Positions 1-60,376 of a DNA stretch of 60,376 nt are shown piece after piece. The DNA is from a virus (lineage: Duplodnaviria > Caudoviricetes): positions 1 through 60,376 of IMG/VR virus record IMGVR_UViG_3300047548_000760. The stretch is one strand, 5' to 3'. The position numbers and the translations under genes were made by a program. A model generated the notes under the pieces. That model did not search any database. It had not been told where the DNA came from and saw only the letters and a list, made by a program, of their open reading frames with translations. The number at the start of each line of letters is the position of its first letter. Position 1 is the first letter of the stretch.

Positions 1-97
1 CAATAGGGGGGGTATCGCCACCCTACTCACCCCCTAATGCCAACCAGAACCAAGAACCAAGAACCAATACTTCTTCTTCACTACGTTCAGAAGAAGA
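1..97. repeat. Putative origin inside the initiator gene (ATAGGGGGG iteron-like copies, AGAACCA x3 tract)
   Basis: ATAGGGGGG at 3-11 and again at the window end; aaccagaaccaagaaccaagaaccaa at 42-67; lambdoid origins lie inside the initiator gene. Confidence 0.55.
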
Positions 98-506
98 CAC
101 GCGCAAGCGCGCAAAGCCGGTGCCTTGCCCTGAAGGGGTGAGCGATCAGGTCTGGGGCAGCTTCCTGACACTGCGTCGGGCCAAGAAGGCGCCAGTGACC
201 GAGGCAGCCATGGCCGGGATCGTGCGCGAGGCCGACAAGGCCGGCATTGGCCTGGAGCAGGCCTTGGAGCACTGCTGCGCCCGGGGTTGGACCGGATTCA
301 AGGCCGATTGGGTGCAGCAGCCCAAGGCGCCGCAGCCAGCCCCCCAGGCCCGCGCGCCGGCCGAGTCCTTCCGGGAGCGTGACGAGCGCAACGCTCGGCA
401 GCGATGGGAGGAGATGACGGGGCGAGTGCACCCGGAAAACCTGCAGGCCACGGGCCGCGTGATCGACATCACGCCTGCAGTCATGCCGATCGGAGCTTTG
501 AAATGA
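1..506 (+). CDS. Replication initiator (YdaU/DUF1376-type), C-terminal part; continues from 60017..60376
   Basis: Open from base 3 (IGGVSPPYSPPNANQNQEPRTN...WGSFLTLRRAKKAPVT...RGWTGFKADW), the typical linker and C-terminus of these initiators; stop overlaps the next ATG (ATGA 503-506). Confidence 0.8.
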   Translation, partial: IGGVSPPYSPPNANQNQEPRTNTSSSLRSEEDTRKRAKPVPCPEGVSDQVWGSFLTLRRAKKAPVTEAAMAGIVREADKAGIGLEQALEHCCARGWTGFKADWVQQPKAPQPAPQARAPAESFRERDERNARQRWEEMTGRVHPENLQATGRVIDITPAVMPIGALK

Positions 507-1075
507 CCCTTCCTGTGCGCGTGATTGACCGCCTCTTCGAGCGGCTGCTGGCCACCTACGGGCAGCAGTGGCAGGGCTTGTGGTCAGGTGTGCCCATCGT
601 TGACGTGAAGAGCCTTTGGGCTGCGGAGCTCGCGCTGTTCGCGGACCGCCTGGACGCAATCGGCTGGGCCCTGGAGAACCTGCCGGAGCGCCCGCCTAAC
701 CTCGTGCAGTTCAAGGCCCTGTGCAGGCAGGCGCCCAGGCCGGAGGTTCCCGCGCTGCCGCTGCCGGAGCGCAACCCAGAGCGCATGCGCGAGGCGCTGC
801 AGGGCCTGCGCGCCCTGACCGTTGGAGACCGCGAGGCCAGCGCGCAACTGGCTCGCGTGGGCGGACGGCTGTCCGACGGCCGCACGCCAGCCCAGGCGGT
901 GGTCGATGGCCTCATCAAGCGCGGGGAGGTCGACAGGCTGAACCCCGCCCAGGTTTCGGTATTGCGTGCAGCGGTGTCGGTGCTTCGAGACGACGACGAG
1001 CGGCGCGCAAACCATGTGGTCGCGCGTCACGTCCCGGTGCGCGTGTCGGAAGTCGAGCAGGAGAATCGCTCATGA
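503..1075 (+). CDS. Replication protein P-like (helicase loader/inhibitor)
   Basis: Coupled to the initiator; IDRLFERLLATYG...W...PPNLVQFKALCR pattern. Confidence 0.65.
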   Translation: MTLPVRVIDRLFERLLATYGQQWQGLWSGVPIVDVKSLWAAELALFADRLDAIGWALENLPERPPNLVQFKALCRQAPRPEVPALPLPERNPERMREALQGLRALTVGDREASAQLARVGGRLSDGRTPAQAVVDGLIKRGEVDRLNPAQVSVLRAAVSVLRDDDERRANHVVARHVPVRVSEVEQENRS

Positions 1076-1371
1076 CGCAACTTGCCGTTGAACTGGCGCC
1101 ACCTCAAGCAAGGCGCGGTGACCCCTTTACGAGCCATGACGCTGCCGCAAGTGCGCGCGAACTGCAGGCGCGGCACCACCGGATGATCGTGGACGCCCTG
1201 CGCAGCCATGGCCCGCTGGGCAAGGATCGGATCGCTCAGGTGCTGGGCCTCACGGGTGTGGCGGTGGCGCGGCGCATGAGTGAGCTGCGCACGGCTGGAC
1301 TGGTCGAGGCCACGGGCCGGCGCGTGCGGTCTAACTCAGGCCGGTCCGAAACTGAGTGGAGCGCGGTCTGA
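1072..1371 (+). CDS. Winged-HTH DNA-binding protein
   Basis: ARRGDPFTSHDAA...IAQVLGLTGVAVARRMSEL...GRSETEW; ATGA overlap with the previous gene. Confidence 0.7.
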   Translation: MTQLAVELAPPQARRGDPFTSHDAAASARELQARHHRMIVDALRSHGPLGKDRIAQVLGLTGVAVARRMSELRTAGLVEATGRRVRSNSGRSETEWSAV

Positions 1372-1610
1372 CATGCCCGTATTGCACCGAGGCCCAGCAA
1401 GCGAGGCGCTGCCCGCTGTACATGCTGACCTGTCTGGGTTGCTGCACGCGGCTTGTGCTGAGCACGCATCCGATGAAGCGTCAAGCGGCAGCGATGCTGG
1501 CGGCGATCGAGAGGATGCCGGGCAATCCTGGCCGGGCCGCTGTCTTGGAGTCCGTGGCCCGATGCCTGGAGAAACCGCGCTCTCCTGGGCTGAGGTCCAC
1601 GTCGGAGTGA
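1356..1610 (+). CDS. Small Cys-rich (putative Zn-binding) protein
   Basis: CPYC and CLGC motifs; start uncertain. Confidence 0.55.
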   Translation: MERGLTCPYCTEAQQARRCPLYMLTCLGCCTRLVLSTHPMKRQAAAMLAAIERMPGNPGRAAVLESVARCLEKPRSPGLRSTSE

Positions 1611-1626
1611 AGACGGGGGTTCTCTG

Positions 1627-1998
1627 ATGCGCCTGGGCACGTTCTCCCCGCGGGCCAAGTACGGCAACCGCCGCATCGTCATCGACGGCGAGAAGTTCGA
1701 CTCGCTGGCCGAGGCGCGGCGGTGGAACGAGTTGCTGCTGCTGCAGCGGGCCGGAAAGATCAGCGGCCTGCTGCGTCAGGTTCCGTACGAGTTGGTGCCT
1801 GCTATCCCTCGCGTGCGCAACAAGCCCGGGCAGCGGGCCGTTACCTACGTGGCGGACTTCGTCTACATCGACGGACCGGACTGTGTAGGCCCGCTGGTCG
1901 TTGAGGACGTGAAAGGCGTGCGCACGGAGGTCTACCGGCTCAAGGCCAAGCTGATGCGCTCCGTCCACGGCATCGAGATCACGGAGGTCTCGGCGTGA
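1627..1998 (+). CDS. DUF1064-family PD-(D/E)XK nuclease (putative resolvase)
   Basis: KYGNRR..DG.KFDS.AEA, YVADFVY and VVEDVKG motifs. Confidence 0.85.
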   Translation: MRLGTFSPRAKYGNRRIVIDGEKFDSLAEARRWNELLLLQRAGKISGLLRQVPYELVPAIPRVRNKPGQRAVTYVADFVYIDGPDCVGPLVVEDVKGVRTEVYRLKAKLMRSVHGIEITEVSA

Positions 1999-2195
1999 GC
2001 GTCAAGGTGACGAACGACAAGGCCGCAGCCGTGGACCAGACCTACTACTGGCGCAGCCTGGAAACCTGCCCGTTGTCTGTGAAGGTCCAGTTGCTGACCC
2101 AAGGTGGTGTCGCCGTGTACGGCCAGTATCACCGAGGTGCCAGCGGGTATGTGGGGTGGGCGCCGTTGCCAAAGAAGCCGGAGTGGATGAAATGA
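1995..2195 (+). CDS. Hypothetical phage protein
   Basis: GGAGG RBS, GTGA overlap, high GC at third codon positions. Confidence 0.7.
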   Translation: MSVKVTNDKAAAVDQTYYWRSLETCPLSVKVQLLTQGGVAVYGQYHRGASGYVGWAPLPKKPEWMK

Positions 2196-2695
2196 TCGAC
2201 TTGATTACCTTGCCACGCGCCACGGTGCAGCAGGCGCTGGAGGCGCTGGAACTTGACGCCTACGGCGAGCCACCGAGACATGAGCGTAATGAGGCCATCA
2301 TTGCCCTCAAAGCCGCGCTGGAGCAGCCGGAGCAGGAGCCGGTGGCGTGGATGCACAAAGAGACGGGTCTCTTACGGCGAGAAATTAGTAGGCCCAAGGG
2401 CGCTGATTGGGACGCCAACTATTGGCAACCGCTTTACGCAACAGCGCAGCCAACTGCGGAGGACATTGCTCAAGAGTGGGACTTGTTAAAAGAAACCCAA
2501 GCTGCTTTGCGCGATGCGTGGGCGATCCTCAAGAAGCTCAAGGCAGTGCAAAACGCGGCGCGAGAGTTGGTTGAGTCTGACCCTGACTCAGCGGCAGACA
2601 CTGAGGGCGAAGCGTTTGCAGCATGGTGCGCGTTGGTTGCTGCGATTGACGATGCCGACACCCTGCTGTGCGAATTTGGAGAAAGTCATGAGTAA
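2192..2695 (+). CDS. Hypothetical phage protein (nin-like region)
   Basis: ATGA coupling; QQALEALE...EQEPVAW pattern; lower GC. Confidence 0.7.
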   Translation: MIDLITLPRATVQQALEALELDAYGEPPRHERNEAIIALKAALEQPEQEPVAWMHKETGLLRREISRPKGADWDANYWQPLYATAQPTAEDIAQEWDLLKETQAALRDAWAILKKLKAVQNAARELVESDPDSAADTEGEAFAAWCALVAAIDDADTLLCEFGESHE

Positions 2696-2942
2696 ACCCG
2701 TCGCATACAGATTTAAGAGTCCGCTGTCAGAAGAAGGGCAATGGGAATACGGCAAAGAGCCGCCTGTTGGTAGCCGATGGGAAATTGGCCCCCTCTACAC
2801 CAACCCACCCCGCCGCGAGTGGCAGGGGCTGACGGATACAGAGATTGGAATGGAGTACGTTAAATGGGACGCAACACCGGGGGCTAGCATGGCGGACTTT
2901 GCCCGCGCCATCGAGGCCGCGCTGAAGGAGCGCAACGCATGA
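2688..2942 (+). CDS. Hypothetical phage protein
   Basis: GGAG RBS; MSKPVAY...FARAIEAALKERNA. Confidence 0.7.
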   Translation: MSKPVAYRFKSPLSEEGQWEYGKEPPVGSRWEIGPLYTNPPRREWQGLTDTEIGMEYVKWDATPGASMADFARAIEAALKERNA

Positions 2943-3289
2943 CCCGCGACGACATCATCCGCATGGCGCAGGAGGCTGATCCCGGCTTTGAGGCCGACCC
3001 GCATCTCGGCGAGTCTCTGGTGGGCATGGAAGCCATTGAACGCTTCGCCGCCCTTGTCGCCGATTACGAGTGGAACCGAGCAATAGGAATTGCCAAGGGC
3101 ATGCAGGGGGAACTTCAGGCCAAGTTTGAGCAGACCTACATGCAAGGCGTAATCGCAGGCGCCGCTGCCGAGCGCGAGGCGTGTGCGAAGGAATGCGAAG
3201 CCATAGCGACCGAGACTTACGGCATGGTCAACCTGCACGAATACGGCGAGTGTGCCAACGCTATCCGCGCAAGGGGCAGCCAGGGCTAA
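2939..3289 (+). CDS. Hypothetical phage protein
   Basis: AAGGAG RBS; MTRDDIIRMAQEA...EREACAKEC. Confidence 0.7.
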   Translation: MTRDDIIRMAQEADPGFEADPHLGESLVGMEAIERFAALVADYEWNRAIGIAKGMQGELQAKFEQTYMQGVIAGAAAEREACAKECEAIATETYGMVNLHEYGECANAIRARGSQG

Positions 3290-3471
3290 CTGCCCCCAGG
3301 CTCCCGAGCCTCGTCAATCATCCGGTGCAGCCATGCCGTGCCGCCCAGGCGCACCAGCTTCTCGCGCTGGGCCTGGGTGAGGCGGAACTCGAAGCGGGCC
3401 GACTGCCGAAGGTCGGGAGGGAGCGCAGGGCGCCCGCCCGGGTGCTTGGGCTTCGGTGGTGTCGTGGCCAT
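3286..3471 (-). CDS. Small ribbon-helix-helix-like DNA-binding protein
   Basis: GRPALP...FEFRLTQAQREKL..LGG..WL pattern. Confidence 0.65.
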   Translation of the reverse strand: MATTPPKPKHPGGRPALPPDLRQSARFEFRLTQAQREKLVRLGGTAWLHRMIDEAREPGGS

Positions 3472-3653
3472 CAGAACGGTGCTTCGGGGAGGTCGTCAAG
3501 TGTGACAGGGCGAGCGGGCGCCCTGGCAGGCCGCTGAGGCCATGCTTGGGGCACGGCAAGGGGTGGGTCAGGGGTCAGCGTGCCGAACGGCCAGCAGGCC
3601 GGCGCATTCGGCAGGCGGACGCCCTGCGGTGTGGTGAACGGTGGATTGCTCAC
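3471..3653 (-). CDS. Hypothetical Pro-rich protein ending LDDLPEAPF
   Basis: GTG start overlaps the stop of the upstream small ORF; own stop overlaps the next ATG. Confidence 0.5.
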   Translation of the reverse strand: MSNPPFTTPQGVRLPNAPACWPFGTLTPDPPLAVPQAWPQRPARAPARPVTLDDLPEAPF

Positions 3654-3739
3654 AAGTCTAGCCCGATCAATACGCCCAGGCACAACCCGAACACGATGGC
3701 GAAGACCACGTCCACGAGGCGCAGAGGTTGATCGTGCAT
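3650..3739 (-). CDS. 29-aa single-TM peptide (MHDQPLRLVDVVFAIVFGLCLGVLIGLDL)
   Basis: GAGGAG RBS; hydrophobic; GTGA-coupled to the next ORF; too short for the ORF track. Confidence 0.6.
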   Translation of the reverse strand: MHDQPLRLVDVVFAIVFGLCLGVLIGLDL

Positions 3740-3749
3740 GTTGTGCTCC

Positions 3750-3932
3750 TCAGTCTTCGTCGATGGGCTCATCGACATCGGCCTGCGAGTAACCGGTCAG
3801 GATCTCTGGCCGGAACTTCGACAGGCGGAAGTCCACGCAGCGGTCGCACACGCGGCACAGGGGGATGCCCTGCGCGTCTTGCTCCCACCACGAGTAACCG
3901 TCGTGGCCTTCGAGGCAAGGGTCCTTTGTCAT
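3750..3932 (-). CDS. Hypothetical protein with CxxCxxC motif
   Basis: GAGGG RBS; high GC at third positions. Confidence 0.65.
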   Translation of the reverse strand: MTKDPCLEGHDGYSWWEQDAQGIPLCRVCDRCVDFRLSKFRPEILTGYSQADVDEPIDED

Positions 3933-3949
3933 CGGTTCCCTCGCTTTCG

Positions 3950-4306
3950 TTAGGCGCGCGGCCCGTTGGATCGGCTGTCGTCGTCAACTTCGTCGAGGAA
4001 GTCTGGGCCCACCACGTAGTCGTTCTCGCGCAGCAGCTCCACCGCCTCGCGCGGCAGGCTGAACACGCCGTCGTAGTCGGTCAGTTCCCCGTCCTCGAAC
4101 CACAGCCCGATGTGCTCGACCTCGTCCAGGCTGGGTATGTCCCACTCAATGCAGCCGTACTTGTCGTCCTCCTGCATGTACAGGGTCATGGTGGATTCGT
4201 GCTTGCCCAGGCCACGGCCACCCCACGAACCCTGCAGGCACAAGGCTGCGGTAAAGGTCTTCTCGGCCACTTCGATCATTCGCATGTTGCTGACTCCGTA
4301 CTGCAT
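3950..4306 (-). CDS. Hypothetical acidic protein
   Basis: Good codon bias; probable start near 4285 (GGAG RBS). Confidence 0.65.
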   Translation of the reverse strand: MQYGVSNMRMIEVAEKTFTAALCLQGSWGGRGLGKHESTMTLYMQEDDKYGCIEWDIPSLDEVEHIGLWFEDGELTDYDGVFSLPREAVELLRENDYVVGPDFLDEVDDDSRSNGPRA

Positions 4307-4329
4307 CGGCGACCTTGCCGACGGTAGTT

Positions 4330-4335
4330 ATTGTA
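4330..4335 (-). promoter_or_regulatory. Putative -10 box (TACAAT) for the leftward cassette 3286-4306
   Basis: attgta in the intergenic region; no clear -35. Confidence 0.4.
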
Positions 4336-4386
4336 CGGGCAGAAACTCAGCGTGGATTATCCGAGCGAAGTGCAGGGCTTTGGGTC

Positions 4387-4405
4387 GATGCAAGCGTGGC
4401 AAGGT
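4387..4405 (+). promoter_or_regulatory. Late-motif copy (GATGCAAGCGTGGCAAGGT) before terS
   Basis: Matches five other copies; ATG 7 nt downstream. Confidence 0.65.
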
Positions 4406-4412
4406 TCGGGGC

Positions 4413-4946
4413 ATGGCGTACCCACCCAAAATCGCACCTTCGCAGTGGGCAGAGATCGAGCGGCGCGCAACCGCAGGCGAGAGCGTCACGTCGCTTGCGA
4501 GGGAATTTGGGGTTTCGGAGGCCGCGCTGCGCAAGCGTGGCGTGTCGCAAGGCAAGGTTCGCAAGGTTCGTGAGGTGGCCCAGAAACTGGCTGCAGCCCA
4601 GGCTGAGGTCGATGCTTTGCCGCCTTCGCAGCAGCATCTGGCGCTGTCGCTGGCCGAAGAGATGCGGGCGGTCAGTGCCAATCTGGCCAGTGCTGCGCGC
4701 TACGGATCGGCCACGGCGCAGCGGCTCGCCCAGGCTGCGCATGACGAGATCCAGCGTGCCGAAGTGCTTGACGAGGTGACGCTGCGATCGGTGGCGATGA
4801 TCACGCGCACGGCCAACGAGGCCGGGCAACTGGGCGTGCAGCTTCTGAAGTCCAACGAGGCGGTGCTCAAGGAGGAGGCCGAGCGCGAGGCCAAGCGTGC
4901 GGTCGAGGTCACACGCATCGCCCTGGTGCCCATGTCGGCTGGCTAG
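4413..4946 (+). CDS. terS: Terminase small subunit (probable)
   Basis: N-terminal HTH (WAEIERRATAGESVTSLAREFGVSEAALRK), helical core, C-terminal VTRIALV strand; lies after the nin-like region. Confidence 0.6.
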   Translation: MAYPPKIAPSQWAEIERRATAGESVTSLAREFGVSEAALRKRGVSQGKVRKVREVAQKLAAAQAEVDALPPSQQHLALSLAEEMRAVSANLASAARYGSATAQRLAQAAHDEIQRAEVLDEVTLRSVAMITRTANEAGQLGVQLLKSNEAVLKEEAEREAKRAVEVTRIALVPMSAG

Positions 4947-4947
4947 C

Positions 4948-4966
4948 GTGGCAAGCGTGGCAGGCT
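4948..4966 (+). promoter_or_regulatory. Late-motif copy (GTGGCAAGCGTGGCAGGCT) before the giant gene
   Basis: Exact 15-bp core, intergenic. Confidence 0.7.
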
Positions 4967-4993
4967 CCCCGAGCCTCATTGCCGAGCCTGCCC

Positions 4994-7900
4994 ATGCCAC
5001 TCGTCTTTCCCGATCAAGCCGCCCAGGCGGCCACGCGCCCGGCCTCTGACGCTGCCCAGGCGGCAGCGCAAGGGGTGACGCCCCAGGCCCAGCAACCGGC
5101 GCAGCCTGCCGGCCGGCTCGTGTTTCCGCGCGAGTTGTCTCTGCGGGATGCCGGGTCGATCGCGGCCGATATGGGCACCGCGCTCTGGGAGGGCGCCAAG
5201 AACACCGGCCGCATGCTGGGCGCCACCGGTAACACGGTGGGCGGGAATCTGTCGGGCGTGGACGAGCTTGCGCGATCGCAGGCCGCAGCCGAGGCGCAGT
5301 CACCGGACGCGAAGGCCCTGCTGATGCAGGAGATCCAGCGCCGCAAGGCCGCGAACCCTGATGCTGGGTGGCTGGACGTGATCAAGAACGTCGGCGCCTC
5401 GTTCATCGGTCAGCCCGAGGGCGCGGCGCAGTTTGTGGCCGAGCAGACCCCGAACACGGCGGTCAGCCTGGGCGCTGGCATTGCAGGCGCAAAAGGCGGC
5501 GCCGCACTTGGCAGCCTCATCATGCCCGGCGTGGGCACTGCAGTGGGCGGTGTCGCCGGCTTCCTGGGCGGCATGTTCCTGGGCAACGCCAGCCTGGAGA
5601 TCGGCGGCAAGGCCATGGAGAAGTCGCAGGATCAGGCCCGCACGGGCGGATCCCTGACGGCCGACGATGCAAGCGCTGCCATCCGCGAGGGTTCCGTCAA
5701 GGGCGGCGTCATCACGGCCGTCGATGCTGCGACCCTTGGCGCCGGCCGAGGCGTGGCGCGCCTGTTCAACAAGACCGCTATCGAGGCTGGCGCCCGCGCC
5801 GAGGCCCGAGTGCTTGCCGATGCTGGCGTGGATGTCACCAGCCGCGCTGCCATCGAGCGATCGCTTGCGGCGGACCCGGTGCTGCGCGCAACGGCGCAGG
5901 AGGCCGGCAAGGTAGCCGCTCAGTCTGCGTCCAAGATTGGCAGCCGAGCCGCCACGGGCGGAACGCTGTTGGGTATGGAGACGGTCGGCGAAGGCGCTGG
6001 TGAGTACCTGGGCGAGCTGGCCGCAACGGGCAAGGCCGACAAGTACGACGCGGTGATGGAGGCGATGGCAGGGCTTTCGCAGTCCGTGCCAGAGACCGCC
6101 TGGAGCATGCGTCAGTCGCAGGGCAACGACCTGAGTGCTCGCGGCATCGAGCGCGTTGGCGGGGATCTTCCGCCCGCAGCGCCCGCACCGGCGCCCTCTG
6201 AGCCGCCCGCACCGCCTGCGCCTCCAACCCCACCGGCCGCCCCGAACAACACGATCATCCCGCCTGCCGATGTGCCGCCGCTGGACCCCACAGCGCTGCC
6301 GCCCGACCTGGACGCACAGAACCGCGACCGCACGCGCTCGGCCAGCGTGCTGCAGATGCAGAAGATCGCGCAGAACCCGGACTACCTGCGCGCGGGCCCA
6401 TCCCGCTCGCCCGACACCGGCGCGCCGATGGTGTTCGCGCAGGGCGACGACACGAGCTTGTTCCCGAGCTTCACTCGCGGCCGTGAGGACGTGGCCGTGA
6501 TGTCCGACGGCCAGCGCGTGCCGTTCCAGTACGCGGTGGTCGATGCCAGCCTGCTGCAGCCGTCCAACTTTGCCGACGGCACGCCCAATCCGCTCTTCAA
6601 CAACGAGACGCCCGGCCTTGTGAAGGCCCTGAGCAACGCCCGCAGCGCAGGCCTGCGTGCTGCCTGGGCGCAGGGCACGGCATCGGGCTATGCGGCAGAC
6701 CTTGAGGCCGACACTAAGCAGCACGGAATCTCTGTCGAGGCGATCCGCTCGACGAGCAACCCAGTCCTGGTACGCCTGTACTCGCAGTCCTCGAATACCC
6801 CGGGCATGGCCGCCCGATCGCAGGGGCAAGGCCTGGGCATGTCGCCTGGGGAACTGGCCCGCCAGGATGCGCCGCTGATCGACGGTGGCCTGCTTGCCGT
6901 GTGGCAAGGCGGGGACGTGGCGGATGCCCGAAACCTGGACTTCGTGCGCGGGTTCGTCGGCCGGCTGCAGGGCACCGGCCAGGACCTTGCGGGGATGATG
7001 ACCCAGGCTGGCACGCTCTCGCCGGACGGGCGCAAGCGCATCCAGGCGGCTCTGGCCCAGTCGGCCTACGGCGACTCGGACCTGATCGCCGAGATGTTCG
7101 ACTCCACCGACACCGACATCAAGGCGATCGGCGAAGCGCTCAAGCTCGCCGCGCCCGAGTGGGCCGACATGCGCGACTCTGCGCGCAGCGGGGCGATTGA
7201 CCCTGCAGCCGACATCACGCCGGCCCTGCTGGATGCGGTGGCCATGGTGCGCCGTGCGCGCCAGCAGCGGCAGAGCCTGTCCGACCTTGCACGTCAGACC
7301 GACATCACGACGGGCCAGACGCCTGACCCGATGGTGCTGGGCGCCCTGCGCTTGCTGTACGGCGGGGAGTACCTCACGCGCCCGATGGGCCGCGACCGCA
7401 TGGCCGACTTCCTGCGGGAATACACGCGGCTGGCCAAGGGCATCACGGCCGACGCCGGCCTGTTCGGGGACGCCCCGGCGCCGCTGGACGTGCTCACCGC
7501 ATTGACGAAGGAGACCGCAACCGATGGACAGCAGCAACAACCCGGCGCAGCAGCCGGCACAACCCAGCAGCCCGGCGCGGGCCTCCAGCAACCCAATGGC
7601 GGCAGCAATCCTGGGGGCGATGCTGGTCCGGGAGGGGCAGCGGCAGTACGACCCGGCGACAACGCAGGCGGGGCACAACCTGCTGCGGGTGGCGCAGGAC
7701 CACTGGCCAACACCGATACCGCAGGACAAGCGGCTGCCCAAGGGGTAACTGCGCCCGGCAACCAGCCGATGGTCGGTGATGCGTTTGATCCGACTGGTTG
7801 GTCAGAGCAAGAGAACAAGATCAACAAGAAGACCGGGCAGCCCATGCTTGGCTCCGGGAGGGTTCGCTTCAAGCGCGCAGACGAACGCGGATTTGAGCAA

Positions 7901-10900
7901 AGCGTCGTTGTGCAGAACGGGGTGATCGTCACATCGAACTCGGTTTCTCCACTTGTTGAGCTGACGAACTCAAGCCTCGACTTTGATGCTCCTGTGCGTG
8001 GTCGCGTTCACGTTCTCAACTCGGATGTTCAGGGACTGGTCCTTACGTTTGTTCCGGAAGATTCGTCTGGCGCGACAGCCACAAAGATGAGTCCGCGAGC
8101 CGTCCAGCAATACAAGGACGGCGTTCCCATTGAAAAGATCACGGAGACGGAGTTCTCTGACGCTGGCGGCATCAAGCCGGACGGCTCGCGCACCCCGCAC
8201 ACGACCGTTGGAGCCCTGGTCAAGGGCCCGGCACCGGGCGCCCCGGTAAGCGCGCCCGCAACGACGCAAGGAGCTTCCGATGTACGACAAGAAGGGCAAG
8301 GGCGGCGGCAAGAAGAAGCGCTGACGCCAGAAGCCGGCGCGCCTGGGCAGCAGCCTGGGGCGCCGGCCGCAGCACAGACGCCCGCTCCAGCTCCTGCTCC
8401 GCGCACCCCTGAAGCTATGGGCGACGCACTCAGGCGGCGCATTCAAGGCGACGTCCAGGCCAAGAGAGACGGCGAAGCAGCCTACCAAAGCGGTGCCGAT
8501 CGCATCCCGCCCGAGTCGATGACTGCGCCATCGCAGCGAAGGATGTGGCTGGAGGGATACGACACGGCCGCGCCGGCCTCGTCGCCCGCACCAGCACCAG
8601 CGCCGACCCCGGCCGGTGGCGCCAACACCGTCTTCACCGAGGACGCTGCAGCGGCTGCCCGTGCGCGCCTGAAGGCCAAGCTGGGCCGGCTGAACTCCGG
8701 CATCGACCCCGAGACGATGCTGGACGGCATCACGCTCGCGGGCTACCACATCGAGCGCGGCGCGCGGACCTTTGCGGCCTACGCTCGCGCGATGGTCGAT
8801 GACCTGGGCGACGCCGTGAAGCCCTACCTCGTGTCCTGGTACTTGGCCGTGCGCAACGATCCGCGCGCATCTGACTTCAAGGCCGACATGGACAAGGCCG
8901 GCGCCGTTGAGGATGCGGACCTGGACGCGCTGTTGGCGAACAAGGGCAAGGCGCCCGAGGCCGCGTCAGCCGTTCAACCGTCCCTCAACACACCGGCCGG
9001 CCGCATGGCCCTGGCCCAGGTCATTGCCGACCGGTTCATCGGTGGCGACGGCTTCAAGACCATCATCGAGGCCCGCAAGTTCATCGCAGAGGCCACGGGC
9101 GAGAAGATCGAGGCCGGCACCCAGGCCGCGAAGCTGGCCGACGAGGCGATCGAGATGGCCGTGGTCATGGCCGGGCGCGAGATTGTCCAGGCCGCACGTG
9201 CCCAGGGCCGCAGCGACAGCGTCATCTACGACCGGCTGGTGAACCTGTACGACCTGCAGCCGACGCTGGGCGTGCGCACGTCCACCAGCGTGCGAGAGCA
9301 GGCCTACAGCACGCCCGTGCCCCTGGCCTTCCTGGCGTCTCGCCGGGCCCAGGTCGGGCCCGACAGCACGGTGGGCGAGCCCACGGCCGGCAACACCATG
9401 CTGCTGATCGAGGTCGACCCCGAGCGCGCTGCGGTCAACGAGCTCAACGCCGACCGGGCGGCCAACGCTCGCGCACTGGGTTTCACGGTGACCAGCCACG
9501 ACGCTGCGCGCCACCAGCTCGCGCCCGAGAAGTCGCTGGACCGGGTGGTGGCCAACCCGCCGTTCGGGGCAGTCAAGGGCGACGACGGGCAGACGGTGGT
9601 GTTCCCGGTGGCCTCGAACTACGGCACGCGCGAGATCGACCATGCCATCTCGTTCAAGGCCCTGGACGCCATGAAGGACGACGGATCGGCGGTGCTGATC
9701 CTGGGCGGCGTGGACGCCTCCAACGAGGAAGCGATCCGCGAGGGCTATCGGAGCAAGAGCAAACGGGAGTTCTACTTCCGGCTGTACGGTCTCTACAACG
9801 TGGTCGACCACTTCACGGTCGACGGCGGTCTGTATTCCAAGCAGGGAGCGGGCTACCCTGTGGATGTGGTTGTGATCCGGGGGCGCGGCAAGGCGACCCG
9901 TGCGATGCCGGCCGCTGAACTGCCCAAGCGGTACGACAACTGGGAAGCACTGAAGAAGGAGAAGCTCGATGGATCAACCGAAGCAACCGCAACTGGCGTG
10001 GTGCCCACCGGGCCTGCCACCGGAACTGGCCGCAGTGATGGTGCCCAAGGACAGCAGCCTGGAGCCGGGGGACTGGTGGATGGCGCTGGCCGACAGGGTG
10101 CAGGAACTGGTGGACAAGGAGCCGGACCCGGACGAGGCGGCGACGTGGGCGGCACGGTCGCTGGGACGCCCGGGGCTGAGGGACAGCCAGGACGCCGGGG
10201 AGGTGCTGGTGCAGCGCAACCTGGAACTGCGGACGGCCCTGACGCTGGACGTGACGGCGCAGCCCAAGCACCCGTTTCCGGCCAAGGCCCTCGTGGAGTC
10301 CGCGGCAACGCGCCGGGCGATGGAGGAAACCGACCTGGAGACGTGGGTGGAACTGGCGGCAGCCAGGGTGAGCGCGTCGAGTCTGGACTAAGCGATCGCC
10401 GGGGCCTGGAGCAGGAGACCGAGACCCAGGTCGAATACGCGCCCCAGTCGGGCGCCGCGTCGGTGGGCACGCTGGTGCCCCGCGCCATGCGCGAGTCCAT
10501 CGCAGCCTCGCTCAAGCGGGTGGCTGACTCGGTGGGCAACATCGACGAGTTCGTCGCGGAGAAGCTGAACTTCGATCCCGAGACGCTGCGGGCCAACTTC
10601 TCGGCCGAGCAGGTCGACGCCCTGGCGCTGGCGATCATGAGCGCCGAGGCCGGCAAGGGCTTCATCATCGGGGACCAGACCGGCATCGGTAAGGGCCGGG
10701 TCGTCGCGGCGATGCTGCGCTACGCGATGATCAACGAGAGGATTCCGGTGTTCGTCACCGAGAAGCCGAACCTGTACGCGGACATGATCCGCGACCTGGA
10801 CGACATCGGCATGGGCGACGAACTGCGGCTGCAGTCCAACAAGCCGCTGATCCTGGCCACCAACTCCAGCGAGCCCATCCCCTACGTCCTGCAGCGCAAG

Positions 10901-13900
10901 TCCGGCGACACGATTGTCGAGACCGAGCACACGCTGCGTGCACCCGGGGCCGGCGCTGACCTGGAAAAGTTCTTTGACCAGATCGCGGGCAGCCGCGACA
11001 TCGGCCCGTACAAGGTTGTCTTCACCACGTACAGCCAGCTGCAGACCGTCAAGGGCAAGGTCACGGCGCGCATGCGCATGGTGCAGTCCCTGGCCCAGGG
11101 CGGCTACATGGTCTTCGATGAGAGCCACAACGCGGGCGGCACGCAGATCACGCAACCCCGCACCAAGAAGGACCGCGACGCGGCCAAGGCCGGCGAGACC
11201 ACGACGGGCCGCTCCGGGTTCGTGCGCAGCCTCGTGCGCGTCTCGTCGGGCAGCTTCTTCTCGTCGGCCACCTACGCCAAGCGCCCCGACGTGATGGACC
11301 TCTACAGCAGCACCAACATGCTGCTGGCGGTGGACCGGCCCGCTGACCTTGCGCCGGCCATCATGCAGGGCGGCGTGCCCATGCAGCAGATCGTGGCGAC
11401 GATGCTGGCCGAAGACGGGCAGTACATCCGCCGCGAGCGCACGTTCGCGGGCGTGACCTACGAGACCCGGCCGATGACGGTGGACCGGCAGACGGCCGAG
11501 AACATGGCGCAGTCCATGCGCATGATCCTGGCCTTCTCGCGCGGCAAGGAAGCCGCCGTCAAGGCAATGCAAAAGGAGTTCGACCGCGAGGGCGCCATGG
11601 TGGGCGTGTCTGGCGGCGAGAAGACCTCGGTGCAGGGCGCCAACTTCGGCGCGATCATGCACAACCTCATCGACCAGATGCTGCTGTCGCTCAAGGCCAA
11701 GGAGTCTGTGGACTTCGCCATCGAGCGCCTGAAAGCCGGCGAGAAGGTCGTGCTGACGGTGGCCAACACGATGGGCTCGTTCCTGTCGGACTATGCCGAG
11801 GAGTTTGGCATCCGCCCTGGCGAGCCTGTCACGCTCAGCTTTGCGGACCTGTACCAGCGCTACCTTGAGAAGCAGCGCGTGGTGAAGATCAAGCGCCCAG
11901 GCGGACCCAAGAGCGGCGTGCCGTACCGGCTGACCGACTCCGACCTGGGCAGTGGTCTGGTGGCGCAGTACAACGATGTGGCGCGGTTCATCCAGGAAGC
12001 CGGCTTCGGCTCCGCGCCCATCTCCCCGATCGACTACATGCACCAGCGGCTGCGCGAGGCCGGCTACAAGACCGACGAGATCACGGGCCGCAGTGTCACG
12101 GTGAGCTACGCGGGCAAGGCTCCGGTCCTGGCATCGCGCAACGCCAACATCAAGCAGCGCCTGACAGCGATCCGCGGCTTCAACAGTGGCGCAATCGACG
12201 TGATCATCCTCAACCAGTCGGGCGCCACGGGTCTGTCCCTGCACGCTTCGGCCAAGGTCAAGGACCAGCGCAAGCGGCGCATGATCATCGTCCAGGCCGA
12301 GAAGAACATCGACACCCACATGCAGATGCTGGGTCGCGTGCACCGCACGGGTCAGGTGATCACGCCGGACTACACGCAGGCCATGGCCGACATCCCGGCC
12401 GAGGCCCGGCCGGCGTCGGTGCTGCTGAAGAAGATGGCCAGCCTGAACGCCAACACCACCGCCAGCCGCAAGAGCGCGGTGACGGCCGAGGGCGTCGTGG
12501 ACTTCATGAACGACTACGGCGGTCAGGTGGCTGCCGAGTTCCTGCTGGACAACCCCGAGATCCACATGGACCTGGGCGGCCAGAAGGTGCTGGAGATCCC
12601 GGCCGAGGCCACGGAGGCCGACGAGGACCTGATCCGCAAGCTCACCGGCTACATCCCCATCCTGCCCATTGAGCAGCAGGAGGCGGTCTACCGCGACTTG
12701 GTGGACCGCTACAACGACTTGCTGGCCCGTGAGAACGCCATGGGCACCAACAAGCTCGAAGCCGCAGCGCTCGACCTGGGTGCGAAGACGGAAAAGCGCG
12801 AGCAGATCACGACCAAGCGCGACAGCCCCGTGCCGTCGCGGTTCGCCGAGCCGGCTTTCATGGAGCAGGTCGACGTGGCGCGCACGGTCAAGCCGCTGAC
12901 CAAGGCCGAGGTCCAAGAGGCCGTCAGCCAGTCGCTGGGCGGCAAGACCCCGCAGATGGTGGCCAACGAGCTCAACAGTTCCCTGGCGCAGCGCATGGAG
13001 CCGTTCCTCGTTGACCTGCAAAAGCGCCGCATGCAGCAGGGCGCCGACACGGACGGCGAGAAGCGCGCCCAGTTGGCCCAGGAGGTCGAGCGGCACCGGA
13101 TGCAGCAGTCGATCATCTCGGACCTGCTGTTTCGCTTCCAGATCGGGCAGGAGGTTTCGCTGCTGGACCAGCACCAGTCGGTGACCTACGGCGTCATCAC
13201 ATCGGTGTCGGCAGCCGGCAAGACCAAGAGCCCAGCCGCCGCTTCGGGCTGGAAGTTCACGATCGCCCTGGCCAACGGCGAGGCCCGCTCCATCACGCTG
13301 AGCGCCTCGCAGATCGGCAAGCAGTTCACCCTGCGCGCCGAGCGCGGGCCGGTGATCACGCTCAACCCCAGCACGAACGAGCCGGCCTCGATGAGGATCC
13401 CCGACCTGTTCGACGCCTACGGCGGCTCGGGCAACGTGCGGCGCGAGAAGCGCTGGATGGTCACGGGCAACCTGCTAGCGGGCTTTGCCTCGTACCCCGG
13501 TCAGATCCTCACGTACACCAAGGACGACGGATCAACCGGGCAAGGCGTGCTGATGCGTCGGGGCTTCGACTTTGAAAAGCGCAGGGGCGAGGCCAAGGCC
13601 TCGTTCCCTTCCGCAACCGTCATTCGCCTGTTCTTCACCGAGGCCGGCCGCAACGCCACGATCGGCACGCCCGATGGCGTGCTGCGCGTGAAGTGGTACG
13701 GCGGGAACTACCCGGCTGAGTTCGAGGTCGCCTCTTCCAAGCGCGAGGGCGGCAGGTTCTACCTGGATCGCGGCCTGACGGACGCCCTTGGGCGCGACTT
13801 CACCAAGGTCGGGCAGGTCATGCGCGCTGCGGTGACCGAAGACGACATGATGCGCGCCCTGGTCTACCTGATGACCGAGCGCGACGACGTAAAGCTCGAA

Positions 13901-16900
13901 GCGCAGACGAACAAGGACGTGGCCCGGCGCCTGCTGGGCCTGCCCGATGTGACGGAGTCGCAGGGCAAGCGCACGGGCGACAGACCGGCGTTCTCCCGCA
14001 CGGACGCGGCTACCAAGGGCATGACGGTTGCCGGCGTGCAGCGCGTCTCGGGCGGCGCGATGGCGGCCTGGGCAAACAAGCCCCGGCTGGTCGTGGCGCG
14101 CAACATCCAGGAGCCCAGCGTGCCGCAGGCGCTGCGCGACGAAGACGCACGCCAGCGCAAGGGTGGCGCAACGGGCGATGTGCGCGGCACCTTCTATGAG
14201 GGCGTCATCTACCTGTTCAGCGACCACCTGGGCAGCGACAAGGATGTGATCGAGACCCTGTTCCACGAGGGCCTGGGTCACTACGGCCTGCGGGGCGTGT
14301 TCGGAGATGCACTCAACGCGGTGCTGGACATGATCAACCTCGCGCGGCCGGACCTGATGCGCCCGAAGGCTGCCGAGTACGGAGCGGACCTGCGCAAGCC
14401 TGCGCAGCGCCGCAAGGTGGCCGAGGAGGTGCTGGCCAGCATGGCGCAGTCCGAGCCCTCGCTTGGGTTCGTGCGCCGGGCGGTGGCCGCGGTTCGCACG
14501 TGGCTGCGCACCAACGTGCCCGGCTTCGAGAAGTTGCGCCTGACCGACGACGAGATCATCCGCAGCTTCATCTTGCCGGCGCGCCAGTTTGTGATGCAAG
14601 GGCAGGCCCAGGCTGTTGCCAGCGCAGCAGGCGCCCAGGCGGCGTTTGCTCGCGCTTCCCAAGGCGGGCCCCGTCAGACTCCCGAGCAGCGCGCCGAGAC
14701 CATCCTGGCCACGCCCGTGACCCAGGCGCGGCCGCTTGATCGGGTGTTTCGCACTGTCTCGCGCATGACCGGCTTGGAGGCCGTGACCAACCGCATCTAC
14801 GGCCGGGCTGCCTACCTGCTGGATCGATTCACTCCTGAGACCGTCAAGGCCGGCATCGTCTCCGACTACGGCGTGCCCGAGGCGGTGATCGACATGCGCG
14901 TCATGCTGCAGGGCCGGCAGCGCCAGCAGTTGCGCCGCTCCGGCGAACTGGTGGACAAGCTGGCCAGCCTGACCCGCGAGGAGTCCCGGATTGCCTACGA
15001 GTGGATGAACATGGACGGCTCGGACCCCCGCGCCTACCTGTCCATGATGCAGGGCCTACCCGAGGAGTCCGTGCGGGTGCTGCAGGACGTGCAGCGCATG
15101 ATCGACGACCTGTCCAAGGAGGCGGTGCGCCTGGGCCAGCTGGACCCCAGGTCCTACGAGCGCTTCAAGTTCGCCTACCTGCGCCGGACATACGAGCGCT
15201 ACCTCGAAGAGTTGACCCCGCAGCAGCGGGCCAGCCAGCAGCGCGCCACCCGCATCCTGGGTGACCAGTACCGCATGCGCGGCTTGGTCGAGCCCGTGGA
15301 GATGGCCAAGATTAAGTCCGGGGACCCGGAGTGGTGGGGCCGCAAGGAGCGCGAGGGCAAGGGCGACACCGGTCTGGTGAACCAGAAGTTCATCAAGCTG
15401 GAGCGCCTGAAGCCCACGGGCGCCGGCACGATCCCGCTGCCGGGCATGACCGGCCGGCCCGATGGCAAGGTGCTTGAGGTGGTCTACTGGCCCGCCGATC
15501 GCGCCGTGCCTGCGAAGTACAGCGAGTGGCGCCAGAACGAGGTCTTTGAGGTCCGCGATGTGAAGGGCGGCAAGGTCATCCTGTGGCGCGACTTCACAAA
15601 GGACGAGCGCGAGGCCATGGGCGAGGTTGATGAGGCCCGCTTTGCGATCGCCCGCACGCTGCAGCGCATGGTCCACGATGTCGAGGTCGGGCGCTACCTG
15701 GAGGGCCTGTCCCAGAAGTACGCCAAGGCCGACGGCGACGAGATCGACGGCACCCTGGTGGAAGCCAGCGAGCACTGGCACCGGGCGTTCAAGCCGGGCG
15801 ACTGGGTGAAGGTGCCAGAGACCAAGATCACGGGCACGAGCGTGGCCAAGTACGGCAAGCTCGCCGGCAAGTACCTGCCGGGCCCGATCTGGAACGACGT
15901 GCGCTTTGCTGTGAACGGACCGTTCCAGCCGTTCGGCGAGGTCTACGGCAAGGTACTGTCGGCCTGGAAGGTGGCCAAGACGGCGCTGACACCGGCCGTG
16001 CACATGAACAACGTCATGGCCAACCTCGTGATGGCCGACTGGCACGAGGTGGGCGCGGCGCACGTGGGCAAGGCCCTGCGGATCATCCTGGCGGCCAACC
16101 AGCGCGACGGCAAGGGCGCACTTGGCAGCCTGGGCAACGTCGCTGCAAGCGGCGGCATCGCCGACCGCGAGGCGGCGCTGCAGATCATGAACCGCTACCG
16201 GGATGCGGGCGGCGACATCGGGTCATGGGCGACCCAGGAGATCGCCCGCGAGCAGATGGCCCCGCTGCTGGACGCTGTGCTGGAGGAGTTGGGGCGCAAC
16301 GGGGACGCCTCGGTGCAGGGGCAGATCGGCGTCATGGCGGCGCTGCAGCACTTGCTGCACCTGAAGCTGCCCGAGGCCTGGAGCGCGTTCAAGGCCAGCA
16401 AGCCGGCCACCGTCGCCGGCCGCGAGGCTCAGTCCATGATTGACCTGTATCAGGCCGAGGATGACGTGTTCCGGCTGGCGGCGTGGCTGGCAGCCAAGGA
16501 GCGCGGCCTGGATGACCTGCGCGCCGGCCGGGAGGCCCGCAAGTCCTTCCTGGACTACGACATCAACGCGCCCTGGATCGACGCGATGCGGCGCAGCGCG
16601 TGGCCGTTCATCTCGTTCACCTACCGCGCCGTGCCCATGCTCTTCGAGATCGCCGGCAAGCGACCGCACAAGCTGATGAAGCTGGCGGTGCTGGTTGGCG
16701 CCCTGAACATGCTGGGCGTGGCCATGTCCGGTGACGACGAGGACGAGGACGAGCGCCGTCGCCGCATGCTGCCCGAGGAAAAGGCCGGCAAGGTCTGGGG
16801 CATCGTGCCCAAGTTGATCCGCATGCCCTGGGACGACAAGAACGGCTCTCCGGTGTACCTGGACATCCGGCGCTTCGTCCCGGTGGGTGACATCGTGGAC

Positions 16901-17422
16901 ACCGGCTCCACTCAGGCGGCGCTGCCCGTGCCGCCCGGACTGATGCCCGGGGGCCCGCTGGTCATTCTGGGCGAGGTGCTGATGAACAAGAGCGCGTTCA
17001 CCGGCAAGCCGATCGTGCTGGGAACCGACACACCGACCGAAGTGGCCGGCAAGGTGTTCAGCCACCTCTACAAGGGATTCGTGCCGAACCTGCCGGGCTT
17101 GCCCGGCACTTACGCGACCGACGCCCTGGTCAACGCCGGCAGCGGCAAGACGGACGCCTTTGGGCGCCAGCAGTCGGTGGCCCAGGCGGTGGCCTCGTCA
17201 GTCGGGGTCAAGTTGGGCAGCTACCCCGAGGATGTGCTGCGGCGCAACACCATGGCGCGCGCGAGCGCCCAGGAGCGGGAGATCGAGACGGTGATGCGGG
17301 GGCTGCAGCGGCAGCGGCAGATGAATGCGATCAGCCAGGAAGAGTTCGACCGGAAGATCGAAGTGCAGCGGGAAAAGCTGCGCAAGCTGTCGCAGGAAAC
17401 GCGAGAAAAAGTGGCGCAGTAA
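4994..17422 (+). CDS. Giant DarB-like polyvalent virion/ejection protein (about 4,142 aa)
   Basis: N-terminal Gly-zipper TM region; ddrB/ParB-like domain (QNRDRTR..GAP); N6-adenine MTase (YSTP, EPTAGN, ANPPFG); Strawberry-notch-type SF2 helicase (GDQTGIGKGR, FDESHN, SGATGLSLH, QMLGRVHR); zincin-like HEGLGH; LPD38-like C-terminus. Confidence 0.9.
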   Translation: MPLVFPDQAAQAATRPASDAAQAAAQGVTPQAQQPAQPAGRLVFPRELSLRDAGSIAADMGTALWEGAKNTGRMLGATGNTVGGNLSGVDELARSQAAAEAQSPDAKALLMQEIQRRKAANPDAGWLDVIKNVGASFIGQPEGAAQFVAEQTPNTAVSLGAGIAGAKGGAALGSLIMPGVGTAVGGVAGFLGGMFLGNASLEIGGKAMEKSQDQARTGGSLTADDASAAIREGSVKGGVITAVDAATLGAGRGVARLFNKTAIEAGARAEARVLADAGVDVTSRAAIERSLAADPVLRATAQEAGKVAAQSASKIGSRAATGGTLLGMETVGEGAGEYLGELAATGKADKYDAVMEAMAGLSQSVPETAWSMRQSQGNDLSARGIERVGGDLPPAAPAPAPSEPPAPPAPPTPPAAPNNTIIPPADVPPLDPTALPPDLDAQNRDRTRSASVLQMQKIAQNPDYLRAGPSRSPDTGAPMVFAQGDDTSLFPSFTRGREDVAVMSDGQRVPFQYAVVDASLLQPSNFADGTPNPLFNNETPGLVKALSNARSAGLRAAWAQGTASGYAADLEADTKQHGISVEAIRSTSNPVLVRLYSQSSNTPGMAARSQGQGLGMSPGELARQDAPLIDGGLLAVWQGGDVADARNLDFVRGFVGRLQGTGQDLAGMMTQAGTLSPDGRKRIQAALAQSAYGDSDLIAEMFDSTDTDIKAIGEALKLAAPEWADMRDSARSGAIDPAADITPALLDAVAMVRRARQQRQSLSDLARQTDITTGQTPDPMVLGALRLLYGGEYLTRPMGRDRMADFLREYTRLAKGITADAGLFGDAPAPLDVLTALTKETATDGQQQQPGAAAGTTQQPGAGLQQPNGGSNPGGDAGPGGAAAVRPGDNAGGAQPAAGGAGPLANTDTAGQAAAQGVTAPGNQPMVGDAFDPTGWSEQENKINKKTGQPMLGSGRVRFKRADERGFEQSVVVQNGVIVTSNSVSPLVELTNSSLDFDAPVRGRVHVLNSDVQGLVLTFVPEDSSGATATKMSPRAVQQYKDGVPIEKITETEFSDAGGIKPDGSRTPHTTVGALVKGPAPGAPVSAPATTQGASDVRQEGQGRRQEEALTPEAGAPGQQPGAPAAAQTPAPAPAPRTPEAMGDALRRRIQGDVQAKRDGEAAYQSGADRIPPESMTAPSQRRMWLEGYDTAAPASSPAPAPAPTPAGGANTVFTEDAAAAARARLKAKLGRLNSGIDPETMLDGITLAGYHIERGARTFAAYARAMVDDLGDAVKPYLVSWYLAVRNDPRASDFKADMDKAGAVEDADLDALLANKGKAPEAASAVQPSLNTPAGRMALAQVIADRFIGGDGFKTIIEARKFIAEATGEKIEAGTQAAKLADEAIEMAVVMAGREIVQAARAQGRSDSVIYDRLVNLYDLQPTLGVRTSTSVREQAYSTPVPLAFLASRRAQVGPDSTVGEPTAGNTMLLIEVDPERAAVNELNADRAANARALGFTVTSHDAARHQLAPEKSLDRVVANPPFGAVKGDDGQTVVFPVASNYGTREIDHAISFKALDAMKDDGSAVLILGGVDASNEEAIREGYRSKSKREFYFRLYGLYNVVDHFTVDGGLYSKQGAGYPVDVVVIRGRGKATRAMPAAELPKRYDNWEALKKEKLDGSTEATATGVVPTGPATGTGRSDGAQGQQPGAGGLVDGAGRQGAGTGGQGAGPGRGGDVGGTVAGTPGAEGQPGRRGGAGAAQPGTADGPDAGRDGAAQAPVSGQGPRGVRGNAPGDGGNRPGDVGGTGGSQGERVESGLSDRRGLEQETETQVEYAPQSGAASVGTLVPRAMRESIAASLKRVADSVGNIDEFVAEKLNFDPETLRANFSAEQVDALALAIMSAEAGKGFIIGDQTGIGKGRVVAAMLRYAMINERIPVFVTEKPNLYADMIRDLDDIGMGDELRLQSNKPLILATNSSEPIPYVLQRKSGDTIVETEHTLRAPGAGADLEKFFDQIAGSRDIGPYKVVFTTYSQLQTVKGKVTARMRMVQSLAQGGYMVFDESHNAGGTQITQPRTKKDRDAAKAGETTTGRSGFVRSLVRVSSGSFFSSATYAKRPDVMDLYSSTNMLLAVDRPADLAPAIMQGGVPMQQIVATMLAEDGQYIRRERTFAGVTYETRPMTVDRQTAENMAQSMRMILAFSRGKEAAVKAMQKEFDREGAMVGVSGGEKTSVQGANFGAIMHNLIDQMLLSLKAKESVDFAIERLKAGEKVVLTVANTMGSFLSDYAEEFGIRPGEPVTLSFADLYQRYLEKQRVVKIKRPGGPKSGVPYRLTDSDLGSGLVAQYNDVARFIQEAGFGSAPISPIDYMHQRLREAGYKTDEITGRSVTVSYAGKAPVLASRNANIKQRLTAIRGFNSGAIDVIILNQSGATGLSLHASAKVKDQRKRRMIIVQAEKNIDTHMQMLGRVHRTGQVITPDYTQAMADIPAEARPASVLLKKMASLNANTTASRKSAVTAEGVVDFMNDYGGQVAAEFLLDNPEIHMDLGGQKVLEIPAEATEADEDLIRKLTGYIPILPIEQQEAVYRDLVDRYNDLLARENAMGTNKLEAAALDLGAKTEKREQITTKRDSPVPSRFAEPAFMEQVDVARTVKPLTKAEVQEAVSQSLGGKTPQMVANELNSSLAQRMEPFLVDLQKRRMQQGADTDGEKRAQLAQEVERHRMQQSIISDLLFRFQIGQEVSLLDQHQSVTYGVITSVSAAGKTKSPAAASGWKFTIALANGEARSITLSASQIGKQFTLRAERGPVITLNPSTNEPASMRIPDLFDAYGGSGNVRREKRWMVTGNLLAGFASYPGQILTYTKDDGSTGQGVLMRRGFDFEKRRGEAKASFPSATVIRLFFTEAGRNATIGTPDGVLRVKWYGGNYPAEFEVASSKREGGRFYLDRGLTDALGRDFTKVGQVMRAAVTEDDMMRALVYLMTERDDVKLEAQTNKDVARRLLGLPDVTESQGKRTGDRPAFSRTDAATKGMTVAGVQRVSGGAMAAWANKPRLVVARNIQEPSVPQALRDEDARQRKGGATGDVRGTFYEGVIYLFSDHLGSDKDVIETLFHEGLGHYGLRGVFGDALNAVLDMINLARPDLMRPKAAEYGADLRKPAQRRKVAEEVLASMAQSEPSLGFVRRAVAAVRTWLRTNVPGFEKLRLTDDEIIRSFILPARQFVMQGQAQAVASAAGAQAAFARASQGGPRQTPEQRAETILATPVTQARPLDRVFRTVSRMTGLEAVTNRIYGRAAYLLDRFTPETVKAGIVSDYGVPEAVIDMRVMLQGRQRQQLRRSGELVDKLASLTREESRIAYEWMNMDGSDPRAYLSMMQGLPEESVRVLQDVQRMIDDLSKEAVRLGQLDPRSYERFKFAYLRRTYERYLEELTPQQRASQQRATRILGDQYRMRGLVEPVEMAKIKSGDPEWWGRKEREGKGDTGLVNQKFIKLERLKPTGAGTIPLPGMTGRPDGKVLEVVYWPADRAVPAKYSEWRQNEVFEVRDVKGGKVILWRDFTKDEREAMGEVDEARFAIARTLQRMVHDVEVGRYLEGLSQKYAKADGDEIDGTLVEASEHWHRAFKPGDWVKVPETKITGTSVAKYGKLAGKYLPGPIWNDVRFAVNGPFQPFGEVYGKVLSAWKVAKTALTPAVHMNNVMANLVMADWHEVGAAHVGKALRIILAANQRDGKGALGSLGNVAASGGIADREAALQIMNRYRDAGGDIGSWATQEIAREQMAPLLDAVLEELGRNGDASVQGQIGVMAALQHLLHLKLPEAWSAFKASKPATVAGREAQSMIDLYQAEDDVFRLAAWLAAKERGLDDLRAGREARKSFLDYDINAPWIDAMRRSAWPFISFTYRAVPMLFEIAGKRPHKLMKLAVLVGALNMLGVAMSGDDEDEDERRRRMLPEEKAGKVWGIVPKLIRMPWDDKNGSPVYLDIRRFVPVGDIVDTGSTQAALPVPPGLMPGGPLVILGEVLMNKSAFTGKPIVLGTDTPTEVAGKVFSHLYKGFVPNLPGLPGTYATDALVNAGSGKTDAFGRQQSVAQAVASSVGVKLGSYPEDVLRRNTMARASAQEREIETVMRGLQRQRQMNAISQEEFDRKIEVQREKLRKLSQETREKVAQ
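7524..7748 (+). CDS. Nested +1-frame gene, 74 aa
   Basis: AAGGAG at 7508-7513; GC-rich third positions switch to this frame across a Gly/Gln/Ala linker of the host gene. Confidence 0.6.
   Translation: MDSSNNPAQQPAQPSSPARASSNPMAAAILGAMLVREGQRQYDPATTQAGHNLLRVAQDHWPTPIPQDKRLPKG
8280..8324 (+). CDS. Nested +1-frame basic micropeptide MYDKKGKGGGKKKR
   Basis: AAGGAG at 8268-8273; all codons are preferred ones (TAC GAC AAG GGC CGC) while the host frame uses GTA/CGA/CAA/GAA. Confidence 0.55.
   Translation: MYDKKGKGGGKKKR
9969..10391 (+). CDS. Nested +1-frame gene, 140 aa, globular and acidic
   Basis: AAGGAG at 9956-9961; strong GC3 bias in this frame; host frame is Gly-rich with GGA/GGT/ACT codons. 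Confidence 0.75.
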   Translation: MDQPKQPQLAWCPPGLPPELAAVMVPKDSSLEPGDWWMALADRVQELVDKEPDPDEAATWAARSLGRPGLRDSQDAGEVLVQRNLELRTALTLDVTAQPKHPFPAKALVESAATRRAMEETDLETWVELAAARVSASSLD

Positions 17423-17498
17423 GTGGGGGTTTGCGGACCGGACCCGCTTTTGCGGACCGGTCCACCCCTCACGACTCCTTGCGGAGCCGCATGTTTAC

Positions 17499-17545
17499 TG
17501 GCTCCCCGACCTGGGCTCGAACCAGGGACCTACGGATTAACAGTC
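17499..17545 (-). tRNA. 3' half of tRNA-Asn(GTT), the att core; not a full tRNA
   Basis: Reverse complement reads GACTGTTAATCCGTAGGTCCCTGGTTCGAGCCCAGGTCGGGGAGCCA (anticodon loop, T-arm, CCA); 5' half absent. Confidence 0.9.
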
Positions 17546-17599
17546 CTCGGTGGTTAGCCATATAAATCAAGCACTTAGCTCAAAATCCGGTCCGCAACC

Positions 17600-17613
17600 A
17601 TCCGTAAACGGAT
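17600..17613. promoter_or_regulatory. Operator-like palindrome ATCCGTAAACGGAT inside attP
   Basis: Identical to 56514-56527. Confidence 0.65.
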
Positions 17614-17644
17614 ACTCTAAGCCTTTGATTTCAAAAGATCTCGG

Positions 17645-18733
17645 TCACTGTTGCGGACCGGCTTTCCGGGCCGTTGGAGTGACCCTGTCGCCCAGGCGCA
17701 CGTAGTGCTCGGTCATGCGTATGTTCTTGTGGCCAAGCTGGCGCTGTGCGGCCTGTAGCCCGTCGGCGTCGGCCTTGTCGGTGCCGGCCTTGGCGCGCAG
17801 GTCGCGGAACTGGAAGGCTTCGATGGCGGTGGCCATCTCCTCATCGCCGGCCTTCCTGGCGATCTTGGCCGCCTTCTCTCTGGCGTCATCGAAGGCGTTG
17901 TCCAGGCCGTAGGCGGTCAGCCTAGAACCCTGCCGATTCACCACCAGGGCGAGGTCGAGCACGCGGTTTTGGCGCTTGCGCTCGGCGATCTCGGCCAGCT
18001 TCATGCCGAGGTCGTTGGGCCCGGTTGAACCTTCGAGCTCGATGCGCAGTTTCTTGGCGGTTTTGCCCTGACCGACTCGCAGGACGCCGTCGCGCACGTG
18101 GGTGGCGGACATCTTCAGCACGTCAGCCGGTCGCTGGCCGGTCAGGTAGGCGAGGTCGATCGCGTCCTTCAGCGGCTGACTGGCAGCGGCGTAGACGGCC
18201 TGCAGCACCTCGTCCTCGACGTAGATGTCCCGGCCCGTCTCCTTGAAGCCCTTGATGCCCGCGCAGGGGTTGGGCAAGGCGGTGACGCCCCAATCACGGG
18301 CCATGTTCCAGACGTGCGACAGCAAGGCCTTCTCGCGGTTGGCGCGGACCTTGGCCGTCTCGCCCCGCCACGTCAGGTACTGGCGCACGTGCTGCGGCTC
18401 GATGGCCTCGAAGGCGATGGGCGGGTCGTTGAAGAACTCCAGGAGCTTGGCCATCTCCTTGATGTTGTCGGACTGCGTGCGCGGGGCCTTGGTGGGAACC
18501 ACCCGCTGCAGGTACAGATCAGCCACGTCCTTGAAGGTGGTGACCGGCGCTGCCGAATCGTCCTTGGTCAGTTCGGCCCACTTCTTGATGGCAATCACGT
18601 AGTCGGGCCCGAGTGGGATCTCGCGGCGCGGCTTGCCCCCGGTGTCGAGGTAGTAGTACGTCTTCCCGCTCGGCTTGGTGCGCGCCCGCATGCCATCAGG
18701 CAAGTTTAAGTTCTTCGTGCGGCGGCGTCCCAT
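17645..18733 (-). CDS. int: Tyrosine integrase
   Basis: LTGQRPADV, FRDLRAK, LGH, TEHY catalytic pattern; MGRRRTKNLNLP arm-binding N-terminus. Confidence 0.95.
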   Translation of the reverse strand: MGRRRTKNLNLPDGMRARTKPSGKTYYYLDTGGKPRREIPLGPDYVIAIKKWAELTKDDSAAPVTTFKDVADLYLQRVVPTKAPRTQSDNIKEMAKLLEFFNDPPIAFEAIEPQHVRQYLTWRGETAKVRANREKALLSHVWNMARDWGVTALPNPCAGIKGFKETGRDIYVEDEVLQAVYAAASQPLKDAIDLAYLTGQRPADVLKMSATHVRDGVLRVGQGKTAKKLRIELEGSTGPNDLGMKLAEIAERKRQNRVLDLALVVNRQGSRLTAYGLDNAFDDAREKAAKIARKAGDEEMATAIEAFQFRDLRAKAGTDKADADGLQAAQRQLGHKNIRMTEHYVRLGDRVTPTARKAGPQQ

Positions 18734-18836
18734 GGCGTGCTTTGTAGCAAAAGTAGGCGCCAACCATACCCGGCGCGCGCAAGGCGCGTCGATGGGACGA
18801 TGATGGGATTAGGCTGGCTGCTGCCGGCCTGGGGGG

Positions 18837-19247
18837 TCAAGCAGCTGGCGCTTCAGTTGGCACGGGCGGGATGTACCCTGGCACAGTCTCAGGGCCGCCG
18901 CCCATCACAGGCGCTGGAGGGAGTTGCGGCGGCTCCCAGGCCTTGACCGTGAACTGAGGCACCTCGCCCGGGTCGTCGTCAGCCACGCCTTGGTACAGGG
19001 GCCCACTGTCGTAGTCGGCCAGCAGCTTGTAGAAGGTCGCCCGCGGGTCCTCCACCATGCGCCAGAACGGCACCACCATGCGCTCGATGGACAGAGGCTG
19101 GCCGGCGTTTTGTCGCGCCTCAGCGTTGGGGTAGGTCGCCACGCACAGCACCACTTCTTGCATGTTGGAGTGGATCTCGATGCGGTCGATGCGGTGGTAC
19201 TCGGCGTTGATGCCGAACTGAGTCGGGCGGTCTTTGATGATGGCCAT
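18837..19247 (-). CDS. Hypothetical tail-region protein
   Basis: AAAGGA RBS; MAIIKDRPTQFGINAEYHRI. Confidence 0.7.
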   Translation of the reverse strand: MAIIKDRPTQFGINAEYHRIDRIEIHSNMQEVVLCVATYPNAEARQNAGQPLSIERMVVPFWRMVEDPRATFYKLLADYDSGPLYQGVADDDPGEVPQFTVKAWEPPQLPPAPVMGGGPETVPGYIPPVPTEAPAA

Positions 19248-19257
19248 GATGGTCCTT

Positions 19258-19998
19258 TCAGTTGGTGCGGATGAGGCGAATAAAGGCAGCACCTGGGTCC
19301 AGGTGCCACCAGCGGGTACGGAAGTCGGCTCGCCCAGGGTGGTCGTGGTGCGTCTTGTGCAGCCATTCCCCGCAGGCAGGAAAGATGAACTCAAGCCAAG
19401 GCAGGTCTCTCGGTCCGCCGCCCCGGTGGCTTGTGATCTGGTGAATGGCGCCGATCAGGTGGGTACTGCCCAGCGGCATCAGGTAGGCAAAAAGGAACAA
19501 GGTCGGCGACACAAGCAACAGCGCCGCGCACGAAGCGCCCCAGAGCGGCAGTCCGTAGCGGTGAACAAACGCCAAGGTTGGGTCCTTGGCCAGCGCACGC
19601 AGACGCCAACGCACCATCGGCACGTCTCGATACCGCTTGTTGTACAGGTAACGCCAGTTGGCGAAGTGCGGATCGCGCTCGGTGTCTGAATGAGCGTGAT
19701 GAGTGTTGTGCGCGGCCGCCCACCCCTGCGGACTGCCGTTGAGCAGCAGCACGCTGTAGTACGCCATGAAGCGGTGCCAGAAGGCCGAGGTCTCGAAGGC
19801 GCCGTGGGAGAAGTATCTGTGCAGCCCGACTGAAAGCATCAGCGAGCCCAGGACGTGAAACACCCCCCAAGCGGCAAGCCACCACGCCGAGACCGCGCCG
19901 GTTGTCACCAGCCACAGTCCAATGACGACGCCGGCCATCCCGAGGTAGTAGCCCATCGGGATCATCCACAGGGGTTGTCTAAGCACGGTCACCTCCAA
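19258..19998 (-). CDS. Membrane fatty-acid desaturase (delta-9-like)
   Basis: Three His boxes HRYFSH, HNTHH, HKTHH; SDTERDPH; TM helices; start uncertain. Confidence 0.9.
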   Translation of the reverse strand: MEVTVLRQPLWMIPMGYYLGMAGVVIGLWLVTTGAVSAWWLAAWGVFHVLGSLMLSVGLHRYFSHGAFETSAFWHRFMAYYSVLLLNGSPQGWAAAHNTHHAHSDTERDPHFANWRYLYNKRYRDVPMVRWRLRALAKDPTLAFVHRYGLPLWGASCAALLLVSPTLFLFAYLMPLGSTHLIGAIHQITSHRGGGPRDLPWLEFIFPACGEWLHKTHHDHPGRADFRTRWWHLDPGAAFIRLIRTN

Positions 19999-20506
19999 TC
20001 ACAAGCGCGTATGTCCCAGGCGCGGCTACCAACTCGTCGCCACCCACTCGAAACGTGTCACCCGGCTCATGACGCCCCAAACTGCCCGAGCACACCAGGA
20101 TGCGGTCGCCCTCTTGCCCAAGGAACACACCACCCACCGGGTATCTCAGCGGCGTGAGGTCAGGCAGTGCGCCGCGGTTGGCATGCCAGTTGAAGCACCA
20201 GAACTCCAGCTCCTCGACGGCTGTGATTTTGGTTGTGCCTTCGGGGTGATCGGGGCGCTCGGCGGTGAACAGGCCGGGCACACGGTCGTCGTATTGGCCC
20301 CCGAAATTGTTGGTCACAGCGCCGCGTCCGCGCACGTACAGAGCCCGATTGGGCGCCTCGCTGCGCTCGATGGAGCGCGAAGACACAACGACCAAGGCAC
20401 CACCTGCGGGCAGGATGTGGCGGTGGACTTTCCAGCCAAAGACTTCGTGCGCCGTCACGCTTGCCGCCGTTTCCTGGCCTCTCCAATCTCGTCTTGAGGC
20501 GCTCAC
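19979..20506 (-). CDS. Hypothetical beta-rich protein
   Basis: GGAG RBS; fills the gap between the tail-assembly-like gene and the desaturase. Confidence 0.65.
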   Translation of the reverse strand: MSASRRDWRGQETAASVTAHEVFGWKVHRHILPAGGALVVVSSRSIERSEAPNRALYVRGRGAVTNNFGGQYDDRVPGLFTAERPDHPEGTTKITAVEELEFWCFNWHANRGALPDLTPLRYPVGGVFLGQEGDRILVCSGSLGRHEPGDTFRVGGDELVAAPGTYALVIGGDRA

Positions 20507-20509
20507 CTG

Positions 20510-20899
20510 TCACTCCGCAGGGTAGATGATCACGGAGCCCGGCGCCACCGAGTTGTCCTTCGGGTAGGCGTCTTTGACCGCTTTCAGGCGGCTGTAGAAG
20601 GGCTCGACACGGGGCATATGGAAACCATCCATGGCGTGCCAGAGCATGTCCATTTGCTCTCGGACGCTTGGGTATACGTCGGCGCGCGCCTTGCGGTAGT
20701 CCATGTCGACGGGCGGCGGCGGCCTGCCGCCAGCTATGACCTGACCTGTTGCAGGGTCCACGGCGTCAGCCTCGACGTCGGCCTGAGCCTCGACTACGAA
20801 CTCGCTCGGTCCTGCGGCCTGAAATTCAAGGACGTCATCCGTGCAGACGCCAGCCCGCAGGATCTCACCGGCAGCGTTGTAGACAACAAAATGCTTCAT
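20510..20899 (-). CDS. Tail-fibre assembly-like protein
   Basis: ATGA-coupled to the fibre gene; DYRKARADVYPSVREQMDMLWH...VKDAYPK motif. Confidence 0.7.
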   Translation of the reverse strand: MKHFVVYNAAGEILRAGVCTDDVLEFQAAGPSEFVVEAQADVEADAVDPATGQVIAGGRPPPPVDMDYRKARADVYPSVREQMDMLWHAMDGFHMPRVEPFYSRLKAVKDAYPKDNSVAPGSVIIYPAE

Positions 20900-23800
20900 C
20901 GCTTCATGACCAGTACGCTTAAGCGCATGGTTCCCGTGTAGTAGCTTCTCGTCACGGTGATCGTGTGGTTTCCGGCGCTTGGCGCCACAACAATCACGCC
21001 GGTCGGGGTTCCGTTATCGGTAAGTCCTGTAACGATGGGGCCATATACATCAGCAGTACCCCCGCCGAACTTGCCGCCAGAGCTTCCGGCAGTAAAAGTT
21101 GGTGGGCCCAGGTAATACTGAATGAACAGCGCGGACGCTGATGCGGGAACACTAACTGTCACACTTACCGTGTCGGTGGTGGAGGTTGCAACGGAACTAG
21201 ACGACGCCGCATTACCGACGATCTGGTCAGTGTTGACGATGGCAGCGGAAAGCGATCCACTAAAGGACGCCGAGCCGTTGACGATACTGAAGCCCGGCGC
21301 GTAGACGTTTCCGGTGTTGTCGACCTGGAAGTAGCGGTTGTTGTTGGCGTTGCCCAGCAGTAGGCCGTTCGGTCCCAGGTGGAAGCCGTAGTTGTTGACC
21401 GCCGGCCACGCATACCCCGTGAACGCGCCTCCGTTGATCGAGCCCCTGATGTTGAGGGCGCCCCCAGCGGAGTCGAACTCCATGGACTGGCTGCCGCCGC
21501 TGTTGACGCGGAAGAACGAAACCCCGTCGTTGCGCTTGAGGAAGATGTCGTTGAAGTTGCTACCAGACAAGGACAGGCCGTAGTGGCCCGAGCTTGGGCC
21601 GACGTCGTGGCCGAGCTGCACGCCACCAGCGGTGATCTTGAGATTGGCCCCGTCAATCTTTGTGGCCGTGATCGAGCCCGCGCCGATGCGGTCCGCACTG
21701 ATCGTGCCGGCCGTGATCTTGCTGGCGTTGAGGTCGTTGATCTTGGCGTTGGTGATCTGGGCATCACCGATCTTGGCTGTCGTGATCGCGGCGTCAGCGA
21801 TCTTGGCGCTGTCGATGGCCGCGTTGCCGATCATCGCGTTGACGATGGCCCCGTTCTGGATGGCCGCAGTACCCACCGCGATGGCGTTGGCCGCGATCTT
21901 GTTGGCCGTGATGGCGCCGTCGACGATCAGGTCGGCAGAGGCCACCTCTTGGCAGCGAATGGCTTGGGCGGCTTGTCGCGCAGTTCCTGAGCCACTGGAG
22001 TACCGGAACCAGACCATGATCGCCGCTTCTTTGGCGCTTGCGGGAATCGGCCTCGCAGTGCCAGCGCCGAACTGCCCGCCGTAGCGCGCCCAGTCGCCGG
22101 GGGTAGGCAGGCCACCATATGTGTACCCGGCGTATGTGCCGCCCCATCCTGTGCTGGCCCCCGTCAACTCCGTTCCATTCCCATCCCACATGCGAACGGT
22201 CACGTACATATTGCGGTTGTTGCCCGCATCCACAAAGAGCTGCGCAGTGGCGCTGTATGTGCGAGAAGAGTTGATTGGGAACCGCCGGCTGTTGACCTGC
22301 ACATCAGTGCTGGAGCCGGCTGGTAAGTCAAAGAAGTACCGACCTTCAGCGGAGCCCGCAGCGCTGGACCCCTGCACTACGGTTCCGCCCGTGATGGTCC
22401 ACGCGCTCAGGTCCATGCAGGCGGGGTCGTCGTTGAGCGCGGTTCCCTGGCCCGTTACCAGCAACTTGTCAGTGGTGATAGCGCCCGCAGAAATCTGGGC
22501 CGCGCTCACGGCCCCCGCCGCGATCTTGCCCGCGGTGACGGCGTTGGCCGACAGCTCGTTGGCGGTTACCGCGCCCGCAGCGAGCTTGGCAGTCGTGACA
22601 GCGCCAGCGTCAATCTTTGCCGCTGTGACCGCATTGGCTGCGATTTTGGAAGCCAGGATGGAGCCATCAACGATGAGGTTGGCGTCTGCCTTCAGCATCA
22701 GGCGAATGCCTGTTGCCAACTGCGTGCCTGTCCCCGAGAAGTTCGACAGCAGGCCGACCCTGATATACCTTGCGCCGGCCGGGATGGTGGCGCTCTCGTT
22801 AGGCCCGAAACTGATACGGTATTCAGTCCAAGCGGCCGGCAGGGTGCCGTTGACAAGGCCGAAATAGTGGTACGTCCCTTGGCTGGGCCATCCGCTGGCG
22901 CCGCCGCTGATGATGCCGTCGTTCGCGTCGTAAAACGCGACCGTCAGGTAAGTAGTGCTGGAGCCAGTCTCCTGGCGGGTCCAAATGCGGTACTCGTAGT
23001 TTCTGGACGCATCAAGGGGCACACGCTCCGACACGAACGTCATGCCTGCGGTTGCGCAGCGTAGAACGGTGGCGCCAACTGGGCTTGTCGCGTCAGCAAT
23101 GATTGAAAGCCCGGTGCCGATCCAGGCAGTCACATCTTGCGTGTTGGGGTCAGCGTTGAGAGCCATGCCCCGGCCCGTGACCAGGAGCTTCTCAGTCGTG
23201 ATCGCGCCCGCCGCGATCTCGCTCGCGCTGATGGCTCCCGCCGCGATCTGGGCCGCAGTGATGGTGTCGGCAGCGATGTTGCTGGCCGAGATGGTGTTTG
23301 CCGCGATCTTCTCGCCCGTGATGGTGGCGGCGGCGATCTCCGTGGCGGTGATGGTCCCTGCCGCGATCTTGGCAGCCGTAACCGCATTGGCAGCCAGCTT
23401 GTTGGTTGCTATGGCGCCGTCAACGATGAGATCGGCGGTGGCGGCCTGATCCAAGATGACGGCGGAAGCGCTCACGCTCCCACTAAAGGTGTTGTTCGCC
23501 TCGTTGTAGATGAGGAAGCGCACCGAGACGGCATTGGCGGGAACTTGTCCCTGCGCAGTCAGATCCTGCGTACCGGAGCCCGCGGTAGACGTGAGCGTAA
23601 TGTCGGCAAGATCTGCGTTGAGCCGGTTGTAGAAACGGGCGGCAACATAGAACGACTGGTTGCTGTTGTTGCGCATCCGGGCGCGCAGCCGCACCCAGGT
23701 GCCAATGGAGGGGACTGCAACTGACCCGCTCCAGATGTGCTTGCGCAACGCGCCCGGGTTGTTTGTGGGGTGTCCACTCCAGAGCGAGGCGTGCTTGCCA

Positions 23801-26800
23801 ACGCTCATGGTTGTATCGCTCTCGAAATACCAGCCGTTCGTGTCAAACTGGGTTGCCGTCCACCACGCCTCGTCCGAGAAGTACGGGTCCGGGCAGATCG
23901 ACGCCGGCACCACGAGGAGCTTGGAGGTGGTGATGGCGCCCGCTGACACCTTGGCGGCCGTCACGGCTCCAGCGTCGAGCTTGTTGGTTGAGATGGCGCC
24001 GTCGACAATGAGAGCGCCAGCGTTTCGGCGGCGAACCTGGATGTTCCTGAAGTGCCAACTTCCAGTGGCCCCAGCAGTCCCAGCGATCTGGACCGCGACC
24101 ATCGCGTACCGCTTGTTAGCCGGGACCAGCGCGGTGCCGGTTACCGTCTGCCATGAGTTAGTTGTCCGTGCGGCGTAGGCGGTCGTGATCCAGACGGAGT
24201 TGGTTCCACTCACATCGTCCGCAAACCGCAGCATTACTGCCGCATCGGCAGTTGGAGGGTTGTCTCCGGCCTGGGCTGGGTAGAAGGCGCCAGAAAGGTA
24301 GAACTCATCGCCCGGAGTGACATCGAACCATGGGCCAATGTAGGCATCGCGGTTGATTGTGCGCAGGCTCTTGATCGCCGCAGACAGGCCGCCGATGCCG
24401 GTGTTTGGGCCCGTGACCACGCCAGCAGTCCAGCCGTCGACCCCAGAGTCTCCGCTTGGGTTGGGGCAGAGGTTCTCGAAGTCGCCTACCGCAATCTTGG
24501 AGGACGTGATTGATCCGGCCGCGATTTTGTCGGCCGTCACCGCCCCGGCAAAGATGTTCCCCGCCTTGACCTCACCCGCTCCGATCTTGTCGGTCGTAAT
24601 GGCGCCGTTGGCGATGAGGGTGGTGTTCGAGGTGCGGAACAAGCGCACCTCGTCGGCGTAGGCGGACCCGGCCGTGAGGATGGATTCCACCTCTACGTCG
24701 ACGAAGGCGACTCCGGCGCCTACCGTGAATGAGACAGATGACTTGGTGTAGGCCGTGGTGGCAGCAGGGACGTAGGCCCCGACGGCGAACTGCACTTCGG
24801 TGGCAAGCGTGGCGTTGTAGCCGATGCATCGCACACGTGTACCGGTTCCGGTTGAGCTTGCGGCGTGCTTGATGTACGCCTCAGCGTAGAAGGTCTCGCC
24901 GGGCTCCACGGCGACCTTCTGCAAGTTCCTGAGCGCAGTGCCAGCGGCAATGTTGGTGTTCCTTGCCACCCAGGTGCCGCTCTTGGCATTGGTGGCGTCG
25001 GAAACGATTGCCCAACCAGACTCCTTGGACCAGCCAGCATCCCCTTCCTCGAAGTTCCAGTTGCGGGCCTGGACCGTGAAGTCGCCAACGGCGATCTTCG
25101 AGGCGGTAACCGCTCCAGCCTGAATCTTGGCCGCTGTGACTGCATCGGCGCCGATTTTTAGAGCGGTGATAGCTCCATCGACGATTAGCTCACCGCTGGC
25201 AGCGCGGCGCATTACCGGACCGCCGAAGCGCACTTCGGTGGCACTATCGTTGCTCTTGTAAAACCGGATGCGACCGAACCGCTTGTTGGCTGGTGCGAGT
25301 ACAGTTCTTGTGCTGGCCGTGACCGTCGACGCAGAAACCGAGGTGAAGTCGGTCTCGGTTAGGTTTGTCCCGGCTTCATCATCGGCCCAATGCATGTTCC
25401 AGGTGGCGTTTCCAGTGCCGGCCGCCACGCGGGCCTGAATGCTCACGTAGTAGCTGAATCCGGGCTCGACAGGCACCCACTTTGAGGTCACGAAGCCGGC
25501 GTAGGCGCCAGCCGCTCCCGTGATGATCAGGTAGCGGGTGGAGCGGAACCCACTGTCAGTCGCAGCCGATACTCCCCAGGTCGACGTTCCAAGGCTGCCC
25601 CATGCGCCAGCATCGGTCATGCTGGCGTCAGAGATCAGGTTGGAGAAGTCCCCCACACTGATCTTGGAGGCTAGAACGGCTCCGGCTTGGATCTTGTCCG
25701 CGGTGACCGCGTCAGTGCTGATCTTCAGTGCCGTGATGGCCCCGTCAACGATCATCTCCGCGTTAGCTGCCCGACGGGCAATGATCCTGGTGATGTACCA
25801 AGCCCCTACAGGGGAGGCGTTGACGTTGCTGCGGATGTAAAGGCGGATGTACGCCACCGGCAGACCAGAGACGGTCGCCGGCACAGTGACCGTGCCGCTG
25901 AAGCGTGTCCAAGTTGTGTAGCTGGTCGCCGTAAGGGTGCCGATCTGGATGCCAAGGTTGGTGCCCAGCGTGGAGTCGGCGTACCGCATCTGCGCCGCCA
26001 AAGTGCCGTTTGTGTTGGCTTCAGCGGCGGCCGTGAACTCGAAGTAGAAGGTCTCGCCCGGGGCGGCTGCAATCCAGGTGGTTGGCAGGAGGTCTGTGAC
26101 CGTTGTGGGGACGGGCCTCGTGAAGACGTATTCCGTGGGCGCGTCAGCGGGAACGCCAGCCGTTGAGCGCAAGACCACAGACCCCGAGGCCCCAAGCTGC
26201 AAGCCATCGGTCGAACCCCCAGCGAAGTCCGGGTTGCGCCAGATGTTGGTCATGTCCGCCACTGCGATCTTGGACGCAATGACGGCGTTGGCGGCGATCT
26301 TGTCAGCGGTGACAGCGCTGGCGCGAATCTTTGCGGCGGTCAGCGTGTTGTCCACGATGACGTTGCCGCCGAAGACCACGGTGAGCGCAGTCCATGTTCC
26401 GGCGCTGGAGCGGATGCGGGTCTCGGAGTAGGGGGTGGCCGAGTTGTGGAGCGTGACCGTGTCACCCGCGATCGGAGATACCCCTCCGGCGTCCGCAATG
26501 GCCGTTGCAGCCTCCGAATCGGACCAAGTGGACCCAGAGATCGCCCGGGCCGTTGTGATGGCTCCACGGGCCCCGTAGAGCCTCCAGTAGGTGTTTGAGG
26601 TCGTCGGATAGGCTGGCGGAGTGACCGAAACGCTGGAGATGTGCGCCAGGATGCAGACCCATCGGAACCCGGAGTTGGTCACGATGTCCCCAACCCCGTA
26701 GGCCACAGACGCAGAAGACCAGTCGCCGACCAACACGTTGCGGGTTGCGCCGGCCTCGGCCGTCGTGTCGCCCAGGCGGATCAGGTTGGCGTAAGCCGCA

Positions 26801-27159
26801 AGGCTGCCCGCCGTGGCGCCGATGGCGACCTGCTTGGCGGCGCCGAACTGCGCCAGGGTCATGTAGGCCGTGTCGCCGTCCCCGGTGCCCGGCAGCCCGA
26901 AGATGTACTCCGTGATGTCGAGCTTGTTCAGGTTGGTGTCGAGCGTGACCCCGTTGGAGGCCGCCCAGTTGGCCTGCTCTGCATCCAACCCCTGCCTCAG
27001 AAGGGTGAGGGCTACCGTCTGCTCAGCCGGGGTGGCCACGCCGTCCACATACGTGAACCCGGCTGCACTGGAGATGACCTGGAGCGCAGGACCATCCAGC
27101 CCGTCGACGCCGTCGTAGACGTCGACGATTGTGATTTCACCCGTGGAGACTATGGGCAT
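20896..27159 (-). CDS. Long tail fibre / receptor-binding protein (2,087 aa)
   Basis: Repeated IVDGAIT-KI-A-AVTA-KI-AG shaft segments alternate with seven carbohydrate-binding-like modules; CBM5/12-like motif near the N-terminus. Confidence 0.85.
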   Translation of the reverse strand: MPIVSTGEITIVDVYDGVDGLDGPALQVISSAAGFTYVDGVATPAEQTVALTLLRQGLDAEQANWAASNGVTLDTNLNKLDITEYIFGLPGTGDGDTAYMTLAQFGAAKQVAIGATAGSLAAYANLIRLGDTTAEAGATRNVLVGDWSSASVAYGVGDIVTNSGFRWVCILAHISSVSVTPPAYPTTSNTYWRLYGARGAITTARAISGSTWSDSEAATAIADAGGVSPIAGDTVTLHNSATPYSETRIRSSAGTWTALTVVFGGNVIVDNTLTAAKIRASAVTADKIAANAVIASKIAVADMTNIWRNPDFAGGSTDGLQLGASGSVVLRSTAGVPADAPTEYVFTRPVPTTVTDLLPTTWIAAAPGETFYFEFTAAAEANTNGTLAAQMRYADSTLGTNLGIQIGTLTATSYTTWTRFSGTVTVPATVSGLPVAYIRLYIRSNVNASPVGAWYITRIIARRAANAEMIVDGAITALKISTDAVTADKIQAGAVLASKISVGDFSNLISDASMTDAGAWGSLGTSTWGVSAATDSGFRSTRYLIITGAAGAYAGFVTSKWVPVEPGFSYYVSIQARVAAGTGNATWNMHWADDEAGTNLTETDFTSVSASTVTASTRTVLAPANKRFGRIRFYKSNDSATEVRFGGPVMRRAASGELIVDGAITALKIGADAVTAAKIQAGAVTASKIAVGDFTVQARNWNFEEGDAGWSKESGWAIVSDATNAKSGTWVARNTNIAAGTALRNLQKVAVEPGETFYAEAYIKHAASSTGTGTRVRCIGYNATLATEVQFAVGAYVPAATTAYTKSSVSFTVGAGVAFVDVEVESILTAGSAYADEVRLFRTSNTTLIANGAITTDKIGAGEVKAGNIFAGAVTADKIAAGSITSSKIAVGDFENLCPNPSGDSGVDGWTAGVVTGPNTGIGGLSAAIKSLRTINRDAYIGPWFDVTPGDEFYLSGAFYPAQAGDNPPTADAAVMLRFADDVSGTNSVWITTAYAARTTNSWQTVTGTALVPANKRYAMVAVQIAGTAGATGSWHFRNIQVRRRNAGALIVDGAISTNKLDAGAVTAAKVSAGAITTSKLLVVPASICPDPYFSDEAWWTATQFDTNGWYFESDTTMSVGKHASLWSGHPTNNPGALRKHIWSGSVAVPSIGTWVRLRARMRNNSNQSFYVAARFYNRLNADLADITLTSTAGSGTQDLTAQGQVPANAVSVRFLIYNEANNTFSGSVSASAVILDQAATADLIVDGAIATNKLAANAVTAAKIAAGTITATEIAAATITGEKIAANTISASNIAADTITAAQIAAGAISASEIAAGAITTEKLLVTGRGMALNADPNTQDVTAWIGTGLSIIADATSPVGATVLRCATAGMTFVSERVPLDASRNYEYRIWTRQETGSSTTYLTVAFYDANDGIISGGASGWPSQGTYHYFGLVNGTLPAAWTEYRISFGPNESATIPAGARYIRVGLLSNFSGTGTQLATGIRLMLKADANLIVDGSILASKIAANAVTAAKIDAGAVTTAKLAAGAVTANELSANAVTAGKIAAGAVSAAQISAGAITTDKLLVTGQGTALNDDPACMDLSAWTITGGTVVQGSSAAGSAEGRYFFDLPAGSSTDVQVNSRRFPINSSRTYSATAQLFVDAGNNRNMYVTVRMWDGNGTELTGASTGWGGTYAGYTYGGLPTPGDWARYGGQFGAGTARPIPASAKEAAIMVWFRYSSGSGTARQAAQAIRCQEVASADLIVDGAITANKIAANAIAVGTAAIQNGAIVNAMIGNAAIDSAKIADAAITTAKIGDAQITNAKINDLNASKITAGTISADRIGAGSITATKIDGANLKITAGGVQLGHDVGPSSGHYGLSLSGSNFNDIFLKRNDGVSFFRVNSGGSQSMEFDSAGGALNIRGSINGGAFTGYAWPAVNNYGFHLGPNGLLLGNANNNRYFQVDNTGNVYAPGFSIVNGSASFSGSLSAAIVNTDQIVGNAASSSSVATSTTDTVSVTVSVPASASALFIQYYLGPPTFTAGSSGGKFGGGTADVYGPIVTGLTDNGTPTGVIVVAPSAGNHTITVTRSYYTGTMRLSVLVMKR

Positions 27160-27244
27160 GTGGCCTACCTCTTGCCGCGCCTAAATGCGTTCGGGGCCAG
27201 CAAAGTGACTGGCTGCGTATTGCGGGTGGTACTGCGCTGCATTC

Positions 27245-28459
27245 TTAGGAGGCAGTGAACGAGGTGTTCAGCATGAATGCGGTTTGCAGCGTGGCGCCGT
27301 TGACGTAGACCGCCCGGTAGTACCGGGTCATCACCGGGACGGACAGGTAGACCACCGCGTTGGCCGCAACAGCCGTATCCGCCGTGGCCCGCCGCCATGT
27401 GGTGTTGTCGTTGGAGCACTCGATGCGCAGCGTCCCGGCTTGGTCGGCAAAGGCTGAGGCATTGAAGGCGGAGTAGCGATGCACGGCAGCGGCCGCTACA
27501 CCGACATCGCGGGAGGTGCCCGTTACCGTCGCAGAAGCTGCCTGGGCTGTCGTGCTCTCGTTGTAGAACACGTTGTCCTGTGCCGCGACCACCGGAGTGC
27601 CAGAGACCGTAACGGTCGTCGTGGGCATCGTGGTGACCGCCACCGCCAGGGCCTGACCCGCGACGGACTGGCCGCGCCCTGCTGTGATTTCCGCCGTCAG
27701 CTCTGCGTAGTCCTGGCAGGCCACGTACTGGAGAGTTGCGTTGGTGCTGGAAGCCGGGGCGGTGCCGCCGTTGAGCCAACGGACCCGGATCTTGTAGACC
27801 GCGTTGGGGTCAGGGATCTGCTGGTGGCGGCGGTAGCTGTTGGCCCGGCCCGCAGTGGAGTCAAGCGTGGCGCTGTGGAACCAGCACTCGTCGGCAAACG
27901 GCTCGATCTCATAGACCCCCGTGCCAGCCGTGGTGACCACGGTGGACGCCGCGCTGTCGAGCGGAGTCACACCGGAGTTTTGCACCCGGTACTTGGCCTG
28001 GGTGACGGTCGTGCCGTCGAAAAGCCAAGCGGCCGAGTGCAGGCCGTCAGGCACTCCAGTAGTTGCGTTGACCGAGATGGCCTCGACCAGGAAGGTCTGG
28101 TTGGCGATCCGCTGGGACAGGGTCAGTTGAAAGCCCACGCGGAACGGGACAGTGAATGTCTCTTTTGAGAGCACCGACGTTTCCGAGCTTGCCGTGGCCC
28201 CACTGGCCATTACCAGCGTGCCGGCCGCAACGGAGATGGACCCACCCGAGCCGATAGAACTGTCCCAGTTGGCGGCGTTCAGCGAAGACCCCGGGAAGCT
28301 GTCCCGGAACTTCTTCTGCACGCTCTTGACCTTGAGCATGTCGTCTTGGGCGTCGTAGCCCATGACGCGCTGGTAAGGGGTGTGGACCCCGCCACTGTCT
28401 TGGGTCCGCATCGTGAGCAGCGTGCCCGATGCGTCCCGTACCTGAATGTTGTCTGCCAT
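27245..28459 (-). CDS. Virion/tail-associated beta-rich protein
   Basis: AGGAG RBS; Ser/Thr/Ala-rich; tail context. Confidence 0.7.
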   Translation of the reverse strand: MADNIQVRDASGTLLTMRTQDSGGVHTPYQRVMGYDAQDDMLKVKSVQKKFRDSFPGSSLNAANWDSSIGSGGSISVAAGTLVMASGATASSETSVLSKETFTVPFRVGFQLTLSQRIANQTFLVEAISVNATTGVPDGLHSAAWLFDGTTVTQAKYRVQNSGVTPLDSAASTVVTTAGTGVYEIEPFADECWFHSATLDSTAGRANSYRRHQQIPDPNAVYKIRVRWLNGGTAPASSTNATLQYVACQDYAELTAEITAGRGQSVAGQALAVAVTTMPTTTVTVSGTPVVAAQDNVFYNESTTAQAASATVTGTSRDVGVAAAAVHRYSAFNASAFADQAGTLRIECSNDNTTWRRATADTAVAANAVVYLSVPVMTRYYRAVYVNGATLQTAFMLNTSFTAS

Positions 28460-28482
28460 GCGGTTCTCCTGATGTCAGCGGC

Positions 28483-29958
28483 TTACGGACGGTTGGACTC
28501 GACCAAGATCCGCCCTTTCACGTCGATCTCATCGCCCGTTACCGTGATCTGCCATGGCGTCGTGGTGACCGTGCGCAGACCATTGGTGGCCAGCGTCCCG
28601 GTGCCGGTGCAGCCGAAGAGTTTTCCGCCAACAAAGTCCGTGATGGCGGACGGCGCAGGGAAGTCCGTGAAGTTCAGCCACGTCGTCGTGGACGGGGCGC
28701 GGATCGTGACGGTGTTGGTGCCCGCGCTGGCCACCTCATAGAAGAAGGCGTCACCGTTCGGCTTCACGCACTTGATCAGCATGCCGGCCGTGAAGGCATA
28801 GCTGGTGCCGCTGTACGTGAACTGTGCGCTTGCGCCCGTGGTGTGCGCGGTGATGTTCGCTCCGCCAGCCGTGCTGATCTTCGCGGTATCCACGAAGCCG
28901 GCGCGCTTGCCGTTCTTGTCGTACAGGGTGTAAGTGAAGCTCCACCCGGTCAGATCAGTGACCCTTGACGCGCCGTAATAGACCTCCGGCGTGAGGGTTG
29001 TACTGCCCTGCCCGTTTTGCAGCTTGTCGCCAGTTGAGGAGATGACCTTGGTGTCGTACGGGTCGCTGATGTCGTAGATCGTGAAGTAGGCCGTGTACGT
29101 CTTGGCGTCGTTGTCAGTGATCTCGACCTTGTAGACGCCGATGTCGGACACCGCGGTCTCATTGATCGTCAATGTGTTGAACGCATTCCCGGCCGCGGTG
29201 GGGATGTTCGAGTTCAGTGTGGTTGTGGCAGGCGAAGTGCCCGCCGTGGTCGTGCTCAGTCCGTACTTGGTCGCCACGTTGGGCAGGGAGGTCGTGATCT
29301 GCGTGCTGCCGCCCGCCTCGTACCACTTGTACGTCAGGTTCGTGGTGTCGACGCCGCCGGAGCGGACCAAGTCCGCCGCCACCGCGATGTTGTTCTTGGT
29401 CTGCCCGGTGGCCTCCTCGATGTTGGTCTGACCCCGGATGGCGATGAAGACCGCATTGGTGCCAGTCTTCACGGTGTTGAGCGTGATCTGGCACGTGATG
29501 TGGGTCACAAGCGCGGTCGCCGGGTCCGTAAAGTCCGCATCGAAGAAGAGCGTGAAGCTCCCGACTGAGTCCTTCAGGTTGCCGGTGATCGTGAACGTCG
29601 AGGCCGTGCTGGCGCCGTTGGCCGCATGGCTGACTGTGAACGGAGTGCTCAGTTGCACGTCAGAGTTGTTCACGAAAGACGTGGACGTTGTACCGCTGAC
29701 TAGCGCAGCGCCGCCAGCCGTGAGGGCGAACTGCTTGTTGGTGAGCGCGCCCCAGGCCTGCGCGGAGGTGAAGCCTCCAATCGAAATCTGGGGGGTCAGC
29801 GTTAGCGGCGAACTGAACCAGCTCGGGGTGTAGCCGACCGTCGACTCGTCTTTCGTGTAGACCTGCTGCGTACCCCCGCTGGCGGTCAGCGCTGCAGTGA
29901 TGGTTCTCGCGTCGTTGGTGTCGACGATGGTTATTTGGCCGGTGCTTACGATAGGCAT
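28483..29958 (-). CDS. Tail protein with tandem Ig-like domains
   Basis: GQITIVDTND, FTIYDISDP and SSTGDKLQNGQGSTTLT motifs. Confidence 0.75.
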   Translation of the reverse strand: MPIVSTGQITIVDTNDARTITAALTASGGTQQVYTKDESTVGYTPSWFSSPLTLTPQISIGGFTSAQAWGALTNKQFALTAGGAALVSGTTSTSFVNNSDVQLSTPFTVSHAANGASTASTFTITGNLKDSVGSFTLFFDADFTDPATALVTHITCQITLNTVKTGTNAVFIAIRGQTNIEEATGQTKNNIAVAADLVRSGGVDTTNLTYKWYEAGGSTQITTSLPNVATKYGLSTTTAGTSPATTTLNSNIPTAAGNAFNTLTINETAVSDIGVYKVEITDNDAKTYTAYFTIYDISDPYDTKVISSTGDKLQNGQGSTTLTPEVYYGASRVTDLTGWSFTYTLYDKNGKRAGFVDTAKISTAGGANITAHTTGASAQFTYSGTSYAFTAGMLIKCVKPNGDAFFYEVASAGTNTVTIRAPSTTTWLNFTDFPAPSAITDFVGGKLFGCTGTGTLATNGLRTVTTTPWQITVTGDEIDVKGRILVESNRP

Positions 29959-29970
29959 GATGCGGGTCCT

Positions 29971-31797
29971 TTACGGGCTGACGATGTCGCAAAAGAACGT
30001 GGCTCTTGCGAACACGGAGTCGACGTTGATGTCGACCTGCTTGTAGCCTGTCTGGTACAGGCTGTTCCAGGTCGCGTCATCGTTGGGTGGCGCTTGCGGG
30101 ACGGCGGAAACCCGCCGCCAACGGAACCAGCCGTCGGGTGTGACGTCTGTAACTTCGGCACCGTTTTTGAAAAGCCGGGCTTTCAGCAGCGTGTTGGTAC
30201 TCTGCCCAACGCGGAAAATCGTTCCGTTGGTCGACTCCACAGTCAACAGGAATAGCTGCCCGTCGACGAGATACTCGACCCAGGCCAGCGGAGTGCCGGT
30301 GAGCACGTAGCTCTTGCCGTCGGTCGTGTTTTTGTAGACCGAGTTCTGCTTCCACGCGGCGCCGAGTTGCACCTGGGTGGGTGCGGACGCAAAGGCGCCA
30401 ACGTAGTTCAAGGACGGGACGAGCGCATTGGCCGCCACATCCGAGATCAGCACGTTGTTGCTGTTGACGTTGACGTAGGCCGTCGGCGCGATCTCGCCCG
30501 TGTAGTCGAAGATCGTGTTGCCCAGCAGGTCCTTGATGTCCAGACCGCGAGAGTCGATGTCCAGCGCCTCGACCACGGAGGTGAAGTCCACGCCGTCGTA
30601 GCGGTATATCTTTGAGTCCGAGGTCTGGAAGACTGTGTTGGGCCCGGTGTAGCCCAGCGCAGGCGGCAGGTTCTCGACGACACCCAGCGGCTGATACCCG
30701 GGCGCGAAGACGCCGGACGTGATGGCGTCGCTGGCCAGCTTGCTGGTATCGACTGCACCCGCCGCGATCTGCGCGGCCTCGATGGTCCCGCTGAGGTCAA
30801 CGGTCGGCACGGACGCGACGTAGGCCGTCCCGTCCCAGCGGTAGAGCTTGCCGTCGGTGGTGTTGAAGACCGCGTTCGTGGACTTGGTGGTCGGCAACGA
30901 GGTCACGATGGTGACCGGCTCGATGTCCGAAGCAAACTTGGCCGTCGTCAACGCCGCGTCTGCGATCTGCTCTGCTGAGATTTGGCCGACTAAGTCAGCA
31001 GTCGGGACCGAGGCTACATACGCCTCACCATCCCATCTGTAGAGCTTGCCGTCGGTGGAATTGAAGATCGTGTTCGTCGACTTCGTCGTCGGCACCGCCG
31101 AGACCACGGACACCGGCTCAATGCCGGATGCGAACTTGGTGGCCTCAACCGCCTCCGCCGCGAGCTTTGTCGCAGTGACGGCGCCGCTGGCGAGGTTGCC
31201 GGCCTCGACAATCAGCGGGCCCAGGTCCGTATTGCCGATCTTTCCGGTCGTGGCCTCCAGCCCGTTTGTGCCGCCTGCGGGGCTGACGCTGAGGACGCCG
31301 TCAGAGGACTCCCACTTGATCCACAGCCTCCACGTCGTAGAGAGGTTGCTGGGGTGGGAATGGACGCTTCCGGTGAACTGCGCGATCTCCACGGCGTCGG
31401 CGAACGCCGGCAGCGGGTCGCCTGCCGAGATGGTCTTGCCGTACAGGCGCGTGCGAAAGTGCCCGTGGCCTTGTGAGTACGCCGGGTCGTCGTGCTCGAT
31501 GAAGATGTTGTTCAGGCCAGCGGCGACGGAGAACCCCGTCGGCGTCGGCGGCGGGGTGAGATCCGGCTCGGTCTCGGTCGCCTGTGGCTGGATTGGCAGC
31601 GTGGAGCCGCCTACCGACAGGGATGTGGGCGTGCGCCCGGGCTTGAGCTTTGCCAGCCCGCTGTCGAGCAGGTCGCGCAACGTCACGCCACGATCGAGCG
31701 GGTCTCCCGTTCGTCCGAGGTACGTCATCAAGGTCTCGCGCACGCGAGCCTCGAAGTTCGTCGAACTCGGTGTTGGGAGGTCTTTGCGGTCGGACAT
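29971..31797 (-). CDS. Proximal tail fibre protein
   Basis: N-terminal anchor (GDPLDRGVTLRDL), FN3-like PPPTPTG, internal repeats (FNSTDGKLYRWDG), C-terminal Ig-like domain. Confidence 0.75.
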   Translation of the reverse strand: MSDRKDLPTPSSTNFEARVRETLMTYLGRTGDPLDRGVTLRDLLDSGLAKLKPGRTPTSLSVGGSTLPIQPQATETEPDLTPPPTPTGFSVAAGLNNIFIEHDDPAYSQGHGHFRTRLYGKTISAGDPLPAFADAVEIAQFTGSVHSHPSNLSTTWRLWIKWESSDGVLSVSPAGGTNGLEATTGKIGNTDLGPLIVEAGNLASGAVTATKLAAEAVEATKFASGIEPVSVVSAVPTTKSTNTIFNSTDGKLYRWDGEAYVASVPTADLVGQISAEQIADAALTTAKFASDIEPVTIVTSLPTTKSTNAVFNTTDGKLYRWDGTAYVASVPTVDLSGTIEAAQIAAGAVDTSKLASDAITSGVFAPGYQPLGVVENLPPALGYTGPNTVFQTSDSKIYRYDGVDFTSVVEALDIDSRGLDIKDLLGNTIFDYTGEIAPTAYVNVNSNNVLISDVAANALVPSLNYVGAFASAPTQVQLGAAWKQNSVYKNTTDGKSYVLTGTPLAWVEYLVDGQLFLLTVESTNGTIFRVGQSTNTLLKARLFKNGAEVTDVTPDGWFRWRRVSAVPQAPPNDDATWNSLYQTGYKQVDINVDSVFARATFFCDIVSP

Positions 31798-31811
31798 GGT
31801 GGCCGCGGTCT

Positions 31812-33506
31812 TCAGGACTGGCGTAGCTCTTCGACGCTGCTGGCGATCGCAGCGGCCTGCACTGCTCCGGAGGACTCAAGCTCGATGCGCCAGTCAGACG
31901 CCATGAATCCACCGGGCAGGCGCACCGCGCTCTCGTCGGGCACGGAGATCGTGCAGCGGAAGGTGGTGGCATCTGGCGCCGAGAAATACGTCGGGTTCCT
32001 GGCAACCAGAGCCGACACGGTGGACGCCGGCAGGTTCATGGCGTCCACGCGCATCGTCACCGGGTAGGTTTCGGACTGGACCTCGGCTGCCGCAAACGTC
32101 ACCGGCTGCGGGGCCTTGAACTGCTTGGACCGAAAGCGCGCAGTCAGTGCGGAAGCGCCCGCGTCCCAGCGGCGCACGGACGTGCCATCGAGCACGTACA
32201 GCTGGTCCTGCAGCTCGTCGAAGTGCATCGCCGAGTAGCCGGCGTCGAGGAAGTAGATGCCGGCGTTCTGATCGGCGGGGTTGATCATGAACCCCTTGCG
32301 GCCGCTGCCGTCGTCGTAGCTGCCGAAGTACAGGCCTTCGTACATCCGGCCCACGATCGAGGAAGGCACCAGGGCCTGCCAGTCCTCGCGCGTCATCAGG
32401 CCCGCCGTGAGAATGCGTGGGCCGCCTGCGCCGTACCAGCACAGACCGTCGGAGCTTGCCCAGGCCACGCCCGTGCCCATGCTGACGGCTGAGCGTGCAG
32501 CCACGCACCCCTGGGGAATCTCGAGCGGCACCTGATCCATGGCCTCGGGTGTCGATCCCTGAACCAGCATCGGCCGGCCCGTTGTCAGCACCAGCAGGCT
32601 TTGCCCGAAGACGCCAAGTGCAACGGGCGTGGAGTCCGGGGGAACGAGGTCATACCGGGTCGGCCACGCATAGGGCGTGTAGGGCTCGCAGAACTTGACG
32701 GCGCGCCCGGAGATGCCAGCCAGCATGCCGTTCCACAGCGCGGTCAGGTTGGTCATGCTGGCAGGCGGCATCGCCCAGGTGGTTGTCGGGAGCACCTCGC
32801 CAAGCGTTCGGTTGTCGTCGGTCGTGCTCGCGGTGCCGGCAGCGATCTCGCGCAGGAACAGGAACTCGGTGGCGCCGCTGGAGCCCGTCTCTGTGCGGTA
32901 GATGCGAATCTTGTCGATGCCGTAGCTGCCCGACGGCGGCGCCGAGAAGGAGCCGATGGTGGCGGTGTCGTCGATCTTGCGCGTGTTGGTAGCGCTGACC
33001 GGACTGGGTGCTGACTCCCAGCCCCACGAGCTCACGTAGGTGTAGACGTAGAAGACGGTCTGAAGCTCGCTGGCCGAGCCGCTGGCCACCGTGCTGACGG
33101 AGGGCGCAGCCGATGGTGCAGGCACGCCCAGGAACCGCCAGTTGGCCCCGGGGTTGTCCTGCGGGTCCACGCCATCGAGCGAGAGGTTGTCAGTGACCTT
33201 CGGGGCGCCATCGCCCGTGTAGTAGGTGCGCTCGGTCGTGTCCGAGGTGTCGTAGCCGCGCACGGCATGAACTACGCCGGTCCAACTCAGCCAGTATTGG
33301 GCATCGCTGGCCACATCCCGGCCCATGCGGTAGATGGTCTGCCGGCCCGAGGGGACGGTGGCCACCGTTTGCGGCTGCTTCCATGGGCGCAGGTCTCCGC
33401 GCCCGGGCTTTTGGTTGCGGCTGATGGTGCCAATCTGCTCGGGTAGCAAGGTGGGGTGGCTTGCACGCGCCTCACCGGCAAAGCCGCGCAAGCGGATCAG
33501 CGCCAT
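31812..33506 (-). CDS. Podovirus tail tubular/nozzle protein
   Basis: 564 aa, beta-propeller-like; position after the adaptor genes. Confidence 0.7.
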   Translation of the reverse strand: MALIRLRGFAGEARASHPTLLPEQIGTISRNQKPGRGDLRPWKQPQTVATVPSGRQTIYRMGRDVASDAQYWLSWTGVVHAVRGYDTSDTTERTYYTGDGAPKVTDNLSLDGVDPQDNPGANWRFLGVPAPSAAPSVSTVASGSASELQTVFYVYTYVSSWGWESAPSPVSATNTRKIDDTATIGSFSAPPSGSYGIDKIRIYRTETGSSGATEFLFLREIAAGTASTTDDNRTLGEVLPTTTWAMPPASMTNLTALWNGMLAGISGRAVKFCEPYTPYAWPTRYDLVPPDSTPVALGVFGQSLLVLTTGRPMLVQGSTPEAMDQVPLEIPQGCVAARSAVSMGTGVAWASSDGLCWYGAGGPRILTAGLMTREDWQALVPSSIVGRMYEGLYFGSYDDGSGRKGFMINPADQNAGIYFLDAGYSAMHFDELQDQLYVLDGTSVRRWDAGASALTARFRSKQFKAPQPVTFAAAEVQSETYPVTMRVDAMNLPASTVSALVARNPTYFSAPDATTFRCTISVPDESAVRLPGGFMASDWRIELESSGAVQAAAIASSVEELRQS

Positions 33507-33524
33507 AGGGTTCTCACCATCGCG

Positions 33525-33803
33525 TCAGGGGCACGCGGTGGGCGCCTTCTCGCGCTCAGCCTCGTGGTAGCTGCGCATGCGCGCTTCGTGCTCTTCGCGC
33601 TCGCGCTCGTCCTGGCGGTGCCTGTAGAACCAGTTGACCAGGAAGCCCGCGACACCGATCACGATGCCCACCAGCACGGCGAACTCGCTGCTGAGCAGCC
33701 AGCCGCCCACCGTCATCCCGGCGCCCGTGTAGGTCGCCTTTGAACTTGCAGCCGCGATGGTTCCGTCCATCGTCTGATTGGCGAGGTCTGCCTTGTGCAA
33801 CAT
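33525..33803 (-). CDS. Holin
   Basis: Two hydrophobic segments then NWFYRHRQDERE charged tail. Confidence 0.75.
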   Translation of the reverse strand: MLHKADLANQTMDGTIAAASSKATYTGAGMTVGGWLLSSEFAVLVGIVIGVAGFLVNWFYRHRQDEREREEHEARMRSYHEAEREKAPTACP

Positions 33804-33849
33804 CGTGAATCCCTCTTGGAAGCTGTACTACAGACCGGTCCTTGGTCGG

Positions 33850-34566
33850 TCAGTTGCCGGCGCCGCCCGCTGCGGCCATCGAGGCGGCAGGGTGGTTGGG
33901 GTTGCCAGGGCTTGTCGGCGCGACGCCGACGGTGGCCTTGATCTCAAGGCCCAGAGCGTTGGCGAAGGCCGCGTAGTGGGCCGTCGCGCGGTTGGCGTTG
34001 CCGGCGTACTGGCTGTCCTTCATGTAGGACCGGTACATGATGTAGTCCTGCAGCACGTTGCCGTAGATGTCGGGCACGCTGATGTTGCCCGTCACGGCCG
34101 TGTAGTCGGTGCCCGCGGCCGGTTCAGTGACGTCGTTGGGCAGAGCCGAGTAGACGATGTCCACGGACGCGCCCGAGGCTGCTGCGGGCGGGTAGACGTA
34201 GAACGTCTTGGGATCGCGCGGATCGAACATGAAGTGCACGATCTCGGTGACGCCGGCAAGGTTGTGCCAACCCTGCACCTGGGCGTCCAGGATCTCGCGC
34301 ACGGACAGTCGCACGGCGCGCTTGTTGCCGCCTGAGTTGCGAACGACCTCGATCAGCTTCGTGCCGTTGGCCGGCAGCGTCTGTCGACTGCCTGCGATCA
34401 GCGTGTGCGCTGCGTTGGTCACCATCGCATCGGGGCGGTGGACGATGATCTCGCGCTGCCCGTCGTTGAGGTAGCGCACCAGCTCGGCCACGGGCCAGCG
34501 GATTGAGGTGGTGTCCTGCAGCGTCTCGACGCAGCGACGAACGATGGACTGGGCTGTGATGGGCAT
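33850..34566 (-). CDS. Head-tail adaptor protein
   Basis: LQD...IRWPVAELVRYLNDGQREI..RPDA...FYVYPP pattern. Confidence 0.75.
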   Translation of the reverse strand: MPITAQSIVRRCVETLQDTTSIRWPVAELVRYLNDGQREIIVHRPDAMVTNAAHTLIAGSRQTLPANGTKLIEVVRNSGGNKRAVRLSVREILDAQVQGWHNLAGVTEIVHFMFDPRDPKTFYVYPPAAASGASVDIVYSALPNDVTEPAAGTDYTAVTGNISVPDIYGNVLQDYIMYRSYMKDSQYAGNANRATAHYAAFANALGLEIKATVGVAPTSPGNPNHPAASMAAAGGAGN

Positions 34567-34589
34567 GGTTGGGTGCTCCTAGTTGATGC

Positions 34590-35204
34590 TCAACACCACT
34601 TCGGCCGGGCGCGCGGCACGGACGGGGCGTTTCCTCGGTAGGCCTGGAAAGTGAACTTGCTCAGGTGCTGCTGGTATTCCTGGAGCGCGAGTTGTGCGCC
34701 CTGGGGGTTGTTCAGCGGCCCAGGGGTGCGCATCAGTCGGTAGCGGGCGCCGGCGACGATCGCGTCGGCGTACTGCTCCATCAGCGCATCTGGCAGCGTG
34801 TTGGCCGTTCGGCTCGGAGTGAGCGCGGCCTGAATCTCGATCTGAGCGCCAGCGGTGAACGCGCGCGTCAGAGTGATCGACACCCGGTCGGCCGTGACGA
34901 TGCCGGGGCGCTCGTTCTCATAGGTGGCCGGGTTCTTTTCCTGCGCCTTGAAGGACAGGATCTCGACCGGCGCGCCGCTCGATGTGGCGCGCTCGATGCC
35001 CACGACGGTGCTGTCGGTCGGCAGGACCAGGGCGTACTCGCGCAGCGTGCCGTCTGACACGATGGGGTCCAGCCACTCCACCCAGGCCCGGCTGTCCTGG
35101 AAGAACTCGGTTGCGGCGCGACGAAGTTCTTGCGTCAGGAACGGGTCAGGGCAGCCCGGCACATAGACCAGGATGTCCGGGTGGAGGTCAGCCCAGGTGG
35201 CCAC
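34590..35204 (-). CDS. Virion adaptor/tail protein
   Basis: VPGCPDP...AATEFF...IVAGARYRLM pattern; position. Confidence 0.7.
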   Translation of the reverse strand: MATWADLHPDILVYVPGCPDPFLTQELRRAATEFFQDSRAWVEWLDPIVSDGTLREYALVLPTDSTVVGIERATSSGAPVEILSFKAQEKNPATYENERPGIVTADRVSITLTRAFTAGAQIEIQAALTPSRTANTLPDALMEQYADAIVAGARYRLMRTPGPLNNPQGAQLALQEYQQHLSKFTFQAYRGNAPSVPRARPKWC

Positions 35205-35219
35205 GGATGACTCGCTTGA

Positions 35220-35522
35220 TCAGGAGGCGCGAGCCTTGCTGCGGCGGGGCGCGGGCGCGCTCAAACTGGCGGGTACAGCCTCGGGCTCGGCCTGGGGCTC
35301 TTCCTCGGGCAGCTTGATGACCGAGAGCGCCTCGTCAAAGTCCGCCTCGTCTGCGGGGTAGAAGTTGCCGGTCTGCAGCAGGGCGGCGATGGCCTCTTCT
35401 CCGATCACATCGCACTCCAGGTCACCGGATGCGTTTGGCTTGAAGACGAAGGGTTCGCTGTCCTTGAGTGTCACGCTCACCGTGCCGTCCTTGCGGGGCT
35501 GGATCGAGGTGGTCAGCTTCAT
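35220..35522 (-). CDS. Hypothetical protein downstream of the capsid genes
   Basis: GGAG RBS before ATG at 35522. Confidence 0.7.
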   Translation of the reverse strand: MKLTTSIQPRKDGTVSVTLKDSEPFVFKPNASGDLECDVIGEEAIAALLQTGNFYPADEADFDEALSVIKLPEEEPQAEPEAVPASLSAPAPRRSKARAS

Positions 35523-35532
35523 GTGGTTCTCC

Positions 35533-35564
35533 AAAAAGAAAGGGGGAAGTCGCCTCCCCCCTTC
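35533..35564 (-). terminator. Rho-independent terminator after the capsid and decoration genes
   Basis: GGGGGAGG-CGA-CTTCCCCC followed by TTTCTTTTT. Confidence 0.7.
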
Positions 35565-35615
35565 AAGAGCAGCCCGCCCCCGGCTGGCCGCTCACCCTGC
35601 GGGAGTTGGCCGCGA

Positions 35616-36065
35616 TCAGACCGCGCGGTACAGCAGCGTCAGGCCAACCTCGCCAGCAGCCTTGGTGGCAGCGGCGGCGGTGAACTTGATGCCGATGAGC
35701 GTGTCGGTGTCCGACGCCTCGAGGCGCATCGCCGCGGTCGACAGGGCGACGTTGGCCGCCGTGCCGCCTTGGCTTGCGGTGATGCCGCTGGCCCAGGTCG
35801 AGGACAGGTCCGTGGCGCCGGCGTTGACCGGGCCCACGCTGGCCGCGATGGTCGCGCTGGCGTTGGTGTCCAGGTCATCGGAGTCGTAGACCAGACCCAC
35901 CGGCACGCAGCCGGCCGGCAGGACGGCCACGGCGCCGCAGTCGTTGGCGTCCAGGTCGGCTGCCACCAGCGCGATCGGGTAGCGCACGGCGACCACTTCG
36001 CCGCCAGCCGGGAAGACGGCAGGCTTGCGGCCGTCGAGGTAGTCGTTGGAATTGGTGAAGGGCAT
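35616..36065 (-). CDS. Virion structural protein (head decoration-like)
   Basis: Directly after the major capsid gene; AGGAG RBS; LPAGCVPV..DSDDLDT. Confidence 0.7.
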   Translation of the reverse strand: MPFTNSNDYLDGRKPAVFPAGGEVVAVRYPIALVAADLDANDCGAVAVLPAGCVPVGLVYDSDDLDTNASATIAASVGPVNAGATDLSSTWASGITASQGGTAANVALSTAAMRLEASDTDTLIGIKFTAAAATKAAGEVGLTLLYRAV

Positions 36066-36094
36066 GTTGCTCTCCTAGTGCGTGTTGACCTGGA

Positions 36095-37213
36095 TCAGCG
36101 CGCGGCTGCGGCGGTATCGAGGCTGAACACCCCGAAGTCCTGCGCGCCGGAGCCGTCGTGCGTGAACGTGACCTTCTTCATGCCGAAGATCGAGGAGGTC
36201 GTGATGACCACCTTGTCCCCGTTGTCACGGGTCTCTTCGTGCCAGTCGAAGCGCATGTTGGTGCCCGGCGAACCGAAGGCGACCACGGCGGCCTGCGAGC
36301 CCAGGAACAGGGCGCGCGCGGCTTCGACGTTGGCGCCGGCGCCAGCGTTGTTGAAGCGGATCACGTTGCGGTGCGAGTGCAGGATCACGCCGCGGTACAT
36401 ACCCAGGCTGCCCTTGAACAGCGGGTTGTTGCGACCCTCGGCTGCGGCTGCGGCCTTCTGGATGTCCAGCCACTGGCCCGTGCTCGTGTCGGAGCGCAGG
36501 TCGTCCTCTTGGAACGAGTGCATGCAGACCACGAAGGTCTCATTGCCGTCGATCTTGCAAGGCTGCAGCACCGGGATGTTCGTCGCGCCGCCACCCTGGC
36601 TGTCCGCCTTGGTCTTGGCGCGGTCGATCAGGCGCAGGCTGAACTTGTCGTTGGCGTCCAGGTTGTTGAAGGCCGTGGCGTCGCCACCGAACAAGCGGTG
36701 GTTGCTGTCCGGGGTGACCAGACCGTTGTTCGCGCGACCGGTGTAGTTCAGCGGCAGCAGGAAGTTCGGGTTCACGCCACGGGCGCCCGACAGGTAGATG
36801 AACAGCAGTTCATCCATCAAACGAGCCCACCAGCCGGACTGCTGGCGCTTGGCCTTCTCGCGCAGGTCGTGCAGGGTGCGCTTGCGCGTCATCTTGCCGC
36901 CCGTGTTCACACCGCACCGTGCTTGGTCGATGTAAATCTGGTCGGTGTAGAACTTCTGCGCCTCTTCCTTGCCTTCGAGGATGTCCTCGCCCTCAACGGG
37001 GGCCATCTTCAACTCGGCCAGCAGGTCGTAGCTGATCTGCTCGCCGGCGTCGCTCTCCAAGTCCGTCAGGATCTGGATAGGCACCTCGGCCTCGGCGCCA
37101 CGCGCCATGAAGCGCTGGCTGAAATAGGACTTCTGGGACTGGTCATAGGCCAGGAGGCCAGACCACTTCTTGATCGCCTTGGGATCGTTGACCCCTACGA
37201 TGGTGCGAGCCAT
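36095..37213 (-). CDS. Major capsid protein (N4-gp56/DUF4043-like)
   Basis: DPKAIKKWS, LEGKEE, IDQAR, NPLFKGSLG, DFGV motifs; strong RBS. Confidence 0.9.
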   Translation of the reverse strand: MARTIVGVNDPKAIKKWSGLLAYDQSQKSYFSQRFMARGAEAEVPIQILTDLESDAGEQISYDLLAELKMAPVEGEDILEGKEEAQKFYTDQIYIDQARCGVNTGGKMTRKRTLHDLREKAKRQQSGWWARLMDELLFIYLSGARGVNPNFLLPLNYTGRANNGLVTPDSNHRLFGGDATAFNNLDANDKFSLRLIDRAKTKADSQGGGATNIPVLQPCKIDGNETFVVCMHSFQEDDLRSDTSTGQWLDIQKAAAAAEGRNNPLFKGSLGMYRGVILHSHRNVIRFNNAGAGANVEAARALFLGSQAAVVAFGSPGTNMRFDWHEETRDNGDKVVITTSSIFGMKKVTFTHDGSGAQDFGVFSLDTAAAAR

Positions 37214-37242
37214 GGAAATACTCCTTTGGGTGGAACCTCAAA

Positions 37243-37259
37243 GAGCACGTCCTGCGCTC
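37243..37259 (-). promoter_or_regulatory. CsrA-type GGA hairpin in the capsid mRNA leader
   Basis: GAGCGC-AGGAC-GTGCTC stem-loop; second GGA in the SD at 37221-37225. Confidence 0.5.
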
Positions 37260-37284
37260 GCTTGCTGCTATCAGCGTGTAGGCG

Positions 37285-37497
37285 CTACGTTGCCACGCTT
37301 GGCACGGCTTCGAGAGCCTCGTCGATGTGTGATTTGTCGATCTGAACGGAGGGCAGCGCAGTGACGCGCAGCCGAACCAGTTGGCCGGACTTTTGCTTTT
37401 CGGCAAGTTCGACTACGGCTACTGCTTCGGGGACTCCGTAGCCCAGGGAGAACACCACGCGCTCCCCGGGTCGAACGTCCATGATCAGTGACGGCAT
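37285..37497 (-). CDS. CsrA-like small protein
   Basis: LIMDVRPGERV...GQLVRLRVTALPSVQI matches the CsrA beta pattern; scaffold-csrA-capsid order as in Bcep22-like phages. Confidence 0.6.
   Translation of the reverse strand: MPSLIMDVRPGERVVFSLGYGVPEAVAVVELAEKQKSGQLVRLRVTALPSVQIDKSHIDEALEAVPSVAT
37287..37305 (-). promoter_or_regulatory. Late-motif copy (GTGCCAAGCGTGGCAACGT) before the capsid gene
   Basis: One mismatch to the core. Confidence 0.65.
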
Positions 37498-37518
37498 GCG
37501 CGCACTCCGCTCCTTGAG

Positions 37519-38469
37519 TTATGCCGCGCGCAGGAAGCGCTCACGCTGTGCGGCCGACATGCGTGCGATCGCGGTCTCGTACTCCATGCCATCGAGCGAC
37601 AGCACGTCCGAGAACTCGCCATCGACATCGCCCGGGCCGTCTCCCCCGGGCACGTTGGCCAGGGTCGGCGGCACGGCGTCCACCGGAGGGGTGCGGCGGG
37701 TGGCCGCGGGCTTGGCGTTGGCTGCAGCAGCCGGTGCCGGTGCGGCAGTCGGGGCTGGCGCGGTCATGCCGTGCAGCGCCTGCACGCGACGGTGCGCCTC
37801 CTGCAGGAACCACTCCATCGGCTTGTCAGCGTTGGTGGCCTTGGCGGCCAGCGTCTTGACGAACTGGTCCAGGTCCTCGAGCTTTTCGCTGTCCTTGCGG
37901 TAGTCGATCGTGCCGTCTTTGGCGGCCTTGTCCATGAAGGACTCGACCGTGTTCTGCCACGCCTGCTGGGCGCTCTGCGCGGTCATCTCCTGGCTGATCT
38001 CGGCCTTGGTGCGGGCGATGGTCAGGGACTCGCGCTCGGTGAGCAGTTCTGCGCGCTGGGTCTCGAAGTCGTCGAACTCCATCTCGCCAGAGCGGAACTT
38101 GCGCTTGAGCTCCGCCTCGCGCTCGGCCAACTCCTGCACCTTGGTGTCGTAGTCCGCAGGCAGGGGCGCCTCGTAGCGCGTCGTGGACTGACGGGCAGGC
38201 GCAGGGGCGGTGGCGTCGGCAGCATCGGCCTGGGCGGACGGTGCATCGGCGGCTTGGGGGGCTTCAGCGGCTTCAGCGGCGGCGCCTTTTCCCTCGACGG
38301 GGGCGGCGTTGCTCGACGAGTCTTCATCCTCGTCGTCATCGTCGTCTTCGTCCTCGCCAGCGATGCGCTGCATCGCGGCCAGTTCCTCGGGGGTCATGTC
38401 GTTGGACTCGATGGCCTCGCGCTCCTCGGGAGTCAGCGTAGCCAGTGCGTCAGCGTCGAGCGTGCTCAT
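37519..38469 (-). CDS. Capsid scaffolding protein
   Basis: Acidic N-terminus, coiled coil, PPTLANVPG...MSAAQRERFL C-terminus. Confidence 0.75.
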   Translation of the reverse strand: MSTLDADALATLTPEEREAIESNDMTPEELAAMQRIAGEDEDDDDDEDEDSSSNAAPVEGKGAAAEAAEAPQAADAPSAQADAADATAPAPARQSTTRYEAPLPADYDTKVQELAEREAELKRKFRSGEMEFDDFETQRAELLTERESLTIARTKAEISQEMTAQSAQQAWQNTVESFMDKAAKDGTIDYRKDSEKLEDLDQFVKTLAAKATNADKPMEWFLQEAHRRVQALHGMTAPAPTAAPAPAAAANAKPAATRRTPPVDAVPPTLANVPGGDGPGDVDGEFSDVLSLDGMEYETAIARMSAAQRERFLRAA

Positions 38470-38519
38470 GCGCGCGTCCTTTCAGGTTGGTTGTGGATGG
38501 AGAGCCCAAGGTCGTCGCG

Positions 38520-38708
38520 TCAGTCCGCGTCTTCGGCCGCGACCTTGGCTGCGGCCATCATCTTTTCCTTGGCCATGGCTTGCGCTGCGGCGAGGCGCTT
38601 GGGGTCGGCCTTGATCTTCTCGGCCTCCATGAGCGTGCTGAGGTCACTCTCGACCCGCCAGCGGTTGTCCTCGCTGATTGCAACGGTTGCCTTCTTGATC
38701 TTGGCCAT
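38520..38708 (-). CDS. Small head-region protein
   Basis: AAGGAG RBS; WRVESDLSTLMEAEKIKADPKRL. Confidence 0.75.
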   Translation of the reverse strand: MAKIKKATVAISEDNRWRVESDLSTLMEAEKIKADPKRLAAAQAMAKEKMMAAAKVAAEDAD

Positions 38709-38741
38709 GGGGTACTCCTTGTGTCGGTTGATTGAGCGTGC

Positions 38742-40484
38742 TCAGCGAGGCACCGCGCCGATGTTTGCGAACTCGTCGGCGATCTCCTGCGGGCTGCGGG
38801 GTTGCGCGGCTGGCGCTGGCACCACGGGGGCCGCTGGGCGCGGCGCCACGGACACGGCAGCGGCAGGGCGAGGTGCTGGCACGGGCGAGGGCGCGGGCGC
38901 CGGCAGCCACTGAACTCCCTCGACCGGGCGCCCACCGGGCCCGTTCTTGATGTTGAACTTGGACCCAGGCGGGATCTTTCCCGCTGCGCCCGCGGCTTCG
39001 GCTTCGGCGGCGGTGTTGAACGTCAGCGGGGCGCCGGGCTGTGCGGGGGCTGCCGGTGCAGGGGCGCCGGGTGCGGGCGCCTGGGCGGCACCCACGACCG
39101 CGTCGTAGTCCTTGAGCGCCTGATCAGCGACCTTCTTGGCCTGCTCTGCGCTTCCCATCGAGGCGGTCAGCGCCTTGCCGTAAATGTCCTGGTAGAAGTC
39201 GTTGCGCGACTTCTGCACGCCCTGCATGGCCATGCGCAGGCCGGTGGCCATGTCTGGCGCCACCTTGGCGTTGATGAGGGCCTGGGCCAGCTTCACCTGG
39301 GCCGGCGAGTTGGCGTCGATTGTGGGCACCGCACTGATGACCCCGCGCCGGACCGCTTCGACATCTGCCGGGGTGGCGTTCGGGTTGTTCTGCTTGTAGA
39401 GGGCGGCGGCCGCGTTGGCCTTGGCCTCGGCATCCTTGCGCGTCTGCGCGTCTGCGCCAGCCAGCCGGCGCGCGGCGTCATCGGCGCGCTTGTTGTCGGC
39501 CCTGATGTTGTCAATGTTGGCGCCCGTTTGTGCGACCGTGTTCGTGTTGGTCGCCACCTGAGAGGTCGTCAGGTTCTCGTCCCTGATGGCCTGGGCGAGG
39601 TCCTTGTTGACCTCCTCCATCATCTTTAAGGCGCGCGTCGGGTTCACGTCCAGCAGGCCGACGGCGGCGTACAGCTTGGCCTGCTCGCCACGGCTGAGCG
39701 TCTCGAAGCGGGCGTTCCCATCGGGAGTCACCACGGACAGCCCCACCAGACCGTTCTTGTCGGGCGTGGACATCGTGATTCGTCGAGAGGTCTGGTTGAC
39801 GAAGACCGTCGTTGCGCCGATCTGGTCTTCGGTGGCCTTGTACTCCTTGGTGCGCTGGGCAATCAGCGCGTCCTCGGCCGTCGTGCGTCGCTCGGTCTCC
39901 AGCGATCGAAGCCGCTCGATGTCACCCGTGGCTGCAGCGATGGCGGCCATCTGACCGCTGACGCGCTGGCGGTACTCCGGCGACAGCGGGTCAACGGCGC
40001 CGCGCACCGTCAGGGCCTGCTCGTTGGCGGCGTTGGAGCCGTCTCGCACGGTCGGGACGGCAGGCACAGCGGGCATGACGCCGGCAGCGGGCCCAGCAGG
40101 CGCAGCGGCGGCAGCAGCCGCGTCGGCAGGCACGCCAGACAGCGCCGGTGCGGCGGCCGGGCGCACGCCCTGGCGCGCCGCGTTCTTGGCCATCACGGCG
40201 TTGTCAGGCGCCTGCAGCGCTGCATTGAAGTCGGCATCGAGCGCCGCGTTGGTGGCCGGCCTGTCAATGCCCTGGATCGTGTCGCTCAGGCCGCGCGTGA
40301 GCTGCGCGACCTCAGCCTTGCGGCGGGCCTCTTCGGTGGCCGATCCGATCTGCAGACGGGTCAGGTCCTTGCGCAGCTCGCGCTCCTCGTCTTCCTTCTT
40401 CTGGCGCTCGGCGCGCTCCTTGCGGTCAAGGGCATCGGTTGCGATGCGGCTACCCAGCTGGAACCCGGTTTGAAACGCTGCCAT
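38742..40484 (-). CDS. Internal virion (ejection) protein
   Basis: Ala-rich helical; MAAFQTGFQLG N-terminus; follows another ejection-like gene. Confidence 0.65.
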   Translation of the reverse strand: MAAFQTGFQLGSRIATDALDRKERAERQKKEDEERELRKDLTRLQIGSATEEARRKAEVAQLTRGLSDTIQGIDRPATNAALDADFNAALQAPDNAVMAKNAARQGVRPAAAPALSGVPADAAAAAAAPAGPAAGVMPAVPAVPTVRDGSNAANEQALTVRGAVDPLSPEYRQRVSGQMAAIAAATGDIERLRSLETERRTTAEDALIAQRTKEYKATEDQIGATTVFVNQTSRRITMSTPDKNGLVGLSVVTPDGNARFETLSRGEQAKLYAAVGLLDVNPTRALKMMEEVNKDLAQAIRDENLTTSQVATNTNTVAQTGANIDNIRADNKRADDAARRLAGADAQTRKDAEAKANAAAALYKQNNPNATPADVEAVRRGVISAVPTIDANSPAQVKLAQALINAKVAPDMATGLRMAMQGVQKSRNDFYQDIYGKALTASMGSAEQAKKVADQALKDYDAVVGAAQAPAPGAPAPAAPAQPGAPLTFNTAAEAEAAGAAGKIPPGSKFNIKNGPGGRPVEGVQWLPAPAPSPVPAPRPAAAVSVAPRPAAPVVPAPAAQPRSPQEIADEFANIGAVPR

Positions 40485-40487
40485 TGC

Positions 40488-41501
40488 TCAGACCTCCACC
40501 ATTTCGAGACCCAGGCGCCCGTAGTCCACGGACGCGAAGCCAAGGTCGTCATAGGCCACAGCCTTCGGATCAAAGCGCTCGACCTCGTCGGCCATCACGC
40601 CGCGATAGCGCTTGCCGTCCGTTGCGCCGATGTAGGCGAACTCGTAGAGGTTCAGGCCGGTGCGTTCATCTTGGCCTACGCGCACAACCGCCGTTTTCAG
40701 GCGGGGGTCGGACATGAACTTGGTCGTCGCTGCGCCAGCGGCTGCGCCCAAGATGGTGTTGAAGGGATCGCTCGAAGCCGCGATCTGGTCCTGGCTGTTC
40801 TTGAAGCTCGCCTGGGCGTTGAACATCCCGGTGGCATTGGCGCCCATCTGACCGGCGACGGTGGCCGCCGAGCCGAATCCGCTGTTCATCCCGGAGGCGC
40901 CGGCGTTGACCACATTCACCCCGCCCGCAGCCATGCTGGCACCCTGTCCGGTGGCCTGCATGCTCATCGCCGGGTAGCCTGCCAGGGCGTTCGTGGCGCG
41001 GTCCGTCAGGGCGTAGCCCTCTTGCCGGGCAGCGCGGCGCGCCGTGTTCATGCTGCCGGCCTTGAGTGCCGCCTCGCCAAGCACCAGAGCCGTGTCATCG
41101 GAGCGGCCGGTGCCGGGCATGACGCCGCGGCGCGCGAGGTCACGGGCCGAGGATGCGCGAGCGTTGGCAATCGCAATGGACGCATCGGCGCCAGCCTGAC
41201 GCGCAAGGGTGTCGGCGCGTTGGTCTACGTCGAACTTGTTGGCGTCCTCGACCATCCGGTCCTGCACGCCAGACAGCATCGCCCTGCGGGTGAGCATCCA
41301 GTTGCGGTCCTCGCGCGAGTCCTGCACGCCTTGGCGCGCGTTGTCGAGTGCGAACTGGGTGGTCTCGCGCTGCAGCGGCAGCATGGATTCGGAGTTGGCC
41401 AGGATGCGAGAAATCGCGTTGTCCTGGATTCCCATCGAACGGATCTGCGCCTCGACCAGTCTCGGATCGGGTGCTGGCGCGCTTGAACTTTTGCTGCCCA
41501 T
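40488..41501 (-). CDS. Internal virion protein with C-terminal peptidase S74-like domain
   Basis: MGSKSSSAPAPDP N-terminus; SDPRLK...YEFAY...GVMADEV...VDY. Confidence 0.75.
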   Translation of the reverse strand: MGSKSSSAPAPDPRLVEAQIRSMGIQDNAISRILANSESMLPLQRETTQFALDNARQGVQDSREDRNWMLTRRAMLSGVQDRMVEDANKFDVDQRADTLARQAGADASIAIANARASSARDLARRGVMPGTGRSDDTALVLGEAALKAGSMNTARRAARQEGYALTDRATNALAGYPAMSMQATGQGASMAAGGVNVVNAGASGMNSGFGSAATVAGQMGANATGMFNAQASFKNSQDQIAASSDPFNTILGAAAGAATTKFMSDPRLKTAVVRVGQDERTGLNLYEFAYIGATDGKRYRGVMADEVERFDPKAVAYDDLGFASVDYGRLGLEMVEV

Positions 41502-41502
41502 A

Positions 41503-41934
41503 TCAGGCCTCCAGGAAACGGCACTCGTCGCGCCACATGACGTACAAGATCACATCGCCACCGTCGGCTGCCGCGCCTCGCAGGCGGGCCTCTTCACGAA
41601 ACCCCAGGTGCTCATCGAAGCGGCGAGCAGCCGTGTTGCAGGCGTCCACGTAGCCGCTGATGCGCTTCAATCCGCAGATCACAAACGGGTACGCGAAGCA
41701 GGCTTTCAAGTAGGCGCGCGTCAACCAGCGTGCGCCGGGCTCTGCAGCGACGTGCATCCAGGCGTTGTGCGGGTTGATGCCCTCGTAGAGGACGCCGGCG
41801 ATCAGGCGGCTCTCGCTCGGACTGCGGCGCTCCAGGCCGATGGCCACCATGTCCTCGGACGTGCGCATGCCCGGCAGCAGCGCGCGCATGAACGCCGCGA
41901 CCCTGGGCACGTCGTAGACGAAGGCATGGGACAT
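41503..41934 (-). CDS. GNAT-fold protein (P22 gp14/T7 gp13-like position)
   Basis: FAYPF...RISGYV..CNTAARRFDEHLGFREEARL. Confidence 0.8.
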   Translation of the reverse strand: MSHAFVYDVPRVAAFMRALLPGMRTSEDMVAIGLERRSPSESRLIAGVLYEGINPHNAWMHVAAEPGARWLTRAYLKACFAYPFVICGLKRISGYVDACNTAARRFDEHLGFREEARLRGAAADGGDVILYVMWRDECRFLEA

Positions 41935-41942
41935 GGCCGGCA

Positions 41943-41961
41943 AGCCTGCCACGCTTGCCAC
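41943..41961 (-). promoter_or_regulatory. Late-motif copy (GTGGCAAGCGTGGCAGGCT) before the GNAT/ejection genes
   Basis: Exact core; ATG 8 nt downstream. Confidence 0.7.
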
Positions 41962-41964
41962 GGG

Positions 41965-42525
41965 TCACGGCCGGCGCAGCGCCTCGTAGGCTCGTTCGCA
42001 GGCACCACCTGCAGCAGCGCGGGCGTCGGCTACCGCAGCAAGCTCTCGACCAGCCGCCTCCAGCCGTCCGAGCACGTCGGCGAGCACAACGGCGGGGTTG
42101 CCGGCTGGCGGGCTGACGGTGGCAGGGGCGGGATCTGCGGGGGCTGCACAGCGGGTGGCGGTGGCGGCAAGGGCTGCGGCCCGTTCGCGCAGGCCGTTGC
42201 CAGCAACGGCACCAGCAGCCACAGCAGCCGCATGGCGACGGGCGAGTTCTTCTGCATCACGGGCGATCTCCTGGTGCTTGTTGACCCATGCGGCCTCGAT
42301 GTTGCGGGCGCGCTCGGACTCCTTGAGCGCCTGGGCGGTCAGGCTCTCGCGCTCGCGGGCGCGGTCGGCGCGCTCTTCGGCCAAGCTCGCGCGCAACCGC
42401 TGGGCGTCTTGCTCGACCTCGATCTTGCCCAGGTAGGCATAGGCCCCGGCCATGGCCAGCAGGGCGCACGCCACGCCCCACAGCAGGTTCACGCCGGGCA
42501 GAGCGCTCAGGAGTCGCCCAAGCAC
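41965..42525 (-). CDS. Rz: i-spanin (Rz-like)
   Basis: N-terminal TM, coiled coil, C-terminal ACERAYEAL; follows the endolysin. Confidence 0.8.
   Translation of the reverse strand: MLGRLLSALPGVNLLWGVACALLAMAGAYAYLGKIEVEQDAQRLRASLAEERADRARERESLTAQALKESERARNIEAAWVNKHQEIARDAEELARRHAAAVAAGAVAGNGLRERAAALAATATRCAAPADPAPATVSPPAGNPAVVLADVLGRLEAAGRELAAVADARAAAGGACERAYEALRRP
42030..42260 (-). CDS. Rz1: o-spanin (Rz1-like lipoprotein) embedded in Rz
   Basis: Lipobox LATAC, Pro-rich body, alternate frame inside Rz. Confidence 0.8.
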   Translation of the reverse strand: MMQKNSPVAMRLLWLLVPLLATACANGPQPLPPPPPAVQPPQIPPLPPSARQPATPPLCSPTCSDGWRRLVESLLR

Positions 42526-42971
42526 TTGCGGTGCTCCTGTTGGCGCCGGATGGTCAGGCCTCGCAGAGGCTCGCCCTGGAACTTGTCCCAGCGAAGGATC
42601 TGGCTGCACGCTTCGGGGTAGCGGCCTTCATTGAGCAGGCGAACCAGCGTTGAGCTGCAGAAGGCATTCGGGCCGATGTTGTAGGCCAGGGACAGGTATG
42701 CGTCGTACTCGTGCTGATGCAGCGGCACCTTGACGCACGTCTTGAGCGCACCCTCGAAGCGCTGGACATCGTTCAGCGCGCGGGCCAGCGCCTGGGTGGG
42801 CGTGGTCTTGTCGCCCAGCTTGACGCCACCAGTCGTCCCAAAGCCAATCGTGGGAACGTCACCCGGGACCGGGATGATGGCGCTGTCGCTGTAGCCCTCG
42901 TGCAGGGCTAGTCCAACAAAGGCGGCACCCGAGATGGAGAGTGCAGCTACTGCGACTCTAAGGCGGCTCAT
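42507..42971 (-). CDS. GH24 lysozyme, probable SAR endolysin
   Basis: Weakly hydrophobic N-terminus, HEG...DVPTIGFGTT, YNIG, GLTIRRQQE. Confidence 0.9.
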   Translation of the reverse strand: MSRLRVAVAALSISGAAFVGLALHEGYSDSAIIPVPGDVPTIGFGTTGGVKLGDKTTPTQALARALNDVQRFEGALKTCVKVPLHQHEYDAYLSLAYNIGPNAFCSSTLVRLLNEGRYPEACSQILRWDKFQGEPLRGLTIRRQQEHRKCLGDS

Positions 42972-43001
42972 GTGATGGGATCGTGGCTGTAGACCCGCTG
43001 A

Positions 43002-43020
43002 AGGCTGCCACGCTTGCCAC
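43002..43020 (-). promoter_or_regulatory. Late-motif copy (GTGGCAAGCGTGGCAGCCT) before the endolysin
   Basis: Exact core, intergenic. Confidence 0.7.
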
Positions 43021-43025
43021 GCCAG

Positions 43026-45305
43026 TCACGAAACCATCAGGATCACATTCAGGGCCTGCAGGTCGTCGGCCCTGCGCGCATCGGCTGTACGCGCTTCGGT
43101 CGCGGCTTCGGCCGCCGCTGCAGCCGGGGCAGGCTGATCGGGGGTGACAACGACTGCCGGCTGCTCAATCGCTTGCAGCGCAGCCGCCCGGGGCGGGGCG
43201 ATGGCCGGAACTGGCGCGGGCGCCGGTTTGGCTGCCGGCCTTGCGGGCCTTGGCGGTTCGGCCGCTTGGCGCTTGTTGTCCTCCTGCTGGGCGGCCTCGA
43301 TGGACTCCCACTTTGCGTCGACAAGTGCGCGCAGGTCCTCGTCGTCGTATTTCCTCGATGCGCTGCGACTCTTCGCCCGTGCGCGCGCCACGTAACCCGT
43401 GCTGCCGCCGCCGCCAGCCGCAGACGGCGTTGTGATGGTGAGATCGCCCTGTGTGATGGCGCCGGACGTGCTCAGGTTCGGCTGGACGGCGCGCGCGTAG
43501 AGCACGTAGCCGCTGGCCACGTAGCCGGGCTCGACGTAGTCGCCCGTCAGGCGATGGGTTTGGGTGACCTGACCCGCGGAGACGGCTGCGACGGTGGCAG
43601 CGCTCGCGCCGAAGAGCGTGACCGTGTTGACCTGAGTGACGGCCCCGACCGTGGAGGTGGTGGGCTGGGCGACGTTTTGGCCGCTCAGATTGGCGATCTC
43701 GATCTGGGTGATCGAGCCGCTGGTCGACGTTGTCTTGTGGGCTACGCTGTTGCCAGCCAGGACATGGGTCTGGTCTGCCGCCCCGGTGGTGGCCGTGGTT
43801 GCTTGCGCCGCCTCGGCGCCGGACAGCAGATGGGTCTGCAGCGCAGCGTCAGCGGTGGAGGTCGTCGCCTGCTGTGCGGGCGCGCCGGCCAGGATGTGTG
43901 TGGCTAAGACTGCGCCGGTCGTCGAGCTCGTCGCAGAGGCGGCGCTGTTGCCGGCGACCGTGTGCGCAGAGGTGACCGCCCCGGCTGTGCTGGCGGCGTC
44001 GGACCGCGCGCTGCTGCCCACCAGTAGATGCGTCTGCGTGACCGCGCCCGTGGTGGCCGTGGTGTCCTGGCGGGCTGAGTTGCCGGCGATGGAGGCCGAG
44101 GCGGAGACGCTGCCAGTCGTTGCCGTCGTGTCCTGGCGGGCGTTGTTGCCTGCCAGCGTGTGGGTCGACGAGACCGCGCCGGTCGTCGCAGTGGTGTCCT
44201 GGCGGACAGCGTTGCCGGCCAGGGTGTGCGCTGACGTCGCAGCGCCGGCTGTGGCTGTCGTGTCTTGCCTGACGGAGTTGCCCGCCAGGGTGTGAGTCGA
44301 GAAGACCCCGCCAGTCGTGCTCGTCGTGTCCTGGCGGACGCTGTTGCCCGTCAGGGTCGTGGTGACGACCTGCTCGACGGCCCCAGTGGTCGAGGTCGTG
44401 TCCTGGCGGACGGAGTTGCCCGCGAGGACGTGCGTCTGCGTGACGGCGGCAGCAGTGCTGGTCGTGTCCTGGCGGGCGTTGTTCCCGGTGGCCGTGTGCT
44501 GACTGGTGACGGCGCCCGTCGTGCTGGTGTGATCGGTGCGGCTGCTGTTGCCGGTCAGGGTGGTGGCTGGCGTCTCGCGCACGCGCAGCAGCACGACGGG
44601 GCCGCGCACGTTGGTCAGCGTGCCGGACAGCGTGGCAGTGACGGTGGGCGCCGTGGTGCTTGTGCCAGCCGTGACGGCGGCCCAGGCGCTGTAGCCGCCG
44701 ATGTCGTTGCCGGTCTGCGAGTCTGGTTCGTTCAGTTCGGTGGCTGTGCCGAACGTGGCGCCCGTTGCCGTGATGGACTGGGCGCTGAACTGTGCGGGCG
44801 TCGTGATGTCCGTGGGGATACACATCGCCCAGATGGCGCGGTCCCCGGACTGGAAGTTGGTCGCTGTCGCGCCGTTGGTGAGCGCGATGGACATCGGGCT
44901 GGTCGGCGTTGTCGTACGCTGGCCGTCTGCGCTGCCGTACTGTGCCGCGCCTGTCCCCTTGGGGACGCGAACCATGAACGCCCAGGTGACGTTGTTGCCG
45001 CCAAGGGTGACGGCTAAGTTACCCGTCTGCCCTGCTACGGGCGTGTTCCATGTGTAGACGTAAAGGTTGGTATTGCCGGTGTCAGCGCCCTGCGCGGTGT
45101 AGCCACCCGCGTTGGTTAGGCTGTCCTGCAGCGTCCAGCCCGAGGGCGTCGTGACCGTGCCACCGCCCACCGCTGCCGGCTTCATGCCGACGAACAGCAG
45201 CACGGCATCCGTGGCCAGGATGCCGGTTGGGTAGGCCGGTGCAACGGTGGTGCCGGACGCCGCCGAATAGGCTGCTGCGGCCGCGACTGGGGTGCCCAGC
45301 GCCAT
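43026..45305 (-). CDS. Fibrous virion protein with about 21-aa tandem repeats
   Basis: Repeats of LAGN(S/N)(V/A)RQDTT(S/A)TTGAV..(T/A)H at about 43560-44560. Confidence 0.7.
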   Translation of the reverse strand: MALGTPVAAAAAYSAASGTTVAPAYPTGILATDAVLLFVGMKPAAVGGGTVTTPSGWTLQDSLTNAGGYTAQGADTGNTNLYVYTWNTPVAGQTGNLAVTLGGNNVTWAFMVRVPKGTGAAQYGSADGQRTTTPTSPMSIALTNGATATNFQSGDRAIWAMCIPTDITTPAQFSAQSITATGATFGTATELNEPDSQTGNDIGGYSAWAAVTAGTSTTAPTVTATLSGTLTNVRGPVVLLRVRETPATTLTGNSSRTDHTSTTGAVTSQHTATGNNARQDTTSTAAAVTQTHVLAGNSVRQDTTSTTGAVEQVVTTTLTGNSVRQDTTSTTGGVFSTHTLAGNSVRQDTTATAGAATSAHTLAGNAVRQDTTATTGAVSSTHTLAGNNARQDTTATTGSVSASASIAGNSARQDTTATTGAVTQTHLLVGSSARSDAASTAGAVTSAHTVAGNSAASATSSTTGAVLATHILAGAPAQQATTSTADAALQTHLLSGAEAAQATTATTGAADQTHVLAGNSVAHKTTSTSGSITQIEIANLSGQNVAQPTTSTVGAVTQVNTVTLFGASAATVAAVSAGQVTQTHRLTGDYVEPGYVASGYVLYARAVQPNLSTSGAITQGDLTITTPSAAGGGGSTGYVARARAKSRSASRKYDDEDLRALVDAKWESIEAAQQEDNKRQAAEPPRPARPAAKPAPAPVPAIAPPRAAALQAIEQPAVVVTPDQPAPAAAAAEAATEARTADARRADDLQALNVILMVS

Positions 45306-45308
45306 GGC

Positions 45309-45944
45309 TTACGACCCCGTCAGGAAGTTGGGTGCCTTGAAGGGGGTGGTGGCTCGGTCGGCTTGGTAGTGCAGGTCGATGAAGCTCACGAAGGCTTCAT
45401 CGGGGAAGGTGTCGTTGACGTGCCCGCCGTCGCGGAACATGCGCACCAGAATCACCGTGTCGGGCTCGATGCCGAGCGCCGCACCGTCGATGGCGTTCGC
45501 CTCACTCACCTCGGTGACGTAGTGCAAATGGTCGACACCGAGCGACGTCTGCTCGACGTAGACCGTCGTGGTCGCGGGAAACGCCTGCTGCTGGTGCCCC
45601 TTGGCGACGCTGTACTCAAAGCCCCAGCGTACCGTGCCCAGGCTGGCCGTCTTCGGGCTCCAGTGCACGTGCAGGTACAGCTTGGTGCCGAGCGCGTAGT
45701 CGTGGTCGATGTGCCACGCTGAGTGCGCCTCAGTCATCTCCCCGGCGGGGAAGGACCATGCCAGGATGCCGCCCCGGAATGGGTTGAGCGTTGGGGCGTT
45801 GGGCGAGCTGCTGTCGACCTTCAGTTCGACAATGTTGTCGCGCCAGCCCAATGCAGTACGGCGGTCGAACTCGCCCGCGTTGCCGTCTGCTTCGGCCGGG
45901 GACAGTGGGCCGCCGCCCTTGTCGGACAGACGAACAATCGTCAT
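45309..45944 (-). CDS. Hypothetical virion-associated protein
   Basis: KGGGPLSPAEADGN N-terminus seen on fibre-anchoring proteins; beta-rich. Confidence 0.65.
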   Translation of the reverse strand: MTIVRLSDKGGGPLSPAEADGNAGEFDRRTALGWRDNIVELKVDSSSPNAPTLNPFRGGILAWSFPAGEMTEAHSAWHIDHDYALGTKLYLHVHWSPKTASLGTVRWGFEYSVAKGHQQQAFPATTTVYVEQTSLGVDHLHYVTEVSEANAIDGAALGIEPDTVILVRMFRDGGHVNDTFPDEAFVSFIDLHYQADRATTPFKAPNFLTGS

Positions 45945-45954
45945 GGACTACCTA

Positions 45955-46341
45955 TCAGGGGGCAACGGGCTGCTTGGCGGTGTAGACCAGCGAGGGGAAG
46001 TTGACCGGGTTGCCAGCGGTGATCGTTTGGCCCGATGTCTCTTCCGTCACCCACAGCACCTTGCTGTTGACCGTGTCGACGAAGGCGATGTGGCTGGCCG
46101 CACCCGTGGCATTCGCGGACGTGTCGCTCTTGCCAGCCGCCGTAGTCAGCGTGCGGTCGTTGCCGGAGGTGGCCAGGGTGAAGTCGGTCGAGGTCATCGC
46201 GGCCTCGGCCAGGATGTTGCCGTTCACCGTGGCGTAGCTGTCGCCGAAGGTGTAGGCGTCGATGACTGCCATCTTGTTGCAGTTGACCTTGATGAAGTTC
46301 GGACCCTGGTCCAGAACATCGGGATGGGCGTACTTGGCCAT
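45955..46341 (-). CDS. Small virion structural protein
   Basis: AAGGAG RBS; ANATGAASHIAFVD...ITAGNPVNFP. Confidence 0.7.
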   Translation of the reverse strand: MAKYAHPDVLDQGPNFIKVNCNKMAVIDAYTFGDSYATVNGNILAEAAMTSTDFTLATSGNDRTLTTAAGKSDTSANATGAASHIAFVDTVNSKVLWVTEETSGQTITAGNPVNFPSLVYTAKQPVAP

Positions 46342-46359
46342 GAAATCTCCTTGTGATGC

Positions 46360-48930
46360 TTACTGCGACTCGGTTCCCTGAACCTCGGCGCCGACGATGT
46401 TCCCGTCGGCGTCTCGCTTGACGACGACGGACTTTTTGACTTCGCCAGCCTTGGCGTCAACCTGCACGTTGATGGTGACGGGGGCTGCTGGCGGCGGTGC
46501 AGGAGTCGCCGCGGATGCAGATGGCGCAGGCGCCGCGGCGGCTTGCTGCTTGGCCGCGATCTCGCGCTCGCGTTGGGCAAGGTCCTGCTGGCGCAGCTTC
46601 TCGTCCATGGCCTGCTGCAGCTGCTGCAGGCGCTGCTCGATGACCAGGAGCTTTCGGTCGCTGGCGGCCTGGATGTCGGCCACGCGCGCCTTGGCGTCAG
46701 CGTCGATCCTGGCGGTCTCCAGCTTGGTGTCCGCTTCCCGGTTGATCTGCAGCGTGCGGTTGGCGAGTTCGGCCTGCGCCTTGCGCAAGGCTTCGCTGAG
46801 GCGGTCGATCTCTGCGGAGGCCTCGGAGCGGACTTGCATCAGGGCGTCTTGCATGCCGGCCTGGGAATCGCCACCGGCGCCCGCAATGTTGGCCTCGGCC
46901 TCCATCTTGGCCGCCTTCGCGTTGAGTTCGCGCACCTTGGCGCGCTGCTCTTCCAGGGCCGCCATGGCCATCTCGCGCTGGACTTGCATCGCCTCGGCCT
47001 GGGCCATGGCCTGCTGCTCGGCCTGGGCCTGCTCTTCGGGCGACATCTCCTTGGTCGGGTCGCGCTCGCCCGTCAGCTTGCGGATCTGGTCGGCGATCTC
47101 TGACTTGTTGGGCAGGTCGGAGAACTCCATGGCGATCGTCAACACGCGCAGGCTGACCTCGGGAGGCAGGCGCGAGGCGAGGTTGTTCAAGCTCTCAAAC
47201 ATCACCTGCCGCAAGGTGCCGGCGTAGTCCTGCTCCGAGACGATGAAGTCGCCCATCGAGGACGTGATGTCGTTCAAGTAGCGCACCGTGCCATCCGCCT
47301 GAAGCTCGGGCACGTTGACCTTGACCCACTCGATCGCACCCTTGGCGCCGGTCAGGCGGATCACCTTCTCCTCGGTGTACCACTGCTCAACCAGGGACAG
47401 TTGCTTCTCGCCCTGAACCTGGACGGCCAGCCGCAGGTTGTCGAAGGGCTCGGTGGTCACCACGCTGCCCTGCAGTTGCCGGGCCTTGATGGCCTCGCCG
47501 GAGACAGCGTTGGTCTGCCGGCCCATGTTCTCGTCGGCCACGCCGGCCGAGCGCTGGATGGTGGACTGGGCCAGCTCCATCATGCTGATCTGGCCGGTTG
47601 CCGCGTCCGTGTCGCGCTTGATCTCGACCTTGCGCCCAGGCTTGTAGACGATCATGCCGTCGGGCCGGTCGGCCTCGTCGCGCAGCAGATCCCAGTCGTC
47701 GGTGGCGCCCTCTTCGGCAAACACCTGATTGGTGTTCAGCATGAACAGGGCCTTGGAGGCGCGCTTGTTCAGATCCTGCTGGATGTCGCGCACGCGGCGG
47801 ATCGTGCCGTAGGGCAGGCGGTCCCTGGAGCGGCGGTAGCACCAGATGGGGGTCAGCGTGAATCGGTTGTGGCGGTAGGGGCTGGGCCCGTAGCCCAGCA
47901 TGTGCGACTCGGTGAAGACGGCGATGTGCACACGCATCATCATGCGATCGACCAGCATGCTGCCGCTTTGGCCCACAGCGTCACGCAGCACCGAATCCCG
48001 GGCCGACAGGATGGCCCCCTTCATCGGGCCATCGGCCACCACCGTCACGCGCGCGGGCGTGCGGTACTGACCTTCGATCAGCTTGACGCGGCGGCGCTTG
48101 GCATCAGCCAGGGCGCCCACACCGGTGGCAGTCAGCGTGCCCGTCTTCAGTTGGGTGAGGTCGTGGGCGGTGTACCAAGTGTCCTCTTCCCAGCCGTCGG
48201 TCGTGTAGTTGGTCCCTTCCTCGACGGCGGCACGGATCTGCGTGGCGCGGTTGGGGAACATCATGACGGCCACGTCCTCGTCGACCCACCGCCAACGGAA
48301 GAGGTAGCGGGCGTCCGACAGGTCCGGCTCGTAGCTGGCCGAGTCCCACAGCACGTTTCTCCAGTCCTCGTAGCGCGAGTACAGGATGTCTTGCGTCGGG
48401 TCGTCGCGGGTGCCGTCGTCCATCCAGCCCACGCCGGCCTTGAGCGCATCGGCGAAGGCCCGGGAGCGGGTGAAGGGCACGCGGTTGATGTCGCTGACGT
48501 ACTTCAACACCTTGGTCTTCACGTCGGCCGACTGCACGTCGTCCTCGGTGCGCGGCAGCACCTTCCAGTCCACGCGCGCGCGGCGCTCGGTGCCGATCAG
48601 CCAGTCGACCATCGGCGCAACCTCGTTGTAGACCAGGGGCACTTGACCGCGCTCTCGCAGCGTCGTGGCGTCCTCGGGGTCCCACTGCAGGTTGTCGTAG
48701 AAGTCGCAGTCCATCGCCATGTCCAGGCGGTTCAGGGACTGCTTTTCCTTCTCGTAGTAGTACCACTCGAGCAAGCGGCGCAACTCGGCGCGGGCCTCCT
48801 CGCCATCGAGCTTGTTGCCCCGGGGTTCCGGCACGCGGCCGGCACTGTCCATCGTCTGGGCCTGTCGGCGGAAGTAGTCGTCTCCTGGCGCGCGGCCCCG
48901 GGCGGGGCGAACGTCGAATGGCTCAGCCAT
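46360..48930 (-). CDS. Portal protein (P22/Bcep22-like)
   Basis: DFYDNLQW..ERGQ.PL.YN, SGEAIKARQLQG, long C-terminal coiled-coil barrel. Confidence 0.9.
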   Translation of the reverse strand: MAEPFDVRPARGRAPGDDYFRRQAQTMDSAGRVPEPRGNKLDGEEARAELRRLLEWYYYEKEKQSLNRLDMAMDCDFYDNLQWDPEDATTLRERGQVPLVYNEVAPMVDWLIGTERRARVDWKVLPRTEDDVQSADVKTKVLKYVSDINRVPFTRSRAFADALKAGVGWMDDGTRDDPTQDILYSRYEDWRNVLWDSASYEPDLSDARYLFRWRWVDEDVAVMMFPNRATQIRAAVEEGTNYTTDGWEEDTWYTAHDLTQLKTGTLTATGVGALADAKRRRVKLIEGQYRTPARVTVVADGPMKGAILSARDSVLRDAVGQSGSMLVDRMMMRVHIAVFTESHMLGYGPSPYRHNRFTLTPIWCYRRSRDRLPYGTIRRVRDIQQDLNKRASKALFMLNTNQVFAEEGATDDWDLLRDEADRPDGMIVYKPGRKVEIKRDTDAATGQISMMELAQSTIQRSAGVADENMGRQTNAVSGEAIKARQLQGSVVTTEPFDNLRLAVQVQGEKQLSLVEQWYTEEKVIRLTGAKGAIEWVKVNVPELQADGTVRYLNDITSSMGDFIVSEQDYAGTLRQVMFESLNNLASRLPPEVSLRVLTIAMEFSDLPNKSEIADQIRKLTGERDPTKEMSPEEQAQAEQQAMAQAEAMQVQREMAMAALEEQRAKVRELNAKAAKMEAEANIAGAGGDSQAGMQDALMQVRSEASAEIDRLSEALRKAQAELANRTLQINREADTKLETARIDADAKARVADIQAASDRKLLVIEQRLQQLQQAMDEKLRQQDLAQREREIAAKQQAAAAPAPSASAATPAPPPAAPVTINVQVDAKAGEVKKSVVVKRDADGNIVGAEVQGTESQ

Positions 48931-49339
48931 AGGTGGCGCCCTCCTTCTCGATGCGGATGTCCTCGCCAGCCACGGCCTGACCATCCACACGAAGCTCCAT
49001 GTGGCCCATCGAGCTGCGCATGTACTCGGTCGGCGGCGCCGACGGCATGCGGATCAGGTCTGGCAGGCCCTCGTTGATGATGCTGGCCACCCGCACCCAG
49101 TTCGGGCGGCTGGGCTCCAGGCCGAGCACGTTGCAGGCGGTGACGCACTGGCGGGCGAGGTAGGTCGCGTCGTCATACTTGAAAGCGGCCGACTCCATGA
49201 CGACGTACCAGGGCGCGCCGTTGCGGAAAGTCGGGACGAGGACAAGCGCCCGTTCGTCATTGACCCAGGTATAGATCGCAGTGATGTCGCCGTGTTGGCG
49301 CGACATGAACGCTTTGCGCAGGTCTAGAGAGACACCCAT
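48923..49339 (-). CDS. Hypothetical protein before the portal
   Basis: Overlaps the portal start; INEGLPDLIRMP. Confidence 0.75.
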   Translation of the reverse strand: MGVSLDLRKAFMSRQHGDITAIYTWVNDERALVLVPTFRNGAPWYVVMESAAFKYDDATYLARQCVTACNVLGLEPSRPNWVRVASIINEGLPDLIRMPSAPPTEYMRSSMGHMELRVDGQAVAGEDIRIEKEGATYG

Positions 49340-49370
49340 GCGGTAGCCCCGGCACCGTTGAAACGGCGCA

Positions 49371-49389
49371 AGGTTGCCACGCTTGCCAC
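49371..49389 (-). promoter_or_regulatory. Late-motif copy (GTGGCAAGCGTGGCAACCT) before the portal operon
   Basis: Exact core, intergenic, downstream of terL. Confidence 0.7.
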
Positions 49390-49415
49390 GGCTCCCAGCG
49401 GGGTGCCGGCCGGCG

Positions 49416-50738
49416 TCAGACCGCCATTCCTGTGCGTCGGCGGCGGGCCAGGGCGCCCTGCGGGCTGGTGGAGCGCAGCGTGTCCTCGGCGACGATGCAC
49501 ATCATTCCGAAGGCGTCGGCCGAGTGGCTGGACCAGTCGTGCTCCGGGCCCAGGCCCACGTCCCGGGCCTCGTCGCGCTTCTCGTGGTACATGCCCAGAG
49601 CGTCGCGGCCCGCCTCGGTGGTCTCCGCGTTGAACCACACGGAGGGAAACACCCGGCGCCCGGCCTCGATGCGGGCGATTGCCGCCCCGGGGCCTTGGTT
49701 GGGCACCACTTCCACGGTGTAGCCGGCCCGGTTCAGCGCAGACTCATAGCTCACGTCGAACACCTTGTCGTGCGTCACCCCGTCGTGGGGCAGCCAGATG
49801 TCCATGCGGTCCGGGCCGTAGCCCTTTTTCTGGGCCCACAGTAGATGCGCCTCCAGCGGCTGCCCCTGCGTCTCGTAGTGGTCGAGCACGCGGACCTCGC
49901 GGCCGATGAACTGCGCCACCCACCACACGAAGGAGTCGGCTTTCTTGCCGGTGCCTCCGATGTCGGTGAAGGCCCGCAGGCGCATCAGCGGGTCCGGGGC
50001 GACGCGGCTGATTCGTCCTGCGGCCTTGGCCGCGGTCAGGCTCTTGGCGTAGTAGGCCCCGGCAACGACGGTGGCGTAGGCGCCTTCCCAGATCCAGTCG
50101 TAGGTGTCGGGCCGCTCGGCAAGGTCGCGCTGGCGCTGGCGCTCCAGGACGGCGGGGAACTTGGGGTTGTCGCGCCAGTTGATCTCCGCGACCTTGATGC
50201 GCGGGTCTTTGGTCTGGCGGAATCGCTTGTCGGTCGCGGAGCCCTTGCGCTTGGGGTTCCATGTCACCCAGAGCTCGGCGTGCCAGTCGTCGCCTTCCTC
50301 GCGCAGCGTCGGGATCAGCACCGAGTAAGCGTTGTCGGACACGCCCTCGGCCTCGTCCACCCAGCACAGCAGGATGCGGCCCTTGGACTTGATCGAGTCG
50401 ATGTTTCGCTCAAGGCCGGCGAAGGTGTATTCGATGCGGCCGTCGCGTGATCGGACGTAGGTTTCGCCGATCTCGTAGTAGTCCATCAGCCAGGGCTCGT
50501 CCTGGATGGCCCGCTTGATTTCCTCTAGGCTGGAGTCGGCCAGGGAGTTCTGGAACTGCCGGCCGCACAGAATCTGTCCGCTGATGCCAGCCTTGCCGAA
50601 GATCATGCCGCGCACGGCTGTCAGCTTGGCGAATGTGCGGGTCTTGCCCGACCCGCGGCCCCCGAAGGCGCCGCGAACGTCCGCGTCCCCCTCGAATACC
50701 GGGCCTATCTTGGGCGGAATCTCGACATTGACTTGCAT
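49416..50738 (-). CDS. terL: Terminase large subunit (PBSX-like)
   Basis: GGRGSGKT Walker A, WVDEAE Walker B, TWNP, HDWSSHSADA nuclease motif. Confidence 0.95.
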   Translation of the reverse strand: MQVNVEIPPKIGPVFEGDADVRGAFGGRGSGKTRTFAKLTAVRGMIFGKAGISGQILCGRQFQNSLADSSLEEIKRAIQDEPWLMDYYEIGETYVRSRDGRIEYTFAGLERNIDSIKSKGRILLCWVDEAEGVSDNAYSVLIPTLREEGDDWHAELWVTWNPKRKGSATDKRFRQTKDPRIKVAEINWRDNPKFPAVLERQRQRDLAERPDTYDWIWEGAYATVVAGAYYAKSLTAAKAAGRISRVAPDPLMRLRAFTDIGGTGKKADSFVWWVAQFIGREVRVLDHYETQGQPLEAHLLWAQKKGYGPDRMDIWLPHDGVTHDKVFDVSYESALNRAGYTVEVVPNQGPGAAIARIEAGRRVFPSVWFNAETTEAGRDALGMYHEKRDEARDVGLGPEHDWSSHSADAFGMMCIVAEDTLRSTSPQGALARRRRTGMAV

Positions 50739-50775
50739 ACCGTGAAGAAGGTGTCGCGCCTGCGGCGGCGTCGGG

Positions 50776-50988
50776 TTATCTGCGGATGGCCAGCACGCGG
50801 GGAGACCAAGCGGGCTTTGCCAGCGCTGCTGTCGTGGCGCCGGTCAGCACGTCCCGCACAACGACGGGACGGCCAACCGCGCTCACGTAGAAGGGGATGC
50901 CCTGCTGGCGCAGGGCCTCGATCTGGTGGGTCTTGCGCTTGCGGCCGGTCAGGGCCACAAGCTCATCGGCCGAAAGGAACGTGCTCAT
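50776..50988 (-). CDS. xis: Excisionase-like protein (DUF4224-type)
   Basis: FLSADELVALTGRKR...QIEALRQQGIPF...GRPVV. Confidence 0.8.
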   Translation of the reverse strand: MSTFLSADELVALTGRKRKTHQIEALRQQGIPFYVSAVGRPVVVRDVLTGATTAALAKPAWSPRVLAIRR

Positions 50989-51344
50989 GCGCGCCTCGGT
51001 CGATTGAGGCCGGTCATCATCGGGTCGGCGATGACATCGACGCGGCCCAGGCGGCCCACCAGCTTGTGGCCGGTGGCGCCCGAGGCGTTGGTGTAGGCCT
51101 CGACGTGGACTTCCTCGATCACTGCAAAGATCAGGGAGTGCGCGACCAGCCTGGGGGCCAGCTTTGTCGCGCGCGATCCCCACAAACCGGCCTCGACCCA
51201 CTGCGTCTGACGGTGCCCCTCCGGCTGCCGGCCCCCGTAGGCGTAGGTCAGCTGCAGGGTTACCACGGGGTCGCCAGTGGCAAGCTCGCGGATCTCCGCG
51301 TCCTGCTGGACCTTGAACACGCCAGTCAGGGTGGCTGCGGTCAT
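50985..51344 (-). CDS. ssb: Single-stranded DNA-binding protein (no acidic tail)
   Basis: DAEIR...TQWVEAGLWGSRA..LAP.L OB-fold pattern. Confidence 0.7.
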   Translation of the reverse strand: MTAATLTGVFKVQQDAEIRELATGDPVVTLQLTYAYGGRQPEGHRQTQWVEAGLWGSRATKLAPRLVAHSLIFAVIEEVHVEAYTNASGATGHKLVGRLGRVDVIADPMMTGLNRPRRA

Positions 51345-51604
51345 GCTGCCTCGGACTGAACCGAGAAGAGGTGAGGCGCCTCCGGCTCGTCGTCGCGCTG
51401 CGAGGCGTCCTCGATGCGCGCCGGCTCGGCTGCGGTCAGTAGGGCCACCAGTTGGTCCTGGCTGGCCACGTCAACCGCGATGGTGTCGCGGGCCGCGTGG
51501 TTGCGCGCCTGGGCGGCAGTCGAGGCGCGGATCAGGCGCTCAGTGCCCGTGTCGGTGTGCCGCACGAGGTAGATGCGGCGGGGGGTCTTGGGTGTGGTTG
51601 TCAT
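51341..51604 (-). CDS. Hypothetical protein
   Basis: RIYLV...RLIRASTAAQARNHAA. Confidence 0.7.
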   Translation of the reverse strand: MTTTPKTPRRIYLVRHTDTGTERLIRASTAAQARNHAARDTIAVDVASQDQLVALLTAAEPARIEDASQRDDEPEAPHLFSVQSEAA

Positions 51605-51626
51605 GGTTGTGCTTTCAGTTGATGCG

Positions 51627-52061
51627 TCAGAACGATTTGCCGCCCTCGGCCTTGCGGCTGTCCGGCTTGTGGTCTGCCCTGGATTGGTTGAACAGCAGCT
51701 TCTCGGCGATGGCCGTGGGCAGGTCCAGGCCCAGGCCACCGGCCATGTCGAAGATGCGGATCACGGCGTCGGCAAGCTCGACCTCCAGCATCGGCCGGTG
51801 GGGCAGCTTGTCGTCCATGAGGCTCTTGCGAGCCCCCTCCATGGCCTCGGACACTTCGGAGTGCACGAGGCACAGAAGCTCGCCGATGTTGCGTCCTGGC
51901 TGCATGCCGGCCTGCAGGCAATCGACGCGATAGTCGAAGGTCTGGTCTTCGCCGGTCCGAAGGTTGTGCCACCAGCCGGTGCTAAGGGCGAGCCCGTGAC
52001 ACTGCTCCTGGATGATCTCGGCGGACCGCTCGATGGCGTAGGTGTCGAGGCGGAAGGTCAT
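51627..52061 (-). CDS. MazG-like NTP pyrophosphohydrolase
   Basis: HSEVSEAMEG...EVELADAVIRIFD. Confidence 0.8.
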   Translation of the reverse strand: MTFRLDTYAIERSAEIIQEQCHGLALSTGWWHNLRTGEDQTFDYRVDCLQAGMQPGRNIGELLCLVHSEVSEAMEGARKSLMDDKLPHRPMLEVELADAVIRIFDMAGGLGLDLPTAIAEKLLFNQSRADHKPDSRKAEGGKSF

Positions 52062-52507
52062 GCATCCTCCCGCGTGACGGATTCATTCTCCGGGGCCGAC
52101 TGGGTGTAGCCGCCTCCACCCATGACAACCGTGCGATTGCGCTGCACGGTCTCGCGCACGGCGTTTGGCTTGAACACCATCGCCATCGCGGACTGCCATG
52201 TGTCGGCCACGGCTTTGTGCTTCTCGGCGTCGTAGACCGCCTTCTTGCCGTCATCGACCGCCTTCTGCAGGTCGGCGATGTGCTTTTTCAGGCTGGCGAT
52301 CTCCGCGCTTTGCAACATCAGCAGGGCGGAGTGTTCGCTGTTGGTTCTGTTTAGGGCCTCGGCGTTAGCCTTGTGCTTGTCGCGCTCGGCCGTCACCTCG
52401 GCCAGCGTGTCCTTCAGCTTCTTGATGCCCTCCAGCGCGTCGAGGCCGAAGGTGTGCTTGGCGACAAGCTCGTCGATCTGCGACAGCAGTTGCTCTTTGG
52501 TAGTCAT
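52058..52507 (-). CDS. Hypothetical coiled-coil protein
   Basis: GGAGG RBS, ATGA coupling. Confidence 0.7.
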   Translation of the reverse strand: MTTKEQLLSQIDELVAKHTFGLDALEGIKKLKDTLAEVTAERDKHKANAEALNRTNSEHSALLMLQSAEIASLKKHIADLQKAVDDGKKAVYDAEKHKAVADTWQSAMAMVFKPNAVRETVQRNRTVVMGGGGYTQSAPENESVTREDA

Positions 52508-52857
52508 GCGGCCTCCGACAGCTTGGAGCGCAGGGCGTAGCCCATCAGGGGCCAGACCTTGCTGACCGCGTTCTGCCGCGCGACCCTGCGCCCGACTGCG
52601 GCGTCGAAGTTCTCCGGGCTCGCGCACGCGCTCTCACCCGTAACGGTGAAACCGTTGCGCAGCACCAGGACGCAGAAGGTCAGCAGACTCAGCGGTCCCT
52701 CGTGGTGCTGAACGTCCGTTGGATTGCGCCCGTAGCATCCATCCGCGGCGGTGAAGTAGTGCTCGCTGGCGATGTTCGCCTCGATGTCGGCGGGCGTGAT
52801 GCGCGGCGCCGTCAGGCCCTTGGCCTGGATCTCTTGTTCGATGGATTGGTCGTTCAT
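52504..52857 (-). CDS. Gp49-family phage protein
   Basis: LTFCVLVLRNGFTVTGESACASPENFDA. Confidence 0.85.
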   Translation of the reverse strand: MNDQSIEQEIQAKGLTAPRITPADIEANIASEHYFTAADGCYGRNPTDVQHHEGPLSLLTFCVLVLRNGFTVTGESACASPENFDAAVGRRVARQNAVSKVWPLMGYALRSKLSEAA

Positions 52858-53681
52858 GACACGATCCCCCCGTTCAGGATTTCGCAGCCCAGGTCCGCCT
52901 CGATGGACTTCCAGACGAACTGCAGGGCGTCCTCCAGCACCTTGTGGGGGCGCAGCAGGTCGTACCACATGGTCATCTTCCCGCCGTCGGCGATGCGATA
53001 GCGCAGGCGGGCCTCAACCCGGTAGCGGTCACCGCCCTCGAAGACCGAGATGCCCAGCGCGAAAGTCTCAGGCACCATCAGCCGGCCCTTGGCCGCCGTG
53101 CCTTCGACGGTTTCCTCGTAGGTGATCTGGTGCTGGCCGTTGGACAGGCGCAAGCCCGAGGCGAAGTTGACTTTCTTCTTGGCCTCCAGGCTGCGGCTGA
53201 TCTCCAGCATGTCGGCTGCGGGCGGCTCGGCCACGTCGGGGAGGTTGTCCTCGATGAAGCGGGCGAACTCCTCCTGCGTCATCTGCTTGCCGCTGGCAGC
53301 CATCCAGGTCTGCCACTCGCGGCTGAGGGGGCAGTCGAACGTGGCGCGGTCGTCGCGCCAGCCGGGGGATATGTCGTCGTGGTCGTTGAACACGGCCGTG
53401 AACCCAGGTTTCGGACTCTGTGCGCCATAGATGCGCGCCGAGCGCGGACCGCATCGCCTTTGGCGGACGTACGACACGAAGGACCGTTGATCGCGCAGCG
53501 CCACGGTGCCGCGCGGTCTGGTTGGGGTGTATAGCATGTGCTCCAGGCTGTGCACCTGGGCGCCTGCGGGTAGGGTCACGAACACGACTTCTTCGTGTTG
53601 GTGCACGCCGCCGAGGGCCATGCCGGCGTCGATGGCTGCCTGAACGTCGGTCTGAACGTCGGTCTTGAGGGATGCGCTCAT
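52854..53681 (-). CDS. DUF2303/YfdQ-family protein
   Basis: SREWQTW...QEEFARFIEDN...ARLRYR. Confidence 0.85.
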   Translation of the reverse strand: MSASLKTDVQTDVQAAIDAGMALGGVHQHEEVVFVTLPAGAQVHSLEHMLYTPTRPRGTVALRDQRSFVSYVRQRRCGPRSARIYGAQSPKPGFTAVFNDHDDISPGWRDDRATFDCPLSREWQTWMAASGKQMTQEEFARFIEDNLPDVAEPPAADMLEISRSLEAKKKVNFASGLRLSNGQHQITYEETVEGTAAKGRLMVPETFALGISVFEGGDRYRVEARLRYRIADGGKMTMWYDLLRPHKVLEDALQFVWKSIEADLGCEILNGGIVS

Positions 53682-53684
53682 GGC

Positions 53685-54020
53685 TCAGGCCCCTCCCACA
53701 CGCTTGAGTTCACCGGTCTTGGAGTCCACCGTGCGCAGCCCTTCCAGTTGCATCTGGCGCGGGTCCTCGCGGGTAAGGTTGCCCTCGACGGTGGCAAACA
53801 TGATCGTGCTGCCCTTTTCGTCCTTGGGCATCTTGACCTTGATGTCGTCGACGATCTCGATCTGGCCGGCCTTGCCGGGCTTGAGCACCAGCTTCAGCGT
53901 CAACTCTCCGCTGCGGCCGGTGTCTCCGCACTTGATCGTCAGTTCGTTGAGGGCCTTGGTCAGATCGTCTGTGAGTGTCCCGAACCGCAGTTGGTCCAGG
54001 GTCTGAGTGAAGGGACGCAT
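53685..54020 (-). CDS. Hypothetical protein paired with DUF2303
   Basis: AAGGAG RBS; GELTLKL...GNLTREDPRQ. Confidence 0.8.
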   Translation of the reverse strand: MRPFTQTLDQLRFGTLTDDLTKALNELTIKCGDTGRSGELTLKLVLKPGKAGQIEIVDDIKVKMPKDEKGSTIMFATVEGNLTREDPRQMQLEGLRTVDSKTGELKRVGGA

Positions 54021-54078
54021 GGAAAACTCCTTGATGATGCTGGAGTGAATGCGGGGCTACGCGCCCCGCGGGCGGGCA

Positions 54079-54918
54079 TTACTTGCCGGTGGGGACTGGT
54101 GTGTCGATTTGCGGCGGCAGGTCGGGCGGCGCCTCGGGGTTGATCTCGCCCGTCTCCGCGTCGATGGTCAGCGGGTTGTCCTGCGGCAGGTCGATGTCCA
54201 CGCGCTCGTCCTGCTCGACGGCGCCCGCAAGCTCGATGCTCACGGGCAGGTACTTGAACAAGCGCCGGATGACGGTCTTCTTGGCCATCTCCTCAAAGTG
54301 GTCCACCCAGGGCCCGGACTGCCCGGCGCGGCTCTTGGAGCGCACGCGCTCGATCTCGGCGCGGCTCATGACCTCGAACTGGGTGCCGCCGTCCTTCAGC
54401 TTGGCCACGGCATAGACGAAGCGCAGCGGGCCGCGATCGTCGGCGTCCCAGGCCGGCTCGTGCGTGAGGTCCGGGTTCAGGCCCAGGGCCACGTGGAACT
54501 TGTCGGCCGCATACACGGCCCGGGCCTCCAGGCTCAGGATCTGGCCCGAGCGGCGCGCGAGGTCGATCATGCCCCGGTAGCCGACGATGAACTGGACCTC
54601 GGTGATCTGCTTCTTGCGGTTCTCGAAGGGCAGCAGGTAGGCGTGGCCCAGCGCGCCTCCGGGCTCCAGGCCCAGTTGCGCGCACTGCATGATGGCGCCC
54701 AGGAACGAGGCCTGATCGCAGCGGCCCAGCGCCGGGGTCTTGCGGACCTCGGTCAGGGCGATGCGGGCCAGCCGGTCGGCGGTCATGTGCTTGGGCAGGG
54801 CCAGGGCCATCTGCGCCTTGATGGTGGGATCGGTCAGCAGGCCGGCGATGGTGGTCGGCCGCTTTGCGGCCTCGGTCACCTTGCCGGTGACTGCGGCCTT
54901 GAGGGCGGTAGTGCTCAT
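54079..54918 (-). CDS. recT: RecT ssDNA-annealing recombinase
   Basis: AQLGLEP, AYLLPF, GYRGMIDLARRSG, EMAKKTVIRRLFKYLP. Confidence 0.95.
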   Translation of the reverse strand: MSTTALKAAVTGKVTEAAKRPTTIAGLLTDPTIKAQMALALPKHMTADRLARIALTEVRKTPALGRCDQASFLGAIMQCAQLGLEPGGALGHAYLLPFENRKKQITEVQFIVGYRGMIDLARRSGQILSLEARAVYAADKFHVALGLNPDLTHEPAWDADDRGPLRFVYAVAKLKDGGTQFEVMSRAEIERVRSKSRAGQSGPWVDHFEEMAKKTVIRRLFKYLPVSIELAGAVEQDERVDIDLPQDNPLTIDAETGEINPEAPPDLPPQIDTPVPTGK

Positions 54919-54921
54919 GGA

Positions 54922-55887
54922 TCAGAGTCCTTCTGTGGAAAACGACTTCAGGGCGAAAACCCGCTTGTCCCACTTGCGTTGGAACTCACGGGCCAGCTTG
55001 GGGTGCGCCTCTTTCAGCGCCGTCTCGTCAAGCCACGATCCGCTGCGCTGCTTCCATGTCACCGCCTCTTTACCGTTGGGCATGACGATGCTGGTGCAGT
55101 CGCGCATGGCGCGCTTGACGGCGAACTCCAAAACCTCGGCCTCGGCCTCGCGGGCCTTGATCTCGGCGTTGATCGCTCGCATGCGCATCACTTGCTCGGC
55201 CAGCGTCTCGTCGGCCAGCAAGGGATGGGCATCGGGGTTGTCCTTGTCGAAGAGCTTGGAGAGGTCTTCGAGCGTGGTCGGATCGGGGGCGATGCCGGCC
55301 AGGACGTGATCAGCCCAGAAAGACACGGCCCGCGCGCGCAGGCCGGCGATGGTTTCGTCGTCGGCGTCTACGGGGTACACGCGCAGCTCGTCGGCGCCGA
55401 AGAGCGCTGCCAGCATCGCGTGGCGCCTGCGGGTGACGCCCAGGCCGTGCATGACCTGGGCGGTGTAGTGCACGGGCAGGGTGTCGCTGCCGGACTCGCC
55501 CCACTCGCGCAGCCGAAAGGGGTGGACCGTCTTCAGTTCGACGTTGGTGATCTCCTCGGCGCCGTCCAGGCGGATCTCGAAGTCGATCTCCGCGGCCAGG
55601 AAGGGGTGCTCGTCGTCGCGGTAGCGGCGGTTGCTGGCCACGATGTCCACCTTGCGGCCCTGGGCCTCCAGGCTTTCGACGAGCATCTCGGCCACGGCGC
55701 CCTCCCAGCGGATGCCGCGGGTGAATACCTGCTTGCGCGCGCCCTCCACGCGGGGCGTGGTCTTGTCGCGCCACAAGTCCAGCGGCGTCTTCCAGGGGGA
55801 CAGGCCCAGCACGGCGGCGATGTCGCTGCCGCCCAGCAGCTTGCTGCGGTCGTGGGTTTCGGGGGTGATGACGGACAGGTCGGTCAC
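54922..55887 (-). CDS. YqaJ-type recombination exonuclease
   Basis: LGGSDIAAVLGLSPWKTP, ELKT, Y.AQV motifs; adjacent to recT. Confidence 0.9.
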   Translation of the reverse strand: MTDLSVITPETHDRSKLLGGSDIAAVLGLSPWKTPLDLWRDKTTPRVEGARKQVFTRGIRWEGAVAEMLVESLEAQGRKVDIVASNRRYRDDEHPFLAAEIDFEIRLDGAEEITNVELKTVHPFRLREWGESGSDTLPVHYTAQVMHGLGVTRRRHAMLAALFGADELRVYPVDADDETIAGLRARAVSFWADHVLAGIAPDPTTLEDLSKLFDKDNPDAHPLLADETLAEQVMRMRAINAEIKAREAEAEVLEFAVKRAMRDCTSIVMPNGKEAVTWKQRSGSWLDETALKEAHPKLAREFQRKWDKRVFALKSFSTEGL

Positions 55888-56168
55888 TTGCGGACTCCGG
55901 TGGTGGTGGGGAAAAGGGCGCTACTGCGCGAGGCGCTGTTGTCGATCAGGCTGTCCTCGCAGCAGGCCGAGACGGTGCGGATGTCGCGGTGGACACCCTT
56001 GCAGCCCCAGTATTCGTAGGCGCCGATGCCGAAGTCAGCGGTGATCGAATCAGCCGGCATCCCGCAGCCTGCGCAAAGGTCTTGGGGCGTACAGGAATCG
56101 GCCGGGCACTTCCCGCCGCTGGCCCGGTGCGGGAACCGGTAGGCGGCGCAGTGGCACAGCGCCCTCAC
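55884..56168 (-). CDS. Cys-rich hypothetical protein
   Basis: GTGA-coupled; DFGIGAYEYWG. Confidence 0.6.
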   Translation of the reverse strand: MRALCHCAAYRFPHRASGGKCPADSCTPQDLCAGCGMPADSITADFGIGAYEYWGCKGVHRDIRTVSACCEDSLIDNSASRSSALFPTTTGVRK

Positions 56169-56479
56169 TTGTCGGCCCCGCCGTCGAGTCCGCCCATCTC
56201 CTGCCAGCGGCTGACCTTCTCCGGCGAGCCCCAGCAGTGCGCGGGCGCCTCGTTGTAGAACCAGCCCACGATGGCCGGCAGGGCCTGCAGGGCCTCGTCG
56301 TCGGCGCGGCCGATCGCATCGCGCAGGTTGTTGCGCAGGACCGCGTTGAGGAACGATCCGGTGGGCTGGCCGGACTGGATGTGGGCGTCGATGCCGTAGA
56401 CCAGATGCCCGGGGATGATGCGGCCTCTGACCGCATAGCCGGCACACGAAGGTGCGCGGGCCGTTGTCTGCATGTCCAT
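56165..56479 (-). CDS. Hypothetical protein
   Basis: GGAG RBS; GSFLNAVLRNNL..A.GRAD...CWGS. Confidence 0.75.
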   Translation of the reverse strand: MDMQTTARAPSCAGYAVRGRIIPGHLVYGIDAHIQSGQPTGSFLNAVLRNNLRDAIGRADDEALQALPAIVGWFYNEAPAHCWGSPEKVSRWQEMGGLDGGADK

Positions 56480-56508
56480 TGCTGACTCCGTGATTTAGTG
56501 GAGCCTCC

Positions 56509-56549
56509 ACTATATCCGTAAACGGATGGCCGTCAATCCGTTTGCGGAT
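56509..56549 (-). promoter_or_regulatory. Leftward early promoter (TTGACG-16-TATAGT) overlapped by two operators (56514-56527, 56536-56549)
   Basis: Near-consensus sigma70 boxes; two ATCCG-N4-CGGAT palindromes. Confidence 0.8.
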
Positions 56550-56550
56550 A

Positions 56551-57054
56551 TTACGGGGCGTGAAAAACGGACGCGCGATTGACGAAGGTCACAGATGGGT
56601 CGCGGTTGCCGGCCGCTGCGGCGGCGATGCGCGTGCGGGCCGACTCCTCGGCCTTGAACAACTCGGCATGCGTGACCTGACAGATCAGGTCGGCGTACTC
56701 GGCGGCAAAGCCGTCCAGGCGGGCGATCTCGTCGGGGTACAGCGCACGGGTGCCGCGCGTGGCTTCGCGCTCGATGATGTCCAGCACGGTGCGCTGGGTT
56801 GCAGCGATCGCGCCTTCGGGGTCCTGGGCCACACGCTGTCGCACCAGCTGCTCGGAGATGGCCAGGGACACGAAGAGGGCGGTCCACTGGGCCTCAGTGG
56901 CGCGCCCTTTGCAGACGGCGGTGACGGCTTCGCGCGCGGGAAGCGCAAAGAGAAGGGAGTCGTCCTTGGCCAGCTTCATGCAGCCCTGCAGGGCAACGAG
57001 GTGGGCCATCGGGTTGACGCCCTTGGGCCGGTAGCGCGAACGCTTGCGGCTCAT
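56551..57054 (-). CDS. Hypothetical protein
   Basis: MSRKRSRYRPK; ATGA coupling. Confidence 0.7.
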   Translation of the reverse strand: MSRKRSRYRPKGVNPMAHLVALQGCMKLAKDDSLLFALPAREAVTAVCKGRATEAQWTALFVSLAISEQLVRQRVAQDPEGAIAATQRTVLDIIEREATRGTRALYPDEIARLDGFAAEYADLICQVTHAELFKAEESARTRIAAAAAGNRDPSVTFVNRASVFHAP

Positions 57055-57605
57055 CGCGCACCAGCCCAAGAGAACACGCTGGCGCCTTGCACTGTTCTCG
57101 TCCAGGTCTTGCCGGTGCGAACACGCGAGACGCAATGGGTGCTGACCTCCAGCGCATACGCGATGTCCACGCCGGTCTGGTCGCTTTCCCGAATCCAGTC
57201 GGCCAGTTCCTGCGTGATGCGGGTCATGCCGGAGGCGATCTTGTTGCGCCGATTGATCAGGGACCGGGCAGGGTCGCCTCTGAGTCGGCCTGTGCCCTCA
57301 AGCCACCGTCCCAGGGCCTGCCTGGGGCCTGCACGCAGGTGCTGCGGGTTGCCGCACATAGAGTTGTGGCACGTCCTCCAGACTGTCCAGTCGCGCGCTT
57401 TGCCCAGCGGCCTGCCGGCCAGGATCCAGCCGGCGCGCTGCAGCGTCTCGGTGCGCTGCAGGTCTGGCAGCCAGACGTTGGCGCCCCAGTCTCCAAGGCG
57501 GTTCGGCTTTCGGGTGACCTGGAACACCCAGCAACCCGTGATGTCGTCCTCGACGCACCGCTCGCGCAGGTGCTCAAGTGTCCGTATTCCTGGTGGGGTC
57601 GGCAT
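57051..57605 (-). CDS. HNH-like/Zn-binding protein with C-terminal HTH
   Basis: TGCW...TCHNSMCGNPQHL; IAYALEVSTHCVSRVR..KTW; catalytic His not evident. Confidence 0.6.
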   Translation of the reverse strand: MPTPPGIRTLEHLRERCVEDDITGCWVFQVTRKPNRLGDWGANVWLPDLQRTETLQRAGWILAGRPLGKARDWTVWRTCHNSMCGNPQHLRAGPRQALGRWLEGTGRLRGDPARSLINRRNKIASGMTRITQELADWIRESDQTGVDIAYALEVSTHCVSRVRTGKTWTRTVQGASVFSWAGAR

Positions 57606-57838
57606 CAGACCCCCGAGACCAATGCGTAGAGCCAGCGCGCGACCTGGACGATGCCCAGCACGCCCACCCAGGCGCCGATGACGCACATGACTAGCAGGAA
57701 CGCTCCGGCGCGATCCAGAGGCGGGCCGTCTTGCTCTTCGGCCGGGATCTCGCAGGCATCGGGGTGCGGACACTCTCTGCGGCCCTGCTGGCAAGCCCCA
57801 GAGCAGCCTCGAAGTTGCATGGGTTCGTGCGGTGCCAT
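57605..57838 (-). CDS. Small membrane protein with Cys motif
   Basis: CQQGRRECPHPDAC then a TM helix. Confidence 0.65.
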   Translation of the reverse strand: MAPHEPMQLRGCSGACQQGRRECPHPDACEIPAEEQDGPPLDRAGAFLLVMCVIGAWVGVLGIVQVARWLYALVSGV

Positions 57839-57839
57839 G

Positions 57840-58052
57840 TCAGCGCCCTCCGATTGCGAAGGCCAGGATCGCCAGGGCGACGCCCACGGCAAACCACGCG
57901 CAGGCGCGGGCGAGCACTCGGGCCTCGCGGCGGTAGCACGTTATGGCACAGGCTCTCTCCGTGCCGCCGAAAGCCTCCTGCAACGTGCGCGGGTAGCGGC
58001 GCACGCTTGGCCATCCTTCGGTGGATAGATCCGGGTTGGTTTGGGACAGCAT
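57840..58052 (-). CDS. Small membrane protein
   Basis: GGAG RBS; RRYPRTLQEAF; C-terminal TM. Confidence 0.65.
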   Translation of the reverse strand: MLSQTNPDLSTEGWPSVRRYPRTLQEAFGGTERACAITCYRREARVLARACAWFAVGVALAILAFAIGGR

Positions 58053-58088
58053 GATCGGACTCCGGTAATGCAAAGAGAGTCCGACTTT

Positions 58089-58102
58089 ATCCGAAAACGG
58101 AT
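58089..58102. promoter_or_regulatory. Operator ATCCGAAAACGGAT
   Basis: Same palindrome, intergenic before the left early genes. Confidence 0.7.
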
Positions 58103-58127
58103 ATTTAGCCGCAAGCCAAAGCGGTTT

Positions 58128-58436
58128 TCAGGAGCGCAACTGCAACACCTCGCACAGCGGTAGCTGGGGTTGGTTCACGGCGTCTGCCCAGGCCCGCAGG
58201 GAGTTGGAGATTTCCTCTAGGCGCTCCAGCACGAGGTCTGCGTGCTCGGGTTCGATGCCGCGCACGGCAGCGTCGATCTGCCCGGAGGCGGTGATAGTCA
58301 GGGCAAGGCCTGCTACTGGCGCATCAGCCGCGTTGGCCTTGGTGACCATCCATCGACGGATGTCGGCTACGCGAGACGTATCGGGTTTGGGCAGGGTGTG
58401 TAGTGGGTCAGCGAGGGGTGGCGCGCTTCTTGGCAT
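58128..58436 (-). CDS. Hypothetical protein overlapping the 3' end of cI
   Basis: AGGAG upstream inside the cI tail; start uncertain. Confidence 0.55.
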   Translation of the reverse strand: MPRSAPPLADPLHTLPKPDTSRVADIRRWMVTKANAADAPVAGLALTITASGQIDAAVRGIEPEHADLVLERLEEISNSLRAWADAVNQPQLPLCEVLQLRS

Positions 58437-58887
58437 AACTAGGTCCGCTCTCCTGTACTTTGTCCTTAATAGGTCGCGCGACCGCTTTGGCATGGGCTGC
58501 GCGCCGTGATGGTGGCACAGGAACGGAAGAGTCAACGGAATACTGTGAAGCTGAAAGGGCGGGTTGTTGGTCCTGCGTAACTCCGGCGGCGTAACCCAGA
58601 AGGCGGTGGCGCGCCTCGGGCTTTAGTGCCTGGATGGCCTGCAGAAGGGCGATCTCTGCTGGATCATCCAGCAGCAAAGAAGCGGGCGATGTGCTGAAGG
58701 CGCGGGCAATCTGCGCAAGCGAGTCGGAGGTGGCCGACGAGTCCGCCGACAGGATGCGGGCAACAGTGCTTTGAGACAGGCCGGCGCGTTTGGCCAGCTT
58801 GACCTGCGTGTCGAGGTCAGGGCGCGCACCCATGAGTGTGCGTAGGCGGTCGGCGATGACCTGCCGAAGTTGGGCAGCGGGGTTCAT
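58408..58887 (-). CDS. cI: CI-like repressor (XRE HTH, no S24 peptidase domain)
   Basis: TQVKLAKRAGLSQSTVARIL; divergent from cro. Confidence 0.8.
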   Translation of the reverse strand: MNPAAQLRQVIADRLRTLMGARPDLDTQVKLAKRAGLSQSTVARILSADSSATSDSLAQIARAFSTSPASLLLDDPAEIALLQAIQALKPEARHRLLGYAAGVTQDQQPALSASQYSVDSSVPVPPSRRAAHAKAVARPIKDKVQESGPSYAKKRATPR

Positions 58888-58911
58888 AAGGGTATGGTGC
58901 CTGAGAGTGCC

Positions 58912-58975
58912 ATCCGTATGCGGATACATGAGAGGAGTGCGAAGCGCTTTATGCATATCCGTTTTCGGATAGACT
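58912..58975. promoter_or_regulatory. cI/cro switch: operators 58912-58925 and 58957-58970; rightward -10 TAGACT (58970-58975)
   Basis: Two ATCCG-N4-CGGAT palindromes; cro ATG 6 nt after the -10 with no SD. Confidence 0.75.
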
Positions 58976-58981
58976 GCCCGC

Positions 58982-59257
58982 ATGAAGGTCCAAGAAACGA
59001 TCCACGAGTACCTGCTTCGCAGGCTCCAGGAGCTTCGTGGCCAGCACGCGCGCATCGCGGCTGAGACCGGGGTTCCGCAGTCGACGCTGAGTCGCATCCA
59101 AAGCGGCCAGGGCAGCCCGCGGCTTGAGTCGGTGCAGCCGCTGCTTGACTGGATCTCGGCATATGACGCACAGCGCGCCGCGCGAAAGCGGGCTTCACGC
59201 GGCGCTCGGCGCGACGGGAGCGGCGCGCGCGTCGTCGAACCCGCTGCTACCCATTGA
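58982..59257 (+). CDS. cro: Cro-like HTH protein
   Basis: IAAETGVPQSTLSRI...PRLESVQPLL. Confidence 0.8.
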   Translation: MKVQETIHEYLLRRLQELRGQHARIAAETGVPQSTLSRIQSGQGSPRLESVQPLLDWISAYDAQRAARKRASRGARRDGSGARVVEPAATH

Positions 59258-59419
59258 ACACCCGCGACCACCGGAGGCGATGGCCACGATGAACACCACG
59301 ATGAGCGAGGCCTCGATGACTTCGCGCACTGTCCGCCAAGAGGCGGGCACGCCGTTGCAGGCGGCGCCGACCGTGAAGAAGGCGGCGGCGGCCAGAAACG
59401 TGACGACGGCCCAGGTCAC
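59195..59419 (-). CDS. Putative two-TM membrane protein antisense to the early right operon
   Basis: Two hydrophobic segments; GC-rich third positions; fills the cro to cII-position gap; no clear SD. Confidence 0.45.
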   Translation of the reverse strand: MTWAVVTFLAAAAFFTVGAACNGVPASWRTVREVIEASLIVVFIVAIASGGRGCSMGSSGFDDARAAPVAPSAA

Positions 59420-59422
59420 CGC

Positions 59423-59680
59423 ATGAGTCCGGTTTCAGGCCCTGGCGGCAAGCTCACCCACCGGCTGGACATTCCGATGTCTGAGGCCGACATGGAGGCC
59501 CTCATCGCCCTGGCGGCAGTGGCCGGCGTCACCAAGGCGGAATACGCCCGGTGGGTGCTGCGACGCGCGATCTGGGGGGAAATGAGCATGCTTCGCACCG
59601 TAGCGCGTTCGGCGCGGGTTATGCCATCCGAGGATGATGGGACGACCACTTTGTATCCTCCTGGACGGGGGAGCGTTTGA
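59423..59680 (+). CDS. RHH-like regulator at the CII position
   Basis: RLDIPMSE...GVTKAEYARWVL. Confidence 0.65.
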   Translation: MSPVSGPGGKLTHRLDIPMSEADMEALIALAAVAGVTKAEYARWVLRRAIWGEMSMLRTVARSARVMPSEDDGTTTLYPPGRGSV

Positions 59681-60020
59681 GCGTGAGCAACTCCTGGTGG
59701 ATCACGCACCAGCTGCTGGCTTTGGGCGAAACCGCGACCGGATCGAGGTTGACGCGCCCACGTTCAACCCCAGGCCGGCAGGCGTGATCCGCGACGGCAG
59801 CGCCACTGCTGCCGTTCTCGACTGGATGCGATCACGCAAGTCGGGGGTCTGGTGGACCCGGGGGCAGATTATGGCCGGCACCCGTCGCAGCGAGAAGGCG
59901 GTGAACTGGGCGCTGCTGTACCTGCGATCGCAGGGTCACATCGAGTGTGTGCCTGACGGCGCACGCAATCCGCAGTACCGGCGCTACCGGGCGGTCCAGC
60001 AGCCAGGGGCCAAGTCATGA
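59677..60020 (+). CDS. Winged-HTH protein, apparently split by a -1 frame change near 59721-59731
   Basis: TTG start overlaps the upstream stop (MSVSNSWWITHQLLAL); wHTH body lies in the -1 frame. Confidence 0.55.
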
Positions 60021-60376
60021 ACTACTACCCCTTCCACCTGGGCGACTACGCAGCCCACACGGCGCACCTTGATCCGCTGGAGGACATCGCCTACCGGCGC
60101 TTGCTGGACGCCTACTACCTGTCCGAGGCGCCGCTGCAGGGCAGGCCCGAGCAGCTTGCCCGGCTTATCCGCATGCGCGAGCACGCCGATGTGGTCGCCC
60201 AAGTGCTGGTCGAGTTCTTCGAGCAAGAAGACGCTGGCCCGGCCGACAGCCCGATCCCGGTCTGGCGGCACGACCGCTGCGACGTGGAGATCGAGAAGTA
60301 CCGCAGCATGCTTGAAGGCGGGCGCAAGGGGGCGGCGATACGGTGGGCAAAGGCCCCCGATAGGGGGGGCATAGGG
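60017..60376 (+). CDS. Replication initiator (YdaU/DUF1376-type), N-terminal part
   Basis: MNYYPFHLGDYAAHTAHL.PLEDIAYRRLLD.YY..E.PL; open to the window end. Confidence 0.9.
   Translation, partial: MNYYPFHLGDYAAHTAHLDPLEDIAYRRLLDAYYLSEAPLQGRPEQLARLIRMREHADVVAQVLVEFFEQEDAGPADSPIPVWRHDRCDVEIEKYRSMLEGGRKGAAIRWAKAPDRGGIG

Follow-up and report, generated by a model that had tools for sequence, protein, structure and literature searches.

The window analysed here, i.e. the whole stretch of 60,376 nucleotides, is an uncultured temperate phage of 60 kb which carries a giant gene of the polyvalent type (ParB / methylase / helicase). A first-pass annotation had placed three open reading frames (ORFs) in the +1 frame of this gene, and all three are present. 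The features of the locus are as follows.

4979–17422, plus strand: host gene, polyvalent protein of 4147 aa (from the ORF list)
7508–7513, plus strand: Shine-Dalgarno (SD) of ORF1, AAGGAG, 10 nt 5′ of the ATG
7524–7748, plus strand: nested ORF1, +1 frame, 74 aa, basic (pI 9.7), in the first Gly/Gln/Ala linker
8268–8273, plus strand: SD of ORF2, AAGGAG, 6 nt 5′ of the ATG
8280–8324, plus strand: candidate nested ORF2, +1 frame, Lys/Gly-rich peptide of 14 aa (pI 10.4)
8336–8366, plus strand: conserved GC-rich element 3′ of ORF2, GGCGCGCC...GGCGCC, partly palindromic, recognised by nucleotide conservation
9950–10402, plus strand: linker 3 of the host frame (frame 0), rich in Gly and read through, recognised by stop counts and composition
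9956–9961, plus strand: SD of ORF3, AAGGAG, within host K-E-K codons, 7 nt 5′ of the ATG
9969–10391, plus strand: nested ORF3, +1 frame, 140 aa, acidic (pI 4.5), filling the methylase-helicase linker

The giant protein combines a ddrB-ParB domain with an N6-methylase (NPPFG motif) and a Strawberry-notch-like helicase (AAA_34/Helicase_C_4); it also has a HEGLGH motif, and its C-terminal part is hydrophobic. Both motifs were read directly from the translation, and the Pfam matches are PF18763 (aa 445–600), PF13872 (aa 1885–2172) and PF13871 (aa 2366–2520). The host frame is uninterrupted across the region in 9/9 related viral loci, and over the whole gene the GC content at host codon positions 1/2/3 is 0.69/0.49/0.86.

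All three start codons (ATG at 7524, 8280 and 9969) fall in the +1 frame relative to the host, each overlapping a host GAT codon (7523–7525, 8279–8281 and 9968–9970), so that the spacing described earlier, with AAGGAG 6–10 nt before such an ATG, is borne out by spacers of 10, 6 and 7 nt. The reported movement of the third-position GC bias from the host to the nested frame was also recovered by a per-position scan in all three regions, the GC maximum shifting to host position 1 (= nested position 3) in 7454–7828, 8204–8503 and 9929–10453 (for 10079–10228, 0.92/0.82/0.44 at host positions 1/2/3). ORF3 itself has GC1/2/3 of 0.75/0.50/0.87, resembling the real genes of the phage. By codon score ORF3 reaches +0.30 and ORF1 +0.18, against a +1-frame norm of −0.95 ± 0.16 elsewhere in the giant gene. 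A survey for AAGGAG-N5-10-ATG found 10 occurrences on both strands of the window, against 1.12 (sd 0.88) in shuffled sequences, and none of 100 shuffles attained 10; by coordinates, at least three of the remaining matches are ORF starts in the GC3-based ORF list. The giant gene has a fourth match in the +1 frame (16496–16514), which has no coding signal by codon score (0.65 bits/codon in the host frame vs −0.76 in the nested frame), so SD and ATG by themselves are insufficient, and it is the GC-phase shift which sets the three ORFs apart.

The start, stop and protein of ORF3 are kept in 47 of 48 related loci with a locus GC of 38–70%; these loci give 32 distinct proteins, and the locus counts are not independent events because many loci are closely related. 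The ATG, stop and open frame occupy the same place in 10/10 first homologues and were found in 34/34 viral loci (GC 38–70%, each host frame open for 5.2–8.4 kb), and the pattern held in 10 of 11 metagenome loci, the exception being a short metagenome contig (L061). AAGGAG lies 5′ of the ATG in 33 of the 34 viral loci and AAAGGAA in the other (L033).

The identity of the ORF3 protein between relatives and the window is 40–84%, and nested-frame identity exceeds host-frame identity in all 496 pairs compared (means 0.525 vs 0.388). In plain Nei-Gojobori counts, which are biased in overlapping frames and whose absolute values should not be over-read, dN/dS over the ORF3 region in the six closest pairs was 0.16–0.40 in the nested frame and 1.12–1.65 in the host frame; only the nested/host asymmetry is robust, as constraint in one frame lowers dS in the other. 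Substitutions concentrate at nested position 3 (e.g. 13/12/28). In a sliding scan against two relatives of 88–89%, 7529–7828 and 9929–10378 were the only stretches flagged among well-aligned windows, and in a second clade the sole run of flagged windows was the ORF3 region. Among population variants taken from contigs of independent metagenome runs, 6/6 of those listed for ORF3 leave the nested protein unaltered but alter the host residue, and none of those listed is a frame-breaking indel. On this comparative evidence ORF3 is certainly a real embedded gene, protein-coding and under purifying selection.

Over ORF3 the host frame encodes 48 Gly, 19 Ala and 12 Pro among 141 residues. It has no stop in 29/29 distinct sequences, and the third frame has 5–22 stops. 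Unbiased synonymous codons for ORF3 would yield 5.9–8.6 host stops, 12–16% Gly and 17–21% hydrophobic residues, against 0 stops, 16–35% Gly and 6–14% hydrophobic residues observed. Shuffling of the own codons of ORF3 left a stop-free host frame in only 2–80% of trials, a control which is weak for GC-rich members (60–80% stop-free in the window and L025). Synonymous codon choice in the nested frame is therefore biased towards a host frame which is open, Gly-rich and poor in hydrophobic residues. At the level of sequence comparison, the host frame over ORF3 and ORF1 is demonstrably held stop-free and otherwise almost unconstrained; since the constraint lies in the nested frame, the Gly/Ala/Gln/Pro-rich linker is mainly the shadow of the nested gene. 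The low complexity noticed earlier in the host frame is thus present, but it is not an independent feature, being largely a by-product of a G-ending gene for an acidic protein read one base earlier (a nested NNG codon followed by GNN gives GGN, i.e. Gly, in the host frame).

The AlphaFold2 model of ORF3, made with an alignment of 76 sequences, predicts a compact alpha/beta fold (pLDDT 95.0, pTM 0.88). No fold was matched significantly (the lowest Foldseek E was 0.71 in PDB and 0.25 in BFVD, the top VIA Z 3.5), no family match was obtained, and searches of ORF1 and ORF3 against Pfam, PHROGs, NCBIfam and PADLOC gave no nuclease or other mobility domain. The family, with 158 clusters at 50% identity (E ≤ 0.001), is consistently acidic (pI 4.05–5.35 in 32 distinct members). 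None of the 150 proteins listed exceeds 425 aa, so that among them there is no giant protein with the domain in frame; it also occurs in a T5orf172 fusion (NCBI protein, Piscinibacter defluvii), in an ankyrin-repeat fusion and in two-domain forms of 330–350 aa. The cultured Bacteroides phage BS-TP4 has an equivalent unannotated ORF at the same junction. In its clade the nested ORF has an A-rich stretch upstream and no SD, its ATG lies at the equivalent host K-E-K-x-N-G, and dN/dS, to be read for asymmetry as above, is 0.13–0.32 in the nested frame vs 1.18–3.75 in the host frame; its homology with ORF3 is by position only (hhalign probability 2.7%). Translation signals follow the host, with an SD in SD-using lineages and none in the Bacteroides phage clade.

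For ORF1, GAAGGAG is kept 5′ of the ATG in 5/5 GC-rich relatives, and 15 relatives were found in the databases. In close pairs dN/dS is 0.16–0.30 in the nested frame vs 0.86–1.53 in the host frame, again a matter of asymmetry, with substitutions at nested positions 1/2/3 of 8/9/19, 6/6/17 and 4/6/10; three of the four population variants listed are silent in the nested frame. A divergent phage (L050) has a copy of 42% identity, again nested after the same host motif, with the upstream sequence ACAAGGAG. The counterpart in L004 has an SD and an ATG, its protein is unalignable and its dN/dS is ~1. The AlphaFold2 model gives a helical hairpin at residues 24–59 (mean pLDDT 71.7). On these comparisons, which cover few lineages, ORF1 is very probably protein-coding under purifying selection and a second embedded gene.

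ORF2 may be a third embedded gene. Its SD, ATG and TGA are invariant in all three lineages which have the linker (the window, L004 and L011), and indels between start and stop leave both frames open. Its codon-usage score is +1.36 bits/codon in the nested frame vs −0.88 in the host frame, and none of 3567 control windows of 14 codons attains either value. No homologue was found beyond the three lineages, and a chance origin is possible. Nucleotide conservation continues past the stop codon into the element at 8336–8366, which is nearly invariant in the three lineages while the flanking domains have only 58–59% protein identity; the conservation of this element is unexplained by the nested ORF.

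We consider it highly likely from the sequence that +1-frame genes are embedded in the linkers between the domains of the giant gene; one is certain, a second very probable and a third possible. For the earlier proposal of dual-coding linkers with small genes, the comparative data give strong support at ORF3 and good support at ORF1; at ORF2, with only three comparable lineages, it may hold. That the ORFs are chance open frames of a GC-rich genome, with the GC shift a by-product of a low-complexity Gly/Ala/Pro linker, is hardly credible. In its favour, long alternative frames are common at 66% GC; of the 104 ORFs of at least 150 aa in the window the majority are plainly spurious, codons for Gly, Ala and Pro push up GC at positions 1 and 2, and the match at 16496–16514 is one spurious case. 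However, phages of 38–50% GC, where long alternative frames are rare and the third frame has 14–22 stops, keep the ORF3 frame open with an unchanged start and stop; its protein is conserved at 40–47% identity, the fall of host GC3 to 0.44–0.56 is not explained by linker composition, and the asymmetric dN/dS, the six nested-silent variants listed and the fold predicted at pLDDT 95 point the same way. For ORF3 and ORF1 we regard a chance origin as ruled out by the comparative data. A programmed +1 frameshift near AAGGAG, by which a shortened methylase would carry the ORF3 domain as a fusion, is highly improbable. Internal SD-like sequences are known to stimulate frameshifting (prfB, dnaX), the nested frame is open far upstream in a few relatives (e.g. 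L003, from 6395), and gene callers gave "extended" forms of 178–235 aa. Yet the ATG is immediately preceded, in most loci, by a stop in the nested frame (TAA/TAG/TGA-ATG), so that a shift would need to occur at or after the ATG; the ATG is kept in every locus examined though the overlapped host residues vary (D-G, N-G, N-D, N-E, D-E), the SD-to-ATG spacing fits an initiation site, no slippery motif, host-frame stop or rare codon was seen at the ORF3 site in the window, and in the Bacteroides phages the version present lacks an SD altogether.

Two further readings accept the genes as real. One takes them as selfish mobile insertions of the ShiLan type, open in the host frame and hiding an out-of-frame gene for their own spread by homing, which we judge very unlikely. 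The segment 7741–8399, from ORF1 to the element downstream of ORF2, is replaced in the contig of a near relative, and L003 and L006 either lack it or have a different one, so that linkers coincide with recombination joints. There is also a precedent in a phage methylase gene, where, in the available portion of the report, an in-frame-open insertion hides an HNH endonuclease encoded out of frame and its reading in the host frame is regarded as a tolerated loop (PMC11855218). The likeness is that a host-frame-open stretch of a methylase-containing phage gene hides a protein gene of another frame; as far as that portion describes them, however, such elements are sporadic and actively homing, with an HNH nuclease and without a recognisable ribosome-binding site (PMC11855218), whereas ORF3 has a canonical SD-ATG and no match to a nuclease or any other family or fold. 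ORF3 is moreover fixed at one junction in the homologues examined and diverges in step with the flanking domains and the host gene, which indicates vertical descent and not sporadic homing; Pfam, PHROGs, NCBIfam and PADLOC brought up no nuclease or mobility domain in ORF1 or ORF3, and the fold searches yielded nothing significant. The other reading, in which the nested genes are independent anti-defence or host-takeover effectors using the linker as spare coding space, is unlikely but deserves weight. The ORF3 family is acidic, as are several small phage anti-restriction DNA mimics. The ORF3 domain is joined elsewhere to effector-like modules (T5orf172/GIY-YIG and ankyrin), and polyvalent proteins are collections of counter-defence modules according to the part of the source available (PMC5512222). 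None of the results speaks against it; the strict methylase-helicase position over deep divergence suggests a tie to the junction, without proving one.

Embedded genes as such are an already known kind; no earlier description of the ORF3 family or of the linker arrangement was found in the literature. In phage P1, the methylase-helicase anti-restriction protein DarB works with the small proteins DdrA, Ulx and Hdf (about 120–200 aa), which are needed for the incorporation of DarB into capsids. The giant protein of the window unites DdrB-like (ddrB-ParB, HExxH) and DarB-like modules, but the small P1 genes are separate and non-overlapping in the P1 gene layout; P1 darB has no Gly-rich linker and no credible nested ORF, and the ORF3 profile resembles neither DdrA (hhalign probability 0.2%) nor Ulx (1.0%) in sequence. 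In phage lambda, Rz1 is embedded in Rz in the +1 frame of the same strand and has a start of its own; neither product is dispensable. These are two-component spanin genes in the portions of the sources available (PMC5295617, PMC6139136). The present genes are likewise complete within another gene, on the same strand, in the +1 frame and with their own starts. Rz and Rz1, however, are both lysis proteins which bind each other, whereas here the host is a multi-enzyme protein of 4147 aa, the nested genes are confined to linkers between domains, constraint falls on the embedded frame with the host frame nearly free, and there is no lipoprotein signal or lysis context. As in the overlapping genes of phiX174 and RNA viruses, two proteins come from one DNA stretch, and in overprinting an ordered, conserved frame is typically paired with a disordered and fast-evolving one, as the available part of the source has it (PMC8227390). 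The usual case is a new disordered protein on an old gene, whereas here the host linker appears to be younger and disordered and the nested gene older and folded.

For the embedded genes we propose that ribosomes would initiate internally and independently at the SD-ATG of each on the giant-gene mRNA, while ribosomes in frame 0 would read through and link the domains into one polypeptide. Of the options raised in the first-pass annotation, engulfment of small genes as the polyprotein grew by fusion is favoured, because the nested frame has genome-typical codon usage, because purifying selection sits in it and because the ORF3 domain is also found in other architectures. We lean towards the small genes predating the fusion, the giant gene having grown by reading across them in the other frame; such growth would keep the small genes and lock them genetically to the enzyme domains. 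The acidic ORF3 protein, thought not to be an enzyme, is tentatively, at somewhat under even chances, an accessory to the giant protein, or an adaptor for it, within the producing cell, where it could act as a folding helper, a packaging helper or an inhibitor. One stretch of DNA would in this way supply both a linker and a separate small protein.

The window, a complete IMG/VR virus record of 60,376 bp with 66% GC, comes from a temperate tailed phage, whose genes include, besides an integrase, those for a 2087-aa tail-fibre-like protein, an internal virion protein, the major head protein, the portal and the large terminase. The features on which the analysis is centred are as follows.

4979-17422, + strand: giant host ORF, 4147 aa
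7524-7748, + strand: ORF1, nested +1-frame ORF in linker 1, 74 aa
8280-8324, + strand: ORF2, nested +1-frame ORF in linker 2, 14 aa
9969-10391, + strand: ORF3, nested +1-frame ORF in linker 3, 140 aa
17648-18763, - strand: integrase gene of the phage

The giant protein has Pfam matches to ddrB-ParB and to an AAA_34/Helicase_C_4 helicase of the Strawberry-notch type, and its translation shows two further motifs, the methylase NPPFG and HEGLGH. As in the polyvalent proteins of Iyer et al. (2017), which unite conflict-related domains of several types (ParB-like, DNA methylase, SNF2/Sno-type helicase, peptidase), several such domains are joined here in one phage polypeptide, and the setting is that of a phage (integrase, capsid, portal and terminase are present). 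In phage P1 the modules are split over DdrB and DarB, whereas here both are united. The giant gene is among the few + strand genes, and because its end is about 220 nt from the convergent integrase gene (17422-18763 region) it lies at the prophage edge beside the integration module.

The first-pass annotation had proposed that three ORFs in one +1 frame are nested in the linkers of this gene, and the arrangement was recovered: all three lie wholly inside 4979-17422 on the same strand, their ATGs (7524, 8280 and 9969) each overlap a host GAT codon, and AAGGAG stands 10, 6 and 7 nt ahead of the ATGs of ORF1, ORF2 and ORF3, respectively. The move of the GC bias between frames was reproduced too, the GC content of host codon positions 1/2/3 passing from 0.69/0.49/0.86 gene-wide to about 0.9/0.8/0.45 in 7454-7828, 8204-8503 and 9929-10453. 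The window contains 10 instances of the pattern AAGGAG-N5-10-ATG where 1.12 would be expected, 0 of 100 shuffles give as many as 10, and among the remaining matches at least three are at ORF starts of the GC3-based ORF list (coordinates compared by eye). The giant gene holds one more AAGGAG-N-ATG, its fourth, at 16496-16514 (+1 frame), which carries no coding signal, was used as the negative control and is probably due to chance. That site leads into an Arg/Ser/Pro-rich stretch within a 78-codon ORF (16440-16676). A simple scan of 7000-10700 found no internal sigma-70-like promoters.

Judged from the sequence comparisons, ORF3 is a real gene. A first set of homologues was obtained by searching viral contigs by protein with the flanking host domains, giving nine loci of 47-89% identity in which the giant frame is open throughout. 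In all ten sequences (the window and the nine loci) the linker can be read through in the +1 frame, the ATG and stop are at homologous places and the proteins can be aligned, with invariant residues including W11, P13, R43, N84, F103-P104 and W126. Searching with the ORF3 alignment extended this to 34 viral loci of 38-70% GC, many of them close relatives of one another, and ORF3 is nested in every one, within a host frame open for 5.2-8.4 kb. The conservation of Shine-Dalgarno (SD) sequence, start and open frame in homologous linkers, on which the first-pass annotation had partly staked its proposal, was borne out: AAGGAG precedes the ATG in 33 of the 34, and in most loci a nested-frame stop lies directly before the ATG. 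The same pattern is present in 10 of 11 metagenome loci, the exception being the 2.1-kb contig L061, whose frame is broken. In no other locus is the host frame interrupted across ORF3; L061 does have the SD-ATG sequence, shifted out of register, and this points to an indel of 1 nt or a mistake in assembly.

The per-frame substitution analysis also named in the first-pass annotation gave, for the six closest ORF3 pairs, a nested-frame dN/dS of 0.16-0.40 and a host-frame dN/dS of 1.12-1.65, these being Nei-Gojobori counts, which are biased where frames overlap (PMC4316641). The substitutions in these pairs are concentrated at nested position 3, and in 496 of 496 pairs identity is higher in the nested than in the host frame; an apparent host-frame "motif", GNRPGDVGG, is the shadow, or host-frame reading, of the nested ETDLETWVE. 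When a sliding scan was made against two close relatives, only 7529-7828 and 9929-10378 were flagged among well-aligned windows, and in a scan of the L008-L010 clade the ORF3 region gave the sole run of flagged windows, together with one isolated window. Independent freshwater metagenome contigs over the region list no frame-breaking indels. Among the 40 population variants listed out of 70, all six in ORF3 are nested-synonymous and change the host amino acid, while 20 of 30 in host-only sequence are host-synonymous. The composition agrees: GC1/2/3 of ORF3 is 0.75/0.50/0.87, matching real genes of this phage, and its codon score is +0.30 bits/codon against a +1-frame norm of -0.95 +/- 0.16.

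The host frame over ORF3 carries no stop in 29 of 29 distinct sequences, while the third frame has 5-22. If the ORF3 protein is written in unbiased synonymous codons, the computed host frame contains 5.9-8.6 stops, with Gly at 12-16% and hydrophobic residues at 17-21%; the real one has no stops, 16-35% Gly and 6-14% hydrophobic residues, and this is true even where locus GC is 38-47%. As its composition indicates, the host frame is thus selected too, solely for staying open and flexible. Being stop-free, Gly-rich and poor in hydrophobic residues beyond the synonymous expectation, it makes the ORF3 region truly dual-coding: the amino-acid sequence of the region is set by the nested gene, and the synonymous sites of the nested gene are shaped by the linker.

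The sole cultured relative found via the flanking domains is Bacteroides phage BS-TP4 (33% identity; host Bacteroides salyersiae), in whose record the giant CDS is the only feature annotated at the methylase-helicase site. Its methylase-helicase linker holds a +1 ORF of 119 aa, the longest alternative-frame ORF in 13.8 kb.

L062 (BS-TP4, PQ571277) 6665-7024: unannotated nested ORF of 119 aa inside the giant CDS, under purifying selection

In PQ571277 numbering this ORF, its stop counted in, is at 10032-10391. Against metagenomic relatives of BS-TP4, dN/dS is 0.13-0.32 in the nested frame and 1.18-3.75 in the host frame. In BS-TP4 as in the window, base 2 of the nested ATG coincides with base 3 of a host Asp/Asn codon. 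The nested ATG overlaps the equivalent host K-E-K-x-N-G codons, and the sequence upstream is A-rich and has no SD, as Bacteroidota translation initiation would need. The nested product is acidic (pI 4.4). Its comparison with the ORF3 profile gave no significant homology, and the equivalence with ORF3 is therefore one of position. In phage P1, no similarity of DdrA or Ulx to the ORF3 profile A2 was detectable with hhalign (probability 0.2% and 1.0%), and darB, checked for a comparable nested ORF, has none. The P1 record (AF234172) annotates at 26577-26975 an opposite-strand ORF inside ddrB, "iddB"; it is another nested ORF in a gene of the Dar system, at a position unrelated to ORF1-ORF3.

The proteins of the ORF3 family are of 126-154 aa and acidic (pI 4.05-5.35, 32 distinct members). 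From an alignment of 76 sequences, AlphaFold2 predicts for ORF3 a small beta hairpin and six helices (pLDDT 95.0, pTM 0.88). An exhaustive profile search gave 158 clusters at 50% identity; all 150 listed proteins have at most 425 aa, so the ORF3 domain is not seen in-frame inside a giant protein. It occurs in other architectures, such as an NCBI protein of Piscinibacter defluvii (WP_128000194.1) with a transmembrane/T5orf172/zinc-ribbon N-terminus, proteins with ankyrin repeats and proteins extended at the C-terminus by a conserved part of about 200 aa, while the "extended" forms of 178-235 aa appear to be the nested frame read farther upstream over the conserved methylase end. Neither ORF3 nor ORF1 has a match in Pfam, PHROGs, NCBIfam or PADLOC, and ESM Atlas look-ups for both gave nothing significant. 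The same holds for the ORF3 profile against PDB sequences (best E 0.16) and for the fold searches (Foldseek best E 0.71 in PDB and 0.25 in BFVD; VIA-align wide best Z 3.5). Among cultured phages and plasmids no near-identical DNA was found and tblastn of ORF3 had no match; GTDB genome contigs searched with the ORF3 profile and the 330-350-aa forms, and viral contigs searched with the queries P0071, P0135 and alignment A9, also gave none. When a complex between the ORF3 protein and its neighbouring methylase and helicase domains was predicted, without controls, the score was 0.00, which weighs neither way.

ORF1 is supported as well. Its SD and ATG are kept in five of five GC-rich relatives. 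Close pairs give a nested-frame dN/dS of 0.16-0.30 and a host-frame value of 0.86-1.53, and in the comparison with L011, a relative of 58% identity, the nested frame has 0.41-0.67. Fifteen members of the family are in the databases, a divergent basic subgroup among them; one representative of this subgroup, in locus L050 (42% identity), is likewise a nested ORF with an SD, placed right behind the host motif seen here, GLFG..P.P.D[IV]L, where the host frame stays open for 6.1 kb. Three of the four listed population variants in ORF1 are nested-synonymous. Residues 24-59 are predicted to form a helical hairpin between disordered tails (mean pLDDT of the model 71.7), and the counterpart in locus L004 has the signals and a protein that cannot be aligned.

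ORF2 encodes 14 Lys/Gly-rich residues in a linker present in three lineages only. Its SD, ATG and TGA are invariant in all three, and the indels between start and stop leave both frames open; the codon score is +1.36 bits/codon nested against -0.88 host, and 0 of 3567 control windows reach either value. The nucleotide conservation does not end with the stop codon and takes in a GC-rich, partly palindromic element.

8336-8366, directly 3' of ORF2: GC-rich, partly palindromic element (GGCGCGCC...GGCGCC), with near-invariant nucleotides in three lineages

The proteins flanking this element are merely 58-59% identical among those lineages. An upstream GGCGCCCC, identical in all three sequences, could pair with it across ORF2. 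Searching by the element for additional homologues of the region returned only the two known contigs. In our estimate, ORF2 is about as likely as not to be translated and functional.

Parts of this region are variable. In an otherwise closely matching contig from an independent lake metagenome run, 7741-8399 and 8578-8982 are exchanged for 764 and 2058 unrelated letters, and 7750-8500 is absent or different in the related contigs L003 and L006. The break points are the end of ORF1 and a place just past the conserved element downstream of ORF2; with break points at linkers, domain cassettes therefore seem to be exchanged there. Linkers 1 and 2 enclose a host domain (7754-8203) that has no Pfam match, is unusually low in GC3 for the giant gene (0.54-0.74 against 0.86 gene-wide) and may be a recently acquired cassette.

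As in embedded same-strand genes of the Rz/Rz1 kind, ORF1, ORF2 and ORF3 are nested in another gene (ORF3 in 34 of 34 viral loci), have putative initiation signals of their own (AAGGAG 6-10 nt ahead of the ATG, kept for ORF3 in 33 of 34 viral loci) and, for ORF3 and ORF1, show purifying selection on the embedded frame. The best reading is that ribosomes would initiate separately at each nested SD-ATG on the giant mRNA, while frame-0 ribosomes would read through the nested genes. Entry into the nested frame by a programmed ribosomal frameshift, which calls for a slippery codon and a nested frame open upstream, is unlikely, because in most loci a nested stop closes the frame directly ahead of the ORF3 ATG, that ATG is invariant although the host residues vary, and no slippery motif was seen. 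The closest published arrangement (PMC11855218) is the ShiLan-type homing insertion, open in the host frame of a phage methylase gene and hiding an HNH endonuclease encoded in another frame. It was rejected for ORF3, which is fixed, vertically inherited and without a nuclease: no HNH or other homing nuclease is predicted in ORF1 or ORF3 from Pfam, PHROGs, NCBIfam and PADLOC, and where the ShiLan type, as described there, is sporadic, the ORF3 linker is in every homologue examined. The segment 7741-8399, which holds ORF2, is variable among relatives.

We favour, with somewhat better than even confidence, that the small genes are older than the fusion and were then engulfed, because the nested frame has genome-typical codon usage and constraint and the domain occurs in other architectures. 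From its position, acidity and modular use, the ORF3 product may serve the giant protein as accessory or adaptor, to which we give slightly less than an even chance; the same features could belong to an independent effector, which we consider somewhat less likely. As a tentative wider proposal, giant polyvalent proteins might have been built by second-frame reading across older small genes, the shadow serving as a ready Gly-rich flexible linker and the engulfed gene still being expressed, its product an obligate partner (adaptor, packaging helper or inhibitor) that recombination could not separate from the enzymes.

The full-text literature searched holds no account of genes embedded in the linkers of polyvalent proteins, and in Iyer et al. 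(2017) the words "overlap", "frameshift" and "linker" do not occur. The nested genes have been overlooked by gene callers and GenBank annotation, though the ORF3 family alone counts 158 clusters at 50% identity and its fold is confidently predicted and without a match. The ORF3 linker gives a concrete route for the origin and upkeep of a low-complexity linker, as the frame shadow of another gene whose synonymous sites are recruited for keeping it open and flexible. The arrangement is present in a cultured phage. Polyvalent DarB-like proteins are central to the counter-defence of phages and plasmids, and the obligatorily linked small protein at their methylase-helicase junction, whose conservation reaches from phages of the Proteobacteria type to one of Bacteroides, is a strong candidate for a component so far missing from the account of their folding, control or packaging. 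If the engulfed genes do encode obligate partners, a whole class of unannotated accessory genes may lie concealed in the linkers of many giant proteins of phages and plasmids.

Follow-up and report, generated by a model that had tools for sequence, protein, structure and literature searches.

Can one stretch of phage DNA serve at once as an inter-domain segment of a giant polypeptide and as the gene of a small protein in another reading frame? The question is raised by a locus in IMG/VR virus record IMGVR_UViG_3300047548_000760 (Duplodnaviria; Caudoviricetes). Positions 1 to 60,376 of that record were analyzed, and this whole stretch of 60,376 nucleotides is referred to below as the window. 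Its genomic context is that of a phage, with integrase, portal, terminase, and capsid genes. A first, sequence-only reading had described an acidic globular protein of 140 amino acids nested between the methyltransferase and helicase domains of one very long gene and had suggested that it may regulate or inhibit the methyltransferase-helicase unit before packaging. We consider here whether the nested frame is a gene, which of the two readings is the older, and what the small protein may do. The features concerned are as follows.

4979..17422, + strand: host gene, a single ORF for a polyvalent (DarB-like) protein of 4147 amino acids, with Pfam domains
9101..9964, + strand: methyltransferase-like region with an NPPF motif at 9554-9565; boundaries approximate
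9951..9953, + strand: TGA that ends the +1 frame ahead of the nested ORF, read from the sequence
9956..9961, + strand: Shine-Dalgarno motif AAGGAG, 7 nucleotides before the nested ATG; Lys-Glu in the host frame
9968..10393, + strand: Gly-rich, hydrophobic-poor spacer between the methyltransferase-like and helicase parts, the host-frame reading of the nested-gene bases
9969..10391, + strand: putative nested +1-frame gene (product P0002), 140 amino acids plus stop, with an ATG start
10631..12538, + strand: Sno-type helicase core, comprising AAA_34 (10631-11494) and Helicase_C_4 (12074-12538)

The host gene and its spacer

Three Pfam domains in the host protein, ddrB-ParB (residues 445-600, E 6e-15), AAA_34 (residues 1885-2172, E 4e-19), and Helicase_C_4 (residues 2366-2520, E 1e-21), all score above the Pfam cut-offs. 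The protein thus combines effector or enzyme domains of unrelated kinds, among them a ParB domain of the DdrB-like type and a helicase of the Sno/SNF2 type, as expected of a polyvalent protein. Of the labels originally given to the flanks of the nested frame, that of the helicase is solid, whereas that of the methyltransferase depends on the NPPF motif, which is invariant in 35 aligned relatives, and on Pfam matches (MTS, UPF0020, and N6_Mtase) that all fall below cut-off (E 0.05-0.3). The methyltransferase-like region gave no sequence match in the PDB.

Between these two parts, the host reading has the character of the G-rich spacer that had been claimed: it is 34% glycine, and residues of the set FILMWYC make up 1% of it, against 4% and 20%, respectively, in the nested reading. 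The preferred codons attributed to the +1 frame are likewise reflected in the GC3 profile, which over positions 9968-10330 is 0.85-0.93 in that frame and 0.47-0.57 in the host frame; host-frame GC3 elsewhere in the giant gene is ~0.9.

The nested reading frame

The nested ORF lies wholly within the host ORF, on the same strand and offset by +1, in a frame that contains no stops from position 9954, immediately after the TGA, to the TAA at 10389-10391. The start of 9956 originally given to it is the first base of the AAGGAG motif, the ATG itself being at 9969, and the peptide stretches that had been quoted are present in the +1-frame translation. The protein is acidic, as proposed, with 24 Asp and Glu residues to 14 Lys and Arg residues, and a net charge of -5 to -14 is found in all 42 of the distinct nested proteins from the relatives described below.

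The start signals are strongly conserved. In 41 of these 42 sequences, AAGGAG, the 7-nucleotide spacing, and the ATG are all exactly retained. The third bases of AAG and GAG, which are synonymous in the host frame, are invariant, and the next Lys codon varies between AAA and AAG. A stop stands directly before the nested ATG in 36 of the 42 and five codons upstream of it in the window. Over the window as a whole, AAGGAG-N5-9-ATG occurs seven times against 1.0 expected, five of the seven being the starts of other genes. A second AAGGAG-ATG, at 8268, was set aside; it opens merely a 14-codon ORF. Because a promoter and terminator scan of positions 9000-11000 found nothing, expression of the nested gene would depend on internal initiation on a long mRNA. 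In essence, ribosomes may start internally on the mRNA of the giant gene at AAGGAG-N7-ATG, in which case the small protein would be made whenever the giant protein is.

The chance of 140 open +1 codons in this window alone, computed from the density of +1-frame stops in the rest of the giant gene, is P ~0.01; it is because the ORF is conserved in relatives that a chance ORF is ruled out. Other nested candidates in the giant gene (7197-7505, 7524-7748, 8545-8802, and 8907-9242) were rejected as out-of-frame junk or as kept only in near-identical relatives.

Conservation and selection in related phages

Whether homologues lie nested in other DarB-like genes had been put forward as a check, and tblastn of the nested protein does yield +1-frame matches upstream of the helicase block. 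Of 75 related viral loci, 66 are matched in the +1 frame by a hidden Markov model of the nested protein (alignment A1). Among the nine that are not, five are loci without upstream DNA, so that the nested gene is kept in 66 of the 70 loci in which it could be sought. Of the four loci with full upstream DNA and no match, L064 and L073 contain shorter +1 ORFs, and L072 and L075 contain none. A more distant methyltransferase-helicase protein of an Acinetobacter phage has the spacer and no nested ORF, and the nested gene is therefore not universal.

The sequences compared below come from 56 loci, which yield the 42 distinct nested proteins (128-154 amino acids), in phages with a GC content of 0.38-0.68. 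Upstream, the host frame contains no stop over a distance of 2.69 kb or more in any locus, whereas stops abound in the third frame; the nested ORF remains open in relatives down to a GC content of 0.38, in which as many as 23 stops interrupt the third frame. Per locus, the +1 frame would be open by chance with a probability of 4e-5 to 0.03, and the host frame would stay open over a normal gene with one of 1e-8 to 0.27. The nested layout is shared by 42 + 28 distinct independent assemblies. Homologous linkers that keep the host amino acids and gain stops in the +1 frame, the pattern named in advance as contrary to a nested gene, were not seen: the +1 frame stays open, and it is the host amino acids that are poorly kept.

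Pairwise differences at nested codon positions 1, 2, and 3 are 0.38, 0.30, and 0.45, respectively, and since the fewest are at nested position 2, the most conserved host position is the third. Amino-acid identity of the nested reading exceeds that of the host reading in every divergence bin. In an OLGenie-style count over 115 pairs, which uses uncorrected p-distances and phylogenetically non-independent pairs, dN/dS is 0.50 for the nested frame and 1.08 for the host spacer. The nested frame is thus under purifying selection, and the host spacer evolves neutrally. The host reading of these bases is a compositionally biased spacer whose amino acids drift freely and which need only stay open. A dual-coding footprint is visible in the avoidance of T, which occurs in 0 of 1755 stop-prone contexts; its frequency at nested position 3 is 0.03-0.08, whereas the helicase part of these genes has 0.33-0.38 and stand-alone homologues have 0.41-0.42. 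Nested identity tracks helicase identity (Spearman 0.66); of 861 pairs, it is the higher of the two in 21, and in only two of these does the excess pass 0.10.

A second clade in Bacteroides phages

A +1 ORF of 103-144 amino acids is present at the same place in all 40 of the 40 loci of a clade of Bacteroides phages. Its dN/dS is 0.39, against 1.03 for the host frame (again from uncorrected distances and non-independent pairs), and the nested ATG is conserved behind an A-rich leader. The nested protein of this clade is also predicted to fold with confidence (pLDDT 90.6), and the best fold match to its model has a Z of 3.5. The clade includes an isolate, BS-TP4, described in the available part of its report as a Bacteroides phage prevalent in gut viromes (PMC12694917). 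The nested ORF of BS-TP4 is unannotated, the GenBank record giving the giant CDS alone over this stretch. Comparison of the two nested-gene clades by hhalign gave E 0.044 with a single sequence, E 0.018 with a probability of 2.6%, and E 0.0034 with a probability of 9.6% when a broader profile was used; homology between the clades is suggested by these values at a level that is not significant.

Predicted fold and homologues outside overlaps

The AlphaFold model of the nested protein is globular and confident (pLDDT 92.2, pTM 0.86), and the predicted fold is that of a small acidic domain, built largely of helices and containing two short strands, in agreement with the ordinary helical protein originally read from the +1 frame. 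Searches of Pfam, PHROGs, NCBIfam, and PADLOC returned no family, and ESM Atlas returned no usable match. The best match in the PDB had an E of 0.27 by profile and of 0.96 by Foldseek with the model, the best in BFVD an E of 0.26, and the best in VIA wide a Z of 3.2 (rmsd 3.9 over 87 aligned residues). Neither an Ocr nor an ArdA chain was among the fold matches of this protein, whose net charge is in the range given above, and no nuclease family (Pfam, PHROG, NCBIfam) or nuclease fold was matched, although a divergent nuclease, or a DNA mimic of another fold, could escape such searches. Judged by its model and these searches, the nested protein would represent an uncharacterized family without known relatives by fold or sequence family. 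A predicted complex of the methyltransferase-like part, the helicase part, and the nested protein scored 0.00, a value that counts neither for nor against binding.

Outside overlaps, the family comprises 75 representative clusters at E<=1e-3. At two loci, L077 and L078, it is encoded by single-coding genes in which the would-be host frame carries 15-23 stops, and at these and L079 the homologue stands alone, with no methyltransferase-helicase gene in the locus. The domain can therefore work without that unit, and the proposed regulation of the methyltransferase-helicase pair is, to judge from these homologues, made less likely. In several homologues (P0008, P0026, and P0010), the domain forms the C-terminal end of a longer chain. 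Matches to PADLOC candidates were obtained with the ankyrin part of P0026 (PDC-M72A) and with the T5orf172 part of P0008 (PDC-S57), and the latter lies 5.5 kb from a type IIG restriction enzyme. A protein of the bacterium Piscinibacter defluvii (WP_128000194.1) joins T5orf172 (GIY-YIG-like) and a zinc ribbon to the nested-protein domain.

No giant protein with the domain in its main frame was found among 1.84 billion representatives, the longest true match being 425 amino acids; a match of 969 amino acids was discarded as repetitive and split into six stretches. There was no match to the nested protein by tblastn in GenBank phages and PLSDB plasmids, to A2 in genome and viral contigs, or to P0010 and P0008 in viral contigs. 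A homologue search limited to longer proteins found none, which is weak evidence. For the C-terminal domain of the two-domain homologues, Pfam gave no match and the best Atlas value was 0.79, a lead only.

Relation to known systems

Overprinted genes are well-known in viruses, a classical nested phage gene being Rz1 inside Rz. The gene considered here is a further case of this known class of out-of-frame nested phage genes: like Rz1 and overprinted genes in general, it is a same-strand ORF in another frame, wholly inside a longer ORF, with its own start and with both readings selected. In textbook overprinting, however, the nested frame is young and poorly structured, whereas here the nested reading is well-folded, constrained, and provided with single-coding homologues, and it is the long host reading that is unconstrained and disordered.

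Another parallel is the ShiLan domain, presented in the available text of PMC11855218 as an out-of-frame insertion of an HNH endonuclease in a mycobacteriophage DNA methylase gene. Both are complete genes in another frame of a methylase-bearing phage gene, both are missed by annotation pipelines, and in both no stop interrupts the host frame across the insert, which it reads as a spacer or an additional loop. Unlike ShiLan, the present gene has no detectable nuclease, is near-fixed, co-diverges with its host gene, and has a canonical Shine-Dalgarno motif and ATG; it also lies in the inter-domain spacer of a giant polyvalent protein, and its layout recurs in a further clade, whose phages belong to a different bacterial phylum. 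The host protein itself resembles the polyvalent proteins of Iyer et al. (2017, PMC5512222), as far as the text available for that paper describes them, in that a single polypeptide of a temperate phage unites a ParB domain of the DdrB-like type with a methylase-like region and a helicase of the Sno/SNF2 type. In that text, the words "overlapping" and "frameshift" are absent and "nested" is used for a hairpin structure only; a gene hidden in the spacer of a polyvalent protein is not described there.

Alternative explanations

The view that ORF 9969..10391 is a real gene has to be weighed against two readings under which no free 140-residue protein exists. One is that the open frame is a product of chance in GC-rich DNA, the relic of a compensated frameshift, or an assembly error. 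The window is 67% GC and contains many long spurious ORFs, such as one of 928 amino acids in antisense at 10388..13174, and the other +1 ORFs of the giant gene look like junk and persist only in near-identical relatives. The frame is nevertheless open in low-GC relatives, purifying selection acts on the nested frame only, the start signals are conserved, the fold is confident, single-coding homologues exist, and the same layout recurs in independent assemblies; this reading is scarcely credible. Three separate genes joined by accidental read-through, a compensated-frameshift fossil, and an assembly error were rejected on the same evidence. Another reading is programmed frameshifting into the +1 frame, by which a truncated N-terminal polyvalent protein would end in the nested domain. 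The C-terminal position of the domain in longer homologues would fit this reading, and Shine-Dalgarno-like sequences are known stimulators of frameshifting. Against it, a +1 stop precedes the ATG, directly in 36 of 42 distinct sequences and at five codons in the window; the ATG is invariant; the 7-nucleotide spacing is that of initiation; and no conserved slippery run was noticed when the aligned start regions were inspected by eye only. We regard frameshifting as very improbable.

Other readings accept the protein and differ as to what it is. It may have been carried into a methylase gene by a selfish element long ago, in the manner of ShiLan, as an insert through which the host frame reads as a harmless loop and which is now fixed and possibly domesticated. 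Such an event would explain how a pre-existing gene came to be inside another; the host frame does run through the insert without stops, and one homologue is fused to the GIY-YIG-like T5orf172, a fold used by homing enzymes. The absence of any detected nuclease family or fold, a distribution that is near-fixed rather than disjoint, and the tracking of helicase identity by nested identity, which is the opposite of active horizontal spread, all speak against it, as does the canonical Shine-Dalgarno motif, since ShiLan elements have none according to the available text of PMC11855218; this reading is improbable. Alternatively, the protein may be an autonomous effector of phage-host conflict, for instance one that inhibits a host system or, being acidic, serves as a decoy for it, that shares a transcript with the giant gene and is held in place only by the overlap. 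The homologues at L077, L078, and L079 with no methyltransferase-helicase gene nearby, the fusion of homologues such as P0008 and P0026 to domains common in conflict systems, the uniformly negative charge of all 42 proteins, and the description of polyvalent proteins as strings of independent effectors in the available text of PMC5512222 are consistent with this reading. Yet a single nested stop would delete the gene cheaply, and it is kept in 66 of 70 and 40 of 40 loci, always with the giant gene; moreover, family, fold, and PADLOC searches revealed no similarity to a known anti-defense protein or fold. An autonomous effector is thus possible but somewhat doubtful.

Origin and role

That an ordinary globular protein is nested in the host gene, as first proposed, is strongly supported by the conserved Shine-Dalgarno motif and ATG, by the openness of both frames, by purifying selection, by the confident fold, and by the non-overlapping homologues. 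From such evidence, ORF 9969..10391 is very probably a real and separately translated gene, nested in the +1 frame and on the same strand in a spacer segment of the giant polyvalent gene.

With much less assurance, we narrowly favor the small gene as the older reading and the spacer as the younger. The main basis for this is that the same domain occurs elsewhere as ordinary single-coding genes. The methylase and helicase modules would then have become one polypeptide through read-through of a pre-existing small gene, or through its accepted insertion. GC content by codon position is of no help in low-GC relatives for telling which frame came first: the nested frame is nearer to the typical profile in 40 of 42 cases, but the overlap itself distorts position 3.

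The role of the protein can be proposed only tentatively, by analogy. Slightly ahead of an autonomous effector, though short of even odds, it may be a trans-acting accessory of the polyvalent protein, concerned with its assembly or packaging or with the restraint of its enzymes in the producing cell. A precedent for an accessory subunit is provided by the Dar antirestriction system of phage P1, in which, according to the accessible text of PMC12810830, the small proteins Ulx, DdrA, and Hdf cooperate with the giant methylase-helicase virion protein DarB and are packaged with it. The genes of Ulx, DdrA, and Hdf are ordinary neighbors, whereas the gene considered here is nested. Both DarB (PMC12810830) and gp69 of phage JC1 (PMC9144972) are given in the available parts of these papers as virion-packaged and injected, and the latter, in the same partial text, states that Bcep22-like phages with DarB-like giants have no homologues of the P1 Dar accessory proteins. 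The stand-alone homologues, which lack the supposed partner, run counter to an accessory subunit. Roles other than trans-acting accessory and autonomous effector share the remaining probability.

Conclusions

In this locus it is the short nested frame that is constrained and the long one that drifts as a spacer, which would run against the usual expectation that a nested frame is the younger. The locus provides an unusually clean natural case of overlap, in which one family exists in both single- and dual-coding form. Such a gene will continue to escape gene callers that do not allow nested ORFs, and it would be lost unnoticed on engineering or "synonymous" recoding of these giant genes. Provided that the protein is made, the class of giant counter-defense proteins, common in temperate phages, gains an unannotated and uncharacterized family without a known fold. 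A more ambitious proposal, which we consider unlikely, is that polyvalent proteins of the methylase-helicase kind have long had the small protein as a partner that they require, its gene occupying the other frame of the spacer between their domains in phages from two or more bacterial phyla, and that this spacer was created when two enzyme genes were fused through the small gene between them. If that were true, a subunit and the tether linking the two domains with which it is partnered would both come from a single stretch of DNA.

Giant gene and its glycine-rich spacer

The complete virus record (60,376 bp) is that of a temperate tailed phage, which encodes an integrase, a portal protein, a large terminase, a major capsid protein and internal virion and tail-fibre proteins. 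Its giant polyvalent (DarB-like) gene, hereafter the host gene, and the reading nested within it are set out below.

Features of the host gene and the nested reading
4979..17422, + strand: giant ORF of 4147 codons (ORF listing)
amino acids 445-600 of the giant protein: DdrB-like ParB domain (Pfam, above the curated cut-off)
amino acids 1885-2172: AAA_34, Sno/"Strawberry notch"-type helicase (Pfam, above the curated cut-off)
amino acids 2366-2520: Helicase_C_4 (Pfam, above the curated cut-off)
9969..10391, + strand: nested ORF, the spacer bases read in the +1 frame, 140 amino acids

N-terminal to the spacer lies an NPPF motif, invariant across 35 relatives. The region preceding the spacer is likely to be a methyltransferase, a label that falls short of proof because its methyltransferase Pfam matches are all sub-threshold and a PDB sequence search gave no match. 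An HExxxH-like stretch, seen by eye at about residue 3010 (window region 14000-14100), might correspond to the metallopeptidase often present in polyvalent proteins; for this segment, Pfam returned nothing. Directly after the giant gene, on the opposite strand, is a tyrosine-integrase-like gene (17645-18763, -), and a 2087-residue tail-fibre-like protein is encoded at 20896-27159 (-), the giant gene and the structural module being transcribed in opposite directions.

The host-frame spacer, which separates the methyltransferase-like part from the helicase, consists of 141 residues, 34% of them Gly and 1% bulky hydrophobic. The nested protein contains 4% Gly and 20% hydrophobic residues, with 24 Asp plus Glu versus 14 Lys plus Arg. 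The sequence-only reading had thus accurately described an acidic protein opposite a Gly-rich spacer, and the preferred codons that it reported are apparent in a GC3 of 0.85-0.93 for the +1 frame over the nested ORF. Host-frame GC3 is 0.47-0.57 there and ~0.9 elsewhere in the gene; the codon-position signal changes frame exactly across the nested ORF. From the +1 stop density in the rest of the giant gene, the probability of 140 open +1 codons is ~0.01, and because the genome is 67% GC, the open frame in the window would not convince by itself.

The other +1 ORFs of the giant gene read as junk. A 928-codon antisense ORF opposite the helicase part (10388-13174, -) was rejected as a gene, such ORFs being typical of GC-rich coding DNA. 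In two low-complexity stretches rich in Gly, Ala, Pro and Gln (7538-7720 and 8168-8440), host GC3 drops to 0.52-0.67 and +1 GC3 climbs to 0.80-0.86. A +1 ORF of 74 amino acids at 7524..7748 is kept in the two closest relatives only, and the stretch at 8168-8440 has stops in the +1 frame. These stretches could be relics of similar events or a composition effect only.

Conservation among relatives

When viral contigs were scanned with the helicase segment, 75 loci of 47-90% identity were returned. The tBLASTn and HMM search proposed in the sequence-only reading, run with the nested protein and its alignment, gave matches in the +1 frame immediately before the helicase block at 66 of these 75 loci. 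Of the nine loci not matched, five are without upstream DNA (L008, L019, L045, L055 and L063). Two (L064 and L073) have shorter +1 ORFs with SD-like leaders and resemble N-terminally truncated relatives, and two (L072 and L075) have no +1 ORF, another domain being inserted in their spacer. In two distant relatives (L065 1157-1612 and L076 2072-2611), a helical domain inserted in the host frame behind the nested ORF moves the latter away from the helicase block by an additional 0.4-1.4 kb; this domain also occurs in L075, where the nested ORF is missing.

From 56 loci, in phages with GC contents of 0.38 to 0.68, 42 distinct nested proteins of 128-154 residues were extracted. In every locus, no stop interrupts the host frame for at least 2.69 kb upstream and the nested ORF is open, and the third frame contains 6-23 stops over the nested stretch. 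Per locus, a +1 frame would be open by chance with a probability of 4e-5 to 0.03, and a host frame would remain free of stops throughout a normal gene in that phase with a probability of 1e-8 to 0.27. It is the relatives that decide the question, and judging from their sequences the nested ORF is more than chance.

Which reading is constrained

Mean pairwise differences at nested codon positions 1, 2 and 3 are 0.38, 0.30 and 0.45; the host third position is therefore the most conserved and the host first the most variable. In each divergence bin, amino-acid identity is higher for the nested than for the host reading. An OLGenie-style count over 115 pairs of 2-30% nucleotide divergence gave dN/dS of 0.50 for the nested and 1.08 for the host reading, figures that are rough because distances were uncorrected and pairs not independent, although the direction of the estimate is clear.

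The host reading nevertheless leaves a dual-coding footprint on the nested ORF. T never occupies nested position 3 where a host stop would result (0 of 1755 contexts), and in low-GC phages its frequency at that position is 0.03-0.08, versus 0.33-0.38 where those genes encode the helicase. Low-GC stand-alone homologues provide a natural single-coding control, with 15-23 stops in the would-be host frame and T at position 3 at 0.41-0.42.

Translation start

AAGGAG stands exactly 7 nt before the nested ATG in 41 of the 42 distinct sequences, the exception carrying AAAGGAAAA. In the host frame, this motif encodes Lys-Glu, and both synonymous third bases never vary. Neighboring host codons do vary, the next Lys being AAA or AAG and the flanking Leu using five different codons; because adjoining synonymous sites vary while those within AAGGAG are fixed, the latter are under selection. 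The window contains seven AAGGAG-N5-9-ATG matches where 1.0 would be expected: other genes start at five of them, the nested ORF starts at one, and one opens a 14-codon ORF.

Entry into the nested frame from the host frame by ribosomal frameshifting is argued against by a +1-frame stop that directly precedes the nested ATG in 36 of 42 sequences and lies five codons before it in the window. Given this stop, the SD and ATG, and the lack of a promoter-like site near the nested ORF, we infer internal initiation on the mRNA of the giant gene. By loading at the internal SD, ribosomes would make the small protein together with the giant one.

Protein family and single-coding homologues

An AlphaFold2 model from a 66-sequence alignment (pLDDT 92.2, pTM 0.86) predicts two short strands followed by six helices; structure prediction, another suggestion of the sequence-only reading, thus yielded a confident and largely helical model. 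No matching fold was found in PDB or BFVD, nor a matching family in Pfam, PHROG, NCBIfam or PADLOC. Searched exhaustively with HMMER, 1.84 billion representatives yielded 75 clusters at E<=1e-3, mostly ORFs of ~130-135 residues called by gene callers on short contigs, with every named member a "hypothetical protein." None of these representatives carries the domain in the main frame of a giant protein.

Ordinary, non-overlapping genes are found among the relatives as well. In Piscinibacter defluvii, WP_128000194.1 combines a T5orf172/GIY-YIG-like domain, a zinc ribbon and the nested-type domain; no helicase gene adjoins it, and a type IIG restriction enzyme lies 5.5 kb away. Another relative joins ankyrin repeats to the nested-type domain. 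Two-domain homologues of ~340 residues lie beside an XRE-type regulator in two low-GC metagenome contigs (L077 and L078), whose common neighborhood comprises the divergent XRE-type HTH regulator, a small membrane-like protein and a 77-residue Cys/His-rich protein. In L078, single-domain and two-domain paralogues stand in tandem, stop and start overlapping; no family was found for the C-terminal domain (~200 residues) of the two-domain proteins. In the P. defluvii contig (L079 10891-11322), the would-be host frame has no stop over precisely the part that codes for the domain and closes 44 nt past the gene's stop, with no helicase following. This may be chance in DNA of 72% GC, or it may reflect an origin from a nested copy.

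A second clade with an occupied spacer

In GenBank, only remote phages have a similar helicase. Bacteroides phage BS-TP4 (L081, PQ571277.1), its helicase 33% identical, has the methylase-spacer-helicase layout in one 5391-codon CDS (gp3). Its spacer (L081 3609-3971) contains a +1 ORF of 119 residues from the first Met, unannotated in the GenBank record, which marks only gp3 over that stretch. All 40 further viral loci of this clade (28 distinct) have a +1 ORF of 103-144 residues, with a conserved ATG behind an A-rich leader and an open host frame, ending 24-102 nt before the helicase block. Position differences are 0.38/0.30/0.47, and dN/dS is 0.39 nested and 1.03 host. The model of this nested protein is confident (pLDDT 90.6, pTM 0.84) and has no PDB match. 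Profiles of the two nested families align colinearly without reaching significance (E 0.018 and 0.0034; probabilities 2.6% and 9.6%), and the order of secondary structure is similar, with one helix fewer in the BS-TP4 clade. Either the families are distantly homologous or each occupies this spacer independently. In an Acinetobacter phage, a methylase-helicase protein that is more distant still has an acidic spacer with no nested ORF of at least 40 codons.

Origin and function

Nested out-of-frame phage genes are already known as a kind. Literature searches, supplements aside, returned no account of this family or of any gene concealed within a spacer in polyvalent or DarB-like proteins; the available text of the polyvalent-protein paper (PMC5512222) contains neither "overlapping" nor "frameshift." The nearest printed parallel, going by excerpts of PMC11855218, is an out-of-frame HNH insertion in a mycobacteriophage methylase. 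The present case differs from what is described there: no nuclease is detected, the gene is near-fixed, and its divergence follows that of the helicase (Spearman correlation of nested and helicase identity 0.66; nested higher by >0.10 in 2 of 861 pairs). Because the family also exists in single-coding form, we lean slightly toward the small gene being the older reading and the spacer the younger. The tether could have arisen by the joining of two enzyme genes across the small gene or by insertion of the latter into an existing spacer.

As to function, an accessory role alongside the giant protein is a tentative possibility. A single stop could remove the small gene and would barely affect the spacer, yet the small gene is kept wherever the giant one is, and giants of the P1 Dar system use small partner proteins, according to extracts of PMC12810830; for the Bcep22-like DarB giants, the available portion of the JC1 paper (PMC9144972) states that no such partners are known. 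The stand-alone homologues have no methylase-helicase neighbor and are fused to domains matching defence-candidate families, which could point, with only slightly lower probability, to an autonomous conflict effector. What the comparisons show is the same DNA with two readings: a long one that has only to stay open as a flexible tether joining the enzyme modules, and a short one, predicted to encode a small acidic globular protein, that holds nearly all of the sequence constraint.
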